NCBI GenBank assembly: GCA_964187785.1
Contig: OZ076414.1
Coordinates: forward strand, 72,354,001 to 72,418,000
Reading direction: 5' to 3'
Origin: Amphiscolops sp. MND2022
Taxonomy: Eukaryota
Length of the DNA: 64,000 nt
Shown: positions 1 to 64,000 of the stretch, piece after piece
Position numbering within the stretch: the stretch's first letter is position 1
How the letters are laid out: each line of letters starts with the position of its first letter
The notes under the pieces: generated by a model
What the model was told of the DNA's origin: nothing
Database searches by the model: none
What the model saw: the letters and a program-made list of their open reading frames with translations, nothing else
Made by a program: the position numbers and the translations under genes

Positions 1-608
1 AAAGAAGAATTTTCGTGGTCGCACCAATTGAGCTGTTAAAAAGTTTTGTGGTTGTTTCTTTTAGAAGTGTTAGTACTGACATAAGAAGTCTAAGATTTTA
101 ACAGCAGTGTTGTCTTATCTTATACTTGGTAGCTAGCTAGTCCTGAGTACAATCTATTTCTGAGATCTCAGTTCTTGAAGTGTTGGAAGAAGACTGATCG
201 TCAGGAAGAATTCTCAATTTCTCCAAGTAGATATATTCTATTAACTAGGGTAGGTTTCATCAATTACAACGTGACAGCAACAGGATGAATTGGGGAAGCT
301 TGGTACAGGATATATTAAATGAAGTTTCTTCTAGAATAATTGGTTTCTAGATTCAATTAGATTTACTAATTTCTTTTGTTAAGAGTTCAGAGTATTTCAG
401 ATTTATAAAATCTTTGAGGACATGCATCATGGCATCACACACAGTACCGTATTGTATGAAATGAATATACTATAAATTGTAAATAAGTTCTCTAGAGTTT
501 GTTGGTAAACAACTCACTCGTATGCTAGATCGAAAGTCGGTGGAGGTCAGGGCTGATCAGCTGTATAACAAATGTGTCAAGAAGGTTTCGACGAAGTTAT
601 ATCGGGGG

Positions 609-1130
609 CACGACAATTCGTACACACGACATTTCGTACACACGACATCTCGTACAAGAACCAAAACCAGTCATTTCGTACAAAAGCGAAACCAGACATT
701 TCGTACAAAGATGAAACCAGACATTTCGTACAAAAATGAAACCCGACATTTCGTGCAATTTATATTATACAACTTATTATTATAACGTAGTCAGCTATGT
801 TCACATACCCCTAGTGCCCTAAATGCAGGAGCGAAGCGAAGCGGAGCGACGTGCCATTTGGCCATGCCTTAATGTTGCTACTTGGCGAAGGGGGCGAAGC
901 GACCGAGCCATACAACATATATTCTAACCTCTTTGATTGAATCAAGTTCCATACATATTGGCTGTAACAGCACTGAAAGCTAGTAATTGTGTCGTTTGAG
1001 ACCTATTTTGCAAATCTGTTCAATTTAATTTTGTACGAAATGTCCGGTTTCATTTTTGTACCAATTGTCCGTGTACGAAATGTCGGGTTTTTGGCTATTG
1101 TACGAAATGTCGTTTGTACGAATTGTCGTG
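609..1130. mobile_element. Foldback-like MITE with terminal inverted repeats and subterminal tandem repeats
   Basis: Left end CACGACAATTCGTAC (609) is the reverse complement of right end GTACGAATTGTCGTG (to 1130). The left arm has ~7 copies of GACATTTCGTACA and the right arm has inverted TGTACGAAATGTC copies. No clean TSD found. Confidence 0.7.
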
Positions 1131-2044
1131 GTGCCATATAATTAATAAACACTAATTTGTGGTTTCATCACGCACGGTCCTTATTCAATTTCCAGGCTTA
1201 ATAAATATATACAGTTAATTGGAAACTTGGAATTTGAACTCAAAAATTTCGATTTGCCGTGGATATATACAACCTCGAATACAGTTTAGAGATTTTTCAG
1301 CGTTGTACATTCTGTATCTACAGATTACGGGAAAAACAAGTCCTGTAAACCTCAAATCGCAAAAATTTCAAAGTGTTTGCTAATATTGTATATTGATACA
1401 GTGCTTTCACATGTCATTTAATATTGACTGAGTCGAAAGTAATTTCAATGATTTGTTTTCTAACGCAAATAGAATAAATCAGTCTAAACTATTTCTTCAA
1501 TGACCTTATTTTTTTCCAAGGCCTTAGTTTTTTGGTCACAATCTGTTCGCCCAACACGTTCAAAGCGTATCCAAAGAGGACAAAAGGTTGCCCTTTGATT
1601 CTTTCATATTTTTCCTTGAATTACAAAGCTATTTTGAGACCAAAGTGCCTTGTTTTGGCGGGTTCCAGTACTGCCATTTTTCCTGGAATTTTTTCAATTG
1701 AAATATTCGGTTTTATGATGTCTCGGAAGCTAGGAAAAAACGTTTTCGGTACCCAGGGAGCCCCCTTTGGATATTTTAATTCAATTGTGGGATTAATATT
1801 TTAAAATTTTGGCTCTTTAATATGTGAAGGAGGTACCAAGCTGAGCTCAAACTGCTCAATTATTATTTTATATAATATAGCCCGCCCTCGTATAATGGGG
1901 GAGGAAAATCATAATCTGTGTTGTGTTTTTTTCCAAATTCTGCAAAGTTTTCCATTATTTCTCCATTTATTACTAGTTTAGTAATTTGGATTTATTACTA
2001 GTATTACTCCATTTCTACTAGTAAATAGTAATTTGGATGTTTTA

Positions 2045-2128
2045 GTCACTGTGGCACACTTGGTAGTGCGTCTGCTTGGCAGAGACGAGGTCGTGGGTTC
2101 GAACCCGTGTTGATGCGTTACATTTTTT
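2045..2128 (+). mobile_element. tRNA-derived SINE head or tRNA pseudogene
   Basis: A-box-like TGGCACACTTGGT, D-stem GCAC/GTGC, B-box GGTTCGAACCC and a downstream T-run (2123-2128). Acceptor and T stems are imperfect, so it is not called a functional tRNA. Confidence 0.6.
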
Positions 2129-2419
2129 GCGGAAAATATCCCGGTGCTTAGCGGGCGTCTTGTTATTCACGTCATTTGTCCAAAACTAAACAAGCCGGGA
2201 AAGGCCCAAGCCTCATCTAAGGCTCAAAAATCAAAGAAAGTCTTATAGTACTGAAAACCAGACCTTAAAGCATTACTTTGGACGCAATGTCATATGAGAA
2301 ACCTTTTAGCACTTTTTACAGCTTTGAAAAATTTTCTCAGAAACGTTATATCGGGAGTTCGCTATAAGTAGTTTGTTTTTATTTCTAGTAAAACCGGCAG
2401 GGGGTGGTGTTTGAAAAAT

Positions 2420-4857
2420 GATACCTTGCAAGCTATCTGCCAAAGGAAAAGTTCAAGATACTCGACAATTGCTTCGCTGATTATCCGGAAACAGACCGAG
2501 ACCTTTTGCATCAGAAGGGATACTATCCCTACTCCTACTTTGACGATTTCAATTAATTTCAAGAACAGAAGCTACCACCACGAGAGTTGTGGAAAGATTC
2601 GCTGCGAAACGGTGCAATTATGTTGACCCAAGAAGAATGGAAACATGCTGTCAAAGTCTATGAGCAATTCAATTGCTCAAATTTGGGCGATTATCATGAT
2701 TTGTACCTCAAAACCGACACATTGATTCTAGCATGTGTCGTTGAGGAGACAAGACTGTGTTACAAGACCTATGGCTTGGATAGCGCTCATTACTTCACTT
2801 GCTCGCATTTGTCTAATGACGCTTTCTTGAAGAAATGCCGGGCAGACATTGAGCTCCTAACTGATCGCTCTCATCTAGAAATGGTGGAAGACATGATAAG
2901 AGGCTGTGTTGCGTCTGTATTCGACAAAAGATTTTTCAAAGCAAACAACAGGTATGTGACACAGCATAATAACAACGACTATAACACCTACGGCGTACTC
3001 TTAGACGCCAACAATTTATACGGTGGTATCATGGAAAAATTTCCATTGCCGTTGAACAGCTTCGAAATAGTTCCAGATATAAACCTCAACAAAATATTGG
3101 AGGCACCCAATGACTCGGAAGAAGGGTACATTTTAGAAGTGGACCTCCATTACCCTGATAGGCTCCGTGACAGACATGAAGATTTTCCGTTAGCTCCAAC
3201 AAAAGAAAGAATATACTACAAAAGTTTGGGAGAAAAGCAGCAAGAACAGTTGGCACTATTGGGCGTAAACAGGCCATTTAGTCAAAGCAAAAAACTTATA
3301 CAGTCACTTTCGGTTAAGAAAAACTACACTGTGCACTACATAACACTGAAACTGTATGTTAGCCTCGGTATGGAAGTAACAAAAGTCCATCGTGCCCTGA
3401 AATTCAAGCGATCATATTGGCTGAGGCCCTTTATGCAGCTAAACACTGAAAAAAGAAAAGAGTCACGAAATAAATTCGAGGAGAGCTTCTTCAAATTGAT
3501 GAACAATTCATGCTACGGGAAAACTCTGGAGAGCAAACGCAATCGCCTCACTGTGCAGCTAGTGACCAGTAGAGAAAACGTTTTGAGACGAACTGATACC
3601 TCATTCTTTTGCGAATTTGAAATTTTCAATGAAAATCTCGCTGCAATTTCATCGCGAAAACGATCAATTTTGTGGAACAAACCAACAATAGTCGGAGCAA
3701 CTGTTTTGGATTTAGCAAAGTACCCATGTTTAACTTCCACTACAATGTAATGAAAAAGCACTTGAATCGCTTTGTGCTATATTCCGATACTGACTCTTTG
3801 TTATATGAGATCAAACACACGGACTTCTATGAGGAACTCGCCACAAACGATGAATTACGTCAACACTTTGACCTCTCCAATTACCCCACGGATCATCATC
3901 TCTACAACATCGACAACAAGATGGTCACACTCAAGTTTAAGGACGAATTAGCGGGAGAGCCTATCGAAGAGCTTGTTGGTGTGAAACCCAAAATGTACTC
4001 CATCTTGGTTGGAGGAAAGCAAAAGCTGTCTGCCAAAGGAGTTTGTAAATTCGCACAAAAAGAGCTGACCCATATTCTCTACAAAAATGTTTTAAATACG
4101 GGCGAAACCTACAAGACAATGAACACAAGAATTGGGTCGAGTAAACATCAATTGCAAACCATCAAGGTCAACAAGGTATCCCTCAGCTCATTCGACGATA
4201 AAAGATTCATTTTGGAAGATGGCATTTCAACTTTGCCCTTTGGACATTATATGATAAGAGATGTTCACGTAACACAAGACGTTTTTGATGAACCAGATTG
4301 GGGTTATGAAGAAGAAATGCCAACAAGTCCCACGTGGGACGAACTAAACGGCAATGACCCCCAAAGTACAATCACTCAAGTATTTCCAGAGGAAGCACCC
4401 ATGCCGCCAAATGCTCCACTTCCCACGCAATTTCGTGGGCGGTCTCGGTCAAGCGACGAGGAAGCAATGACTCTTACTGAAGAATTGATGGAAGAATGGT
4501 CGCCCCCTGATCCGGGATTCAACCAAAGAGTACAGCGACTCGGAGTTGGAGGAAGGCGAAGACAACTTGAATGATATTCCAAAGGAGCAGAGCCCCCTGC
4601 GAAACCCATTCATCGATGATGAGGCGGAGGTAGCATGGGATGTAGAGGGCGAAACTGCACAACCAGAAGACGAAGAGTCAGACCCCGATGACTGCGTGGT
4701 GGTCGCCCATCTGACCGAAGATGAATCAAATGCAATCGAGGACTTGGAATACTTAATCGATTTCGACAATTGGTTCAGCGATGATGAATTTGTGAACCGC
4801 ATCAAAAGAGCAAAAAGAAGGCGTATGGAAATTGTGAGCGACAGTGAGAGCGAATAA
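2420..4857 (+). pseudogene. Polinton/Maverick/adintovirus-type family-B DNA polymerase (pPolB), 5'-truncated and disrupted
   Basis: Motifs in order: LLHQKGYYPY, DYHDLYLKTD, YGLDSAHY, LDANNLYG (motif A), KLMNNSCYGKT (motif B), YSDTDS (motif C), KMYS, AKGV, FDDKRFILEDGISTLPFGHY. Lesions: in-frame TAA at 2554-2556, frameshift at ~3724 (AKY/HMFNFHY) and a probable frameshift at ~4530 joining the acidic tail. AATAAA follows at ~4862. Confidence 0.9.
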
Positions 4858-5016
4858 AACAAATAAATATCATTGCAAATGCTGATAGCTTCAAACGAAT
4901 ATGTGCTGTAATCATTGTTTTACTCTTTGTTCTCAAGTACTTGTTGAAGAAAGTTTCAAGTGGTTTTGAGTGCTTCAATAACTTTGTGAATTCAGTCTTG
5001 TTTCGCTCCCACTTTA

Positions 5017-6156
5017 TTGGCCGGCGCGATAGCTAATCAACGCGTAGTAAGACATCACATGAACGGTTCTATGGAACGTACTACAGATCAATCTTTCAAT
5101 ATACAGTACCATACTATAGGTCTAAAACGACTAGGACTGGATATACACCGTCGTATAGGACGTATATTTGATCTATCTTTCGTTATACAGTACCAGTACC
5201 ATAATATAGACAAGAATAGGCTATCGTCCGATATTCATGGCTACATAGGACGTATATTTGATCTGTCTTCCAATATACAGAACCATACTATAGACCTGAA
5301 TTGGCTTTCATCCGATATTCATGGCTATAGAGGACGTATATTTGATCTATCATTCAATAAACACTACCATACTATAGGTCTAAAATGGCTAAGACTGGAT
5401 ATACACGGTCGTATAGGAGTCATATTCGACCCATCTTCCAATATACAGTACCATACTTTAGGTCTAAAATGGCTAAGACTGGATATACACGCTCGTATAG
5501 GACTCATATTCGATCTATCTTTCAATATACAGTACCATACTATAGGTCTAAAATGGCTAAGACTGGACATACACGGTCGTATAGGACTCAAATTCGATCT
5601 ATCTTTCAATATACACTACCATACTATAGGTCTAAGGTGGTTAAAACTGGATATAGACGGTCGTATAGGACTCATATTCGACCCATCATTCAATATACAG
5701 TACCATACCATAGACCTGAATAGGCTATCATTCGATATGCATGGCTATATAGGACGTATTTTTGATCTATCTTTTAATATACTGTTACATACTATAGACC
5801 TGTATAGGCTATCATTCGATATACATGGCTATATAGGACGTATATTTGATCTATATTTCAATCTACAGTTCCATACTATAGACCTGAATAGGCTATCATC
5901 CGATATGCATGGCTATATAGGACGTATTTTTGATCTATCTTTTGATATACTGTTACATACTATAGACCTGTATAGGCTATCATTCGATATACATGGCTAT
6001 AGAGGACGTATATTTGATCTATATTTCAATATACAGTTCCATACTATGGACCTGAATAGGCTATCATCCGATATGCATGGCTATATAGGACGTATTTTTG
6101 ATCTATCTTTCAATATACAGTTCCATACTATAGACCTCCATCGCAGGCCGGCATAA
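5017..6156 (+). other. Stop-free frame through the 87-bp minisatellite (379 aa); coding status doubtful
   Basis: Open frame from the ORF track. It begins at TTG (first ATG at ~5059) and has no recognisable domain. Confidence 0.2.
5091..6137. repeat. 87-bp minisatellite, ~12 units, two sub-types
   Basis: 29-aa periodicity in the 5017..6156 translation (FDLSFNIQYHTIGLKWLRLDIHGRIGLI versus FDLSFNIQFHTIDLNRLSSDMHGYIGRI). Confidence 0.95.
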
Positions 6157-6370
6157 TCATGGCCCTATATTTAAGAAAAAATCTCAGTTGCACAGATGTC
6201 CAACTGGAAACCGACCATTTGCTTGGTGGACCTTTTGTCAATGGTTTCATTGCTTACGGCAAAGACAAAAAAGGAGGAAAAGGAATGAATTATGAAATAG
6301 GAAGGCAATAAAAATGGTCACAAACATGATAACATTTCCGGAACGATAAACAGGAAAAGAAATGAGCTGA

Positions 6371-7171
6371 TCAACATTCAAGGTAACAAGTTGCATAATA
6401 TTCTAGAGTCTCAATCTCTAGTGAGAGCATCGAAAATTGCGAAGTGAGAGCATCGAAAATTGCGAAAGCTTGATTAGCTAAATCTCCTTTAACATTGCAA
6501 GTAAAATTGAGGTGGCATATATTCAGAAGTAATGAAGACATAGGAGTTTTCAATTCAGTATTTCCCGCGTTTCTGTTCAGCTCAACCCGTATTGATCCAC
6601 GTTTAACCCTCATGTTTTCATGAATTTTTATTTTGCGGATTGATCGTTTAGCAGATCTAGTAGTCCCCGTAATCGCATCTTGCAATTCTTTTTCATAACA
6701 TGAAGATATGCCCAAAAATCCAGAACATCCAACTGCAACGATTACTTTGTACTTCTTGGGCTTACGAAGGGGTATGGTTTTCAAGACCTCAATTTTCAAA
6801 AACCCACCAGCTAAAAAATCGATAACTTCAGGTTCAGGAGCTGTTGATTTTACAGTAAAAAGTTGGTGCAAAGATTTGATCTTTCCTTTTGCAACCAATC
6901 TACCAATTTTACTGCAGGGTTTCCAATTTTTGGAATGTTGTTCAATCGCAAAGGACGTTTGGTGGGAGTCTCTCGATAACGCTCCCTTGTTATGCTGGGC
7001 TTGTAAATTGTTGAGGTTCATCAGCCGATAGGGGAGCCTCACTATTTTCGGTGGTTTTGCTCTCGAGGCAAGCAATGAAAATGCTTCATCTGGGCGCTCG
7101 TATTTTTCTTCCCAGAAGTTCCATAAAATGTTCATATAATTATTTTGGTAAGAATGCATAAAAGGATCCAT
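6371..7171 (-). CDS. RPS2-like: Highly divergent ribosomal protein uS5 (40S RPS2)-like protein, intronless, 266 aa
   Basis: Collinear match to eukaryotic uS5: [23 protein letters not shown] ~ [42 protein letters not shown] ~ [44 protein letters not shown] ~ [35 protein letters not shown] ~ RCGSVLVRL; AIFDALT ~ ATFDAIS. Confidence 0.85.
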   Translation of the reverse strand: [266 protein letters not shown]

Positions 7172-7936
7172 GTTCAGGCAAGAAAAGATTTTTCAAAATA
7201 AATTGATCGAAAACTAATTGGATCTGTTCAACTGTTGCAGCTGAATTCTAATCACGAGTCTGTAAATGATCTTCTTCCTGTAATACTACAATTGGATGAA
7301 GGAATTTTAAGAAAAGTCTCACTTTGGTCTCACTGGACAACTTCAATGAGCAGCGGAAGTCGCTGGTTTTTGGATTAAAAAGTTTTTGATAAGATGCGCT
7401 CACCTATTAGGAAAACAGATTTCAAACAGACTCGCGTATTTCAGAACTTCCACATGTAATGTTTTCTCTTTATTCAGGAACCCCTCAGTTTTAAAGCTAT
7501 CTAAGCACACAAAAATGCCGACTCCAGACCACTCAAATCATATGTTAACATTGCTAATTTCTGACCTGCACAAATTTCACATGATTATCACAGAAGTTCT
7601 GCAATTTCTGCAAATAAACTGCAAGCGCAGGCCACTATAAAGCAGCTTTGTTAGCATTGCTTCAATGGTCTAAGAAGAGAGATATTTAATCAGCCAGAAC
7701 AGCATAGTTTCAATGATTGAAATCGAGACAAATCCAAAACAAATTGCAGCACATTGTTGCCGGATAAAACATTACACATTTAATCAGGATCAGCTACTAA
7801 ACAGGACTGCTTTAATTATAAATGATAAAAAATTATTCCCATACATAAACGTGAAATAGTTTCATAGAATTCTGCATAGGAAGTATGAATTAGCCATTAG
7901 TTTTAATATGACTTGGATTAAATTCGAAATTTTCAA

Positions 7937-8001
7937 GCGCCTGTAGCTCAGTCGTTAGGTAGTCTGACTTTCAACCTTACGGTCCCCGGTTCGCATCCGG
8001 T
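7937..8001 (+). mobile_element. tRNA-like sequence (SINE head or pseudo-tRNA)
   Basis: TAGCTCAGTCGTTAG A-box and GGTTCGCATCC B-box; CTGACTTTCA core shared with the element at 8113; no proper acceptor stem. Confidence 0.5.
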
Positions 8002-8112
8002 AAAAATATATATATTTTGGATTTGAAAGCCATGAATGATAGCTAGTCATAACTAACCGCATGCCGCTACAGGCTGAATGGTTATATATTTGAACTAAAT
8101 GTATAGATTTCA

Positions 8113-8185
8113 GATCGCGGTGGTCCAGTGGTTAGCTTCTCTGACTTTCAGTCATGAGGTCCCTGGTTTGAATCCCGGACTTGGC
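8113..8185 (+). mobile_element. tRNA-like sequence (SINE head or pseudo-tRNA, TTC loop)
   Basis: TGGTCCAGTGGTTAG A-box, TGAC/GTCA stem around TTTCA, GGTTTGAATCCC B-box-like; acceptor stem does not pair. Confidence 0.5.
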
Positions 8186-8199
8186 AAAAATTTTGGAAA

Positions 8200-8250
8200 T
8201 TTTCAAACACCACCCCCTGCCGATTTTACTAGACATAAAAACAAACTACT
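8200..8250. repeat. Dispersed repeat; inverted copy at 2367..2417
   Basis: TTTTCAAACACCACCCCCTGCCGATTTTACTAGACATAAAAACAAACTACT is the near-exact reverse complement of 2367..2417. Both lie near a GAAACGTTATATC motif (~2340 and ~8389). The 2367 copy abuts the 5' truncation of the pPolB. Confidence 0.85.
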
Positions 8251-9237
8251 GCTATATCCGTTTCGCGTTAAATCCGGTATGGGTTGTGTCGTTATATCCG
8301 GTATTCGGTATATCGGGTTTGCGTTTAATTGGGTTTGGGCCAAAAAAATCTGAAGGGGGACCTTTTAAAACATTGAAAAATCCTCCAAGAAACGTTATAT
8401 CCGGTATACGTTATAGGTGGAATTCGTTGTCCGGTTTGCGTTTAGTCGGGTTTGCGCCAAAAAATCCAGAAGGGAAACCCTTTGGACACGAAAACTGGCT
8501 TATGTTTACTGAAAACATCAATAAAATCAAAAATGGAATCAAAAATTGAGTCCTCTACTTTTTGCAATGATTCAGTTTAGGGTTTTGACATCGCTGAACC
8601 TAATTTAATAATTTTAACATTTTTTCCAAATAATTTAATGTTTGAGTTCAAGTATCTTTCGAGATTGAATGATTTACCTATTTTAGGTTTGCAATAAAGC
8701 AGACTGAAATTTATATATTCTTTTTTCTTTATATATTGTTTTGAAATTCCGAGTATACTCGGAGATTTTGAATTTCGACATTTTATTAGCTAGCGCTAAT
8801 TTGAACCGCTAATGAAATCGCTGAAACACTCCTGAGCGGCCTCAAATCCATTAACTTGCTAATTAGCGGCGTCAAAACTCTGATTTAGTTGTACTAGGCA
8901 TCCGTCTAGCGGTAAAGATACACCCCTTTTATGCGGTCAATGGAAATCTTTTTGATAATTTCTCACCATTTCAGATCAAGGCTCTTCAAATTATTCCATT
9001 TATACGAAGTTATTCCATTTCGAATGACACGCCCTCCATGTACTAAGGGCATGAACTGACACGCCCTTCATGTACTAAGGGCATAAAGTTCTATTTCTCT
9101 TTACACCATATCACGGTTTCAGTACGCGCGGTCTTTATCTAATCATATTGGTAAAAGGGAAAAAACACTTCTGTCTTCCATTTCGAATTGAAGGAAGTAA
9201 ACGTTTTTGTTTAAAATAACTTAGGAAAACTTAAATA

Positions 9238-9406
9238 CACCACTCCGTTTATAACGATTACGTTTATAACGTTATTACGGTTATAGCGATAGTTTCACGG
9301 TCGCTTCCACGATGCTAGTATATAAGGATTTTCGCCTATAACGATATTCGGATATAACGATTAAAAACGCCGGTCCCTGGACAGTCGTTATAAGTGGAGT
9401 TGAGTG
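9238..9406. mobile_element. Tc1/pogo-type MITE (~169 bp)
   Basis: TA|CACCACTCCGTTTATAACGA ... TCGTTATAAGTGGAGTTGAGTG|TA: imperfect TIRs with TA on both sides (9236-37, 9407-08). Confidence 0.8.
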
Positions 9407-9474
9407 TAAACTCAATTTGCAGATTGTGCCAATTTCACTTCAAATCCTAAATTGAGAAATTAACTTTGTTAGAA

Positions 9475-9891
9475 ATGACTACAAACTTCATCACATTCCA
9501 AGGAAGGCGAGGGGGGAGCACCTATTTCCATGGTGGGGACTACCTGTACCTCAAGTCAATGGAGAAAGGGGAAACGACATATCTAAAGTGCCAGGTCAAG
9601 ACTTGCCAAGCGACAGCCGTGGTGCGGAACCGTCAACTCATTGAAAGAAAGGCCCACAATCATGCAGCACCGACAATCCAAGAACTAGAAGACCTGAGAC
9701 GGCTGGCAAGCGTCAAGGACGAAGCCGAGAGGACGATTGAGGGCCCTGGCTGCAGCCAACTTTACGACGATGCAGTCACGAGGTCCGAGACGTCCTCCAC
9801 TGGCAGGGCCGAAGCTACGAAGCGGCGGTGTCAGGCGTTGGCGGCTATGCGTCAGCGCCGAAGCCGCCGTCGAAGAGCGGAGGCCCAGTGA
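9475..9891 (+). CDS. FLYWCH/WRKY-GCM1-type zinc-finger protein (Mutator-transposase-related), 138 aa
   Basis: GRRGGSTYFHGGDYLYLK...TYLKCQVKTCQATAVV...KAHNH fits the FLYWCH C-x4-C...H-x-H pattern. ATG at 9475. No MULE DDE domain follows. Confidence 0.75.
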   Translation: MTTNFITFQGRRGGSTYFHGGDYLYLKSMEKGETTYLKCQVKTCQATAVVRNRQLIERKAHNHAAPTIQELEDLRRLASVKDEAERTIEGPGCSQLYDDAVTRSETSSTGRAEATKRRCQALAAMRQRRSRRRRAEAQ

Positions 9892-10932
9892 AGCCTTGAC
9901 CTTGCTTAGCGACATCTATAAATATACTCTCTATGTAACATTTTATCAAATTAGAGTTCAAATTTTCCAAAATTGATTGGGTAATTTTCTCATTCAACAC
10001 TTTATTTCTCAATCTTTACCAATTCTTCATTTTCTCATGTCTTCATACATGTTTTGTACATTTGTGACCCATTTCATTCCCCACCTATGTTGTCGCTTGG
10101 CAAGTCTTGGTCCTGGCAAACTTCAGTTGTTTTCCCTTTCTCCATTGGTGCCTAAATTCAGATTTACAATGTAGTCCCACCATGGTTTTGCTTCCACTTT
10201 GCTTTTGCTTTCCTTGGGAATTTAGTTATTTAGTTTCTTGTTTTTCCTAAGTTTCCCTTAGTCTGAACAAGGTCGAGAAATCAGTTGAGAAAACAAGCTA
10301 CTTGAAGGAATAGTTTCACTAGAATGATAATCAAATTTCTGAGTATTCTTGAAAAAAGCAACAAATATTATATCTGTGTCATGAAAGTTCAAAATGGTGC
10401 AACGGAGAGTAATTTATAGAATACAGAGTTAGAATTTCATTGGGAACAGACATTCCGTAGTCGATAGAAGAGTGTCCACTGAGACTTAGAACTCGACCGT
10501 AACCTCAAAACATAAAAAATAAGTGTTTGCGTGACTAGCGTCAAAAATAAGTGTTCGTGTGACTAACGTCAAAAACGGTAGGTAATTATGTAACATCGGG
10601 TTTTTGCGTCGTCATAATTTTTTCAGCACTGGTGGAACTAGTTTCCCACTTCAGGGGTTTGAATGGCTTGCGGAAAACTTTTACGGGATATTCTCAAGGA
10701 CGAATAGCTCCTTTGGAAGCAAGCAGTCTACACATACCAAATAACCCCCTCAATATCTTAATACTAATGGTGCAACTTGGCACTGCTATTGCCTCAGCGA
10801 TGTTATTTGTCCAGCGCAGCGTAATTTTGAGTGTAGTTTGGCATTGCGATTACTTATCAATATTATTATTATTAATGTTTAAGCTGGGTTGACGCTGAGA
10901 GAAACCTGGTTTTCCATGTATGTTATTAATAG

Positions 10933-13900
10933 AAGAAACTTGAGCTTGAGTTGGTTGTAGGTCGAGGAAGGCCCCCTAGATTCGTGGACTCACCCCGCAA
11001 TGAGCCCAAGAGGCTGCCCGTTTTGGGGGTGAGACCCAAAACTACCTGTGCTACTGCCACTGCTGTTATCACTGCTGCTAATACCTCCTCACCTGCTACA
11101 CACAGTAATGTCCAAGTGAACACAAACCACTTAACTCCTCCTTCTGCCAATAATTCAGTGAGTAGTGAAAAAATAATCAGTGAATAATGATTTCCCTTCA
11201 ACATTTAAAGGACATGTAAATGAGATTCATAATGACTGTCTCCCAATTTTTAAGGCCAAGGAAAGTTTTTTCGGGGTTGCTTTGGACATTGTCTAGTTTC
11301 TTGTAAGAAAATCGTTTTGCTTGAAATTTTGAATTCCTGGCTTTCATCAAAGGTTTTTCAGGAAGTTAAGTATGCTTGAGAATGATTTGAGTGAAGCCGA
11401 TTTTAGTGTTTCGCTTTTATTGTTGAGAAAAAAATGGTCCGAAAATATGTTAATTTGTTGGGAATGTATTCGTTTTGCACTGAAAGTAATCGCCCGAATA
11501 TTGGAATTGAATTTTATAAAAATGAAAAATGGAAAGTCGTGACTTTTTATATTGAAAACAATTTCCGTGAGGTAAAAATCATTTGAAACATGATTACCTT
11601 TTCAAACAGTTTTACAATGATTTCTGTTGTGTATTTTAGTCCTACTTGGTGGTCCCAATAAATGCCTCTGCCTCCCAAAGCATCTCATCTCCCATGTACC
11701 AGTTGGTGACACCCACGTACTCAAACCCAGGAACCCCCCCTGTCGACAGAAACAACCTCCAAAATCAAGGTGCCAACGGCCTCAACCAACGCCAAATACC
11801 TGACAACAGTGTCCTTTATAAAGATAGATCATCGTCAATAGTCCAATCTCCAAGACGGGTCGAACCCTCGTTCAATCAAGTGAATAACAACACCTTACGT
11901 AATTGCGAATCGTCGTCAGTCAATGTAATCCAGAAACAGTCGTCAATATCCAATCAGAATCAAGCAGTTCCCTTCGCAAATCAGAATCGAGCAATCTTGT
12001 TGCCCAATCAGAATCAGGCTACGTCATCATTCAGTCAACATCTATTAAATTCAATGGCCAATCAGAATCAAGCAGTGCCAACGACCAATCAGAATCAAGC
12101 AGTGCCACCGACCAATCAGAATCAAGCAGTTCCGCCGACCAATCAGAATCATGTTATTGATCTGGTATCGGATGATGACGATGATTCCGAAACAAATTTA
12201 TCCAACTCTTCTAACCTGTCTTCTCAAAGATTTTTGCCGCAGAATAATTCGCATTTACTCCTCAATCCGAGCAACAATTACAGAAACGCTCTTGAAAAAC
12301 AGAAACAACAGCGGCGAAAACGGGGTAGAATAAACAACAGAGCCGATGTTTTGCTGCCTGTTACGACTGAAATTGAGAAGATGTCGAATTCGATAGAAGC
12401 TGCGATCCACGATCTGCCCCCAAAACTTCTGCTGAGTGCAAGTCCCACCGAAAGCAACAACAACCAGAACAACACAGGCAGCAGTCGGGGCATAACTCTG
12501 ATATGGAAGATGTCTGTGCCCAAGGCCACTAATTGCAGAATCAAGAAGTACGAGTTGATGGCTAATACAGGTAGGGGTTGGAAAATACATTACTTTTGTA
12601 TTCTAAGCTGTGGGTATAAAACAATTTACAATGGAAGCCGCCGGTTAAATGGGACACGCGTATAAGAGACAACGCTTAATTGGCACGCATACTATTTCGA
12701 TCCCCTCGCCTACCTGGCCGTATTTCGGTCAAATGTACTATTGATATAAGAGACAACGGATATAGTAGACAACAATATATGGGAGGTCCCGAGACGTCCC
12801 ATATAAGCGGCTTCCACTGTACTGAGAGAATCTCGTTTCTGATCAAACGTAGTTTACATAACCAAACATAAAATGACACAGCACAACTTTATATCGGTAA
12901 TTTACTATCGGTGTCTAAATAGGAAGGTATGCCTACAGTTGAAACTCGGTAGATGTCGATTTCGAATTTCACTGTCGTTAAATGACGGATGAATCGTATA
13001 ACAATTACATGAACTGATTCGAGAAGTATCTATAGGGTTGGCTTAAATACATGAAAAACTATATTACCGACGTTTAAAAAGTTAAAAGCGTTTAAAGCAT
13101 GTTTTAATCTTATTTCTTTCTTTTTGGTGCTAAAACTGACGATAATGTGAAAAGCAAATTCAACATTCAAAAGCTCTCAAACAAAAGCTAGTTTTTCATT
13201 TTTTTCGTGTTTCAATCGATTCCGTATCTCTGAATTGAAAAAGTGGCGGCAAAAGTTGGCTAGGAAAATTGCCGAAGTTGGTCTAAGAACGAAGAAAATG
13301 ATGATAATTATAATAATAATGACAATTATCTGTTGAATGTTACTAACAAAACAACGAACAATTTATAATAAACAAATTCAGCAGAAGCGACTTCCAGAGG
13401 CAAAAGCCCGTTCAATGGAAGCCTCAAAACAATCAAATAGAAAATGAGTCGTGTCTGATAGATTTTCTATAAAAAATGATTCATGAATTGGTTTCAAAAA
13501 TTATCAAGTGTCATTATTTGAGAAGCTTATCAGTGTTTTTTCAACCAAAAAAGCGAATTTCCCTGAGACGAAAATCAGAACGTACAGTCAGGATCTTGTA
13601 TAGTCATAAATCTTGATGTAAGAACTTAGCATGACTGTAATCGAACTATTCTCATATGCGAACTCGACAAACATTATAAGTTTTAAACGGACCCAGAAAG
13701 TAAATTCTTATAAACGGTTTATTCCTGTAAACGGGCGCACTATATGCGATCCTGACTGTAAATCTAGATTATGGTTTTGGAAATTTTTGAAAGTGATTGT
13801 TTCGTCTTATTTAGTCCTCAAAGAGTTGATTATTTGTTGCCATTTTTGTAATTAGGAGTCGGAGAAAAAATTGCTCCCGACGTTCCAATGAAAATTTCAA

Positions 13901-14612
13901 ATTTCCTAAAAACTGTCCATGCGGTTTTCATAAATCACAGAAAGAGCACAATCATTCTACATCATATTAAGGTCCTATGTGTGCAATGGCATCAAAATCG
14001 TATGACTGGGATGTGAGAAACGTACTCAAAATTAGTCCAAAATGACCAAATGACAAAGTAACCATTTTGTATTTCAATATTTTAATTGGTTTCCGACTCC
14101 GTTACCGCATATGCGGCTCTGATTTTCACCAATTAGTGGACTATAGGTGTAGTGTATCTATAATGAAAATTTCACCTGTTAGAAACAAGTAATCTAGCAA
14201 TTTTTTGATCTAAAGTAATTAGATTCCGCGGAGCACACCCCCCCCCCCAGCCCGCTTGAAGGAGCCTATCCTAAACAACTTACAAGCTCAAATTTTCACC
14301 ACCAAAAACACTGTTATAAGAAATATGGAACATATACTGTGTTTGTAAGAAGAATTACCAAATGAATTATTATTATTCCTGTTCCCAGGTTTGAATACCA
14401 ACAGTTCTGACGGCGGGAGCAGTAGTGGCTCCGGATGGGTGCTTGTAGACAGTATAGCCCCTCTAGTGCTTCCAATGCAGTGTAGCCTCACAAATCTCAA
14501 TCCCGGTGTCATCCATTTCGCCATTCGAGGTGTCGACGTGTTCAAACGCGCCGGAGATTACTCTAACGTAGTCACCGTGTCCAACCCCAAGCCAGTTGCT
14601 GCTACCAAATAG
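10933..14612 (+). CDS. ATF7IP: ATF7IP/MCAF/Windei-like gene, 3' exons: ~10933-11157, 11640-12570, 14389-14612
   Basis: The spliced C-terminus GITLIWKM...IKKYELMANTG|LNT...GWVLVDSIAPLVLPMQCSLTNLNPGVIHFAIRGVDVFKRAGDYS matches the ATF7IP C-terminal FN3 domain (GIVLSW...W..IGEVKALPLPMACTL...YYFAVRAKD..GR.G). Donors GTGAGT (11158) and GTAGGG (12571) and acceptors TTTTAG (11639) and CCCAG (14388) give consistent phases 0 and 1. The first acceptor (10932 or 10960) is uncertain and upstream exons were not found. Confidence 0.75.
12629..12819. mobile_element. Tc1/pogo-type MITE (~191 bp) in the ATF7IP-like intron
   Basis: TA|CAATGGAAGCCGCCGGTTAAATGGGAC ... GTCCCATATAAGCGGCTTCCACTG|TA: imperfect TIRs with TA flanks. 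Confidence 0.8.
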
Positions 14613-14821
14613 AATTACCTCTTTCTGCCCACTGTTATCGTCCTGGCAGAAAGATGCCATGATTTTGTTCATGATTATCTATTTATTAGTAGTATTTATA
14701 TCAACTTATTCCTCAGTATTTACCTCTTTTCGCGGCCTATAGTTTTTGTGAAATTGATGATTAGATTGTAAGTAGTCTACAAATTCCCGATACGGCTCAG
14801 AAAACCTTCAAATTTCGAGAA

Positions 14822-16411
14822 AATAGCCCTGAATTAGCAAAAATAGTTTGGTTTTGAGCTTCTAAAATCAGTGAAGAAAACCCGCTTTTTTAGAGAGCAG
14901 TTTTGTTCAAACCATAACAAAAAACTTGTCCTTTCCAAGGACGGAAATGTACATTGGAATAAAAGGTTTCCTCTATGTGAGAATATGAGTGTCTGAAAAT
15001 TGACCATGAGGAACTGTCAGTCTAAAATGTTCAATCCAAATAAATAGCCTTTATCTCTAGTGAATTTCTATCGAAAGTGAAGCAACAACGAACTTGAAGT
15101 TTCAAGAAGTTGGTAAGCAGCTAGCTTTCAAAACGGGGATTTTTATCAGATCAATTCAGGATTTGTAATTTCACTTCCAGGAAAAGGAACACACTGGGAT
15201 ATGCTTACAAATTAGTTTTATTCCGATTCATGAGTATGCCCTCCTCGATAATCCATTCTTAGTCAAAATCGAATCTGAAAATGGAAAGTGTATTTACCCT
15301 AAATCCTCAGTGTGCTTCTTACTGTGTTTAATTTCTACCTTCTTCCGACTAGAGAGAATATTTCGTGACTTTGTTTCAAAAATGCAGTTTTGAATTTGTA
15401 TTGTGTAAAGGTTCCTTTGGGTTTAGGAAAATTAGCTTTCAGTGATTCTTACTCAGTTGTGTTTAGGAGTTAGCTTGCGACTATGCCTTCCTAAACCTTT
15501 ACAAAAGTTGTCTCTAGGTCTTCCGAGTTCGCAGGAAGGACTTCGTTTCGAGAGAATTTAATTTTATGAAAAGAATTTGAATTAGTTTGAGTATTATATT
15601 CAACAATGTTCGTTTTTACACAATACGCAAGAATATAATACAAGCAGAACAATATGATCATCCAAACTGATACAAATATCCAATGAACAAAGTCAGAATT
15701 GTTTAACATTTACCAAATAAATACATCAATGGATTAAGGTAGCAATATTCAGGTAGGTCGTTTAAATACTATAAAAACTTGAATTTCGGAGTCCTTATAC
15801 GTCCAACAATTTGTTAGGACGAAGAGTATGGAATTTTTGGTGTGTTCAGACCTTGTAATGTCTCTTAGTTTTCTCAACAAAATAGTGAGATTTGTTAAGT
15901 CTTTTGACAACGGTGTGACAAGCTTGTCAGGAGTTTTAGCTTATAAGCTGAAGAGTTTAAATATTAGGTTTTAGCTTATATGACAAGCAATAGCTAAGTC
16001 GAAGACAAGTTTGTCTAACGTCAAGGCTTTGAAAGTCTTGCAAGTCCAAGTAAAGGTCTTATTAACCAGCGTTTAGCTAGGTTTTGTGTTTGGACAGGCT
16101 TGCCAAATGCTCGAACATAAGGTTCGGCACAGTACTTTAAGAGTTTAACTCATGTGACTAGCAGGGGCTAATTCGAAAAGAGAATTTAAGAGATTACGTG
16201 CATTTTAATTTCAACTTTAATTTAGTTATGTTAACTTTGACTAGGATTTGCTGACTCTTGACGCGATAACGTGCTTTGGAGATAAGATAAGTCTCAATCG
16301 AGAAGCTGGATTTTTGGAGCGTTTAGCTCAAGATAGAATTCCCTATGATTGCATAGGAGAATCTTGTTGGTTAACTTTCTGTTCAGTCGATTGACTGCGA
16401 AGTTTCTGTCA
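14822..16411 (-). repeat. Long LTR-like repeat, piece A
   Basis: Aligns with 33340..~35090. Its right ~680 bp (15733-16411) also appear, apparently identical, at 26082-26762. Confidence 0.9.
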
Positions 16412-18031
16412 GAGTTGTTGTTTGGCACACTGGAGTTGTTCTTTAACACGGCCGAGCTCGACTTTTGTGTCCTCTAGCTGGTCCTCTAGCTGTCGTCCTC
16501 TAGAATCGGCTGAAACCATAGAAAAATTTCAATCAATTCAAATAGGCGATTCATGAATCGCAACAGGAAGACGCAGGAAAACGCAGGAAGACGATGCATG
16601 AAAATTTGAAATAAAAAATACCTCTTGCGAGTTGTTCTTTAACACGGCCGAGCTCGGCTTTTGTGTCCTCTAGCTGTCGTCCTCTAGAATCGGCTGAAAC
16701 CATAGAAAAATTTCATTGGCTAGAAAGAACGGGTTTTTACTTAATTTAACCCAACAAAACGCAACAAGGAAGACGATGCGTGATATAATCTGAAATAAAA
16801 GTTACCAATGGCTTTCTGAGCCTCCAATTCCTTGAAGAGCTTCTCGACTGCTGTCTCTTCTTCAGTGGCTTCTTCAGTGGCTTCAGTGGCTTCTTCAGTG
16901 GCTTCAGTGGCTTCTTCAGTGGCTTCAGTGGCTTCTTCAGTGGCACCGTCTGCCATCTCATCTAAACATAGCCAAAGGTGGAAGGCTTTGAGCTGAACGA
17001 AAAAAGATTTTCTGCCAAAGTTCTCGAAACCCAGGTTGACGCACGCTGCAAAAGCGCAATAACGCCATAATAATATTATGCCTTATGAAAATGAGTTTTT
17101 CCACCATTTCTTGAAGCATATTCGAACGATATTCTATCAAACCGAAGGAATAGCTTAAGTAATAGCGATTAGTATTTACATACCTATGAAGTCTGCCTCA
17201 CATACGACTTTCCCCCGCCAGCAGTTTTCATTCTCCCAATAGTGGAAGGTGTCCCCCCCTTTAACACTTTCAGCCAATAAGCCGTTTTTGTACAGGGGGA
17301 TTTCGCGTGCAGGGGAGTCGTTGGGCACCCAGAGGTGCCTGAGGTTGGTCCAATGCCTCTCCCCAATGCTCGTGTTGTCTGTGGACCAGTGCCACTCGAT
17401 GAACACGAGCCAGTTCGTCGTCTTGTCATCCACCTGAACAGTTTTCATGCAACATGTAAACATATTTCGAACATTCTAACGGTTTGAAAACCAATTTATT
17501 ATATTACAAGTTTTCATGTGATTGCAGGAACCTAAACCCTCATCATTTTTTTCAGGAACCTAAATCCTCATCATTTTTTTCATATCATCAAGAACACCAC
17601 TCTATGTATATAAATGGCTGACACATAGTATTTTCCACCACACAAAAATGAACGACGACTATATATCATAATTTTTTATAAAAGAATCTAAATGCGAGGT
17701 TCTCAAATCCTCCTAACCTAGTGGTAAGTCTTAGTCCGGCTTAGTCCGTGGTTTGAGGTCCACTTGAGGTCCGTTTGATTCCGGATCAATTTTGTATGGT
17801 GGGGTCAAAATGTTTTCAGCTACATGTTGGTGGGGTCAAAAGGAAAGACCCGTAAAATCTTAAGTATAGCAAGTAACTCACCTCACGAATGAGCAAAAGG
17901 TCCGATAACTGGTGCTGGCATTTGGACTTCTTTCTGGAGGGACCTCTGACACTGTGGCCGCGGGCCACGCCGTGGATCTTGTTTTCGGGGATGGAGTGGA
18001 TGTCACCTCCGTTCAAAATTCGGGGAGCCAT
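16409..18031 (-). CDS. Predicted 5-exon gene (242 aa): Trp-rich SH3/Tudor-like domain, EATE acidic repeat, coiled coil. Exons 18031-17882, 17433-17184, 16961-16806, 16693-16622, 16509-16409
   Basis: All four introns are GT..AG (donors GTGAGT, GTATGT, GTAACT, GTATTT; acceptors TTCAG, TTTAG, TTCAG, TTCAG) with matching phases 0,1,1,1. Exon lengths 150+250+156+72+101 = 729 nt, stop-free until the TGA at 16411-16409. A possible acceptor at ~18070 means exon 1 may be internal. Confidence 0.7.
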
Positions 18032-18194
18032 GTAGAAATTGTCACGAATTAAGTTATTGTCACTTCTGGACTGAAGAAGAGCCAAGTTATTTTATTCGTA
18101 ATGAGCTACAGACTACTGAATAGAAAGATATATAGAAAGATACGAAGCACGTGCGTGTACAATTCCCGCAAAAATATCTACGTGAACTATTCAT

Positions 18195-21100
18195 AAAATA
18201 TACGTGAAATCATAAAAGCAAAAATAGACACGATAGATCGTGCGTGGGCTCCTAGTGTTTCGATTGCACGGCCTCTTGGGTCGCTGTCACAAAAACTGGC
18301 TTAGAGACAAATTTTTTTGATCGTTAAATATACGTGAAATCATAAAAGCAAAAATAGAAACGATAGATCGTGGGTGGGCTCCTAGTGTTTCGATTGCACG
18401 GCCTCTTGGGTCGCTGTCACAAAAACTGGCTTAGAGACAAATTTTTTTGATCGTTAAATATACGTGAAATCATAAAAGCAAAAATAGAAACGATAGATCG
18501 TGGGTGGGCTCCTAGTGTTTCGATTGCACGACCTCTTGGGTCGCTGTCACAAAAACTGGCTTAGAGACAAATTTTTTTGATCGTTAAATATACGTGAAAT
18601 CATAAAAGCAAAAATAGAAACGATAGATCGTGGGTGGGCTCCTAGTGTTTCGATTGCACGGCCTCTTGGGTCGCTGTCACAAAAACTGGCTTAGAGACAA
18701 ATTTTTTTGATCGTTAAATATACGTGAAATCATAAAAGCAAAAATAGAAACGATAGATCGTGGGTGGGCTCCTAGTGTTTCGATTGCACGACCTCTTGGG
18801 TCGCTGTCACAAAAACTGGCTTAGAGACAAATTTTTTTGATCGTTAAATATACGTGAAATCATAAAAGCAAAAATAGAAACGATAGATCGTGGGTGGGCT
18901 CCTAGTGTTTCGATTGCACGACCTCTTGGGTCGCTGTCACAAAAACTGGCTTAGAGACAAATTTTTTTGATCGTTAAATATACGTGAAATCATAAAAGCA
19001 AAAATAGAAACGATAGATCGTGGGTGGGCTCCTAGTGTTTCGATTGCACGGCCTCTTGGGTCGCTGTCACAAAAACTGGCTTAGAGACAAATTTTTTTGA
19101 TCGTTAAATATACGTGAAATCATAAAAGCAAAAATAGACACGATAGATCGTGCGTGGGCTCCTAGTGTTTCGATTGCACGGCCTCTTGGGTCGCTGTCAC
19201 AAAAACTGGCTTAGAGACAAATTTTTTTGATCGTTAAATATACGTGAAATCATAAAAGCAAAAATAGAAACGATAGATCGTGGGTGGGCTCCTAGTGTTT
19301 CGATTGCACGACCTCTTGGGTCGCTGTCACAAAAACTGGCTTAGAGACAAATTTTTTTTGATCGTTAAATATACGTGAAATCATAAAAGCAAAAATAGAA
19401 ACGATAGATCGTGGGTGGGCTCCTAGTGTTTCGATTGCACGACCTCTTGGGTCGCTGTCACCAAAACTGGCTTAGAGACAAATTTTTTTTTGATCGTAAA
19501 ATATACGTGAAATCATAAAAGCAAAAATAGAAACGATAGATCGTGGGTGGGCTCCTAGTGTTTCGATTGCACGGCCTCTTGGGTCGCTGTCACAAAAACT
19601 GGCTTAGAGACAAATTTTTTTGATCGTTAAATATACGTGAAATCATAAAAGCAAAAATAGAAACGATAGATCGTGGGTGGGCTCCTAGTGTTTCGATTGC
19701 ACGACCTCTTGGGTCGCTGTCACCAAAACTGGCTTAGAGACAAATTTTTTTTTGATCGTAAAATATACGTGAAATCATAAAAGCAAAAATAGAAACGATA
19801 GATCGTGGGTGGGCTCCTAGTGTTTCGATTGCACGGCCTCTTGGGTCGCTGTCACAAAAACTGGCTTAGAGACAAATTTTTTTGATCGTTAAATATACGT
19901 GAAATCATAAAAGCAAAAATAGAAACGATAGATCGTGGGTGGGCTCCTAGTGTTTCGATTGCACGACCTCTTGGGTCGCTGTCACCAAAACTGGCTTAGA
20001 GACAATTTTTTTTGATCGTAAAATATACGTGAAATCATAAAAGCAAAAATAGAAACGATAGATCGTGGGTGGGCTCCTAGTGTTTCGATTGCACGACCTC
20101 TTGGGTCGCTGTCACAAAAACTGGCTTAGAGACAAATTTTTTTGATCGTTAAATATACGTGAAATCATAAAAGCAAAAATAGAAACGATAGATCGTGGGT
20201 GGGCTCCTAGTGTTTCGATTGCACGACCTCTTGGGTCGCTGTCACCAAAACTGGCTTAGAGACAAATTTTTTTTTGATCGTAAAATATACGTGAAATCAT
20301 AAAAGCAAAAATAGAAACGATAGATCGTGGGTGGGCTCCTAGTGTTTCGATTGCACGACCTCTTGGGTCGCTGTCACAAAAACTGGCTTAGAGACAAATT
20401 TTTTTGATCGTTAAATATACGTGAAATCATAAAAGCAAAAATAGAAACGATAGATCGTGGGTGGGCTCCTAGTGTTTCGATTGCACGACCTCTTGGGTCG
20501 CTGTCACCAAAACTGGCTTAGAGACAAATTTTTTTTGATCGTAAAATATACGTGAAATCATAAAAGCAAAAATAGAAACGATAGATCGTGGGTGGGCTCC
20601 TAGTGTTTCGATTGCACGACCTCTTGGGTCGCTGTCACCAAAACTGGCTTAGAGACAAATTTTTTTTGATCGTAAAATATACGTGAAATCATAAAAGCAA
20701 AAATAGAAACGATAGATCGTGGGTGGGCTCCTAGTGTTTCGATTGCACGACCTCTTGGGTCGCTGTCACCAAAACTGGCTTAGAGACAAATTTTTTTTTG
20801 ATCGTAAAATATACGTGAAATCATAAAAGCAAAAATAGAAACGATAGATCGTGGGTGGGCTCCTAGTGTTTCGATTGCACGACCTCTTGGGTCGCTGTCA
20901 CAAAAACTGGCTTAGAGACAAATTTTTTTTGATCGTAAAATATACGTGAAATCATAAAAGCAAAAATAGAAACGATAGATCGTGGGTGGGCTCCTAGTGT
21001 TTCGATTGCACGACCTCTTGGGTCGCTGTCACAAAAACTGGCTTAGAGACAAATTTTTTTGATCGTAAAATATACGTGAAATCATAAAAGCAAAAATAGA

Positions 21101-24100
21101 AACGATAGATCGTGGGTGGGCTCCTAGTGTTTCGATTGCACGACCTCTTGGGTCGCTGTCACCAAAACTGGCTTAGAGACAATTTTTTTTTGATCGTAAA
21201 ATATACGTGAAATCATAAAAGCAAAAATAGAAACGATAGATCGTGGGTGGGCTCCTAGTGTTTCGATTGCACGACCTCTTGGGTCGCTGTCACAAAAACT
21301 GGCTTAGAGACAAATTTTTTTTTGATCGTAAAATATACGTGAAATCATAAAAGCAAAAATAGAAACGATAGATCGTGGGTGGGCTCCTAGTGTTTCGATT
21401 GCACGACCTCTTGGGTCGCTGTCACCAAAACTGGCTTAGAGACAAATTTTTTTGATCGTTAAATATACGTGAAATCATAAAAGCAAAAATAGAAACGATA
21501 GATCGTGGGTGGGCTCCTAGTGTTTCGATTGCACGACCTCTTGGGTCGCTGTCACAAAAACTGGCTTAGAGACAAATTTTTTTGATCGTTAAATATACGT
21601 GAAATCATAAAAGCAAAAATAGAAACGATAGATCGTGGGTGGGCTCCTAGTGTTTCGATTGCACGACCTCTTGGGTCGCTGTCACAAAAACTGGCTTAGA
21701 GACAAATTTTTTTGATCGTAAAATATACGTGAAATCATAAAAGCAAAAATAGAAACGATAGATCGTGGGTGGGCTCCTAGTGTTTCGATTGCACGACCTC
21801 TTGGGTCGCTGTCACCAAAACTGGCTTAGAGACAAATTTTTTTTTGATCGTAAAATATACGTGAAATCATAAAAGCAAAAATAGAAACGATAGATCGTGG
21901 GTGGGCTCCTAGTGTTTCGATTGCACGACCTCTTGGGTCGCTGTCACAAAAACTGGCTTAGAGACAAATTTTTTTGATCGTAAAATATACGTGAAATCAT
22001 AAAAGCAAAAATAGAAACGATAGATCGTGGGTGGGCTCCTAGTGTTTCGATTGCACGACCTCTTGGGTCGCTGTCACCAAAACTGGCTTAGAGACAAATT
22101 TTTTTTTGATCGTAAAATATACGTGAAATCATAAAAGCAAAAATAGAAACGATAGATCGTGGGTGGGCTCCTAGTGTTTCGATTGCACGACCTCTTGGGT
22201 CGCTGTCACAAAAACTGGCTTAGAGACAAATTTTTTTGATCGTAAAATATACGTGAAATCATAAAAGCAAAAATAGAAACGATAGATCGTGGGTGGGCTC
22301 CTAGTGTTTCGATTGCACGACCTCTTGGGTCGCTGTCACCAAAACTGGCTTAGAGACAAATTTTTTTTTGATCGTAAAATATACGTGAAATCATAAAAGC
22401 AAAAATAGAAACGATAGATCGTGGGTGGGCTCCTAGTGTTTCGATTGCACGACCTCTTGGGTCGCTGTCACAAAAACTGGCTTAGAGACAAATTTTTTTT
22501 TGATCGTAAAATATACGTGAAATCATAAAAGCAAAAATAGAAACGATAGATCGTGGGTGGGCTCCTAGTGTTTCGATTGCACGACCTCTTGGGTCGCTGT
22601 CACCAAAACTGGCTTAGAGACAAATTTTTTTGATCGTTAAATATACGTGAAATCATAAAAGCAAAAATAGAAACGATAGATCGTGGGTGGGCTCCTAGTG
22701 TTTCGATTGCACGACCTCTTGGGTCGCTGTCACAAAAACTGGCTTAGAGACAAATTTTTTTGATCGTTAAATATACGTGAAATCATAAAAGCAAAAATAG
22801 AAACGATAGATCGTGGGTGGGCTCCTAGTGTTTCGATTGCACGACCTCTTGGGTCGCTGTCACAAAAACTGGCTTAGAGACAAATTTTTTTGATCGTAAA
22901 ATATACGTGAAATCATAAAAGCAAAAATAGAAACGATAGATCGTGGGTGGGCTCCTAGTGTTTCGATTGCACGACCTCTTGGGTCGCTGTCACCAAAACT
23001 GGCTTAGAGACAAATTTTTTTTTGATCGTAAAATATACGTGAAATCATAAAAGCAAAAATAGAAACGATAGATCGTGGGTGGGCTCCTAGTGTTTCGATT
23101 GCACGACCTCTTGGGTCGCTGTCACCAAAACTGGCTTAGAGACAAATTTTTTTTGATCGTAAAATATACGTGAAATCATAAAAGCAAAAATAGAAACGAT
23201 AGATCGTGGGTGGGCTCCTAGTGTTTCGATTGCACGACCTCTTGGGTCGCTGTCACAAAAACTGGCTTAGAGACAAATTTTTTTTGATCGTAAAATATAC
23301 GTGAAATCATAAAAGCAAAAATAGAAACGATAGATCGTGGGTGGGCTCCTAGTGTTTCGATTGCACGACCTCTTGGGTCGCTGTCACCAAAACTGGCTTA
23401 GAGACAAATTTTTTTTTGATCGTAAAATATACGTGAAATCATAAAAGCAAAAATAGAAACGATAGATCGTGGGTGGGCTCCTAGTGTTTCGATTGCACGA
23501 CCTCTTGGGTCGCTGTCACCAAAACTGGCTTAGAGACAAATTTTTTTTTGATCGTAAAATATACGTGAAATCATAAAAGCAAAAATAGAAACGATAGATC
23601 GTGGGTGGGCTCCTAGTGTTTCGATTGCACGACCTCTTGGGTCGCTGTCACAAAAACTGGCTTAGAGACAAATTTTTTTTTGATCGTAAAATATACGTGA
23701 AATCATAAAAGCAAAAATAGAAACGATAGATCGTGGGTGGGCTCCTAGTGTTTCGATTGCACGACCTCTTGGGTCGCTGTCACCAAAACTGGCTTAGAGA
23801 CAAATTTTTTTTTGATCGTAAAATATACGTGAAATCATAAAAGCAAAAATAGAAACGATAGATCGTGGGTGGGCTCCTAGTGTTTCGATTGCACGACCTC
23901 TTGGGTCGCTGTCACAAAAACTGGCTTAGAGACAATTTTTTTTTGATCGTAAAATATACGTGAAATCATAAAAGCAAAAATAGAAACGATAGATCGTGGG
24001 TGGGCTCCTAGTGTTTCGATTGCACGACCTCTTGGGTCGCTGTCACAAAAACTGGCTTAGAGACAAATTTTTTTGATCGTAAAATATACGTGAAATCATA

Positions 24101-25300
24101 AAAGCAAAAATAGAAACGATAGATCGTGGGTGGGCTCCTAGTGTTTCGATTGCACGACCTCTTGGGTCGCTGTCACAAAAACTGGCTTAGAGACAAATTT
24201 TTTTGATCGTAAAATATACGTGAAATCATAAAAGCAAAAATAGAAACGATAGATCGTGGGTGGGCTCCTAGTGTTTCGATTGCACGACCTCTTGGGTCGC
24301 TGTCACAAAAACTGGCTTAGAGACAAATTTTTTTGATCGTAAAATATACGTGAAATCATAAAAGCAAAAATAGAAACGATAGATCGTGGGTGGGCTCCTA
24401 GTGTTTCGATTGCACGACCTCTTGGGTCGCTGTCACAAAAACTGGCTTAGAGACAAATTTTTTTGATCGTAAAATATACGTGAAATCATAAAAGCAAAAA
24501 TAGAAACGATAGATCGTGGGTGGGCTCCTAGTGTTTCGATTGCACGACCTCTTGGGTCGCTGTCACAAAAACTGGCTTAGAGACAAATTTTTTTGATCGT
24601 AAAATATACGTGAAATCATAAAAGCAAAAATAGAAACGATAGATCGTGGGTGGGCTCCTAGTGTTTCGATTGCACGACCTCTTGGGTCGCTGTCACAAAA
24701 ACTGGCTTAGAGACAAATTTTTTTGATCGTAAAATATACGTGAAATCATAAAAGCAAAAATAGAAACGATAGATCGTGGGTGGGCTCCTAGTGTTTCGAT
24801 TGCACGACCTCTTGGGTCGCTGTCACAAAAACTGGCTTAGAGACAAATTTTTTTTTGATCGTAAAATATACGTGAAATCATAAAAGCAAAAATAGAAACG
24901 ATAGATCGTGGGTGGGCTCCTAGTGTTTCGATTGCACGACCTCTTGGGTCGCTGTCACAAAAACTGGCTTAGAGACAATTTTTTTGATCGTAAAATATAC
25001 GTGAAATCATAAAAGCAAAAATAGAAACGATAGATCGTGGGTGGGCTCCTAGTGTTTCGATTGCACGACCTCTTGGGTCGCTGTCACAAAAACTGGCTTA
25101 GAGACAAATTTTTTTGATCGTAAAATATACGTGAAATCATAAAAGCAAAAATAGAAACGATAGATCGTGGGTGGGCTCCTAGTGTTTCGATTGCACGACC
25201 TCTTGGGTCGCTGTCACAAAAACTGGCTTAGAGACAAATTTTTTTGATCGTAAAATATACGTGAAATCATAAAAGCAAAAATAGAAACGATAGATCGTGG
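18195..25300. repeat. 130-bp satellite, ~54 tandem copies
   Basis: Monomer AAATATACGTGAAATCATAAAAGCAAAAATAGAAACGATAGATCGTGGGTGGGCTCCTAGTGTTTCGATTGCACGACCTCTTGGGTCGCTGTCACAAAAACTGGCTTAGAGACAAATTTTTTTGATCGT; variation limited to a few SNP sites and T-run length. Confidence 0.98.
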
Positions 25301-26081
25301 ATTTTCGGAGTTTTGCAACCAAATTATTATTTTCGGAGTTTTGCAACCAAATTATTATTTTCGGAGTTTTGAATAGCAATCCTATGGGAGATGTATAGAA
25401 AGATACGATTAACAATTCCCGCAAAAATATCTACGTGAACTATTCAGGTTCACACAAGGTTCACACAGGTTTACACAAATTTACAACAGATAAATTAGAA
25501 TGGTACTCCGAATATGATTCTATTGAAAATGTCTAATGCCTTTATTTGCTTTCTTTTGTTATGCATGCCTCCTTGCAACTGTTTAAAAAATCATTGGAAA
25601 ATCGCCATTTTCGACGGGACCTATTTAAATAGTACCAAATTGTGAGCAAAACTAAATGAACATCACAAAATCCGACCCCTCGAAAAAGTCACTTTTTAGC
25701 AAAAAAAGGCTAAGTATAAACAACAGTGAACATTCAAGACCAGCGGTTGGCTACATGAACTGTTGGATAGCAACTTACCTTGGATTCTGAAGATTGAAGT
25801 TCGAATTGTAATAGAATTTGTAAGACTAGATTGGAAAGAGCAAAGTTATAAGAGCAAAGTTATATGCGTGCGACTGATATTCAGTAACGTAAAGACCCAT
25901 ATGGCAAGTTTACCTGTTGCTGCACCAAAACTCCAAACGTCTTAGCCAATGAGAAGGTAGCGTCTTCTTAATAGAAGTAAAACTCGACGAACAGCTGTCT
26001 TGAAGTCTGCGATGATTTCTTCTCTAAAAGTCTCGTACTTGCTGTGGTAAAGTCCGTCTGCTTCCAAGGAAACTATTTCAA

Positions 26082-27539
26082 GGATTAAGGTAGCAATATT
26101 CAGGTAGGTCGTTTAAATACTATAAAAACTTGAATTTCGGAGTCCTTATACGTCCAACAATTTGTTAGGACGAAGAGTATGGAATTTTTGGTGTGTTCAG
26201 ACCTTGTAATGTCTCTTAGTTTTCTCAACAAAATAGTGAGATTTGTTAAGTCTTTTGACAACGGTGTGACAAGCTTGTCAGGAGTTTTAGCTTATAAGCT
26301 GAAGAGTTTAAATATTAGGTTTTAGCTTATATGACAAGCAATAGCTAAGTCGAAGACAAGTTTGTCTAACGTCAAGGCTTTGAAAGTCTTGCAAGTCCAA
26401 GTAAAGGTCTTATTAACCAGCGTTTAGCTAGGTTTTGTGTTTGGACAGGCTTGCCAAATGCTCGAACATAAGGTTCGGCACAGTACTTTAAGAGTTTAAC
26501 TCATGTGACTAGCAGGGGCTAATTCGAAAAGAGAATTTAAGAGATTACGTGCATTTTAATTTCAACTTTAATTTAGTTATGTTAACTTTGACTAGGATTT
26601 GCTGACTCTTGACGCGATAACGTGCTTTGGAGATAAGATAAGTCTCAATCGAGAAGCTGGATTTTTGGAGCGTTTAGCTCAAGATAGAATTCCCTATGAT
26701 TGCATAGGAGAATCTTGTTGGTTAACTTTCTGTTCAGTCGATTGACTGCGAAGTTTCTGTCACGACGACAAGAATCAAGAAATTTTGCCTTGTAAAGTTT
26801 GTTGACTTACCTGAATTGTGAAGTGAGTGAAGTTTTGGAGATTCTTTGATTTTTGAGGAAAGAGTTACGGATTGGATTTTTGTTTAGGAGGTGAACAACA
26901 GTGAGAAGCGTATGATCGTCTTAGAAATGTTGGCCCTTTTATATAAATCAGAAAGCACGTGCAACGAATCACTTCGATAGGTGCATTTCATTGGGTCCGA
27001 ACATATAACGTCACATTCTCGGTCCTTACTCGGAAATAACTTCGGGACCAGGCACGGCCGAGTACAAGTCGGCAAAGATTGCATCAGCTAGTCATTTAAC
27101 TCGGCTAGCCGAGTTGGCTGACGCAACTTTTGTTTATATCAGGGGAATTAGTCCTCTCAAGTGGGGACTTTGGTCTCGCTTGAATAATCTTTTGTTCTCA
27201 AATTGAGAAGCTCCGGCCGCACAAGTGGCGCCTATTCTTGTCTTCTCAAAGATATTTGCTTGCACAAGTGGCGTCGCATTGTCTTTTTCGAAGAGGATAA
27301 AAGAATTATTTGCACAAGTGGCAAGCGTTTCTTTTGTAGAGGGGAATTTGTTCTTTCAAGTGACGCGCAGTTGTGAACCTGTTTACTTCTAAAATTCTTT
27401 CAAGCGTGCTTTGAAAATTGAAAGAATGCGGAAAATAGTTTACGGAAAAGGAATAAATATATTCTAGCTTCGTTGAAATAGTTTTATATAGATGTTTTAA
27501 CAATAATAAACTGAGGAAAAAGATGTGTTAAACACAACA
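26082..27539 (-). repeat. Long LTR-like repeat, piece B (starts TGTTGTG on the minus strand)
   Basis: Aligns with 34254..35881. The right boundary (..AACACAACA) is shared with copy C and reads TGTTGTGTT on the minus strand. Confidence 0.9.
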
Positions 27540-28310
27540 ACTCACCCGGGGTTTTAGAATGGTTAAGTTGAAAGGGGCGATACAGGGTGTTTATGACATT
27601 TACTTCGAAGAATATGGAATCGTTTTTCAGCCAAGGGTTTTCAGAGTTCATGAGTTTGTCAAGAGGGATGAAACACAAGATGGTGACTGCTGTATTGCTG
27701 GATGTAGGTATGGGTTTTTTGAAGCACTCACTGTTGTTGTTGTTGTTTGTCACAATAAGCTCCTTGTACGGTTTGGATGTGTTTTCCTGGCCGAGGTGTA
27801 TCTGGATTACGCCTTGAAAAGGCCAAGTGAGGATCTCGTCATAGGGCCCGGGACACACGGCCAAGCACATTGAAATGTATTTTCCTTTAGCAGTGTCGAC
27901 TCCAAAAGGGTAGGCTCGTAGGTGAAAAGTGTAGCCAAAGGGTTGCGATAAGAAAATGGGGCTACAAACGTCTTTCAGGCTATTATGGTCACAATAGGGT
28001 GCTCTTACATGAGACACTTTTCTCGTATTTTTCGGCATTTCGGAATATCTGTAAATTGGTCGAGTCTCCAAATGATTCTGTATAAGTTCCAATCCCGAGG
28101 AATTGACCTTTTTTCAATACGTAGGATACGCATTTCAAGTGCGTCGAGTCTTTTGCTCACCTCGTGTATGCGGTCCGGATCTAATGATTCATCTGTTTAA
28201 GGGGTGATGTTTAAGTTCTGTCGAAGTAGAAGTAGCTTGTTCTTTAGGGACTCTGTCAGGGATCGTTCATCTTCTAGTTGTTCGATGATGGTAGATGAGC
28301 TTGAATTCAT
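27484..28310 (-). pseudogene. TRAF-like protein (coiled coil + MATH/TRAF-C domain), disrupted
   Basis: YRIIWRLDQF (MATH strand 1), SPIFLSQPFGYTFHLRAYPFG, GKYISMCLAV, GPYDEILTWPFQG, FKKP, CFIPLDKL, WLKNDSIFFEV are typical TRAF-C motifs. Upstream coiled coil SKRLDALEMRILRIEK. TAA at 28199-28197 and a frameshift near 28050. The ORF runs into repeat B. Confidence 0.85.
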
Positions 28311-28599
28311 CTTGAGTGGAGATTCTGAAAGATACTAGAAATAGCTTTAAATGAATGCTGAAATGCCTCTAAGGGGCACCACAATTCGTTGATAGCCTAG
28401 AATGGGATCTTCTAGTGTGAATTTGGATCGCAGAAGACGATATGCCACTGGTTATACTCGCGTTTCAAAAGATAATTTATGTCGAGCTGAAATCGGGGAT
28501 TTCTAGTGAAGGAATATTTGTTGGCAGCTTCTTCGTTCTTTCGTTGTCGGCATAGTGATTCTTGAATACAAAAAGCAGTCTTTTGTTTTTTTAATGAGA

Positions 28600-30935
28600 A
28601 TGTTTAATAGGCGATGGATGAGGTCGTTTGGATGGTAATGGGATTAATTTCAGGCTGATCGGTGGAGTAGCTGTTTTGACAACACCTTCAGCTATTGTTT
28701 CAGTTGGGAGGAAGTCGAAATCTGATGGGGAAAGCAGGGGAAGACTAATCAAGTCGGCGTTGTTGGGTTTTGGTTCACTGGCTAGTGACTCTTATTTCTT
28801 CTGCCACTGATTTTTCGCTTTGCATGTTCTGGGTAATGAACACAAAAGCATAAAAGTACAGTTATACTGGTGAAACAGTATGGATAGTTGATGTAGGGTG
28901 TCTAGTTATGGCAGGGTAAATGTGCTCAAGAGTTTCGTGCTCATGTAGTTTTTATCAGGAGTAGTTGAAGTCATTTGGGAACTTGATTAAGTGTTGGTAT
29001 CATCGAAACTGAACAAATTGTAGGTTGCTGAGAGCAGTATTTTACCAATACCCCAAGAAGCTCCTGTTACTCGTTGTAGTTCAAATGAGCGGAATGTTAT
29101 GACAATCACATTAACCAAAATCTTAATAAGGAATCCTGCGAACCATTGTCCCAATTTGCTAAACCAGTATTCGATGATACCAAAAGTGCTGATGAACTGT
29201 TTCTGGCGATATCATGTTGTCCACGTAGAAGTCTGTACGTGGTGCATAATAACCAAATTCATCTGGACCTTTATTGGAGGCTGAAGGTATAATGAGTTCC
29301 CGTGAAAACTTTTGTAAAGCATTTCTAGATGCTGCGCTGATCAAAATATTGTCCCAAAAATCACTGAGTTGTCCTTTTGTATACATTCCAGCATCCTGAG
29401 ATTCATCGAAGGGATCCTTGGTAAAGGGAGATATTTTTTTGGGCCAAAGATGGCAGGTCTGTCTCTGTGTGTAGGTTCTGGGTTTAACGAAAACCAGGAA
29501 TCTTTGTCTTGCGTATCCAGTTGGAAAAGATTTTTGATTCTATACGTGCAATTTTGAGTATTTGCATTAGGATAAGTTTGTCGGGTGATGGAATCTACGA
29601 ATTGAATTTGTCCTCTGTAGAAGATGGGTTTTTTGTCATAACAATTACTGATGACATGAAGGGGTGATGATATTAAAGGACAAGAGTAGAGCCAAGCAAG
29701 ACTGCCATCAGTTTCAAAGAACATAGATCTGTTTCCAGTTAGCATATATCCTGCAAGGCGTGGATTTTCCAAAGAGAGCATCAATATAGTGAGGATTGGA
29801 GTCCTTTCTTGCTCACATTGGTTTTTAAACATTTGAATCTCAGAAGATTGAAGCGCTCGGGTGCTTTGGAAGAATAGATAGTCCAATTTGGTGCCAACTT
29901 GCATACCGTAGTCCATATATAGCCAAGTATTTACATACTTGTCTTCAAGTGTGGCGTCTCTGTTGTATACGTAAAGTCCAGGGTTCCCAGAATTGTCTGT
30001 GGAGTATTGGAGGGTATAGGATCCTCTTGTAATTCCCATTTTTCTTCCAGAAGCCATGTCAAATCCGCCAGTGTTTTACAATGTACATGGACTCGTAGCT
30101 TGTTGGGTAAACATCGTTAGGTGTATTACAGAATTTCTGGGGTAGTTCTTCACTTCGAACAAGAATTTTGAAGTGGAGCCTTTCGTACTCACCATGTGAT
30201 ATCGATGTTCACTTCTACTCATGTTCACATGTTCTTCCTTCAAAACTGAGACTACGCAATTATCTGGGTGGTCCCATATATAAGCATAGGGATCTAAGGA
30301 CGTGCTTTGGCAACCCATATCATCGAGTTTGCATGGAAGGGGATTCCCGTTTACATTATGAACTGTTGCGTCTCTTAGTTTAACTGGTAGATTCGCTTCT
30401 TGGATGTGGCTTTCAAAAGTGTCTTTAGTCATCCAAGACCTTCCACTACAATGGTTTCTATATTCTTCGCTTTTTCCCGTTAGTGTAGGATTGAATGAGT
30501 TTTGTCCCTTTTTGAACTGGACCATGTGGTCTAGTATTTGTGTTTTCCTTCTCGTGCTCTTCTGGATTGTTCTATACTCAGGTCGATATCACTTGCGATT
30601 GTATTTTGTTCGGCGTCTATACTCGCATGGCCGTGATGTCACCGATGCCACTTGAATCTACTGTGCTTTAGGCGGCACATAGTGGCGTTAAGTTCTGTTC
30701 GTAAGTGCTTCGTGTAGACAGTCATTATAGCTGGGTTGATTTCATGTTTTCTGGGGAAACCTGGCATGGTCTCACTTGATTTAGTGCATATAATTTATTT
30801 TCAGTCATCTTTCCACAGTCATAATGTGATACACTGAGTCCCTGTGCATTGTCCAGATTGGGTTTGGGGAGACCATTGATCAGGGTGTAGCGCGTAACGA
30901 GTATTATGAAGAATTCACTGCACGTTTTGGATCTA
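28600..30935 (-). pseudogene. Viral envelope glycoprotein, chuvirus-G / class III fusion-protein type, frameshifted
   Basis: Fragments: hydrophobic leader, HYDCGKM..YALNQV, NATMCRLKH, CKLDDMGC...YIWDHPDNC, QCEQER..ILTILMLSLENPRLAGYMLTG..F.ETDG..AWLYSC, CYDKKPIFYRG...FVDSITRQTYP...C, and a TM segment FAGFLIKILVNVIVITF (~29170-29090). The Cys and motif order resembles chuviral and retroelement gB-like glycoproteins. Confidence 0.75.
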
Positions 30936-32216
30936 ATGGGGGGAATCTTAGGTATTGCTAAAACTTAGTTTTGTGAGGGGCAAATTTTTGAAAAAAAATC
31001 AAGAAGGGGAAAATCTTAACGGTAGGTTTGCTAACCGAGAGTTGATGGAGGCAAAGTTGACAACCAGTTGAAATCAAAGTTGATTTGATTGATGAAAAAC
31101 GTTTTCAAGGGCTGAAACAAGACAAATATTGTCTGATACCTTCAACCAAATCAAAAGCTGAATAGGAATTTGATAGATTGCTAACCAAAGGTGGATGTAG
31201 TCTGATTGACTACCGCTTTGAGCTGAGGTTGATTGGAGATTTTGTAGAAGTGTTTCAACAGCTGAAAGAAGACTTCTAAAGTCTTATATCCAATAAAAAT
31301 AGTAAAAATTCGGTAGCTTGCTAACCAAGAATTTGTGGTCTGAAAGGTCCAATATCTTATCAGAGGTGAAGTTGTTGACTATGAGGTTTGAAGCGAGGGT
31401 TGAAAAATAGGATCGTGAGAATTTATTTACTAAATGAAAGTTTTATTTCAAAATGAGATGGAAATTTCAAATCATAAAACTGGATAAGATCCTTGTACAA
31501 TTTGCTATATTTAGGGGAGGTGATACATTCGATGTCATAACACTGGTTAATTCTCCCAACACATCCATTTCAAATTTGGTGATGTGCCTTTCAGGTTTCT
31601 GCTTGTACGAAATGAGGGAAGCGGCTAGTGAAGCATATAGAAAATTGTCCTTGTAGATTCGCCTTTGATACTTTTTGTAGGGCAGGTCGTAACGTTCGAA
31701 ATGAATGCAAAGCTTGAATCCGTAAGTCCAAGTCCACCGAATGTAGGTGATCAGAAATTTTTTGTTGTTTTCACTAACGATGATTGTCCAGGGGCAATTG
31801 AAACTAAGTCCTTCGTATTTCTTTTCCCAGAGGGTATCCCAGTAAATAGTGGGATAGAGATAGCTTTGCGTGATTCTCGATTTTGCTTTTTTGCGGCAGT
31901 CCTTTTTGAGAATGGCCTGGGTTCATTAGAGGCGGTTGTTTTCTCTAAACAAATCTGTAGGTATGTCTCCCGCAAATGTCAAGGTGGAGAATATAGTCCC
32001 AGTAGACTGATTGTCGATCTACAAAAACAATGTCCCTTTTCGAGGTGATGTGGTGTTTTAGATAGATATAAATTTTATCTTGGTCCAACTCAGTTCTATA
32101 GATTCTGTAGAATTCGTTTTCGATTTTGATGTAAGTCAAGACAAACTGAAATGGTCACAAATCATATTCAAATAGCAGTAATTGAGAATAATAATCAGCG
32201 CTATTTTTGGTACAGT

Positions 32217-32858
32217 GATTTATCCACGGCGGAGATTGATAACTAAGAACGTTACCGTGCTGAAAAGTTATTTATCCACGGCAGAGATTGATAACTAAGA
32301 TCGTTACCGTGCTTGATTATGAAACGTTATTTACCCACGGCAGAGATTGATACTGTGCTGTAATCATTACCGTGCTCGGTTGAAAAATTTTTTACCCACG
32401 GCAGAGATTGATAACTAAGATCGTTACCGTGCTTGATTATGAAACGTTATTTACCCACGGCAGAGATTGATACTGTGATCGTTACCGTGCTCGATTTTTG
32501 TGAAAAGTTATTTACCCACGGCAGAGATTGATACTATGATGGTTACCGTGCTCGATTCTGTGAAAAGTAATTTACCCACGGCAGAGATTGATACTATGAT
32601 CGTTACCGTGCTCGATTTTGTGAAAAGTAATTTACCCACGGCAGAGATTGATACTATGATCGTTACCGTGCTCGATGTTTGTGAAAAGGTATTTACCCAC
32701 GGCAGAGATTGATACTATGATCGTTACCGTGCTCGATTTCTGTGAAAAGTTATTTACCCACTGCAGAGATTGATACTATGATCGTTACCGTGCTCGATTT
32801 TTGTGAAAAGTTATTTACCCACGGCAGAGATTGATACTATGATCGTTACCGTGCTCGA
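32217..32858. repeat. 60-61-bp tandem repeat, ~11 copies, each with an internal inverted pentamer
   Basis: Unit GAAAAGTTATTTACCCACGGCAGAGATTGATACTATGATCGTTACCGTGCTCGATTTTTGT with CACGG...CCGTG. Confidence 0.95.
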
Positions 32859-32959
32859 GAATTTCTAAAACGAATGACTACAAATTAGCTATCAGTTTGA
32901 GTTAAAATGACAACGAAGAGAAGAGAAAAAGAATTAGGTAAGAGACTTTTATTTACAAT

Positions 32960-33358
32960 TTAAAAGTCGTCCATCTCTTGCCAGAGCATCAGGGTTTCTA
33001 ATATATCTATATACATGTCTTTATAGTTCGAATTCCGGCAGGTAGTGTCCATTTGGTCCGTAATGGCGCTCAAGGCATCAATGTCCTGTTTAGAGAGTTG
33101 CGCTTCTGGTTTCCTTTTGTAAGTGACTAGAGCTGCTGTGAGGGACGTGTAAAAAAATGAACCGTGTTTTACCCATTTGTGGTATTTTTGCTTTGATCTG
33201 TAGTTATGAAATTTGACTTCTACATCAGCTGTTGGGTGCCAACTCCAACTTAGTTCTTCGATGATCATCGAGATTTCTTCTATTTCGGGCATGACATTCC
33301 AGGGGCAGCAGTTGAAATTGATTTTATTTTCCACGAAAAATTTGCCCTGAATTAGCAA
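32960..33358 (-). CDS. Hypothetical protein (~110-130 aa), 5' end abuts repeat C
   Basis: Protein-like composition, stop followed by AATAAA within ~12 nt (TAAATTGTAAATAAAA); no family recognised. Confidence 0.45.
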   Translation of the reverse strand: MLIQGKFFVENKINFNCCPWNVMPEIEEISMIIEELSWSWHPTADVEVKFHNYRSKQKYHKWVKHGSFFYTSLTAALVTYKRKPEAQLSKQDIDALSAITDQMDTTCRNSNYKDMYIDILETLMLWQEMDDF

Positions 33359-35881
33359 AAATGGTTTGGTTTTGAGCTTTTAAAAGTCAGTGAACAAAAA
33401 CACGTTTTTCTAGAGAACATTTTAGTTCAAGCCATAACACAAAACTTGTCCTTTGCAAAGACGGAAATGTACATTGGAATAAAAGGAGGTTTCCTCTATG
33501 TGAGAATATAAGTGTCTGAAAATTAACCATGAGGAACTGTCAATCTAAAATTTTCAATCCAAATAAATAGCCTTTATCTCTAGTGAATTTCTATCGAAAG
33601 TGAAGCAACAACGAACTTGAAGTTTCAAGAAGTTGGTAAGCAGCTAGCTTTCAAAACGGGAGTTTTTATCAGATCAATTCAGGATTTGTAATTTCACTTA
33701 CAGGAAAAGGAACACACTGGGGTATGCTTACAAATTAGTTTTTTTCCGATTCATATGAGTATGCCCTCCACGATAATCCATTCTTAGTCAAAATCGAATC
33801 TGAAAATGGAAAGTGTATCTTCCCTAAATCCTCAGTGTGCTTCTTACTGTGTTTAATTTCTACCTTCTTCCGACTGGAGAGAATATTTCGTGTCTATGTT
33901 TCAAAAATGCAGTGTTGAATTTGTATTGTGTAAAGGTTCGTTTGGGTTTAGGAAAATTAGATTTCGGTGATTCTTACTCAGTTGTGTTTAGGAGTAAGCT
34001 TGCGACTATGCCTTCCTAAACCTTTACAAAAGTTGTCTCTAGGTCTTCCGAGTTCGCAGGAAGGACTTCGTCTCGAGAGAATTTAATTTTATGAAAAGAA
34101 TTTGAATTAGTTTCAGTATTATTTTCAACAATGTTCGTTTTTACACTACGCAAGAATATAATGCAAGCAGAATAATATGATCATCCAAACTGATACAAAT
34201 ATCCAATCAATAATGTCAGAATTATTTAACATTTACCAGATAAATACATCAATGGATTAAGGTAGCAATACGCAATACTCAGGTAGGTCGTTTAAATACT
34301 ATAAAAACTTGAATTTCGGAGTCCTTATACGTCCAACAATTTGTTAGGACGAAAAGTATTGAATTTTTGGTCTGTTCAGACCTTGTAATGTCTCTTAGTT
34401 TCCTCAACAAAAAAGTGAGATTTGTTAAGTCTTTTGACAACGGTGTGACAAGCTTGTCAGGAGTTTTAGCTTATAAGAAGCTGAAGAGTTTAAATATTAG
34501 GTTTTAGCTTATATGACAAGCAATAGCTAAGTCGAAGACAAGTTTGTCTAACGTCAAGGCTTTGAAAGTCTTGCAAGTCCAAGTGAAGTAAAGGTCTTAT
34601 TAACCAGCGTTTAGCTAGGTTTTGTGTTTGGACAGGCTTGCCAAAGGCTCGAACATAAGGTTCGATGCAGTGCTTTAAGAGTTTAACCTATGGGACTAGC
34701 AGTGGCTAAGTCGAAAGGAGACAAGATTGTCTATCGTCAAGACTTTGAAGAAGTCTTGCAAGTCTAAGTAAAGTAAAGATCTTATTCAACCAGTGTATAG
34801 CTAAGTTGCGGTTTTGGGCAAGATTGTCAGAGGGCTCGAATTAAGATTCGGCTCAATACTTTAAATGATTACATGCATTTTAATTGAAACTATAATAATT
34901 TAGTTATAAGTTAACTTTGACTAGCATTTACTGAGTCTTGACGCGATACCGTGCTTTGGAGATAAGATAAGTCTCAATCGAGAAGCTGTATTTTTGGAGC
35001 GTTTAGCTCAAGATGGTTTTCCCTATGATTGCATAGGAGAGCCTTGTTGGTTAACTTTCTGTTCAGTCGATTGACTGCGAATTTGTTGTCACGACGACAA
35101 GAATAAAGAAAAAAGGAAGAAATTTTGACTTGTAAAGTTTGTTGACTTACCTGAAATGTGAAGTGAGTGAAGTTCTGGAGATTCTTTGATTTTTGAGGGA
35201 AGAGAGTTACGGATTGGATTTTTGTTTAGGAGGTGAAAAACAGTGAGAAGCGTATGATCGTCTTAGAAATGTTGGCCTTTTTATATAAATCAGAAAGCAC
35301 GTGCAACGAATCACATTGATAGGTGCATTTCATTGGGTCCGAACATATAACGTCACATTCTCGGTCCTTACTCGAAAATAACTTCGGGACCAGGCACGGC
35401 CGAGTACAAGTCGGCAAAGAATGCATCAGCTAGTCATTTAACTCGGCTAGCTGAGTTGGCTGACGCAACTTTTGTTTATATCAGGGGAATTAGTCCTCTC
35501 AAGTGGGGACTTTGGTCTCGCTTGAATAATCTTTTGTTCTCAAATTGAGAAGCTCCGGCCGCACAAGTGGCGCCTATTGTTCTCTTCTCAAAGATATTTG
35601 CTTGCACAAGTGGCGTCGCATTGTCTTTTTCAAAGAGGATAAAAGAATTATTTGCACAAGTGGCAAGCGTTTCTTTTGTAGAGGGGAATTTGTTCTTTCA
35701 AGTGACGCACAGTTGTGAATCTGTTTACTTCTAAAATTCTTTCAAGCGTGCCTTGAAAATTGAAAGAATGCGGAAAATAGTTTACGGAAAAGAAATAAAT
35801 ATATTCTAGCTTCGTTGAAATAGTTTTATATAGATGTTTTAACAACATTAAACTGAGGAAAAAGTTGTGTTAAACACAACA
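33340..35881 (-). repeat. Long LTR-like repeat, copy C (~2.5 kb)
   Basis: Covers both piece A and piece B. It carries many substitutions and small indels relative to them, plus an extra internal duplicated block (~34690-34860). Confidence 0.9.
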
Positions 35882-36200
35882 ATTGTCAAATTGTTTTTGT
35901 CGCAAAAAGGTACGACCAAATCTTTAGCCAATACGAAGTTTTTGAACTGACGGGCTCTTTAATGCGAATCCCAAAGTTTCCAGTGAATTTGTTGCAGCTG
36001 GTTTCTGAAGACAATCTTTTTCTCTAGTGAATGGATCTTATCTTTTTGTGACTAGAAATAGAAAAATTCTGTTTTTGGTTTCTAAACATCTAATTTGAAA
36101 GTAGTAGGAAGTACTATCCAAACCGCAGGGGTTGAAACTGGGTGAAGAAAAAATCATCCACTTTTGGTACTTTTCTCTACCTTCCAGAGAAGTGAATGAT

Positions 36201-39200
36201 GAGAGTAACAAGTTCATAATATTGTTTATAACATCATAGAAAAGAAAATCAACAGTATGAAGTTGCTCAAAATTTTCATGTTGAAAGCTGGCCAATGTTT
36301 TTCGGACTTTTGGTGAGCGGGCGATTGTTGGGGTGACTAGGCGTTTCATTATTCCAAATGACTGATGTATGTTATTACAAAATTTTGGAAAATTCAATGT
36401 TCAAACTATTTGCTCATACGTTTGAAAGTTAAACGTCTAGTTTTTTGAGGGCATCAAATCTTGCGAGAGTCAGGTTCACGATGGTGACTCTAGGAAACTT
36501 TCACGAGTCCTTTCCTGCCATTGACCCTGAAGGGTATTGTTCCAAAATGTGCGCAGCGACCAGCATCCTCTGAAAACCCGGAATCGTCTTCTGATGGCGT
36601 TTGCAGATGCCCTTCTCACCGCAGCTTCAGTTTTTCTTACTTTTTTGCCCAAAGCGAAACAGCCTTGTCTGTCGCCTATGGTAATGAAGACTCTATGTCG
36701 AACATGAGTCCTGTTGTCTCTAATTGTCACCATCGGAATTACCTTCGGAACCTCTTGTTGCACTGCTAAATAAAAATTTTACCCTGTTAGTCCTGTAGAT
36801 GTCCAGAGTTCACCAATTAAAATCATTTCCTTTTCGTTCAAAATACTTTTTCTTGATATGAATCTGGCTGATGACATCTAAACTGGTTCTATGTGACAGT
36901 GAGGGTCTACTTATGTTCGTGACTGAAGTTGAGACTTGACATTTTTGTCGTATTGGAAAAAATAACTGCCATGAAAGATCACAAGAACGGAGAAATCTGT
37001 TGCTGAAACGACTGTTAGTGATGTGAATCTTGTACAAGAATGTTTGTTTTTGTTGCCTGGGTCAAAACAATGATAGCATAGATGATATGCCTAGAACTTC
37101 GAAATATTTTGAGACCCCCATGAATTTTCAATGGGAAGTCTGAAATTTATGCGACAACTGAGAATTTAAAGAACAGTAGGCACTGACAAACCGAAAAATT
37201 ATGGGACCACACTAAAACATAAATACCGACACAGCTAAAAAGTATTACTCCTAGAAGATATGGGACATCTAAGCAACTACCCACCGACACCGCAAAACAG
37301 ACGAAGACTAGTATGACTCCTACCATATGGGTCACCTTGGCAGCTACCCACCGTATTGAGATTAACAATATTATAATACTGTTTACAACATCACAGAAAA
37401 GAGAATCAACAGTATGAATATTGCTCAAAATTTTCATGTTGAAAGCTGGCCAATGTATTTCGGACTTTTGGTAACGGGCGATTGCTGGGGTGACTAGGCT
37501 TTTCATATTTCCAAATGACTGATGTATGTTATTACAAAATTTTGGAAAATTCAATGTTCAAACTATTTGCTCATACGTTTGAAAGTTAAACGTCTAGTTT
37601 TTTCAGGGCATCAAATCTTGCGAGAGTCAGGTTCACGATGGTGACTCTAGGAAACTTTCACGAGTCCTTTCCTGCCATTAACCCTGAAGGGTATCGTTTC
37701 CAGAATGTGCGCAGCGACCAGCATCCTCTGAAAACCCGGAATCGTCTTCTGATGGCATTCGCAGATGCCCCTCTCACCGCAACTTGTTTTTCTTACTTTT
37801 TTGCCCAAAGCGAAACAGCCTTGTCTGTCGCCTATGGTAATGAAAACGCTATGTCGAACATGAGTTCCGTTGTCTTTAATTGCCACCATCGGAATTACCT
37901 TCGGAACCTCTTCTTGCACTGCTAAATAAAAAATTTACCCTGTTAGTCCTGTAGATGTCCAGAGTTCACCAATTAAAATCATTTCCTTTTCGTTTTTAAT
38001 ACTTTTTCATGATATGAATGTGGCTGATGACATCTTCTAAACTGGTTCTATGTGACAGTGAGGGTCTACTTATGTTCGTGACTGAGGTTGAGACTTGACA
38101 TTTTTGTCGTATTGGAAAAAATAACTGCCATGAAAGATGACAAGAACGGAGAAATCTGTTGCTGAAACGACTGTTAGTGATGTGAATCTTGTACAAGAAT
38201 GTTTGTTTTTGATGCCTGGGTCAAAACAATGATAGCATAGATGATATGCCTAGAACTTCGAAATCTTTTGAGACCCCCATGAATTTTTAATGGGAAGTCT
38301 GAAATTTATGCGACAACTGAGAATTTAAAGAACAGTAGGTTCAACAAACCGAAAAATTATGGGACCACCCTAAAACATAAATACCGACACTGCTAAAAAG
38401 TATTACTCCTAGAAAATATGGGACATCTAAGCAACTACCCACCGACTCCGCAAAACAGACGAAGACTAGTATGACTCCTACAATATGGGTCACCTTGGCA
38501 GCTACCCACCGTATTGAGATTAACAAGTTTATAATACTGTTTACAACATCACAGAAAAGAAAATAAACAGTATGAAGTTTGCTCAAAATTTTCATGTTGA
38601 AAGCTGGCCAATGTTTTTCGGACTTTTGGTGAGCGGGCGATTGTTGGGGCGACTAGGCTTTTCATATTTCCAAATGACTGATGTATGTTATTACAAAATT
38701 TTGGAAAATTCAATGTTCAAACTATTTTCTCATACGTTTGAAAGTTAAACGTCTAATTTTTTGAGGGCATCAAATCTTGCGAGAGTCAGGTTCACGATGG
38801 TGACTCTAGGAAACTTTCACGAATCCTTTCCTGCCATTGACCCTGAAGGGTATCGTTTCCAAAATGTGCGCAGCGACCAGCATCCTCTGAAAACCCGGAA
38901 TCGTCTTCTGATGGCATTCGCAGATGCCCCTCTCACCGCAACTTGTTTTTCTTACTATTTTGCCCAAAGCGAAACAGCCTTGTCTGTCGCCTATGGTAAT
39001 GAAAACGCTATGTCGAACATGAGTTCCGTTGTCTCTAATTGCCACCATCGGAATTACCTTCGGAACCTCTTCTTGCACTGCTAAATAAAAATTTTACCCT
39101 GTTAGTCCTGTAGATGTCCAGAGTTCAGCAATTAAAATCATTTCCTTTTCGTTTTTAATACTTTTTCATGATATGAATCTGGCTGATGACCTCTTCTAAA

Positions 39201-42200
39201 CTGGTTCTATGTGACAGTGAGGGTCTACTTATGTTCGTGACTGAAGTTGAGACTTGACATTTTTGTCGTATTGGAAAAAATAACTGCCATGAAAGATGAC
39301 AAGAACGGAGAAATCTGTTGCTGAAACGACTGTTAGTGATGTGAATCTTGTACAAGAATGTTTGTTTTTGTTGCCTGGGTCAAAACAATGATAGCATAGA
39401 TGATATGCCTAGAACTTCGAAATCTTTTAAGACCCCCATGAATTTTTAATGGGAAGTCTGAAACCTATGCGACAACTGAGAATTTAAAGAACAGTAGGTT
39501 CAACAAACCGAAAAATTATGGGACCACCCTAAAACATAAATACCGACACTGCTAAAAAGTATTACTCCTAGAAAATATGGGACATCTAAGCAACTACCCA
39601 CCGACACCGCAAAACAGACGAAGACTAGTATGACTCCTACAATATGGGTCACCTTGGCAGCTACCCACCGTATTGAGATTAACAAGTTTATAATACTGTT
39701 TACAACATCACAGAAAAGAAAATCAACAGTATGGAGTTTGCTCAAAATTTTCATGTTGAAAGCTGGCCAATGTTTTTCGGACTTTTGGTGAGCGGGCGAT
39801 TGTTGGGGCGACTAGGCTTTTCATATTTCCAAATGACTGATGTATGTTATTACAAAATTTTGGAAAATTCAATGTTCAAACTATTTTCTCATACGTTTGA
39901 AAGTTAAACGTCTAATTTTTTGAGGGCATCAAATCTTGCGAGAGTCAGGTTCACGATGGTGACTCTAGGAAACTTTCACGAGTCCTTTCCTGCCATTGAC
40001 CCTGAAGGGTATCGTTTCCAAAATGTGCGCAGCGACCAGCATCCTCTGAAAACCCGGAATCGTCTTCTGATGGCATTCGCAGATGCCCCTCTCACCGCAA
40101 CTTGTTTTTCTTACTATTTTGCCCAAAGCGAAACAGCCTTGTCTGTCGCCTATGGTAATGAAAACGCTATGTCGAACATGAGTTCCGTTGTCTCTAATTG
40201 CCACCATCGGAATTACCTTCGGAACCTCTTCTTGCACTGCTAAATAAAAATTTTACCCTGTTAGTCCTGTAGATGTCCAGAGTTCAGCAATTAAAATCAT
40301 TTCCTTTTCGTTTTTAATACTTTTTCATGATATGAATCTGGCTGATGACCTCTTCTAAACTGGTTCTATGTGACAGTGAGGGTCTACTTATGTTCGTGAC
40401 TGAAGTTGAGACTTGACATTTTTGTCGTATTGGAAAAAATAACTGCCATGAAAGATGACAAGAACGGAGAAATCTGTTGCTGAAACGACTGTTAGTGATG
40501 TGAATCTTGTACAAGAATGTTTGTTTTTGTTGCCTGGGTCAAAACAATGATAGCATAGATGATATGCCTAGAACTTCGAAATCTTTTAAGACCCCCATGA
40601 ATTTTTAATGGGAAGTCTGAAACCTATGCGACAACTGAGAATTTAAAGAACAGTAGGTTCAACAAACCGAAAAATTATGGGACCACCCTAAAACATAAAT
40701 ACCGACACTGCTAAAAAGTATTACTCCTAGAAAATATGGGACATCTAAGCAACTACCCACCGACACCGCAAAACAGACGAAGACTAGTATGACTCCTACA
40801 ATATGGGTCACCTTGGCAGCTACCCACCGTATTGAGATTAACAAGTTTATAATACTGTTTACAACATCACAGAAAAGAAAATCAACAGTATGGAGTTTGC
40901 TCAAAATTTTCATGTTGAAAGCTGGCCAATGTTTTTCGGACTTTTGGTGAGCGGGCGATTGTTGGGGCGACTAGGCTTTTCATATTTCCAAATGACTGAT
41001 GTATGTTATTACAAAATTTTGGAAAATTCAATGTTCAAACTATTTTCTCATACGTTTGAAAGTTAAACGTCTAATTTTTTGAGGGCATCAAATCTTGCGA
41101 GAGTCAGGTTCACGATGGTGACTCTAGGAAACTTTCACGAGTCCTTTCCTGCCATTGACTCTGAAGGGTATCGTTTCCAAAATGTGCGCAGCGACCAGCA
41201 TCCTCTGAAAACCCGGAATCGTCTTCTGATGGCATTCGCAGATGCCCCTCTCACCGCAACTTGTTTTTCTTACTATTTTGCCCAAAGCGAAACAGCCTTG
41301 TCTGTCGCCTATGGTAATGAAAACGCTATGTCGAACATGAGTTCCGTTGTCTCTAATTGCCACCATCGGAATTACCTTCGGAACCTCTTCTTGCACTGCT
41401 AAATAAAAATTTTACCCTGTTAGTCCTGTAGATGTCCAGAGTTCAGCAATTAAAATCATTTCCTTTTCGTTTTTAATACTTTTTCATGATATGAATCTGG
41501 CTGATGACATCTTCTAAACTGGTTCTATGTGACAGTGAGGGTCTACTTATGTTCGTGACTGAAGTTGAGACTTGACATTTTTGTCGTATTGGAAAAAATA
41601 ACTGCCATGAAAGATGACAAGAACGGAGAAATCTGTTGCTGAAACGACTGTTAGTGATGTGAATCTTGTACAAGAATGTTTGTTTTTGTTGCCTGGGTCA
41701 AAACAATGATAGCATAGATGATATGCCTAGAACTTCGAAATCTTTTGAGACCCCCATGAATTTTTAATGGGAAGTCTGAAATTTATTCGACAACTGAGAA
41801 ATTAAAGAACAGTAGGTTCAACAAACCGAAAAACTATGGGACCACCCTAAAACATAAATACCGACACTGCTAAAAAGTATTACTCCTAGAAAATATGGGA
41901 CATCTAAGCAACTACCCACCGACACCGCAAAACAGACTAGTATGACTCCTACAATATGGGTCACCTTGGCAGCTACCCACCGTATTGAGATTAACAAGTT
42001 TATAATACTGTTTACAACATCACAGAAAAGAAAATCAACAGTATGAAGTTTGCTCGAAGTTTCCATGTTAAAAGCTGGCCAATGTTTTTCGGACTTTCGG
42101 TGAGCGGGCGATTGTTGGGGTGACTAGGCTTTTCATATTTGCAAATGACCGATGGATGTTATTACAAAATTTTGGAAAATTCAATGTTCAAACTATTTGC

Positions 42201-45200
42201 TCATACGTTTTAAAGCTAAACGTCTAGTTTTTTGAGGGCATCAAATCTTGCGAGAGTCAGGTTCACGATGTTGCCCACGATGGTGACTCCAGGAAACTTT
42301 CACGAGTCCTTTCCTGCCATTGACCCTGAAGGGTATCGTTTCCAAAATGCGCAGCGACCAGCATCCTCTGAAAACCCGGAATCGTCTTCTGATGGCATTC
42401 GCAGATGCCCCTCTCACCGCAACTTCAGTTTTTCTTACTTTTTTGCCCAAAGCGAAGCAGCCTTGTCTGTCGCCTATGGTAATGAAAACTCTATGTCGAA
42501 CACGAGTTCCGTTGTCTCTAATTGCCACCATCGGAATTACCTTCGGAACCTCTTCTTGCACTGCTCAATAGAAATTTTACCCTGTTAGTCCTGTAGATGT
42601 CCAGAGTTCACCAATTAAAATCATTTCCTTTTCGTTTAAAATACTTTTTCATGATATGAATCTGGCTGATGACATCTTCTGATTTGGTTCTATGTGACAG
42701 TGAAGTTCTACTTATGTTCGTGACTGAAGTTGAGACTTGACATTTGTATTGGAAAAAATAACTGCCATGAAAGATGACAAGAACGGAGAAATCTGTTGCT
42801 GAAACGGCTGTTAGTGATGTGAATCTTGTACAAGAATGTTTGTTTTTGTTGCCTGGGTCAAAACAATGACAGCATAGATGATATGCCTAGAACTTCGAAA
42901 TCTTTTGAGACCATGAATTTTTAATGGGAAGTCTGAAATTTATGCGACAACTGAGAATTTAAAGAACAGTAGGTACTGACAAACCGAAAAATTATGGGAC
43001 CACCCTAAAACATAAATACCGACACTCCTAAAAAGTTTTACTCCTAGAAAATATGGGACATCTAAGCAACTACCCACCGACACCGCAAAACAGACGAAGA
43101 CTAGTATGACTCCTACAATATGGGTCACCTTGGCAGCTACCCACCGTTTTGAGATTAACAAAATCATAATACTGTTTACAACATCACTGAAAAGAAAATC
43201 AACAGTATGAAGTTTGCTCGAAATTTTTTTTTGAAAGCTGGCCAATGTTTTTCGGACTTTTGGTGAGCGGGCGATTGTTGGAGGACTAGGCTTTTCATAT
43301 TTCCAAATGACTGATGGATGTTATTACAAATTTTTGGAAAACTCAATGTTCAAACTATTTGCTCATACGTTTTAAAGCTAAACGTCTAGTTTTTTGAGGG
43401 CATCAAATCTTGCGAGAGTCAGGTTCACGATGTTGCCCACGATGGTGACTCTAGGAAACTCTCACGAGTCCTTTCCTGCCATTGACCCTGAAGGGTATCG
43501 TTTCCAAAATGTGCGCAGCGACCAGCATCCAACTTTTTTGCCCAAAGCGAAACAGCCTTGTCTGTCGCCTATGGTAATGAAAACTCTATGTCGAACATGA
43601 GTTCCGTTGTCTCTAATTGCCACCATCGGAATTACCTTCGGAACCTCTTCTTGCACTGCTCAATAGAAATTTTACCCTGTTAGTCCTGTAGAGTTCACCA
43701 ATTAAAATCATTTCCTTTTCGTTTAAAATACTTATTCATGATATGAATCTGGCTGATGACATCTTCTAATTTGGTTCTATGTGACAGTGAAGTTCTACTT
43801 ATGTTTGTGACTGAAGTTGAGACTTGACAATCGTATTGGAAAAAATAACTGCCATGAAAGATGACAAGAACGGAGAAATCTGTTGCTGAAACGGCTGTTA
43901 GTGATGTGAATCTTGTACAAGAATGTTTGTTTTTGTTGCCTGGGTCAAAACAATGATAGCATAGATGATATGCCTAGAACTTCGAAATCTTTTGAGACCA
44001 TGAATTTTTAATGGGAAGTCTGAATTTTATGCGACAACTGAGAATTTAAAGAACAGTAGGTACCGACAAACCGAAAAATTATGGGACCACCCTAAAACAT
44101 AAATACCGACACTGCTAAAAAGTATTACTCCTAGAAAATATGGGACATCTAAGCAACTACCCACCGACACCGCAAAACAGACGAAAACTAGTATGACTCC
44201 TACAATATGGGTCACCTTGGCAGCTACCCACCGTATTGAGATTAACAAGTTTATAATACTGTTTACAACATCACAGAAAAGAAAATCAACAGTATGAAGT
44301 TTGCTCGAAGTTTCCATGTTAAAAGCTGGCCAATGTTTTTCGGACTTTCGGTGAGCGGGCGATTGTTGGGGTGACTAGGCTTTTCATATTTCCAAATGAC
44401 TGATGGGTGTTATTACAAATTTTTGGAAAATTCAGTGTTCAAACTATTTGCTCATACGTTTTAAAGCTAAACGTCTAGTTTTTTGAGGGCATCAAATCTT
44501 GCGAGAGTCAGGGTCACGATGTTGCTCACGATGGTGACTCTAGGAAACTCTCACGAGTCCTTTCCTGCCATTGACCCTGAAGGGTATCGTTTCCAAAATG
44601 TGCGCAGCGACCAGCATCCTCTGAAACCCCGGAATCGTCTTCTGATGGAATTCGCAGATGCCCCTCTCACCGCAACTTCAGTTTTTCTAACTTTTTTGCC
44701 CAAAGCGAAACAGCCTTGTCTGTCGCCTATGGTAATGAAAACTCTATGTCGAACATGAGTTCCGTTGTCTCTAATTGCCACCATCGGAATTACCTTCGGA
44801 TCCTCTTCTTGCACTGCTCAATAGAAATTTTACCCTGTTAGTCCTGTAGAGTTCACCAATTAAAATCATTTCCTTTTCTTTTAAAATACTTTTTCATGAT
44901 ATGAATCTGGCTGATGACATCTTCTTATTTGGTTCTATGTGACAGTGAAGTTCTACTTATGTTCGTGACAGAAGTGGAGACTTGACATTTGTATTGGAAA
45001 AAATAACTGCCATGAAAGATGACAAGAACGGAGAAATCTGTTGCTGAAACGGCTGTTGGTGATGTGAATCTTGAACAAGAATGTTTGTTTTTGTTGCCTG
45101 GGTCAAAACAATGATAGCATAGATGATATGCCTAGAACTTCGAAATCTTTTGAGACCCCATGAATTTTTAATAGGAAGTCTGAAATTTATGCGACAACTG

Positions 45201-48200
45201 AGAAGTTAAAGAACAGTAGGTACTGACAAACCGAAAAATTATGGGACCACCCTAAAACATAAATACCGACACTGCTAAAAAGTATTACTCCTAGAAAATA
45301 TGGGACATCTAAGCAACTACCCACCGATACCGCAAAACAGACGAAGACTAGTATGACTCCTACAATATGGGTCACCTTGGCAGCTACCCACCGTATTGAG
45401 ATTAACAAGTTTATAATACTGTTTACAACATCACAGAAAAGAAAATCAACAGTATGAAGTTTGCTCAAAATTTTCATGTTGAAAGCTGGCCAACGTTTTT
45501 CTGACTTTTGGTGAGCGGGCGATTGTTGGGGTGACTAGGCTTTTCATATTTCCAAATGACTGATGGATGTTATTACAAAATTTTGGAAAATTCAGTATTC
45601 AAACTATTTGCTCATACGTTTTGAAGCTAAACGTCTAGTTTTTTGAGGGCATCAAATCTTGCGAGAGTCAGGTTCACGATGTTGCCCACGATGGTGACTC
45701 TAGGAAACTCTCACGAGTCCTTTCCTGCCATTGACCCTGAAGGGTATCGTTTCCAAAATGTGCGCAGCGACCAGCATACTCTGAAACCCCGGAATCGTCT
45801 TCTGATGACATTCGCAGATGCCCCTCTCACCGCAACTTCAGTTTTTCGAACTTTTTTGCCCAAAGCGAAACAGCCTTGTCTGTCGCCTATGGTAATGAAA
45901 ACTCTATGTCGAACATGAGTTCCGTTGTCTCTAATTGCCACCATCCGAATTACCTTCGGATCCTCTTCTTGCACTGCTCAATAGAAATTTTACCCTGTTA
46001 GTCCTGTAGAGTTCACCAATTAAAATCATTTCCTTTTCTTTTAAAATACTTTTTCATGATATGGATCTGGCTGATGACATCTTCTAATTTGGTTCTATGT
46101 GACAGTGAAGTTCTACTTATGTTCGTGACTGAAGTGGAGACTTGACATTTGTATTGGAAAAAATAACTGCCATGAAAGATGACAAGAACGGAGAAATCTG
46201 TTGCTGAAACGGCTGTTAGTGATGTGAATCTTGTACAAGAATGTTTGTTTTTGTTGCCTGGGTCAAAACAATGATAGCATAGATGATATGCCTAGAACTT
46301 CGAAATCTTTTGAGACCCCATGAATTTTTAATAGGAAGTCTGAAATTTATTCGACAACTGAGAAGTTAAAGAACAGTAGGTACTGACAAACCGAAAAATT
46401 ATGGGACCACCCTAAAACAAATACCGACACTGCTAAAAAGTATTACTCCTAGAAAATATGGGACATCTAAGCAACTACCCACCGACACCGCAAAACAGAC
46501 GAAGACTAGTATGACTCCTACAATATGGGTCACCTTGGCAGCTACCCACCGTATTGAGATTAACAAGTTTATAATACTGTTTACAACATCACAGAAAAGA
46601 AAATCAACAGTATGTTTGCTCAAAATTTTCATGTTGAAAGCTGGCCAACGTTTTCTGACTTTTGGTGAGCGGGCGATTGTTGGGGTGACTAGGCTTTTCA
46701 TATTTCCAAATGACTGATGGATGTTATTACAAAATTTTGGAAAATTCAGTATTCAAACTATTTGCTCATACGTTTTGAAGCTAAACGTCTAGTTTTTTGA
46801 GGGCATCAAATCTTGCGAGAGTCAGGTTCACGATGTTGCCCACGATGGTGACTCTAGGAAACTCTCACGAGTCCTTTCCTGCCATTGACCCTGAAGGGTA
46901 TCGTTTCCAAAATGTGCGCAGCGACCAGCATCCTCTGAAACCCCGGAATCGTCTTCTGATGGCATTCGCAGATGACCCTCTCACCGCAACTTCAGTTTTT
47001 CTAACTTTTTTGCCCAAAGCGAAACAGCCTTGTCTGTCGCCTATGGTAATGAAAACTCTATGTCGAACATGAGTTCCGTTGTCTCTAATTGCCACCATCG
47101 GAATTACCTTCGGATCCTCTTCTTGCACTGCTCAATAGAAATTTTACCCTGTTAGTCCTGTAGAGTTCACCAATTAAAATTTCCTTTTCTTTTAAAATAC
47201 TTTTTCATGATACGAATCTGGCTGATGACATCTTCTAATTTGGTTCTATGTGACAGTGAAGTTCTACTTATGTTCGTGACTGAAGTGGAGACTTGACATT
47301 TGTATTGGAAAAAATAACTGCCATGAAAGATGACAAGAACGGAGAAATCTGTTGCTGAAACGGCTGTTAGTGATGTGAATCTTGTACAAGAATGTTTGTT
47401 TTTGTTGCCTGGGTCAAAACAATGATAGCATAGATGATATGCCTAGAACTTCGAAATCTTTTGAGACCCCATGAATTTTTAATAGGAAGTCTGAAATTTA
47501 TGCGACAACTGAGAAGTTAAAGAACAGTAGGTACTGACAAACCGAAAAATTATGGGACCACCCTAAAACAAATACCGACACTGCTAAAAAGTATTACTCC
47601 TAGAAAATATGGGACATCTAAGCAACTACCCACCGACACCGCAAAACAGACGAAGACTAGTATGACTCCTACAATATGGGTCACCTTGGCAGCTACCCAC
47701 CGTATTGAGATTAACAAGTTTATAATACTGTTTACAACATCACAGAAAAGAAAATCAACAGTATGTTTGCTCAAAATTTTCATGTTGAAAGCTGGCCAAC
47801 GTTTTCTGACTTTTGGTGAGCGGGCGATTGTTGGGGTGACTAGGCTTTTCATATTTCCAAATGACTGATGGATGTTATTACAAAATTTTGGAAAATTCAG
47901 TATTCAAACTATTTGCTCATACGTTTTGAAGCTAAACGTCTAGTTTTTTTGAGGGCATCAAATCTTGCGAGAGTCAGGTTCACGATGTTGCCCACGATGG
48001 TGACTCTAGGAAACTCTCACGAGTCCTTTCCTGCCATTGACCCTGAAGGGTATCGTTTCCAAAATGTGCGCAGCGACCAGCATCCTCTGAAACCCCGGAA
48101 TCGTCTTCTGATGGCATTCGCAGATGACCCTCTCACCGCAACTTCAGTTTTTCTAACTTTTTTGCCCAAAGCGAAACAGCCTTGTCTGTCGCCTATGGTA

Positions 48201-51200
48201 ATGAAAACTCTATGTCGAACATGAGTTCCGTTGTCTCTAATTGCCACCATCGGAATTACCTTCGGATCCTCTTCTTGCACTGCTCAATAGAAATTTTACC
48301 CTGTTAGTCCTGTAGAGTTCACCAATTAAAATTTCCTTTTCTTTTAAAATACTTTTTCATGATACGAATCTGGCTGATGACATCTTCTAATTTGGTTCTA
48401 TGTGACAGTGAAGTTCTACTTATGTTCGTGACTGAAGTGGAGACTTGACATTTGTATTGGAAAAAATAACTGCCATGAAAGATGACAAGAACGGAGAAAT
48501 CTGTTGCTGAAACGGCTGTTAGTGATGTGAATCTTGTACAAGAATGTTTGTTTTTGTTGCCTGGGTCAAAACAATGATAGCATAGATGATATGCCTAGAA
48601 CTTCGAAATCTTTTGAGACCCCATGAATTTTTAATAGGAAGTCTGAAATTTATGCGACAACTGAGAAGTTGAAGAACAGTAGGTACTGACAAACCGAAAA
48701 ATTATGGGACCACCCTAAAACATAAATACCGACACTGCTAAAAAGTATTACTCCTAGAAAATATGGGACATCTAAGCAACTACCCACCGACACCGCAAAA
48801 CAGACGAAGACTAGTATGACTCCTACAATATGGGTCACCTTGGCAGCTACCCACCGTATTGAGATTAACAAGTTTATAATACTGTTTACAACATCACAGA
48901 AAAGAAAATCAACAGTATGAAGTTTGCTCAAAATTTTCATGTTGAAAGCTGGCCAATGTTTTTTCGGACTTTTTGTCAGCGGGCGATTGTTGGGGTGACT
49001 AGGCTTTTCATATTTCCAAATGACTGATGGATGTTATTACAAAATTTTGGAAAATTCAGTATTCAAACTATTTGCTCATACGTTTTAAAGCTAAACGTCT
49101 AGTTTTTTGAGGGCATCAAATCTTGCGAGAGTCAGGTTCACGATGTTGCCCACGATGGTGACTCTAGGAAACTCCCACGAGTCTTTTCCTGCCATTGACC
49201 CTGAAGGGTACCGTTTCCAAAATGTGCGCAGCGACCAGCATCCTCTGAAAACCCGGAATCGTCTTCTGATGGCATTCGCAGATGCCCCTCTCACCGCAAC
49301 TTCAGTTTTTCTTACTTTTTTTGCCCAAAGCGAAACAGCCTTGTCTGTCGCCTATGGTAATGAAAACTCTGTCGAACATGAGTTCCGTTGTCTCTAATTG
49401 CCACCATCGGAATTACCTTCGCTACCTCTTCTTGCACTGCTAAATAGAAATTTTACCCTGTTAGTCCTGTAGATGACCAGAGTTCACCAATTAAAATCAT
49501 TTCCTTTTCGTTTAAACTACTTTTTCATGATATGAATCTGGCTGATGACATCTTCTAATTTGGTTCTATGTGACAATGAAGTTCTACTTATGTTCGTGAC
49601 TGAAGTTGAGACTTGACATTTGTATTGGAAAAAATAACTGCCATGAAAGATGACAAGAACGGAGAAATCTGTTGCTGAAACGGCTGTTAATGATGTGAAT
49701 CTTGTACAAGAATGTTTTTGTTGCCTGGGTCAAAACAATGATAGCATAGATGATATGCCTAGAACTTCGAAATCTTTTGAGACCCCCATGAATTTTTAAT
49801 GGGAAGTCTGAAATTTATGCGACAACTGAGAATTTCAAGAACAGTAGGCACTGACAAACCGAAAAATTATGGGACCACCCTAAAACATAAATACCGACAC
49901 TGCTAAAAAGTATTACTCCTAGAAAATATGGGACATCTAAGCAACTACCCACCGACACCGCAGAACAGACGAAGACTAGTATGACTCCTACAATATGGGT
50001 CACCTTGGCAGCTACCCACTGTATTGAGATTAACAAGTTTGTAATACTGTTTACAACATCACAGAAAAGAAAATCAACAGTTTGGAGTTTGCTCAAAATT
50101 TTCATGTTGAAAGCTGGCCAACGTTTTTCGGACTTTTGGTGAGCGGGCGATTGTCGGGGTGACTAGGCTTTTCATATTTCCAAATGACTGATGGATGTTA
50201 TTACAAAATTTTGGAAAATTCAGTATTCAAACTATTTGCTCATACGTTTTGAAGCTAAACGTCTAGTTTTTTGAGGGCATCAAATCTTACAAGAGTCAGG
50301 TTCACGATGTTGCCCACGATGGTGACTCTAGGAAACTCTCACGAGTCCTTTCCTGCCATTGACCCTGAAGGGTACCGTTTCCAAAATGTGCGCAGCGACC
50401 AGCATCCTCTGAAAACCCGGAATTGTCTTCTGATGGCATTCGCAGATGCCCCTCTCACCGCAACTTCAGTTTTTCTTACTTTTTTGCCCAAAGCGAAACA
50501 GCCTTGTCTGTCGCCTATGGTAATGAAAACTCTGTCGAACATGAGTTCCGTTGTCTCTAATTGCCACCATCGGAATTACCTTCGCTACCTCTTCTTGCAC
50601 TGCTAAATAGAAATTTTACCCTGTTAGTCCTGTAGATGTCCAGAGTTCACCAATTAAAATCATTTCCTTTTCGTTCAAAATACTTTTTCATGATATGAAT
50701 CTGGCTGATGACATCTTCTAATTTGGTTCTATGTGACAGTGAAGTTCTACTTAAGTTCGTGACTGAAGTTGAGACTTGACATTTGTATTGTAAAAAATAA
50801 CTGCCATGAAAGATGACAAGAACGGAGAAATCTGTTGCTGAAACGGCTGTTAATGATGTGAATCTTGTACAAGAATGTTTGTTTTTGTTGCCAGGGTCAA
50901 AACAATGATAGCATAGATGATATGCCTAGAACTTCGAAATCTTTTGAGACCCCCATGAATTTTTAATGGGAAGTCTGAAATTTATGCGACAACTGAGAAT
51001 TTCAAGAACAGTAGGCACTCAAAAACCGAAAAATTATGGGACCACCCTAAAACATAAATACCGACACTGCTAAAAAGTATTACTCCTAGAAAATATGGGA
51101 CACCTAAGCAACTACCCACCGACACCGCAAAACAGACGAAGACTAGTATGACTCCTACAATATGGGTCACCTTGGCAGCTACCCAGTGTATTGAGATTAA

Positions 51201-52355
51201 CAAGTTTATAATACTGTTTACAACATCACATCACAGAAAAGAAAATCAACAGTATGAAGTTTGCTCAAAATTTTCATGTTGAAAGCTGGCCAATGTTTTT
51301 TCGGACTTTTTGTCAGCGGGCGATTGTTGGGGTGACTAGGTTTTTCATATTTCCAAATGACTGATGGATGTTATTACAAAATTTTGGAAAATTCAGTATT
51401 CAAACTATTTGCTCATACGTTTTAAAGCTAAACGTCTAGTTTTTTGAGGGCATCAAATCTTGCGAGAGTCAGGTTCACGATGTTGCCCACGATGGTGACT
51501 CTAGGAAACTCCCACGAGTCCTTTCCTGCCATTGACCCTGAAGGGTACCGTTTCCAAAATGTGCGCAGCGACCAGCATCCTCTGAAAACCCGGAATCGTC
51601 TTCTGATGGCATTCGCAGATGCCCCTCTCACCGCAACTTCAGTTTTTCTTACTTTTTTGCCCAAAGCGAAACAGCCTTGTCTGTCGCCTATGGTAATGAA
51701 AACTCTGTCGAACATGAGTTCCGTTGTCTCTAATTGCCACCATCGGAATTACCTTCGCTACCTCTTCTTGCACTGCTAAATAGAAATTTTACCCTGTTAG
51801 TCCTGTAGATGACCAGAGTTCACCAATTAAAATCATTTCCTTTTCGTTTAAACTACTTTTTCATGATATGAATCTGGCTGATGACATCTTCTAATTTGGT
51901 TCTATGTGACAATGAAGTTCTACTTATGTTCGTGACTGAAGTTGAGACTTGACATTTGTATTGGAAAAAATAACTGCCATGAAAGATGACAAGAACGGAG
52001 AAATCTGTTGCTGAAACGGCTGTTAATGATGTGAATCTTGTACAAGAATGTTTGTTTTTGTTGCCTGGGTCCAAACAATGATAGCATAGATGATATGCCT
52101 AGAACTTCGAAATCTTTTGAGACCCCCATGATTTTTTAATGGGAAGTCTGAAATTTATGCGACAACTGAGAATTTCAAGAACAGTAGGCACTGAAAAACC
52201 GAAAAATTATGGGACCACCCTAAAACATAAATACCGACACAGCTGAAAAGTTACTCCTAGTAAATATGGGACATCTAAACAACTACCCACCGACACCGCA
52301 ACTCAGACGAAGACTAGTATGACTCCTACAATATGGGTCACCTTGGCAGCTACCC
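36201..52355 (-). repeat. Tandem array of a ~1.16-kb unit, ~14 copies, each with a degenerate uS5-like gene
   Basis: Recurring ORF sets at 36476, 37647, 38806, 39965, 41124, 42241, 43462, 44551, 45711, 46865, 48017, 49091, 50339 and 51428; 1159-bp spacing among units 3-5. Confidence 0.97.
42232..42660 (-). pseudogene. RPS2-like: uS5 (RPS2)-like pseudogene, representative array copy
   Basis: VQEEVPKVIPM...RVRHRVFITIGDRQGCFALGKK...AVRGA...VFRGCW...TIPFRVNGRKGLVKV, then in another frame GNIVNLTLARFDALKKL. Compare uS5 LKDEVLKIMPV...[20 protein letters not shown]...AIRGA...VRRGYW...TVPCKVTGRCGSVLV...GNFAKATFDAI. No copy has all segments in one frame. Confidence 0.8.
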
Positions 52356-53107
52356 GCCGACGAACTAACGGGCTCTCGAAAGACGAATGTTTCTCTTGTC
52401 CTGCTTATGCGTTTTCGAACGTTTTGGCTTTGCACCCATCAAGCGCTGATAAGAATGATCAAAGCTTTGAATGGACATAAGGAATCTGGAAGAGCCAATA
52501 TTGGTAGCTATGATCCATAGCTTGCGGCCGGACGATAGCTTGGCAATACTCTCTCCCCCAGCTGGTTCGATATGTACACATGTCATCCAAGGCCCCTTCG
52601 CTGCGAAAAGTGCCTTGGAACCAGCTTTGATGTAGTCCGGAGCAAGACAATTGACAGCCGAGTCAGGCAACACAAATGAGCACGTTCTGCTGCCTTCAAG
52701 ACCCCGGTTGTCCCTTCCCTTGCTGCGACTTGTAACAGTGACTCCTGCTGACTGCAAAAATTCCGAGAACGCACAAGCACCCTTATTCGAAAGTGACTTG
52801 ACTCTGGGAGCCAAATCAGAGACTGTCTGCTGCAGCGCCTCGAACCACCGTGGGGATAGTTGGAAATTTGATCCCCCAGCTGAAAATGGAGACCACCAAC
52901 AGTGGAAGAATTCCCCTCTGTCGTCACGCCAGTCCTCCACCCTCCTCCACTTCAGCGAAAACCTCCTCAACACGACTCTCTTCTGGGACTGTTGGAGGCA
53001 CCTCCTCGCCGTCACTAACCTCCGCACCCGCGTCCACCGTTTCTGCTGAATTCATTGCAAAATCTGAAATCAATAAAGAATCTACCGATCCTTCAATGCG
53101 GGCGGTA
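52356..53107 (-). pseudogene. JmjC-domain gene, 5' part (copy 1, truncated before the distal His)
   Basis: FAAKGPWMTCVHIEPAGGESIAKLSSGRKLWIIA is present; the sequence is cut after KRNIR by the uS5 array. Confidence 0.75.
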
Positions 53108-53424
53108 TGTTGAAGCACAACTAAATCAAGCAGATGAAATCAAAACGTGAAATTTTCTAAACTTTCAAATCTCAAAGTATTCATGCTAACTAACACTCAC
53201 ATGCAAATTTGTACACGTCATTGCTAACTTAATTTGTTCATTTTCTCATTTCCCACAGTTTCTGTCACTTTAGTGAAAATCAGTCGAGTTGAAACTTTAC
53301 CTTGCTCTCCCACTTTTCAACAAATTAGATTGATTCTAATTTAAACATTCATCAAATTAGATTGATTCTATTTTACAATTGCAACAAATTAGATTGATTC
53401 TAATGTACAACACACGGAACAACA
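53108..53424 (+). mobile_element. BEL/Pao LTR, copy 1 (317 bp)
   Basis: TGTTG...CAACA termini, internal CAAATTAGATTGATTCTA x3, followed by a PBS-like TTTTGG and gag. Confidence 0.9.
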
Positions 53425-53427
53425 TTT

Positions 53428-53447
53428 TGGTACCGTATCGACCCGGG
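53428..53447 (+). promoter_or_regulatory. Primer-binding-site-like sequence (also ~57297 and ~59914)
   Basis: TGGTACCGTATCGACCCGGG three bases after the LTR end; cognate tRNA not identified. Confidence 0.6.
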
Positions 53448-53469
53448 AAAAGCCAGAATTGTTTCTCAA

Positions 53470-54580
53470 AATATCTGCAAAGTACGCCGACAAAACAGTT
53501 GACCAATTGAAACGGTCAAGATCTGCAATGCTTGGTGTGATCACCAAAATTCGCAACGAAGCCCAACCACTTTTGAAAAAAAAAGTAATCTGCTAGATGA
53601 AGACATTGATTTGCTGAATTACTGAAAGAAAAAGCTTGAAACCAAGGTTGAGGAAATTGCTCATCTGAATGCTGCACTTGTCGAAGTTACACCAGACAAT
53701 GATGCCGACATGGAAAGGGAGCTTGAAGATGCAGAAAATGCTGAACGCAAAAGTGGTACCCTTCTTGAAGCAGTCAGTCATATTTTGGAACAAATCGATG
53801 AAACTGATGCATCGCCAGCACTCCTTCAAGAAACAACAACCGCCACATCCAATAGTCACAGCAGCCATATCAAGATACTCAAATTCGATTTGCCTAAATT
53901 AAACGGCCAATACAAGAAGTGGATTCCCTTTTATGAGCAATTTATGGCATCAGTCGATAGTAATCCCAACATTCCAGCAATTCAAAAATTCAATTATCTG
54001 AAAGCCTCACTTACTGACGAAGCTCTTCAATTAGTCGCTCACTTGCCGTTATCAAACTCGAATTATCCAATTGCTTTGAAGTCCTTGTTGACCGCTATAA
54101 CAATCCTAGATTGATTCTCAACAGTCATTTAGATGTTATCCTCAACTTGAAGTCAATGAAGGGCGATTCGGCATCTGAGTTACGCAAATTGTTTGTCACA
54201 TTTGAAGAAAATTTGATGGCGATCAAGGCTCTAGAACTCGGAGACAATTTAGAAGACTTCATTTGGGTACCAATGCATGCAGAAAGATTGGATCAAGTTT
54301 CGAGAGCTCTTTAGGAAAACGACTACCCTGGGACCAAACCACAAACCCTGACGCAGTTACGAGAGTTTATTAGCAGAAGAGCTCAAGCTCTTGAAGCAGC
54401 CACAAGGTCAACTCACAAGGCTTCGGAAGGTCCACATCTTAAAGGTAATTCTCAAAAGAAATCACAAAACACTCAAAACTACAAGGTTAGTGTTGAAAAG
54501 TGTCCTTGTTGTTCGGAAAATCATACAGTTTATACTTGAAAGAAATTCACTGATATGAGTACTTAACGAACTAGTTTGTA
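53470..54580 (+). pseudogene. BEL/Pao gag (DUF1759 + start of Zn knuckle), copy 1
   Basis: FDLPKLNGQYKKWIPFYEQFMASVDSNPNIPAIQKFNYLKASLTDEALQLVAHLPLSNSNYPIAL (DUF1759), then LILNSHLDVILNL and CPCCSENH. Stops and frameshifts; no pol. Confidence 0.9.
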
Positions 54581-54840
54581 AACCATAGTTAACGGAGCCC
54601 TCAAAGTGTTCCAGTACATCACTCCGAGAGGGGAAGATCTAACAGACGTCTCAGTACGGGAAAGAGAAATTGCTGGATTCAGACTGACTTGAACTTGAAA
54701 CTTACGCCAGGCTGCCAGTGCAAGCTTCCAGTCCCTGGCAGTCAAAAGTGACAACAACTTATCCTTTCCGTACATCTTCAACCACTGTGAGATATAGCCT
54801 CTTCCGCAACCCGTACTAAAACTGTTAAAAGCAATGCTTG
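54563..54840 (-). pseudogene. JmjC gene, 3' fragment
   Basis: SIAFNSFSTGCGRGYISQWLKMYGKDKLL..., the same sequence as 58431-58705 but with 2 extra nt that keep the frame. Confidence 0.7.
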
Positions 54841-56221
54841 ACCACCCTAAAACATAAATACCGACACTGCTAAAAAGTAATACTCCTAGAAAATATGGGA
54901 CATCTAAGCAACTACCCACCGACACCGCAAAACAGACGAAGACTAGTATGACTCCTACAATATGGGTCACCTTGGCAGCTACCCACTGTATTGAGATTAA
55001 CAAGTTTATAATACTGTTTACAACATCACAGAAAAGAAAATCAACAGTATGAAGTTTGCTCAAAATTTTCATGTTGAAAGCTGGCCAATGTTTTTTTGGA
55101 CTTTTTGTCAGCGGGCGATTGTTGGGGTGACTAGGCTTTTCATATTTCCAAATGACTGATGGATGTTATTACAAAATTTTGGAAAATTCAGTATTCAAAC
55201 TATTTGCTCATACGTTTTAAAGCTAAACTTCTAGTTTTTTGAGGGCATCAATTCTTGCGAGAGTCAGGTTCACGATGTTGCCCACGATGGTGACTCTAGG
55301 AAACTCTCACGAGTCCTTTCCTGCCATTGACCCTGAAGGGTATCGTTTCCAAAATGTGCGCAGCGACCAGCATCCTCTGAAACCCCGGAATCGTCTTCTG
55401 ATGGCATTCGCAGATGCCCCTCTCACCGCAACTTCAGTTTTTCTTACTTTTTTCCCAAAGCGAAACAGCCTTGTCTGTCGCCTATGGTAATGAAAACTCT
55501 ATGTCGAACATGAGTTCCGTTGTCTCTAATTGCCACCATCGGAATTACCTTCGCTACCTCTTCTTGCACTGCTAAATAGAAATTTTACCCTGTTAGTCCT
55601 GTAGATGTCCAGAGTTCACCAATTAAAATCATTTCCTTTTCGTTTAAACTACTTTTTCATGATATGAATCTGGCTGATGACATCTTCTAATTTGGTTCTA
55701 TGTGACAATGAAGTTCTACTTATGTTCGTGACTGAAGTTGAGACTTGACATTTGTATTGGAAAAAATAACTGCCTTGAAAGATGACAAGAACGGAGAAAT
55801 CTGTTGCTGAAACGACTGTTAGTGATGTGAATCTTGTACAAGAATGTTTGTTTTTGTTGCGTGGGTCAAAACAATGATAGCATAGATGATATGCCTAGAA
55901 CTTCGAAATCTTTTGAGACCCCCATGAATTTTTAATGGGAAGTCTGAAATTTATGCGAAAACTGAGAATTTAAAGAACAGTAGGTACTGACAAACCGAAA
56001 AATTATGGGACCGCCCTAAAACATAAATACCGACACAGCTGAAAAGTTACTCCTAGAAAATATGGGACATCTAAGCAACTACCCACCGACACCGCAAAAC
56101 ACACGAAGACTCTAGTATGACTCCTAAAAATATGGGACACCAATGCAACTACCCACCGACACCGCAACTCAGACGAAGACTAGTATGACTCCTACAATAT
56201 GGGTCACCTTGGCAGCTACCC
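54841..56221 (-). repeat. Displaced copy of the 1.16-kb uS5 unit, lying inside a JmjC gene
   Basis: Same sequence as the array units; shares diagnostic variants (TTTAAACTAC, GACAATGAAG, TTTTGTCAGC) with units at ~49000 and ~51400. Confidence 0.9.
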
Positions 56222-56976
56222 GCCGACGAACTAACGGGCTCTCGAAAGACGAATGTTTCTCTTGTCCTGCTTATGCGTTTTCGAACGTTTTGACTTTGCA
56301 CCCATCAAGCGCTGATAAGAATGATCAAAGCTTTGAATGGACATAAGGAATCTGGAAGAGCCAATATTGGTAGCTATGATCCATAGCTTGCGGCCGGACG
56401 ATAGCTTGGCAATACTCTCTCCCCCCAGCTGGTTCGATATGTACACATGTCATCCAAGGCCCCTTCGCTGCGAAAAGTGCCTTGGAACCAACTTTGATGT
56501 AGTCCGGAGCAAGACAATTGACAGGCGAGTCAGGCAACACAAATGAGCACGTTCTGCTGCCTTCAAGACCCCGGTTGTCCCTTCCCTTGCTGCGACTTGT
56601 AACAGTGACTCCTGCTGACTGCAAAAATTCCGAGAACGCACAAGCACCCTTATTCGAAAGTGACTTGACTCTGGGAGCCAAATCACAGAGACTGTCTGCT
56701 GCAGCGCCTCGAACCACCGTGGGGACAGTTGGAAATTTGATCCCCCAGCTGAAAATGGAGACCACCAACAGTGGAAGAATTCCCCTCTGTCGTCACGCCA
56801 GTCCTCCACCCTCCTCCACTTCAGCGAAAACCTCCTCAACACGACTCTCTTCTGGGACTGTTGGAGGCACCTCCTCGCCGTCACTAACCTCCGCACCCGC
56901 GTCCACCGTTTCTGCTGAATTCATTGCAAAATCTGAAATCAATAAAGAATCTACCGATCCTTCAATGCGGGCGGTA
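56222..56976 (-). pseudogene. JmjC gene, 5' part (copy 2)
   Basis: ORF 56325..56768 contains PTVVRGAAADSL and KGPWMTCVHIEP; a frameshift follows and the distal His region is missing. Confidence 0.75.
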
Positions 56977-57293
56977 TGTTGAAGCACAACTAAATCAAGC
57001 AGATGAAATCAAAACGTGAAATTTTCTAAACTTTCAAATCTCAAAGTATTCATGCTAACTAACACTCACATGCAAATTTGTACACGTCATTGCTAACGTA
57101 ATTTGTTTATTTTCTCATTTCCCACAGTTTCTGTCACTTTAGTGAAAATCAGTCGAGTTGAAACTTTACCTTGCTCTCCCACTTTTCAACAAATTAGATT
57201 GATTCTAATTTAAACATTCATCAAATTAGATTGATTCTAATTTGCAATTGCAACAAATTAGATTGATTCTAATGTACAACACACGGAACAACA
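56977..57293 (+). mobile_element. BEL/Pao LTR, copy 2
   Basis: TGTTG...CAACA, 317 bp, followed by TTTTGG. Confidence 0.9.
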
Positions 57294-57339
57294 TTTTGGT
57301 ACCGTATCGACCCGGGAAAAACCAGAATTGTTTCTCAAA

Positions 57340-58450
57340 ATATCTGCAAAGTACGCCGACAAAACAGTTGACCAATTGAAACGGTCAAGATCTGCAATGC
57401 TTGGTGTGATCACCAAAATTCGCAACGAAGCCCAACCACTTTTGAAAAAAAAGAGAAAAGTAATCTGCTAGATGAAGACATTGATTTGCTGAATTACTGA
57501 AAGAAAAAGCTTGAAACCAAGGTTGAGGAAATTGCTCATCTGAATGCTGCACTTGTCGAAGTTACACCAGACAATGATGCCGACATGGAAAGGGAGCTTG
57601 AAGATGCAGAAAATGCTGAACGCAAAAGTGGTACCCTTCTTGAAGCAGTCAGTCACATTTTGGAACAAATCGATGAAACTGATGCATCGCCAGCACTCCT
57701 TCAAGAAACAACAAACGCCACATCCAATAGTCACAGCAGCCATATCAAGATACTCAAATTCGATTTGCCTAAATTAAACGGCCAATACAAGAAGTGGATT
57801 CCCTTTTATGAGCAATTTATGGCATCAGTCGATAGTAATCCCAACATTCCAGCAATTCAAAAATTCAATTATCTGAAAGCCTCACTTACTGACGAAGCTC
57901 TTCAATTAGTCGCTCACTTGCCGTTATCAAACTCGAATTATCCAATTGCTTTGAAGTCCTTGTTGACCGCTATAACAATCCTAGATTGATTCTCAACAGT
58001 CATTTAGATGTTATCCTCAACTTGAAGTCAATGAAGGGCGATTCGGCATCTGAGTTACGCAAATTGTTTGTCACATTTGAAGAAAATTTGATGGCGATCA
58101 AGGCTCTAGAACTCGGAGACAATTTAGAAGACTTCATTTGGGTACCAATGCATGCAGAAAGATTGGATCAAGTTTCGAGAGCTCTTTAGGAAAACGACTA
58201 CCCTGGGACCAAACCACAAACCCTGACGCAGTTACGAGAGTTTATTAGCAGAAGAGCTCAAGCTCTTGAAGCAGCCACAAGGTCACAAGGCTTCGGAAGG
58301 TCCACATCAAAAAGGTAATTCTCAAAAGAAATCACAAAACACTCAAAACTACAAGGTTAGTGTTGAAAAGTGTCCTTGTTGTTCGTAAAATCTTAGTTTG
58401 TACTTGAAAGAAATTCGCTGATATGAGTACTTAACGAACTAGTTTGTAAA
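57340..58450 (+). pseudogene. BEL/Pao gag, copy 2
   Basis: ORFs 57585..57989 and 57986..58189 match copy 1. Confidence 0.9.
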
Positions 58451-59593
58451 CCATAGTTAACGGAGCCCTCAAAGTGTTCCAGTACATCACTCCGAGAGGG
58501 AAAGATCTAACAGACGTCTCAGTACGGGAAAGAGAAATTGCTGGATTCAGACTGACTTGAACTTGAAACTTACCCCAGGCTGCCAGTGCAAGCTTCCAGT
58601 CCCTGGCAGTCAAAAGTGACAACAAATTATCCTTTCCGTACATCTTCAACCACTGAGATATAGCCTCTTCCGCAACCCGTACTAAAACTGTTAAAAGCAA
58701 TGCTTGCTCGCCTAGTGTCGCGCAAATCCAGTCCTTCCCAACCATGCATAAGTGCCCATCGAGTAGAGCCATCAGCAGCAAAAGCTCGACCTGTTAGAAC
58801 ACAGTGCGCATAACAAGCAGGCTGAAATAACACGTCACCTTCTTCAGCTAAGTGAAACCGCAAACCACGAATGTTTCTCTTGTCCTGCTTATGCGTTTTC
58901 GAACGTTTTGACTTTGCACCCATCAAGCGCTGATAAAAATGATCAAAGCTTTGAATGGACATAAGGAATCTGGAAGAGCCAATATTGGTAGCTATGATCC
59001 ATAGCTTGCGGCCGGACGATAGCTTGGCAATACTCTCTCCCCCAGCTGGTTCGATATGTACACATGTCATCCAAGGCCCCTTCGCTGCGAAAAGTGCCTT
59101 GGAACCAACTTTGATGTAGTCCGGAGCAAGACAATTGACAGGCGAGTCAGGCAACACAAATGAGCACGTTCTGCTGCCTTCAAGACCCCGGTTGTCCCTT
59201 CCCTTGCTGCGACTTGTAACAGTGACTCCTGCTGACTGCAAAAATTCCGAGAACGCACAAGCACCCTTATTCGAAAGTGACTTGACTCTGGGAGCCAAAT
59301 CACAGAGACTGTCTGCTGCAGCGCCTCGAACCACCGTGGGGACAGTTGGAAATTTGATCCCCCAGCTGAAAATGGAGACCACCAACAGTGGAAGAATTCC
59401 CCTCTGTCGTCACGCCAGTCCTCCACCCTCCTCCACTTCAGCGAAAACCTCCTCAACACGACTCTCTTCTGGGACTGTTGGAGGCACCTCCTCGCCGTCA
59501 CTAACCTCCGCACCCGCGTCCACCGTTTCTGCTGAATTCATTGCAAAATCTGAAATCAATAAAGAATCTACCGATCCTTCAATGCGGGCGGTA
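58431..59593 (-). pseudogene. JmjC-domain 2OG/Fe(II) dioxygenase gene, full core (copy 3)
   Basis: ORF 58627..59385: PTVVRGAA (cupin-8-like N-terminal motif), T-x-x-H-I-E, SGRKLWII, and EGDVLFQPACYAHCVLT, giving an intact H-x-E...H metal triad. In-frame TGA upstream (59412-59410) and a 2-nt deletion near 58655. Confidence 0.8.
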
Positions 59594-59910
59594 TGTTGAA
59601 GCACAACTAAATCAAGCAGATGAAATCAAAACGTGAAATTTTCTAAACTTTCAAATCTCAAAGTATTCATGCTAACTAACACTCACATGCAAATTTGTAC
59701 ACGTCATTGCTAACGTAATTTGTTTATTTTCTCATTTCCCACAGTTTCTGTCACTTTAGTGAAAATCAGTCGAGTTGAAACTTTACCTTGCTCTCCCACT
59801 TTTCAACAAATTAGATTGATTCTAATTTAAACATTCATCAAATTAGATTGATTCTAATTTGCAATTGCAACAAATTAGATTGATTCTAATGTACAACACA
59901 CGGAACAACA
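59594..59910 (+). mobile_element. BEL/Pao LTR, copy 3
   Basis: Exactly 2617 bp downstream of copy 2, same termini. Confidence 0.9.
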
Positions 59911-59956
59911 TTTTGGTACCGTATCGACCCGGGAAAAACCAGAATTGTTTCTCAAA

Positions 59957-61067
59957 ATATCTGCAAAGTACGCCGACAAAACAGTTGACCAATTGAAACG
60001 GTCAAGATCTGCAATGCTTGGTGTGATCACCAAAATTCGCAACGAAGCCCAACCACTTTTGAAAAAAAAGAGAAAAGTAATCTGCTAGATGAAGACATTG
60101 ATTTGCTGAATTACTGAAAGAAAAAGCTTGAAACCAAGGTTGAGGAAATTGCTCATCTGAATGCTGCACTTGTCGAAGTTACACCAGACAATGATGCCGA
60201 CATGGAAAGGGAGCTTGAAGATGCAGAAAATGCTGAACGCAAAAGTGGTACCCTTCTTGAAGCAGTCAGTCACATTTTGGAACAAATCGATGAAACTGAT
60301 GCATCGCCAGCACTCCTTCAAGAAACAACAAACGCCACATCCAATAGTCACAGCAGCCATATCAAGATACTCAAATTCGATTTGCCTAAATTAAACGGCC
60401 AATACAAGAAGTGGATTCCCTTTTATGAGCAATTTATGGCATCAGTCGATAGTAATCCCAACATTCCAGCAATTCAAAAATTCAATTATCTGAAAGCCTC
60501 ACTTACTGACGAAGCTCTTCAATTAGTAGCTCACTTGCCGTTATCAAACTCGAATTATCCAATTGCTTTGAAGTCCTTGTTGACCGCTATAACAATCCTA
60601 GATTGATTCTCAACAGTCATTTAGATGTTATCCTCAACTTGAAGTCAATGAAGGGCGATTCGGCATCTGAGTTACGCAAATTGTTTGTCACATTTGAAGA
60701 AAATTTGATGGCGATCAAGGCTCTAGAACTCGGAGACAATTTAGAAGACTTCATTTGGGTACCAATGCATGCAGAAAGATTGGATCAAGTTTCGAGAGCT
60801 CTTTAGGAAAACGACTACCCTGGGACCAAACCACAAACCCTGACGCAGTTACGAGAGTTTATTAGCAGAAGAGCTCAAGCTCTTGAAGCAGCCACAAGGT
60901 CACAAGGCTTCGGAAGGTCCACATCAAAAAGGTAATTCTCAAAAGAAATCACAAAACACTCAAAACTACAAGGTTAGTGTTGAAAAGTGTCCTTGTTGTT
61001 CGTAAAATCTTAGTTTGTACTTGAAAGAAATTCGCTGATATGAGTACTTAACGAACTAGTTTGTAAA
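59957..61067 (+). pseudogene. BEL/Pao gag, copy 3
   Basis: ORFs 60202..60606 and 60603..60806 have the same translation as copy 2. Confidence 0.9.
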
Positions 61068-61243
61068 CCATAGTTAACGGAGCCCTCAAAGTGTTCCAGT
61101 ACATCACTCCGAGAGGGAAAGATCTAACAGACGTCTCAGTACGGGAAAGAGAAATTGCTGGATTCAGACTGACTTGAACTTGAAACTTACCCCAGGCTGC
61201 CAGTGCAAGCTTCCAGTCCCTGGCAGTCAAAAGTGACAACAAA

Positions 61244-62207
61244 TTATCCTTTCCGTACATCTTCAACCACTGAGATATAGCCTCTTCCGCAACCCGTACT
61301 AAAACTGTTAAAAGCAATGCTTGCTCGCCTAGTGTCGCGCAAATCCAGTCCTTCCCAACCATGCATAAGTGCCCATCGAGTAGAGCCATCAGCAGCAAAA
61401 GCTCGACCTGTTAGAACACAGTGCGCATAACAAGCAGGCTGAAATAACACGTCACCTTCTTCAGCTAAGTGAAACCGCAAACCACGAATGTTTCTCTTGT
61501 CCTGCTTATGCGTTTTCGAACGTTTTGACTTTGCACCCATCAAGCGCTGATAAAAATGATCAAAGCTTTGAATGGACATAAGGAATCTGGAAGAGCCAAT
61601 ATTGGTAGCTATGATCCATAGCTTGCGGCCGGACGATAGCTTGGCAATACTCTCTCCCCCAGCTGGTTCGATATGTACACATGTCATCCAAGGCCCCTTC
61701 GCTGCGAAAAGTGCCTTGGAACCAACTTTGATGTAGTCCGGAGCAAGACAATTGACAGCCGAGTCAGGCAACACAAATGAGCACGTTCTACTGCCTTCAA
61801 GACCCCGGTTGTCCCTTCCCTTGCTGCGACTTGTAACAGTGACTCCTGCTGACTGTAAAAACTCCGAGAACGCACAAGCACCCTTATTCGAAAGTGACTT
61901 GACTCTGGGAGCCATATCACAGACTGTCTGCTGCAGCGCCTCGAACCACCGTGGGGACAGTTGGAAATTTGATCCCCCAGCTGAAGATGGAGACCACCAA
62001 CAGTGGAAGAATTCCCCTCTGTCGTCACGCCAGTCCTCCACCCTCCTCCACTTCAGCGAAAACCTCCTCAACACGACTCTCTTCTGGGACTGTTGGAGCA
62101 CCTCCTCGCCGTCACTAACCTCCGCACCCGCGTCCACTGTTTCTGCTGAATTCATTGCAAAATCTGAAATCATTAAAGAATCTACAGATCCTTCGAGGCG
62201 GGCGGTG
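61244..62207 (-). CDS. JmjC-domain protein (copy 4), longest open frame (324 aa in the ORF track)
   Basis: H-I-E and A-H-C motifs lie in one frame. Two small deletions bypass the TGA but scramble ~60 N-terminal residues. The ORF-track start lies inside the LTR; the first ATGs outside it are at ~62170 and ~62152. Confidence 0.55.
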
Positions 62208-62529
62208 TGTTGAAGCACAACTAAATCAAGCAGATGAAATCAAAACGTGAAAATTTCTAAACATTCAAATCTCAAACTATTCATGCTAACTAACACTCAC
62301 ATGCAAATTTGTACACGTCATTGCTAACGTAATTTGTTCATACTTTATTCTCATTTCCCACAGTTTCTGTCACTTTAGTAAAACTCAGCCGAGTTAAAAC
62401 TTTAACTTGCTCTCCCACATTTCAACAAATTAGATTGATTCTAATTTAAAAATTCAACAAATTAGATTGATTCTAATTTACAATTGCAACAAATTAGATT
62501 GATTCTAATTTACAACTCACGGAACAACA
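62208..62529 (+). mobile_element. BEL/Pao LTR, copy 4, solo and more diverged (322 bp)
   Basis: TGTTG...CAACA; not followed by PBS or gag; flanks CGGTG and GTGAG are not a perfect TSD. Confidence 0.85.
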
Positions 62530-63892
62530 GTGAGACATTTTTTTTTCGAAAATTTGTTTTATCTCCAAAGGGTCCCATCCTTCTACTGCGACAAAAATGT
62601 TGACCATTTCGGAAGTGTTCCCCTTTTAGCGCGCCAGTCGGTTCATTTTTTTTACTTTTTTCGATTTTCGAGTACTGTAAATTGACTCTTGGAAGTCCTA
62701 TTGCTATTTTTGAGCCTTGGACATGACGCCGACTTGGGCTGGTCCCGGCTTGTCACTCATTGACGTTACAAGTCATTCATTCCTTAAGTCGCTTCGATGT
62801 TACTATGAGTGTTTTTATCACAACATGGATCATAAAGCTCAAACAGTTTTATTTTGTAGTCTTCCTATGTGCATCCTTTAGAATGAAGAAAATTCTGAAC
62901 GAATAATCGACAACAGAAAAAGTTGAATAAAATCAGTTTTCTAATCAATGTTTTCTATCAAAAGTAATTGTAATTAAAACTGTTCAATGAAAAATTCTAA
63001 TGTGATTCTAATTGAAAACTCTTATGAAGTTTCTTTTCAAAAGTCTAAAGAGTCAACTTCCGTCTGATACTGAAACCATGCCGTTTTCATCTGGATACAG
63101 GTTATCGCCCTCCGGTGTAATCGCGCAGTGATGGTGTGGGATCGTTGTCTATTTTTCTCGAAAATCAAAATTGAATGATACTAACTTGAGTAATGTGATT
63201 TCCCTCAGAAAGTTTTTCGACTAGAAACCAGCAATATTTTTTTGCGCTGATTCCTGTGAAATGAAATGCGAGAATTCCAGAGAACCCATATTGTTCATGC
63301 TGAGTGAGGAGCTGCGAAATTTCTGAATGCCACAGAATCAGTGAGAGCAAAGGCCGGAATTTGAAGAAAAAATTTTCGTTTGATTATAATCATTTCATAA
63401 CTAACAAAGATTACAAATTGAAACAAAACCCAATCTGGACAGGAATTTTAGATTTGGATATTGTAGCTTGATCGTGATACGTAGTTGAGAATTTCGTGAG
63501 ACTCTTCCGTCCCGCATGGGAAAATTGCTCGTTTCCTTTCGACGCGCGGGAAAATTGCAGATTTTTCCCGCGCCGCGCGGGTACAGTGCTCGTTATCCCG
63601 TTAGTTGTTGAGAAAGTGGATACTCTTCGTGTTTTAATGAGACATTTCCAACCGCGCGCGGGAAATGCAGTTAGCGCTTTGTTGAAATGATTGACCTGTT
63701 ATAATGTAACTGAGGATATGTTTCATACAGCAAAACTAAATAAGTGTAAATTAGTAATTCGTCAGGCTTTAACATTTCATTTTAAAAGAATTGTACCTTT
63801 TAAAAAATTACTCATTGCTTTGTCAGTGTTCGTACCTTAAAATGCTATACAGTTGTCATGACTCTCGTCATGTACGCTCTTACAAAGTTACG

Positions 63893-63942
63893 GGAAAGTC
63901 CCATAATGGCTCACAGTGGAAATTCCCATAGCAGCCCCGCCC
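63893..63942. promoter_or_regulatory. Two NF-kB/Rel consensus sites plus a GC box
   Basis: GGAAAGTCCC (63893-902; reverse complement GGGACTTTCC), GGAAATTCCC (63918-927; reverse complement GGGAATTTCC), CCCCGCCC (63935-942). Confidence 0.5.
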
Positions 63943-64000
63943 TCCCTGCATTGTTTGTAGTAGGAAGGCCCCGTTTCTCCCTCACACCACTTGTATTTAA

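Follow-up and report, generated by a model that had tools for sequence, protein, structure and literature searches.

The window, a 64,000-nucleotide stretch of the genome of Amphiscolops sp. MND2022, contains at positions 2367–8250 an internally deleted, non-autonomous 5.9-kb element of the Maverick/Polinton type. An open reading frame (ORF) on the reverse strand of this element, at 6371–7171, is related to the small-subunit ribosomal protein uS5 (RPS2) and had been taken in the initial annotation for an intact, radically remodelled paralogue of the host gene. The element and its flanking duplications comprise the following features.

2361–2366, no strand: left target-site duplication (TSD) GCTATA, read directly; the same hexamer stands at 8251–8256
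2367–2417, forward strand: left terminal inverted repeat (TIR), starting AGTAGTT, found by repeat search; full-length relatives start alike
2425–4526, forward strand: remnant of the gene for the protein-primed family-B DNA polymerase (pPolB), covering residues 572–1272 of a 1272-aa relative in two frames (tblastn)
5086–6137, no strand: 84-bp tandem array of 12.5 units with 81% matches, between pPolB and the uS5-like gene (TRF)
6371–7171, reverse strand: uS5-like ORF of 266 aa, from ATG to TGA
aa 1–77 of the ORF, reverse strand: leader, delimited by alignment with host RpS2
7016–7048, reverse strand: out-of-frame stretch of about 11 codons (aa 43–52) between a 1-bp and a 2-bp deletion
6629–6940, reverse strand: S5_N-like core of the ORF (aa 78–181)
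6440–6616, reverse strand: S5_C-like part of the ORF (aa about 186–244)
6421–6466, reverse strand: perfect 23-bp tandem duplication (TRF 6420–6466, period 23, 2 copies, 100%)
6374–6439, reverse strand: 22-aa C-terminal tail of the ORF (aa 245–266), frameshift product of the 23-bp duplication
about 7937–8006 and 8113–8185, forward strand: two tRNA-like stretches with A-box and B-box-like motifs, read by eye
8200–8250, reverse strand: right TIR, found by repeat search and followed by the TSD GCTATA at 8251–8256

The two TIR arms (2367–2417 and 8200–8250) are 51 nt long and 96% complementary. The left TIR is joined at position 2425 to the last 700 codons of pPolB, and the homology of every compared relative begins exactly at this junction, the N-terminal 571 residues of the polymerase and all genes upstream of it having been deleted. 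The two pieces of the pPolB remnant are 80% and 75% identical to the 1272-aa relative (tblastn), and window 2587–3747 matches the Pfam family DNA_pol_B_2 (PF03175; 32.7 bits, cut-off 25.8). Both the rve integrase and the A32-type ATPase are missing from the window copy, the integrase because it is located in the deleted part. The uS5-like ORF retains about 750 bp of its own upstream sequence.

The 379-aa ORF that runs across the 84-bp array is spurious. Another ORF, of 144 aa, lies beside the array in relatives and looked conserved; it was rejected as a gene because the 84-bp repeats account for half of its translation. The array itself is kept at ~80% nucleotide identity between subfamilies, against only about 50% identity for their uS5-like proteins. 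The tRNA-like stretches lie in the interval that separates the uS5-like gene from the right TIR, and C2, one of the two nearest copies of the element, preserves them at 96%; over 7937–8185, ARAGORN made no call and Rfam gave no match at E ≤ 0.1. Word depth in public sequencing runs rises to 1,500–16,000 from window 8166 onwards, and the element end and its flank are therefore very highly repeated.

The full-length form of the element, obtained by comparing 20–40 kb around six copies, is 16,932 bp long. It is bounded by 42-bp TIRs (100%) that begin AGTAGTT and is flanked on both sides by the TSD TTAACG. Its polymerase comprises 1272 aa with the motifs YGG, NSCYGKT and YSDTDS; phmmer of pPolB against the PDB gave no match. 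An A32-type packaging ATPase is recognized by Pox_A32 (PF04665; 23.8 bits, cut-off 22.8), and a putative rve integrase, encoded by a split gene, stays below its cut-off of 32.6 with 30.6 bits (E 4e-7). The match to Peptidase_C5, an adenain-type protease, is weak, at only 14 bits, and a 441-aa capsid candidate has no Pfam match. A 252-aa uS5-like ORF lies near the right end, on the opposite strand.

In a phmmer search of all PDB chains, residues 78–181 of the window ORF correspond to residues 38–148 of eukaryotic uS5/RPS2. The top match is the Drosophila chain 4v6w_AC (E 4.7e-15), 88 distinct chains are matched at E ≤ 0.01, and the apicomplexan uS5 proteins of Plasmodium and Toxoplasma are collinear with the ORF to residues 250–259. 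With an E value of this size, the uS5 homology is clear despite the sub-threshold score in Pfam, where the profile search proposed in the initial annotation recovers Ribosomal_S5 only (19.1 bits, below the 27.1 cut-off) and PF03719 (Ribosomal_S5_C) gives no match at E ≤ 1. The score of an intact relative is likewise below the Pfam gathering score of 27.1 (Ribosomal_S5, 19.2 bits), and precomputed PF03719 matches are present in the relatives P0009 and P0018. A PHROGs scan of the window ORF and the intact relative returned no family.

The host's own RpS2 exon (L014) aligns collinearly with the window ORF, at an identity of only 33%. In this alignment the RG-rich N-terminus of uS5 gives way to a 77-aa leader in the window ORF, the QKQTRAGQRTRF loop of host RpS2 is represented by RKPKKY, and the RRGYWGNKIG-PHTVP segment is absent. 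The initial annotation had described an ORF collinear with uS5 in which a new leader replaces the Gly/Arg-rich N-terminus, the QTRAGQRTRF loop is shortened and a conserved segment is lost, and the PDB matches and the host alignment bear out each of these points. The remodelling of loop, linker and leader is common to the whole repeat family and not peculiar to the window locus. The leader motif YMNxLWNFWExKYERP (aa 8–31 of the window ORF), which may be a docking peptide, is common to the window, C4 and L011 types and missing in the other uS5-like clades. In host RpS2 an intron follows the exon represented by L014 and L016; the window ORF is intronless. Contig C5 carries two nearly identical copies of the first coding exon of canonical RpS2, L014 (G000:C5:873983) and L016 (C5:66370654), which lie about 65 Mb apart.

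In a maximum-likelihood tree, canonical eukaryotic uS5 forms a tight, short-branched and well-supported clade (98/94). Three element-type clades lie outside it and, relative to archaea, inside a eukaryote-plus-element group; monophyly of the element types is allowed, with weak support (62/44). In the alignments, every element-type sequence has a truncated QTRAGQRTR loop and lacks the N- and C-terminal extensions, and the GYWGNKIG linker is deleted in the clade of the window, C4 and L011 types and variably reduced in the other two. The element-type uS5-like proteins are basic, with a core pI of 9.5–11.4.

The third uS5-like clade (L013, L015, L017 and L018–L024; for example, G000:C2:28679809 and C4:26572643) is arginine-rich, with a core pI of 10.6–11.6. 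Two of its types carry PAPRG and two carry PAPTS/PAPAG. It includes seven near-identical copies of one type and adjoins a different tandem array, and no Maverick proteins were found within the 1.5-kb flanks of the L013/L017/L018 type.

An intronless ORF set against an intron-bearing host gene might be a processed pseudogene, that is, a retrocopy of host RpS2 mRNA. However, no poly(A) tract stands downstream of the stop codon of the window ORF, which lies within Maverick TIRs and shares with other copies a homology that continues for kilobases past its ends. Its leader and loop deletions recur in Maverick copies that are 30–50% identical to it, its identity to host RpS2 is low, and its place in the tree is outside the canonical eukaryotic clade, not beside the host gene. 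A retrocopy is accordingly scarcely credible.

Lesions of the window ORF were scored by DNA alignment with its two nearest copies, C2 and C11. The C2 copy, which is identical to an ENA contig, shares 89.5% identity with the window over 2.8 kb, well past the ORF ends. Both copies are broken, C2 by a stop at codon 21 and C11 by a +1 frameshift, and no intact member of the window's subfamily is present among the matches listed in the genome search. The window ORF carries a 1-bp deletion and, 33 nt further on, a second deletion (2 bp relative to C2 and to the allele described below), which jointly restore the frame. A 9-bp deletion relative to C2 and C11 lies inside the S5_C part, and GKCG is changed to VKRG. 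Neither C2 and C11 nor the allele has the 23-bp duplication, which throws the reading out of frame shortly ahead of the native family stop, and the 22-aa tail that results is foreign to the family protein (pLDDT 63–71 in the AF2 model). In the same model, the S5_N core (aa 78–181) is undamaged, with pLDDT above 90, and one S5_C β-strand is lost. The leader, described in the initial annotation as novel, thus comprises 77 non-RG residues with an out-of-frame stretch at aa 43–52, between two indels, and the last 22 residues of the ORF are a frameshift product.

A second version of the locus came from the search of representative proteins described below. P0082, a 103-aa protein, carries the window's out-of-frame peptide, and its contig (L045) is collinear with window 918–17216 at 98.57% identity over 16.3 kb. 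As the match includes the flanks, L045 is this very locus as it stands in a different haplotype, a different individual or a very close relative. Its uS5-like ORF is split in two: the 1-bp deletion is common to the window and L045, the 2-bp deletion is private to the window assembly, and the 23-bp duplication is absent from L045. Because L045 has the same state as C2 and C11 at the sites of the 2-bp deletion and the duplication, both changes are derived in the window. Contigs from four public runs, which represent two samples of one study, carry two extra bases at full depth (GA inserted behind position 7012), and no contig among them spans 6438–6509, the site of the duplication. With L045 and the four runs all frame-broken, the open frame is seen only in the window assembly, owing either to a private allele or to a consensus error. 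Among the public RNA runs indexed, none contains the stretch, a weak argument against expression.

The nearest copies diverge with ratios close to neutrality. By the Nei–Gojobori method, dN/dS is 0.54 between the window and C2, where just 21 substitutions (7 synonymous, 14 non-synonymous) underlie the value, 0.94 between the window and C11, and 0.81 between C2 and C11.

These results bear directly on the proposal of the initial annotation, according to which the ORF would be a host-domesticated uS5 paralogue, selected for a specialised ribosome or an extra-ribosomal role. In its favour stand the unbroken 266-aa ORF and the well-modelled S5_N core, but the ORF is enclosed by the TIRs and TSD of a dead Maverick and carries compensated frameshifts, a deletion and a read-through tail. 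Its frame is broken in the other haplotype and in the four public runs, dN/dS is near neutral, and the genome matches listed hold no intact subfamily member. The comparisons of alleles and of dN/dS, both suggested with that proposal, thus went against it. With its element gutted and its frame broken in other samples, the ORF does not behave as a host gene kept for a new role, and domestication is very improbable. The window ORF is, with high confidence, a decaying copy of a uS5-derived cargo gene of Maverick/Polinton elements.

The reopened copy could in principle still be a working cargo gene, expressed from a non-autonomous element and supplying its product in trans to other Mavericks or the host. 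Its frame is open, its S5_N core is intact, both TIRs are present, and about 750 bp of upstream sequence is retained; against this, an S5_C strand is lost through the 9-bp deletion, GKCG has become VKRG, the leader is partly out of frame, and the open state occurs only in the window assembly. We consider continued service as cargo improbable. As a decaying copy, the window ORF is most likely without function, and some residual activity is conceivable because the frame is open here and the S5_N core is intact.

The family to which this copy belongs is large. A search of the organism's own 1.07-Gb genome gave 96 matches to the window ORF and at least 150 matches to S5_C. Seventy-one pPolB places, out of 4076 first-look candidates, were scored by comparing coordinate tables by eye. 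A uS5-like match lies beside at least 60 of the 71, on the opposite strand and 2–5.5 kb past the pPolB 3′ end; this is a lower bound given by the uS5 matches listed, and the other 11 places do not count as absences. ENA contigs of other subfamilies have the same layout of pPolB and uS5-like gene, and homology among the copies extends kilobases beyond the ORF. The family gene is of eukaryotic uS5 origin and holds a fixed position in the element.

Open frames of 1470–1483 aa are found at many of the 71 scored pPolB places. The host carries a very large, partly young Maverick load. At G000:C12:37267478–37273669, S5_C matches recur at a spacing of 746–748 bp in at least five units, and these repeats look like a tandem satellite from a fragment of a uS5-like gene.

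Within one subfamily, copies are open and 99.2–99.9% identical. Subfamilies within the one host genome differ by 50–75% in uS5-like sequence, with pS of 0.64–0.80 (synonymous sites being saturated) and pN of 0.21–0.47. The resulting pN/pS between subfamilies is 0.26–0.6, which corresponds to a corrected ω of roughly 0.3 or less; for the C4 type against the window type, ω is roughly 0.25 after correction. Comparisons involving dead copies give 0.78–0.89. The ratios between subfamilies indicate that the uS5-like gene family is under purifying selection. The view that the remodelling was selected, rather than a product of decay, accordingly holds for the family, all relatives of which share it, and fails for the window copy, which has not been kept open.

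The uS5-like gene also evolves much faster than its neighbours in the element. Identity between the L046 and C4 elements amounts to 95–100% in the capsid-module proteins, 80.6% in pPolB and only about 30% in the uS5-like protein, a mosaic that points to recombination between the left and right halves of the element. A near-identical capsid module combined with 80% identity in pPolB and about 30% in the uS5-like protein is a pattern typical of host–parasite interface proteins.

The two-domain uS5 fold is predicted to be kept in the family protein. The AF2 model of an intact relative reaches a pLDDT above 90 over the greater part of its core (aa 78–250), and its leader is disordered save for a helix at aa 8–22, which covers the YMNxLWNFWE motif. 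When this model was searched against the PDB with Foldseek, the top 50 matches were all eukaryotic uS5 (TM about 0.72, r.m.s.d. 2.3–2.4 Å, 32% identity). Structure prediction, which the initial annotation had proposed as a check, thus supports a uS5 fold for the intact relative, and the model of the window protein lacks one strand of S5_C.

Taken together, the data suggest a history in which an ancestral Maverick element acquired a eukaryotic uS5 (RPS2) gene. Its descendants kept both globular domains, the dsRBD-like S5_N and S5_C, and lost or reduced the parts concerned with 40S anchoring and the mRNA channel, namely the RG-rich N-terminus and the C-terminal tail together with the QTRAGQRTR hairpin loop and the GYWGNKIG linker; a new N-terminal helix, seen in the model, was gained in one clade. 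In the element, the gene lies towards the right TIR and is convergent with pPolB. At the window locus it was already frameshifted when the two known haplotypes split. A later 2-bp deletion would then have restored the frame by chance in the window assembly, and the 23-bp duplication would have removed the native stop, leaving a seemingly intact 266-aa ORF.

The intact family protein could be a substitute ribosomal protein, replacing host uS5 in the 40S subunit and giving rise to element-biased ribosomes. Its two domains are predicted to be arranged as in native uS5 and to resemble the uS5 of 40S subunits closely in structure, its basic charge is retained, and there is a precedent in the phage ribosomal proteins that enter host ribosomes (PMC6375957). 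However, the rRNA-anchoring and mRNA-channel extensions are deleted, and the proteins diverge by 50–75% within one host genome. Extensions are the chief hold of ribosomal proteins in rRNA, and canonical eukaryotic uS5 sequences differ far less than 50–75%. As canonical eukaryotic uS5 is a tight, short-branched clade, the divergence of the element types is hard to fit to a single rRNA site. The lack of extensions and the divergence among elements of one host together make an integral 40S component unlikely.

The intact family protein is most likely an extra-ribosomal, basic RNA-binding factor that serves the element. One possible role, which we put forward tentatively, is to blunt RNA-based silencing or to shield the RNAs of the element. 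With the same reserve, the protein may instead be directed at the ribosome, acting on the 40S or pre-40S subunit from outside and tuning the translation of element mRNAs, a role with which the retained ribosomal arrangement of the two domains would also agree. A genome-condensing core protein is a further possibility. More broadly, we regard it as plausible, with confidence a little short of even, that an animal Maverick lineage has long kept a trimmed uS5 as a fast-evolving cassette beside pPolB, directed against host translation and 40S biogenesis or against silencing.

Searches beyond the genome of this organism yielded few further members. Among 1.84 billion representatives, 627 matches were obtained, and the element-type sequences among them are confined to a single ENA assembly, whose source is this organism or one very close to it, and to P0012 on two contigs of other samples. 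P0012 (192 aa, without GYWG and with the short loop) is encoded on L047 and L048 (ENA ERZ23498984; Logan SRR24961302), contigs of about 1 kb; the origin of these contigs in samples other than the organism's assembly is a hint of the gene in another host. A scan of IMG/VR with the family alignment gave 183 pattern matches, of which none was confirmed. JGI metagenomes contained 330 relatives, and the best 17 of 80 loci, when translated, were all canonical eukaryotic uS5 (GYWG, PAPRG). The ESM Atlas returned canonical uS5 clusters only (score ≤ 0.87), and BFVD no viral protein with this fold at E ≤ 0.001. In the literature searched on Maverick/Polinton elements and ribosomal proteins, a uS5-derived cargo gene was not found.

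At the window locus, an apparently intact, strongly diverged ribosomal-protein ORF is a transposon relic that should not be annotated as a gene and that stands open by chance in one haplotype or assembly. The family behind it has a wider bearing. A conserved Maverick uS5 would add a core small-subunit protein to the short list of ribosomal proteins of eukaryotic viruses and, if true, would be the first core ribosomal-protein homologue in a eukaryotic virus-like element. It would also offer a testable handle on how Mavericks, which are poorly understood, deal with RNA silencing or translation in the host.

uS5 is a core, early-assembling ribosomal protein. The Maverick type is homologous to eukaryotic uS5 (RPS2), collinear with it over both domains, similarly basic and close in predicted fold (TM about 0.72), and it has the eukaryote/archaea-type segment W-x-P-x-T-K-L-G-R-L-V before S5_N. 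It differs in being at most 30–40% identical, multi-copy, element-carried and fast-evolving.

A possible analogy exists with the E3-type dsRBD proteins of poxviruses, which conceal dsRNA and resemble the family protein in being small, basic and fast-evolving, in their dsRBD-like α-β-β-β-α arrangement and in their origin from a DNA virus or virus-like element. Foldseek gave no significant match to poxvirus dsRNA-binding proteins (E 0.09–0.14, TM ≤ 0.3), and the E3-type proteins have no counterpart of S5_C, so any resemblance would lie in possible action only.

The elements themselves agree with Mavericks/Polintons of the adintovirus type in their TIRs, 6-bp TSD, pPolB, A32-type ATPase and variable end cargo, and the putative rve integrase would fit the same type. 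Diverse accessory genes are listed for adintoviruses (PMC8502044), and the word 'ribosomal' is absent both from that paper and from the coral polintovirus paper. In keeping its TIRs and TSD, having lost its interior and depending on others for movement, the window copy is like other internally deleted, non-autonomous DNA transposons; unlike them, it has half a polymerase and a cargo gene in place of a short MITE-like body.

Ribosomal proteins encoded by phages are known, including bS21, bL12 and others, and virus-encoded ribosomal proteins tend to be those easily exchanged between ribosomes (Mizuno et al. 2019, PMC6375957). Eukaryotic viruses were thought to be without ribosomal proteins before eL40 was reported in giant viruses in 2024 and described as the first ribosomal protein in a eukaryotic virus (PMC11499249); uS5 is unmentioned in both papers. 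The family described here joins two known kinds of gene, the viral homologues of ribosomal proteins and Maverick cargo. With the former it shares the presence of a host ribosomal-protein homologue on a mobile or viral genome, and it differs from them in that the protein is a heavily trimmed core uS5 and the carrier an integrating animal Maverick.

Follow-up and report, generated by a model that had tools for sequence, protein, structure and literature searches.

A TRAF gene downstream of env in a family of Ty3/gypsy LTR retrotransposons

The copy in the window

The window, which is the whole 64-kb stretch of DNA analysed here, contains a damaged LTR element whose features are the following.

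33929..35881, minus strand: whole LTR, TG...CA, 1953 bp, with an equal 4-bp target duplication at both ends
33334..33928, no strand: duplicated host flank of the insertion site, about 595 bp, outside the element, between the right LTR and the ORF3 remnant
32963..33329, minus strand: ORF3 remnant, a small accessory ORF, 5' end missing at the rearrangement junction
32203..32858, minus strand: tandem array, about 10 repeats 51-61 bp long, each containing a two-stem motif of 34 nt
31468..31919, minus strand: ORF4, second small accessory ORF and paralogue of ORF3, broken close to its 3' end
28865..30955, minus strand: env, class III fusion glycoprotein (chuvirus G / herpes gB-like), Pfam PF24664, E 2e-13
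28350..28825, minus strand: ORF6, acidic proline-rich ORF with a conserved C-terminal domain, between env and TRAF, broken in the window
27571..28310, minus strand: TRAF with coiled coil and TRAF-type MATH domain, PF21355, E 2e-21, in two frames
26078..27539, minus strand: first part of the 3' LTR, 86% like 33929-35881, with indels
16412-26077: 9.7-kb insertion that splits the 3' LTR and contains a 130-bp satellite (18194-25300)
15404..16411, minus strand: last part of the 3' LTR (third LTR piece), ending in CA, followed by the same target duplication and the flank

An earlier note on this DNA had described long direct repeats enclosing co-oriented genes, and both are real: all genes between the repeats lie on the minus strand. 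The small ORF with a polyadenylation signal corresponds to the ORF3 remnant, which is followed by AATAAA at 32948-32953, and the array of units of about 60 bp is present with about 10 units of 61 bp at 32261-32858. The proposed glycoprotein and TRAF pseudogenes were recovered as well. Env is disrupted by stops and frame changes, and the open frame of the TRAF continues into the left LTR. ORF4, ORF6, the duplicated host flank of about 595 bp and the LTR piece at 15404-16411 had been overlooked.

No match to gag or pol was found anywhere in the 64-kb stretch. The statement that the element carries neither gene therefore holds for the window copy, but not for the element as such, whose whole relatives have both. 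Since the right LTR is bordered by the target duplication at either end and then by duplicated host flank, gag and pol were lost by rearrangement. The second copy of this flank (14816-15403) differs from 33334..33928 by 5.4%, and 429 flank bases match over their whole length at just the two window sites, which are 2 of the 40 matches listed in the genome search. Over 685 aligned bases, the segment 15726-16411 shows 0 mismatches to 26078-26762. The window almost certainly holds a rearranged and decayed copy of an env-bearing Ty3/gypsy LTR retrotransposon family. A local duplication, comprising ORF3 to the LTR plus the flank, would have produced the present arrangement, and the first internal part would have been lost through recombination between LTRs or between alleles.

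Alternatively, the window could contain a dedicated non-autonomous unit of LTR, env and TRAF without gag and pol, which is mobilised in trans. Four of 13 checked copies indeed keep at most 121 of 1821 pol residues, and in three of these four the 5' LTR is joined at or just past the primer site to the accessory region. However, the breakpoints of the copies lacking gag and pol are all different, and integrase or most of pol is present in 53 of the 59 copies of subfamily A (45 plus 8 more). Moreover, the LTR of the window copy at 33929..35881 is followed by host flank and not by a primer-binding site, none of which was found behind it. Such a unit is largely refuted and has very little probability left. 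An origin of the copies without gag and pol from spliced RNA was rejected as well, given the differing breakpoints and the lack of GT-AG at the one junction read (L004).

The family and its env gene

In whole copies the order is LTR, tRNA-Met primer site, gag, pol, small ORFs, hairpin array, env, ORF6, TRAF and LTR. Whole relatives, for which the earlier note had proposed to search, carry gag (PF03732, Retrotrans_gag) and a pol with reverse transcriptase (RT), RNase H, H2C2 and integrase core. In one of them gag is followed by protease, RT, RNase H and integrase, with DTGA at 3, YLDD at 693 and HHCC from about 1250. Its Pfam matches comprise Retrotrans_gag, RT_RNaseH_2, Integrase_H2C2 and SH3_Tf2-1, while none of the Pao-type families gave a match. 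Among solved structures the RT is nearest to Ty3 (E 2e-35). On these Pfam and RT results the backbone is Ty3/gypsy, and BEL/Pao was rejected.

The LTRs end in TG...CA, and a 4-bp target duplication was seen in 10 of the 11 copies in which both ends could be read (7 of 18 were unreadable). Four subfamilies (A, B, C and D) were sampled, which share an identical primer-binding site behind the 5' LTR; it is complementary to 11 genomic places, one of the four fetched being called as tRNA-Met(CAT). The family is young and has many copies. The LTR pairs are at least 99.8% alike in 6 of 10 A copies, pol is retained in most copies and near-identical LTRs occur in many.

The gap between pol and env measures about 4.6 kb and is filled by the small ORFs and the hairpin array. 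ORF3 (134-136 aa in whole copies) and ORF4 (154 aa) are paralogues without a Pfam match or a usable Atlas match, and their only 20 database relatives are all unnamed. A model of ORF4 from a whole copy (pLDDT 77) has four strands and three helices; no BFVD match was obtained at E<=0.001, and the best PDB match reached Z 4.5. On this model the fold is unplaced, and we do not claim that it is new. The 34-nt two-stem motif of the array is common to subfamilies A and C, and the array pattern was not found in the B or D loci. A single unit folds modestly better than its shuffles (z -0.95 to -1.8), and Rfam gave no match beyond one at E 0.26, which lies in the LTR. The array was also considered as a microRNA precursor, which was dropped as the stems are short. 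ORF6 has 153-169 aa in A and C; in B and D its frame is open, but a long ORF starting at an ATG is absent.

The env protein is 702-716 aa long in whole copies and matches PF24664 with E 9e-40 in a whole relative. According to hydropathy it carries a signal peptide and a C-terminal membrane anchor, and its model is consistent with a class III fusion fold. The best Foldseek matches are herpes gB (E 3e-12) and chuvirus G (E 9e-30), at low TM-scores of 0.15-0.26 and a model pTM of 0.33. Together with PF24664 this structure comparison agrees with the earlier assignment of env to the chuvirus G/gB type. In env D one match to a TRAF-binding motif occurs, which is at chance level.

The linkage of env and TRAF, which the earlier note had suggested to check at other loci, was found in all four subfamilies sampled. 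Of 150 env matches, 144 are followed by a TRAF at a distance of about 2 kb. Within 5 kb downstream it is present in all 59 env rows of subfamily A and in 85 of the 91 others, and each of the 49 A integrase rows has a TRAF match within 15 kb. In all four subfamilies the position after env and ORF6 is fixed. Two env-gypsy relatives from other sources (L071, L072), with env proteins 41-42% identical, have no MATH domain downstream of env, so that the wider clade does not need the TRAF. One relative encodes coiled-coil ORFs in the slot of the TRAF. Viral contigs gave 13 pattern matches, none of them related, and metagenomes 4 loci out of 144 pattern matches.

Origin, constraint and possible role of the TRAF

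The possibility that the TRAF is a spliced host gene merely adjacent to the insertion is contradicted, as the TRAF is free of introns and lies within the element. In the host gene L043 two positions are occupied by GT-AG introns, and the element ORFs read across both uninterrupted; over 106 aa, the C-type TRAF shares 43% identity with the coiled-coil exon of L043, and it keeps a host-like N-terminal coiled coil. The proposed phylogeny against host TRAFs places the element TRAFs with a host non-canonical clade (support 100/98) in a 21-row tree, in which a RING or zinc finger is confirmed in 6 of the 10 outgroup rows and from which P0354, P0323 and other unplaced or long rows were omitted. In an earlier 44-row tree P0354 and P0323, taken as canonical unchecked, fell among the element TRAFs. 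The RING-TRAF of the genome (L042), whose MATH exons were not recovered, is absent from the trees, and P0286 has no match in this genome at E<=1e-40. The element TRAFs may share one origin, which is not rejected (p-AU 0.245). Since the TRAF groups with the host clade and lacks its introns, a spliced mRNA of the host is its likely source. A search of about 12 kb upstream of the L043 coiled-coil exon revealed no RING exon, and the donor clade may itself be RING-less. The element need therefore not have lost a RING by adaptation. The same host TRAF clade is also carried by a further mobile family, an unrelated foldback element.

In whole A copies the TRAF has 250 aa. In each of A, B, C and D its TRAF-type MATH domain passes the Pfam cut-off, and an N-terminal RING and zinc fingers of the TRAF2-6 type are absent from the four element proteins scanned. 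The nearest solved structures are TRAF1, 5, 2 and 3, with TRAF1 (PDB 5H10, E 4e-13) at the top, and the alignment with TRAF1 extends across coil and MATH. The TRAFs of the other subfamilies are just 17-27% identical to those of A, and the frame is open across all four. In the A-type, the strand that pairs with receptor peptides in TRAF1/2 is altered; the B- and D-type TRAFs are very divergent.

Strong purifying selection acts on the element TRAF (dN/dS about 0.05). Between A variants dN/dS is 0.053 over 249 codons at a dS of 1.2, and within C it is 0.13. Among the A copies listed, 44 of 48 have no stop across TRAF residues 3-250. A TRAF that is merely carried along by a successful element could look intact in young copies simply through their youth. 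However, a dN/dS of 0.05 at dS above 1 contradicts this, as does a frame kept open in four subfamilies at such low identity, and a neutral passenger is extremely improbable.

The enveloped retroelement lineage with its own RING-less TRAF, as supposed in the earlier note, is thus borne out by linkage and lack of introns. For its role we favour an accessory protein which would compete or co-assemble with host TRAFs and thereby damp immune or cell-death signalling, the 3' genes possibly being read from subgenomic RNAs. RING-less TRAF1 is described to resemble dominant-negative TRAF2 and to form heterotrimers with TRAF2 (PMC6305416). The same source reports that TRAF1 also enhances TRAF2 signalling, and the RING-less state therefore leaves the sign of the effect unfixed. 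Also against a damping role are the altered strand of the A-type, the strong divergence of the B- and D-types, and the env-gypsy relatives with no MATH domain behind env. The element TRAF could instead raise signalling, like TRAF1 or the viral ORF111L, and switch on LTR transcription, host-cell survival or release. TRAF1/2 heterotrimers are better recruiters of cIAP than TRAF2 by itself (PMC6305416), ORF111L binds TRADD and induces apoptosis (PMC3352826), and a naturally RING-less donor clade would fit as well. Still, ORF111L has a RING (PMC3352826) and the element TRAFs have none, and we regard such a booster as unlikely.

In another reading, the trimeric coiled-coil and MATH protein would serve assembly or trafficking by holding on to the Env tail, ORF6 or Gag, and host signalling would be unaffected. 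The fixed slot after env and ORF6 in four subfamilies, the coiled-coil ORFs in the same slot of a relative, and the fast divergence from the host clade despite strong constraint inside the subfamilies are in line with such a scaffold. Against it, no canonical TRAF-binding motif was found in the C-terminal 90 residues of env A, B and C or in ORF6, the C-type retains its host-like coiled coil, and the same host TRAF clade is borne by the unrelated foldback family. We consider this reading rather improbable. For the whole chain of the favoured explanation, an env-bearing Ty3/gypsy family with a captured RING-less TRAF predicted to damp host signalling, we see about even chances.

Invertebrate env-bearing LTR elements are usually viewed as three-gene parasites which are controlled by small RNAs. 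That they carry a conserved TRAF of host origin suggests a further layer, in which the elements, like complex viruses, encounter receptor-driven immune or death signalling and manipulate it. Because the gene is small and dozens of young copies contain it, what it does to host signalling is open to direct test. More tentatively, and with less than even chances, the family might represent a 'complex' enveloped retroelement lineage, which took a TRAF from its host to modulate immunity or cell death, in the manner of large DNA viruses, and kept it through deep diversification, and whose duplicated small proteins of unmatched fold and hairpin array may form a Rev/RRE-like pair. The foldback element with the same TRAF clade would then hint that the TRAF pathway polices mobile elements in this animal.

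Comparison with known systems

Ty3/gypsy elements with a gB-type env are already known as 'ancient errantiviruses' (Chary and Hayashi, eLife 2026, PMC13524379). The present family shares with the HSV/gB-type errantiviruses described there the gag-pol-env order, the Ty3/gypsy pol, the tRNA primer site, many near-identical copies and a gB-like env with signal peptide, C-terminal membrane anchor and a furin site that is not always present. It differs by the stretch of about 4.6 kb between pol and env and by two extra genes after env. The first pol-env filter of that survey was 1 kb, extended to 3-5 kb for some phyla. 'TRAF' and 'MATH' are absent from its main text and, as domain names, from 7 supplements, and four short env motifs of the present clade were not found in this text and the supplements.

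Anakin, a mosquito BEL/Pao element (Dezordi 2020, PMC7642597), likewise has a chuvirus-like glycoprotein within LTRs and recent activity; its backbone is Pao in contrast to Ty3/gypsy here, and its abstract does not mention a TRAF. Extra 3' genes in invertebrate LTR elements are shared with those of bdelloid rotifers (Rodriguez 2017, PMC5408684), where the abstract names env, esterase and exonuclease and no signalling adaptor, and with the Tor elements of Oikopleura (Henriet 2015, PMC4402516). Some Tor elements express env from an internal promoter (PMC4402516), which is a possible model for the 3' genes here.

A virus-borne TRAF with coiled coil and MATH is found in ORF111L of the fish iridovirus ISKNV (PMC3352826). 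ISKNV is a large DNA virus and its TRAF has an N-terminal RING and a tested function. Mammalian TRAF1 (PMC6305416; PDB 5H10) is also a RING-less coiled-coil and MATH protein. It is, however, a host gene with one zinc finger, whereas in the element TRAF, as in its host clade, the first MATH strand is followed by an insertion, and the peptide-binding strand is altered. In the open-licence literature searched, no LTR element was reported to contain a TRAF.

An env-bearing LTR family with a TRAF gene

At least 150 matches to the env fragment of the window were found in the 1.07-Gb genome, and by their identity to the window env they fall into the subfamilies A (about 90%, including the window copy), B (66%), C (65%) and D (68%). 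Ten A copies and nine copies of B, C and D were read on both sides. Whole copies have the order LTR, primer site, gag (421-491 aa), pol (about 1820 aa), small ORFs, env (702-716 aa), acidic ORF (ORF6), an ORF of 250-334 aa, and LTR. The pol domains (protease motif, RT, RNase H, integrase) are arranged as in Ty3/gypsy, the closest solved structure to the RT is Ty3, and the primer site, which is identical across all four groups, corresponds to the 3' terminus of a tRNA-Met gene. In A the two LTRs of a copy are 94.8-100% identical, with 6 of 10 copies reaching at least 99.8%; in B, C and D the figure is 98.9-100%, and a 4-bp target duplication is present in 10 of the 11 copies with both ends read. 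The family has therefore copied itself recently.

The last ORF of all four subfamilies encodes a coiled coil and a TRAF-type MATH domain. The linkage of env and TRAF proposed in the earlier note recurs at other loci: matching of the coordinate lists places a TRAF match within 5 kb downstream of env in all 59 A rows and in at least 85 of the 91 non-A rows, hence in at least 144 of 150. The other six have no TRAF among the matches listed, which is not to be read as absence. A TRAF also lies within 15 kb of all 49 listed A integrase rows.

The env is assigned to PF24664 (Monjiviricetes fusion protein, E 9e-40). A model built on a 34-row alignment (pLDDT 64.5, pTM 0.33) matches herpes gB in the PDB (E 3e-12) and chuvirus glycoproteins in BFVD (E 9e-30, 17% identity). 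The global TM-scores are low, and therefore only the predicted fold class is claimed for what had been described as a chuvirus-type class III glycoprotein. A membrane anchor is present at the C-terminus of all four types, none of which contains an R-x-K/R-R furin motif.

Between A variants the pairwise Nei-Gojobori dN/dS is 0.053 for TRAF (249 codons, dS 1.2), 0.019 for env, 0.047 for gag, 0.07 for ORF3 and 0.13 for both ORF4 and ORF6. For TRAF it is 0.13 within C and 0.16 for B versus D, where dS is saturated. TRAF residues 3-250 are stop-free in 44 of the 48 listed A copies, and the complete ORF of 249-250 aa is present in 7 of 10 fully read ones.

The window copy and the small ORFs

The repeats, small ORF, polyA signal, array and the glycoprotein and TRAF remnants were found where they had been placed before, all on the minus strand. 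Both env and TRAF are disrupted by frame changes and stops. The description as an element without gag and pol is true of the window, in whose 64 kb neither has a match, but not of the family, whose whole copies carry both. Most A copies hold integrase or most of pol: integrase is listed upstream of 45 of 59 A env rows, and the remaining 14 are the window and 13 copies which were fetched. Eight of these hold at least 1630 of the 1821 pol residues, one holds 650 and four at most 121, with a different breakpoint in each of the four.

The right LTR of the window (33929-35881) is flanked on both sides by the same 4 bases. About 595 bp behind it are repeated at 14816-15403, behind the third LTR piece, and in a genome search the searched portion of this flank is whole only at these two sites. 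The flank copies diverge by 5.4% and the LTR parts by 2.7-4.4%, which is in line with a single old local duplication. Such a rearrangement would explain the lack of gag and pol in the window. Presumably later, a 9.7-kb insertion with an exact 686-bp duplication on its flanks split the 3' LTR (26078-27539 and 15404-16411). The following tandem repeats were observed:

18194-25300, 130-bp satellite within the insertion, 54 copies, 98% matches
36200-52134, on to about 55930, about 15 copies of a unit of about 1159 bp
5086-6137, 84-bp unit, 12.5 copies
L021:1840-2237, L037:7994-8832 and window 34503-34864, examples of repeats within LTRs

Within the LTRs of all subfamilies lie variable tandem repeats, of about 180-196 bp in A and about 86-88 bp in B and C; they account for the indels between the LTRs of the window.

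ORF3 is a paralogue of ORF4 (30-33% identity), and B, C and D contain two or three similar ORFs each. The fold was not placed: a structure model of ORF4 from a whole copy matched nothing in BFVD at E<=0.001 and reached at best Z 4.5 in the PDB. In a whole copy AATAAA signals follow both ORFs, hinting that the 3' part may have separate subgenomic RNAs; in some Tor elements env is driven by an internal promoter (PMC4402516). Each A copy has 4-12 occurrences of the array motif and each C copy 2-4. In 23 distinct, pattern-selected units pairing holds in 98.3% of cells, and at two pairs both partners have changed (4 cells), a result seen in 0 of 500 shuffles, but this covariation is suggestive only, because the hairpin structure was derived from the same sequences. 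A U-G pair speaks for the sense RNA, although a DNA dyad is still conceivable. In B and D, ORF6 is an open frame of 200-227 codons without a long ATG-started ORF, and to be translated it would require splicing, a frameshift or a start codon other than ATG:

L027:5590-6230 and L035:5585-6307, ORF6 open frames of B/D

Origin of the element TRAF

Besides a RING-bearing TRAF gene (L042), the genome holds two non-canonical TRAF genes, in neither of which a RING was found:

L043:4465-7858 (G000:C3:90.87 Mb), host TRAF gene with introns
L064:5630-7320 (G000:C3:25.70 Mb), host TRAF gene with introns

The only zf-TRAF match of the whole genome lies at the RING-bearing gene (L041/L042), whose introns contain other LTR elements. 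Like L043, the element TRAFs carry a YP(Y/F)G motif and an insertion that follows the first MATH strand; in the C type the resemblance extends to the N-terminal coiled coil of L043 (43% identity over 106 aa). A 21-row tree groups six element rows with the host L043, three similar database proteins and one row of a second mobile family against ten outgroup TRAFs (100/98); a single origin of the element rows is neither rejected nor established by it (p-AU 0.245).

According to the alternative raised earlier, the TRAF would be a spliced host gene merely adjacent to the insertion. The element ORFs, however, run uninterrupted across the positions where L043 and L064 have GT-AG introns, and this suggests that the TRAF was captured from a spliced mRNA. 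The roughly 12 kb upstream of the coiled-coil exon of L043 yielded no RING exon, and the donor may therefore already have been RING-less. Two database proteins of the short A-type build (P0003, P0224) have best matches of only 60% and 44% identity in this genome, which makes it likely that other genomes also hold TRAFs of this kind. Against a generality of the env and TRAF combination counts that no MATH was found downstream of env in two relatives from other sources (L071, L072). L072 contains coiled-coil ORFs with weak likeness to ORF6; in this gag-pol-env element two paralogous ones follow env in the slot of ORF6 and TRAF (9741-12095).

The second family is a dispersed repeat with some 25 rows or more, whose inverted arms measure at least 2.4 kb and are 98-99.6% identical to each other:

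L050:3578-9925 (G000:C1:103.77 Mb), second repeat; also L052, L054, L060, L062 and L069

Its unique spacer contains a 344-aa coiled-coil and MATH ORF of the same host TRAF clade. This ORF ends just past a GT at the last intron position of the host gene, suggesting a capture as DNA. Similarity to gag, pol or env was sought in this repeat and none was found. Close to one copy is a fragment of a protein-primed DNA polymerase B (L057).

Predicted role and known systems

A RING-less TRAF of coiled coil and MATH would most simply compete for receptor tails or enter host TRAF trimers. TRAF1 has been likened to a dominant-negative TRAF2, yet it is also credited with enhancing TRAF2 signalling (PMC6305416). 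Since both effects are described, we give the prediction that the element TRAF damps host signalling an even chance; that it boosts signalling is rather unlikely, and a role as scaffold is equally doubtful.

In the open-licence literature, with supplements covered for PMC13524379 only, no LTR element with a TRAF gene was found described, and it is this gene that seems new here. Already described are gypsy elements with gB-type env, which are widespread (PMC13524379), chuvirus-type env in Pao elements (PMC7642597), and a viral TRAF from an iridovirus, which bears a RING (PMC3352826), unlike the element TRAF.

What the first reader, a model, noticed from the sequence alone, without database searches (positions are those of the whole stretch)
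36201..56221. A second, different uS5 paralogue amplified ~15-fold in tandem
Seen: each 1.16-kb unit encodes segments collinear with uS5, from LDIY...K through EEV.K, FITIGD..G..ALG and TIP.RV.G to RFDALKKL. It is not a copy of the 6371 gene (different N-terminus and loops), and no unit carries all segments in one frame. So one 64-kb window holds two independent, very divergent uS5 derivatives. Inference: a lineage-specific uS5-derived family under birth-and-death evolution; the array may be a dead amplicon or a source of small or antisense RNAs against the family.
Basis: partly seen in the sequence, partly recalled or inferred. Interest (0 to 1): 0.7.

Follow-up and report, generated by a model that had tools for sequence, protein, structure and literature searches.

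The report
Dead tandem copies of virus-borne uS5 gene
The 20-kb array is about 15 head-to-tail copies of a broken piece of a ribosomal-protein-uS5-like gene that this animal's virus-like Maverick elements carry in hundreds of copies; the array itself is neutral junk, though the gene family behind it is unusual.

Summary
Window 36200-56225 holds about 15.2 units of about 1159 bp. On the minus strand each unit carries a remnant of a gene derived from eukaryotic cytosolic uS5 (RPS2). No unit is intact.

The uS5-like family is real and very large: at least 150 loci score above the Pfam cut-off and more than 300 are candidates. It is not a host paralogue family. In six loci on four chromosomes, including this window at 2.4-7.2 kb, the uS5-like gene faces the 3' end of a protein-primed polymerase B. 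One fully read element also carries an rve integrase, so the carriers are Mavericks/Polintons.

Between element lineages the gene evolved under purifying selection (omega about 0.14). The array evolved neutrally. Every unit that can be scored shares a deletion of the S5_C core, diversity is the same in the gene part and the flanks, and changes fall evenly on the three codon positions. The gene was therefore dead before it was amplified.

The array is present and collinear on a second haplotype contig. Its right edge lies inside a 3.87-kb higher-order duplication.

This scan had already found the same Maverick-borne uS5 family elsewhere in this genome. I found no paper describing it.

The parts
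36200..52359 (-). Main block of the array: a partial unit (36200-36824), 13 full units of about 1159 bp (36825-51834) and a partial unit (51835-52359).
42204..42604 (-). Best-preserved uS5 remnant (unit 5). The ORF 42244-42564 covers the S5 N-domain and the start of the C-domain. The last helix (RFDALKKL) lies in another frame at 42287-42204.
45609..46235 (-). uS5-like gene remnant of the reference unit, about 627 bp. This is the only part of the unit with a relative elsewhere in the genome (C6:18.307 Mb, 68-74% nt identity, also broken).
44868..45608 (-). Non-gene half of a unit, about 530 bp. It includes a roughly 70-bp motif that translates into a hydrophobic 84-101 aa ORF. It has no Pfam hit and no similarity to the Maverick 84-bp minisatellite; only short motif hits occur elsewhere. 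Its origin is unknown.
52360..54839 (.). One 2.48-kb copy of the neighbouring 2.6-kb repeat (Pao-type gag DUF1759 ORF at 53710-54114), lying between array units.
54840..56225 (-). Displaced array pieces: unit positions 1-783, 635-1160 and 635-747. The array/2.6-kb-repeat junction at 56226 is 160/161 identical to the one at 52360, so 52360-56225 is a 3.87-kb higher-order duplication and not a fresh insertion.
2425..4848 (+). Context in the same window: remnant of a Maverick protein-primed polymerase B, 76-83% aa identical to an intact 1466-aa copy.
5086..6137 (.). Context: the 84-bp minisatellite that lies between polymerase B and the uS5-like gene in Mavericks of this genome.
6371..7171 (-). 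Context: the other uS5-like gene of the window, in the same convergent synteny. It belongs to a different, very distant lineage of the family.

Best explanation
The array is a non-functional, satellite-like tandem amplification of a 1.16-kb segment. The segment consists of about 630 bp of an already broken uS5-like gene plus about 530 bp of unrelated sequence.

The gene belongs to a family derived from eukaryotic cytosolic uS5 (RPS2). In this animal that family is carried by Maverick/Polinton virus-like elements as the gene beyond, and convergent with, the polymerase B gene.

Shown:
- the uS5 homology;
- the Maverick synteny of the family, including the array's nearest protein relative;
- the core deletion shared by the units;
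- neutral divergence of the units;
- indels specific to blocks of neighbouring units;
- presence of the array on a second haplotype.

Inferred:
- A terminal Maverick fragment lost its S5_C core.
- It was then duplicated and expanded by unequal crossing-over in a repeat-rich region 2.6 Mb from the chromosome end.
- It has since drifted without function.
For: uS5 origin. The best PDB hits are all eukaryotic 40S uS5.

Size and shape of the family:
- 347 candidates for PF00333; all 150 scored are above the cut-off.
- 318 candidates for PF03719.
- deep subfamilies, each with near-identical copies. The array units form one clade (support 99), nearest to L064 (C6:18.3 Mb) and L052 (C8:0.24 Mb).

Maverick carriage:
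- Polymerase B (PF03175, E 2.1e-11) and its homologues lie 2-3 kb from the uS5-like gene and convergent with it, in L074 (C1:89.2 Mb), L075 (C2:28.7 Mb), L077 (C8, next to L052), L079 (= C1:102.5 Mb), L080 (= C6:31.8 Mb) and window 2425-7171.
- L081 shows rve integrase (PF00665), a weak adenain-like protease match, the 1466-aa polymerase B and the uS5-like gene in one 16-kb block.
- The genome has 1908 first-look candidates for polymerase B.

Selection on the family: between lineages dN is 0.31 and dS about 2.2, giving omega about 0.14. Between near-identical copies omega is 0.15-1.4.

The array is dead:
- Every unit that can be scored lacks about 28-35 codons of the S5_C core.
- 14 of 15 units share a +2 frameshift.
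- Further indels are shared by neighbouring blocks: U01-04, U06-10 and U11-13.
- Nucleotide diversity is 0.030 in the gene part against 0.033 and 0.036 in the flanks.
- Variable sites fall 13/11/12 on the three codon positions.

The array is real: a second contig, 99.5% identical over 20.3 kb, is collinear through about 12 units.
Against: - No Maverick backbone gene lies next to the array itself.
- The non-gene half of the unit matches nothing identifiable. Descent of the unit from a Maverick therefore rests on the gene's family membership and on its nearest protein relative lying beside polymerase fragments.
- Transcription and small RNAs were not examined, so a role at the RNA level is not excluded.
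- Pfam's own S5 model stays under its cut-off on single units.
- Both contigs that show the array come from one sample (ERZ25074608), the same species or individual as the reference.
Confidence: 0.8

Rival explanations
1. One reading: a host uS5 paralogue family under birth-and-death evolution, with the array as one amplified and dying member.
For: There are many divergent copies, some in tandem clusters with open frames: C7:42.17 Mb, C6:51.32 Mb, C12:37.27 Mb and C3:58.05 Mb. The array has no Maverick genes beside it.
Against: All six loci read with context show the fixed position next to polymerase B. Near-identical copies are scattered over many chromosomes. Selection is seen between lineages and relaxed between recent copies, as for transposon genes.
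Confidence: 0.06
2. The array is dead as a gene but is transcribed and processed into small RNAs (a piRNA-type source) against Mavericks that carry the gene. This can hold together with the best explanation.
For: This rests on inference only. In general knowledge, transposon-derived repeat clusters in animals are frequent piRNA sources. The region is packed with element remains and arrays.
Against: No expression data could be obtained. The array is only 68-74% identical in DNA to its nearest relative found. That is too far for efficient small-RNA targeting of the copies seen. No active close relative was found.
Confidence: 0.15
3. The short ORFs of 87-107 aa, which hold the double-stranded-RNA-binding-like S5 N-domain, are expressed as functional truncated proteins.
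For: Several units keep an open N-domain frame.
Against: Start codons and frames differ between units. Changes fall evenly on codon positions and diversity equals that of the flanks.
Confidence: 0.03
4. The array is an assembly artefact: an over-expanded repeat.
For: Long near-identical repeats are prone to mis-assembly.
Against: Units differ by block-specific indels and 1-6% substitutions. Two separate contigs, one 100% and one 99.5% identical, show the same order of units over 20 kb.
Confidence: 0.02

Closest known systems
Maverick/Polinton (polintovirus) elements and their cargo genes
   Same: Relatives of the array's gene lie in elements with a protein-primed polymerase B and an rve integrase, the pair that defines Polintons (abstract of PMC5499653, seen). 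Cargo uptake by Polintons is known, for example the nematode case cited in PMC11131425.
   Different: None of the listed papers from two full-text searches combines uS5, RPS2 or ribosomal protein S5 with Maverick or Polinton, and the stony-coral polintovirus paper never uses the word ribosomal. The array itself has no element backbone left.
Virus-encoded ribosomal proteins (phage bS21, bL12 and others; eL40 of giant viruses)
   Same: A mobile, virus-like genome carries a homologue of a ribosomal protein kept under purifying selection. This parallels PMC6375957 and PMC11499249.
   Different: uS5 does not occur in the text of PMC6375957. The abstract of PMC11499249 presents eL40 as the first ribosomal protein of a eukaryotic virus. 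Here the protein is trimmed and very diverged, and nothing shows that it enters ribosomes.
Satellite-like tandem arrays derived from pieces of transposable elements
   Same: Head-to-tail units of fixed length, neighbours most alike, block-wise shared indels, neutral drift.
   Different: The unit is long (1.16 kb). It holds most of a protein-gene remnant plus about 530 bp of unknown origin.
Host cytosolic uS5 (RPS2), PF00333 + PF03719
   Same: Collinear N-domain and last helix; 35% identity over 93 residues to the host's own uS5.
   Different: The S5_C core is deleted and the frame is broken in every unit. The host's canonical genes are elsewhere, at C5:0.87 Mb and C5:66.37 Mb, scoring 107.6 bits.

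Membership tests
uS5 / Ribosomal_S5 (PF00333 + PF03719) | N-terminal S5 domain (double-stranded-RNA-binding-like) | tested here: met
   PDB phmmer E 2.8e-9 to 40S uS5. tblastn with the host uS5 gives E 1.5e-9. The family profile gives E 1.8e-28. Pfam alone is under its cut-off, 23.7 against 27.1 bits.
uS5 / Ribosomal_S5 (PF00333 + PF03719) | C-terminal S5_C domain | tested here: not met
   About 28-35 codons of the core (the PAPRG...AGI part) are missing in every unit that can be scored. Only the last helix remains. No S5_C hit on any unit.
uS5 / Ribosomal_S5 (PF00333 + PF03719) | One open reading frame through the protein | tested here: not met
   Frameshifts and stops occur in all 15 units.
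Maverick/Polinton element (the carrier of the gene family) | [quoted passage not shown] | tested here: met
   PF03175 at E 2.1e-11 on L075. Homologues lie next to the uS5-like gene in six loci. None lies next to the array itself.
Maverick/Polinton element (the carrier of the gene family) | Retrovirus-like (rve) integrase in the same element | tested here: met
   PF00665 on a 314-aa product at L081:7947-8891, co-oriented with the polymerase at 13192-17592. This was seen in one element only.
Maverick/Polinton element (the carrier of the gene family) | Adenain-like cysteine protease | tested here: inconclusive
   PF00770 at E 0.0017-0.0029, under its cut-off, at the same position in two elements.
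Maverick/Polinton element (the carrier of the gene family) | Double jelly-roll major capsid, penton and packaging ATPase | not tested
   The conserved 473-477 aa and 243-284 aa neighbours have no Pfam hit. No fold prediction was run.
Maverick/Polinton element (the carrier of the gene family) | Terminal inverted repeats | tested here: inconclusive
   No inverted repeat of 40 nt or more in the 21.4 kb of L081. The element's ends may lie outside the locus.
Tandem (satellite-like) repeat | Head-to-tail units of constant period, with neighbours most alike | tested here: met
piRNA or small-RNA source locus | Strand-specific small RNAs that map to the array | not testable with these tools

The most novel reading that the evidence does not exclude
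The array is not mere debris. It would be a transcribed trap whose small RNAs silence Mavericks carrying the uS5-like gene. That gene is itself an undescribed virus-like-element copy of a core ribosomal protein, kept by selection, possibly to enter or mimic the host 40S subunit.
Probability: 0.12. Interest if true: 0.6.

Novelty: new member of a known kind. Interest (0 to 1): 0.35.

Why it matters
The array itself is ordinary: it is a neutral tandem repeat made from a piece of a mobile element. It matters in two ways.

First, it removes a false lead. This is not a second host ribosomal-protein paralogue.

Second, it adds to the evidence that this animal's Mavericks carry a selected gene derived from uS5, in hundreds of copies. 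I found no paper describing that, and eukaryotic virus-like elements with ribosomal-protein genes are very rare. Earlier reports of this scan had already found the same family on other DNA of this genome, so this window adds detail and not a discovery.

Tried and rejected
I did not try to get the same answer from any other tool.
- Known RNAs in the array: no Rfam family and no tRNA in 34-58 kb.
- Origin of the non-gene half of the unit: only short motif hits elsewhere (C12:7.68 Mb, C1627, C30). Those loci hold no uS5 or Maverick protein match. There is no similarity to the Maverick 84-bp minisatellite.
- Relatives outside this species:
  - The word search found 10 proteins, all from the sample ERZ25074608. 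One of its contigs is 100% identical to a locus of this genome.
  - IMG/VR gave none.
  - JGI metagenomes gave only ordinary uS5 at 25-36% identity.
  - The full family alignment was too divergent for a pattern search.
- Terminal inverted repeats in L081: none found.
- Organism: the canonical uS5 is 80-83% identical to arthropod and nematode proteins, which is not diagnostic.
- Exact look-up of ten array ORFs: only one, an antisense ORF, is on record.

Full report
What is there

A unit of the array, searched against the window, gives the following on the + strand:
- a partial unit at 36200-36824;
- thirteen full units at 36825-51834;
- a partial unit at 51835-52359;
- a 2.48-kb copy of the neighbouring 2.6-kb repeat at 52360-54839;
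- more unit pieces at 54840-56225.

This is about 15.2 units of 1151-1173 bp (one is 1087 bp). Units are 94-100% identical at aligned positions, and neighbours are the most alike.

The junction between the array and the 2.6-kb repeat at 52360 is 160/161 identical to the one at 56226. The apparent insertion is therefore part of a 3.87-kb higher-order tandem duplication and not a fresh transposon insertion.

The region holds no Rfam family and no tRNA.

The uS5 signal is real

The supporting scores are:
- The host's own canonical uS5 exon aligns to 42564-42295 at E 1.5e-9, 35% identity over 93 residues.
- The ORF 42244-42564 matches solved eukaryotic 40S uS5 chains at E 2.8e-9; archaeal S5 scores lower.
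- A profile iterated from the canonical protein through the genome's family scores array ORFs at E 1.8e-28 to 2e-13.
- Pfam's N-domain model alone stays below its cut-off on single units (best 23.7 against 27.1 bits).

The natural pieces answer the question without it.

The array and the gene at 6371-7171 share no similarity detectable by BLASTP and lie far apart in the family tree.

The units are dead and were dead before amplification

- Compared with intact relatives, every unit that can be scored lacks about 28-35 codons of the S5_C core. Only the last helix remains, usually out of frame.
- Fourteen of fifteen units share a +2 frameshift inside the gene.
- Further indels are shared by blocks of neighbours (units 1-4, 6-10 and 11-13), as expected from stepwise unequal exchange.
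- Nucleotide diversity is the same in the gene part (0.030) as in the flanks (0.033 and 0.036).
- Variable sites fall 13/11/12 on the three codon positions.

There is no coding constraint.

The array is not an assembly artefact

Two contigs of a separate assembly (sample ERZ25074608) hold the array. One is identical to the window. The other is 99.5% identical over 20.3 kb and collinear through about twelve units, which fits a second haplotype. Both come from the same species or individual as the reference.

What the gene family is

The 1.07-Gb genome has 347 first-look candidates for the S5 N-domain. All 150 scored are above the Pfam cut-off. Two of them, on C5 at 107.6 bits, are the canonical genes. 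There are 318 candidates for S5_C. Most have open frames of 150-290 aa, on all chromosomes.

The tree shows deep lineages, each with near-identical copies.

In every locus I could read with context, the gene lies 2-3 kb beyond a protein-primed polymerase B and convergent with it, usually across an 83-84-bp minisatellite. The loci are:
- C1:89.2 Mb;
- C2:28.7 Mb;
- C8:0.24 Mb;
- C1:102.5 Mb;
- C6:31.8 Mb;
- this window itself (polymerase remnant 2425-4848, minisatellite 5086-6137, gene 6371-7171).

One element, read over 21 kb, has an rve integrase, a weak adenain-like protease match, the 1466-aa polymerase and the uS5-like gene in one block. Polymerase B plus integrase is the pair that defines Polintons (abstract of PMC5499653, seen). 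The genome has about 1900 candidates for polymerase B.

Between lineages the gene shows dN 0.31 against a saturated dS of about 2.2, so omega is about 0.14. Between recent copies omega is 0.15-1.4. This is the pattern of a gene selected while the element is active and drifting after insertion.

Where the array fits

Its units form one clade (support 99). The nearest relatives are a broken copy at C6:18.3 Mb (68-74% nt identity over the gene only) and L052 at C8:0.24 Mb. L052 lies next to polymerase B fragments in the usual orientation.

The other half of the unit, about 530 bp, matches nothing identifiable. No Maverick backbone gene adjoins the array.

Most likely history (inferred)

- A terminal Maverick fragment with a deleted S5_C core, plus adjoining sequence, was duplicated.
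- It expanded by unequal crossing-over. The region is full of arrays: 130 bp x 54, 61 bp x 10, 84 bp x 12.5 and 2.6 kb x 4. It lies 2.6 Mb from the end of a 75-Mb chromosome.

Other tandem clusters of the gene exist at C7:42.17 Mb, C6:51.32 Mb, C12:37.27 Mb and C3:58.05 Mb. Tandem amplification of this part of the element therefore recurs.

What is known

- None of the listed papers from two full-text searches combines uS5, RPS2 or ribosomal protein S5 with Maverick or Polinton.
- The stony-coral polintovirus paper does not mention ribosomal genes.
- The survey of virus-encoded ribosomal proteins does not mention uS5.
- The abstract of a 2024 paper presents eL40 as the first ribosomal protein of a eukaryotic virus.
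- No relative above ordinary-uS5 similarity was found in IMG/VR or JGI metagenomes.
- Earlier reports of this scan reached the same reading for other loci of this genome, including a four-copy tandem cluster 21 Mb upstream on the same chromosome. I took the Maverick lead from them and tested it independently here.

Limits

An RNA-level role is not excluded.
- More genomic context could not be fetched.
- The capsid module and terminal repeats of the carrier elements were not confirmed.
- The organism was not identified beyond being an invertebrate-like animal.

Verdict

The array is a neutral, dead amplicon of a Maverick-borne uS5-like gene fragment and is ordinary in itself. It derives from an unusual gene family that this scan has already reported.

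Noticed in passing
window 52280-56306: The array/2.6-kb-repeat junction occurs twice, 160/161 identical. So 52360-56225 is a 3.87-kb higher-order tandem duplication that joins the two arrays, not a new insertion.
   Followed up: yes
window 2425-7171: A gutted Maverick end lies in the same window: polymerase B remnant (+), 84-bp minisatellite, uS5-like gene 6371-7171 (-). The synteny is the same as in intact elements elsewhere.
   Followed up: yes
G000 C1:26.077/26.088 Mb, C6:69.347/69.360 Mb, C3:27.738/27.753 Mb: Identical-scoring uS5-like hits occur as inward-facing inverted pairs 10-15 kb apart. Some Maverick lineages may carry the gene at both ends. This was not seen in L081.
   Followed up: partly
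L076 (G000 C7:42168000-42177999) and the C7:42.17-42.19 Mb hits: Intact 241-aa uS5-like ORFs are duplicated 1943 bp apart, followed by more than 3 kb of 84-bp minisatellite. The pair recurs three times within 17 kb.
   Followed up: partly
L077 (G000 C8:230000-239999): Polymerase B fragments are themselves in a 3.85-kb tandem duplication beside the array's nearest protein relative.
   Followed up: partly
window 36521-55490, + strand: Long ORFs of 82-118 aa run antisense to the uS5 remnant in most units. A public gene caller recorded one of them as a protein (P0131). There is no family hit, and they are probably chance frames.
   Followed up: partly
window 18194-25300: A 130-bp satellite, 54 copies, 98% matches.
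   Followed up: no
L074:4039-6966 and L075:2728-6204: The Maverick polymerase B proteins begin with a weak C2H2 zinc-finger match. One also has a weak endonuclease VII match (PF02945, E 6e-4).
   Followed up: no
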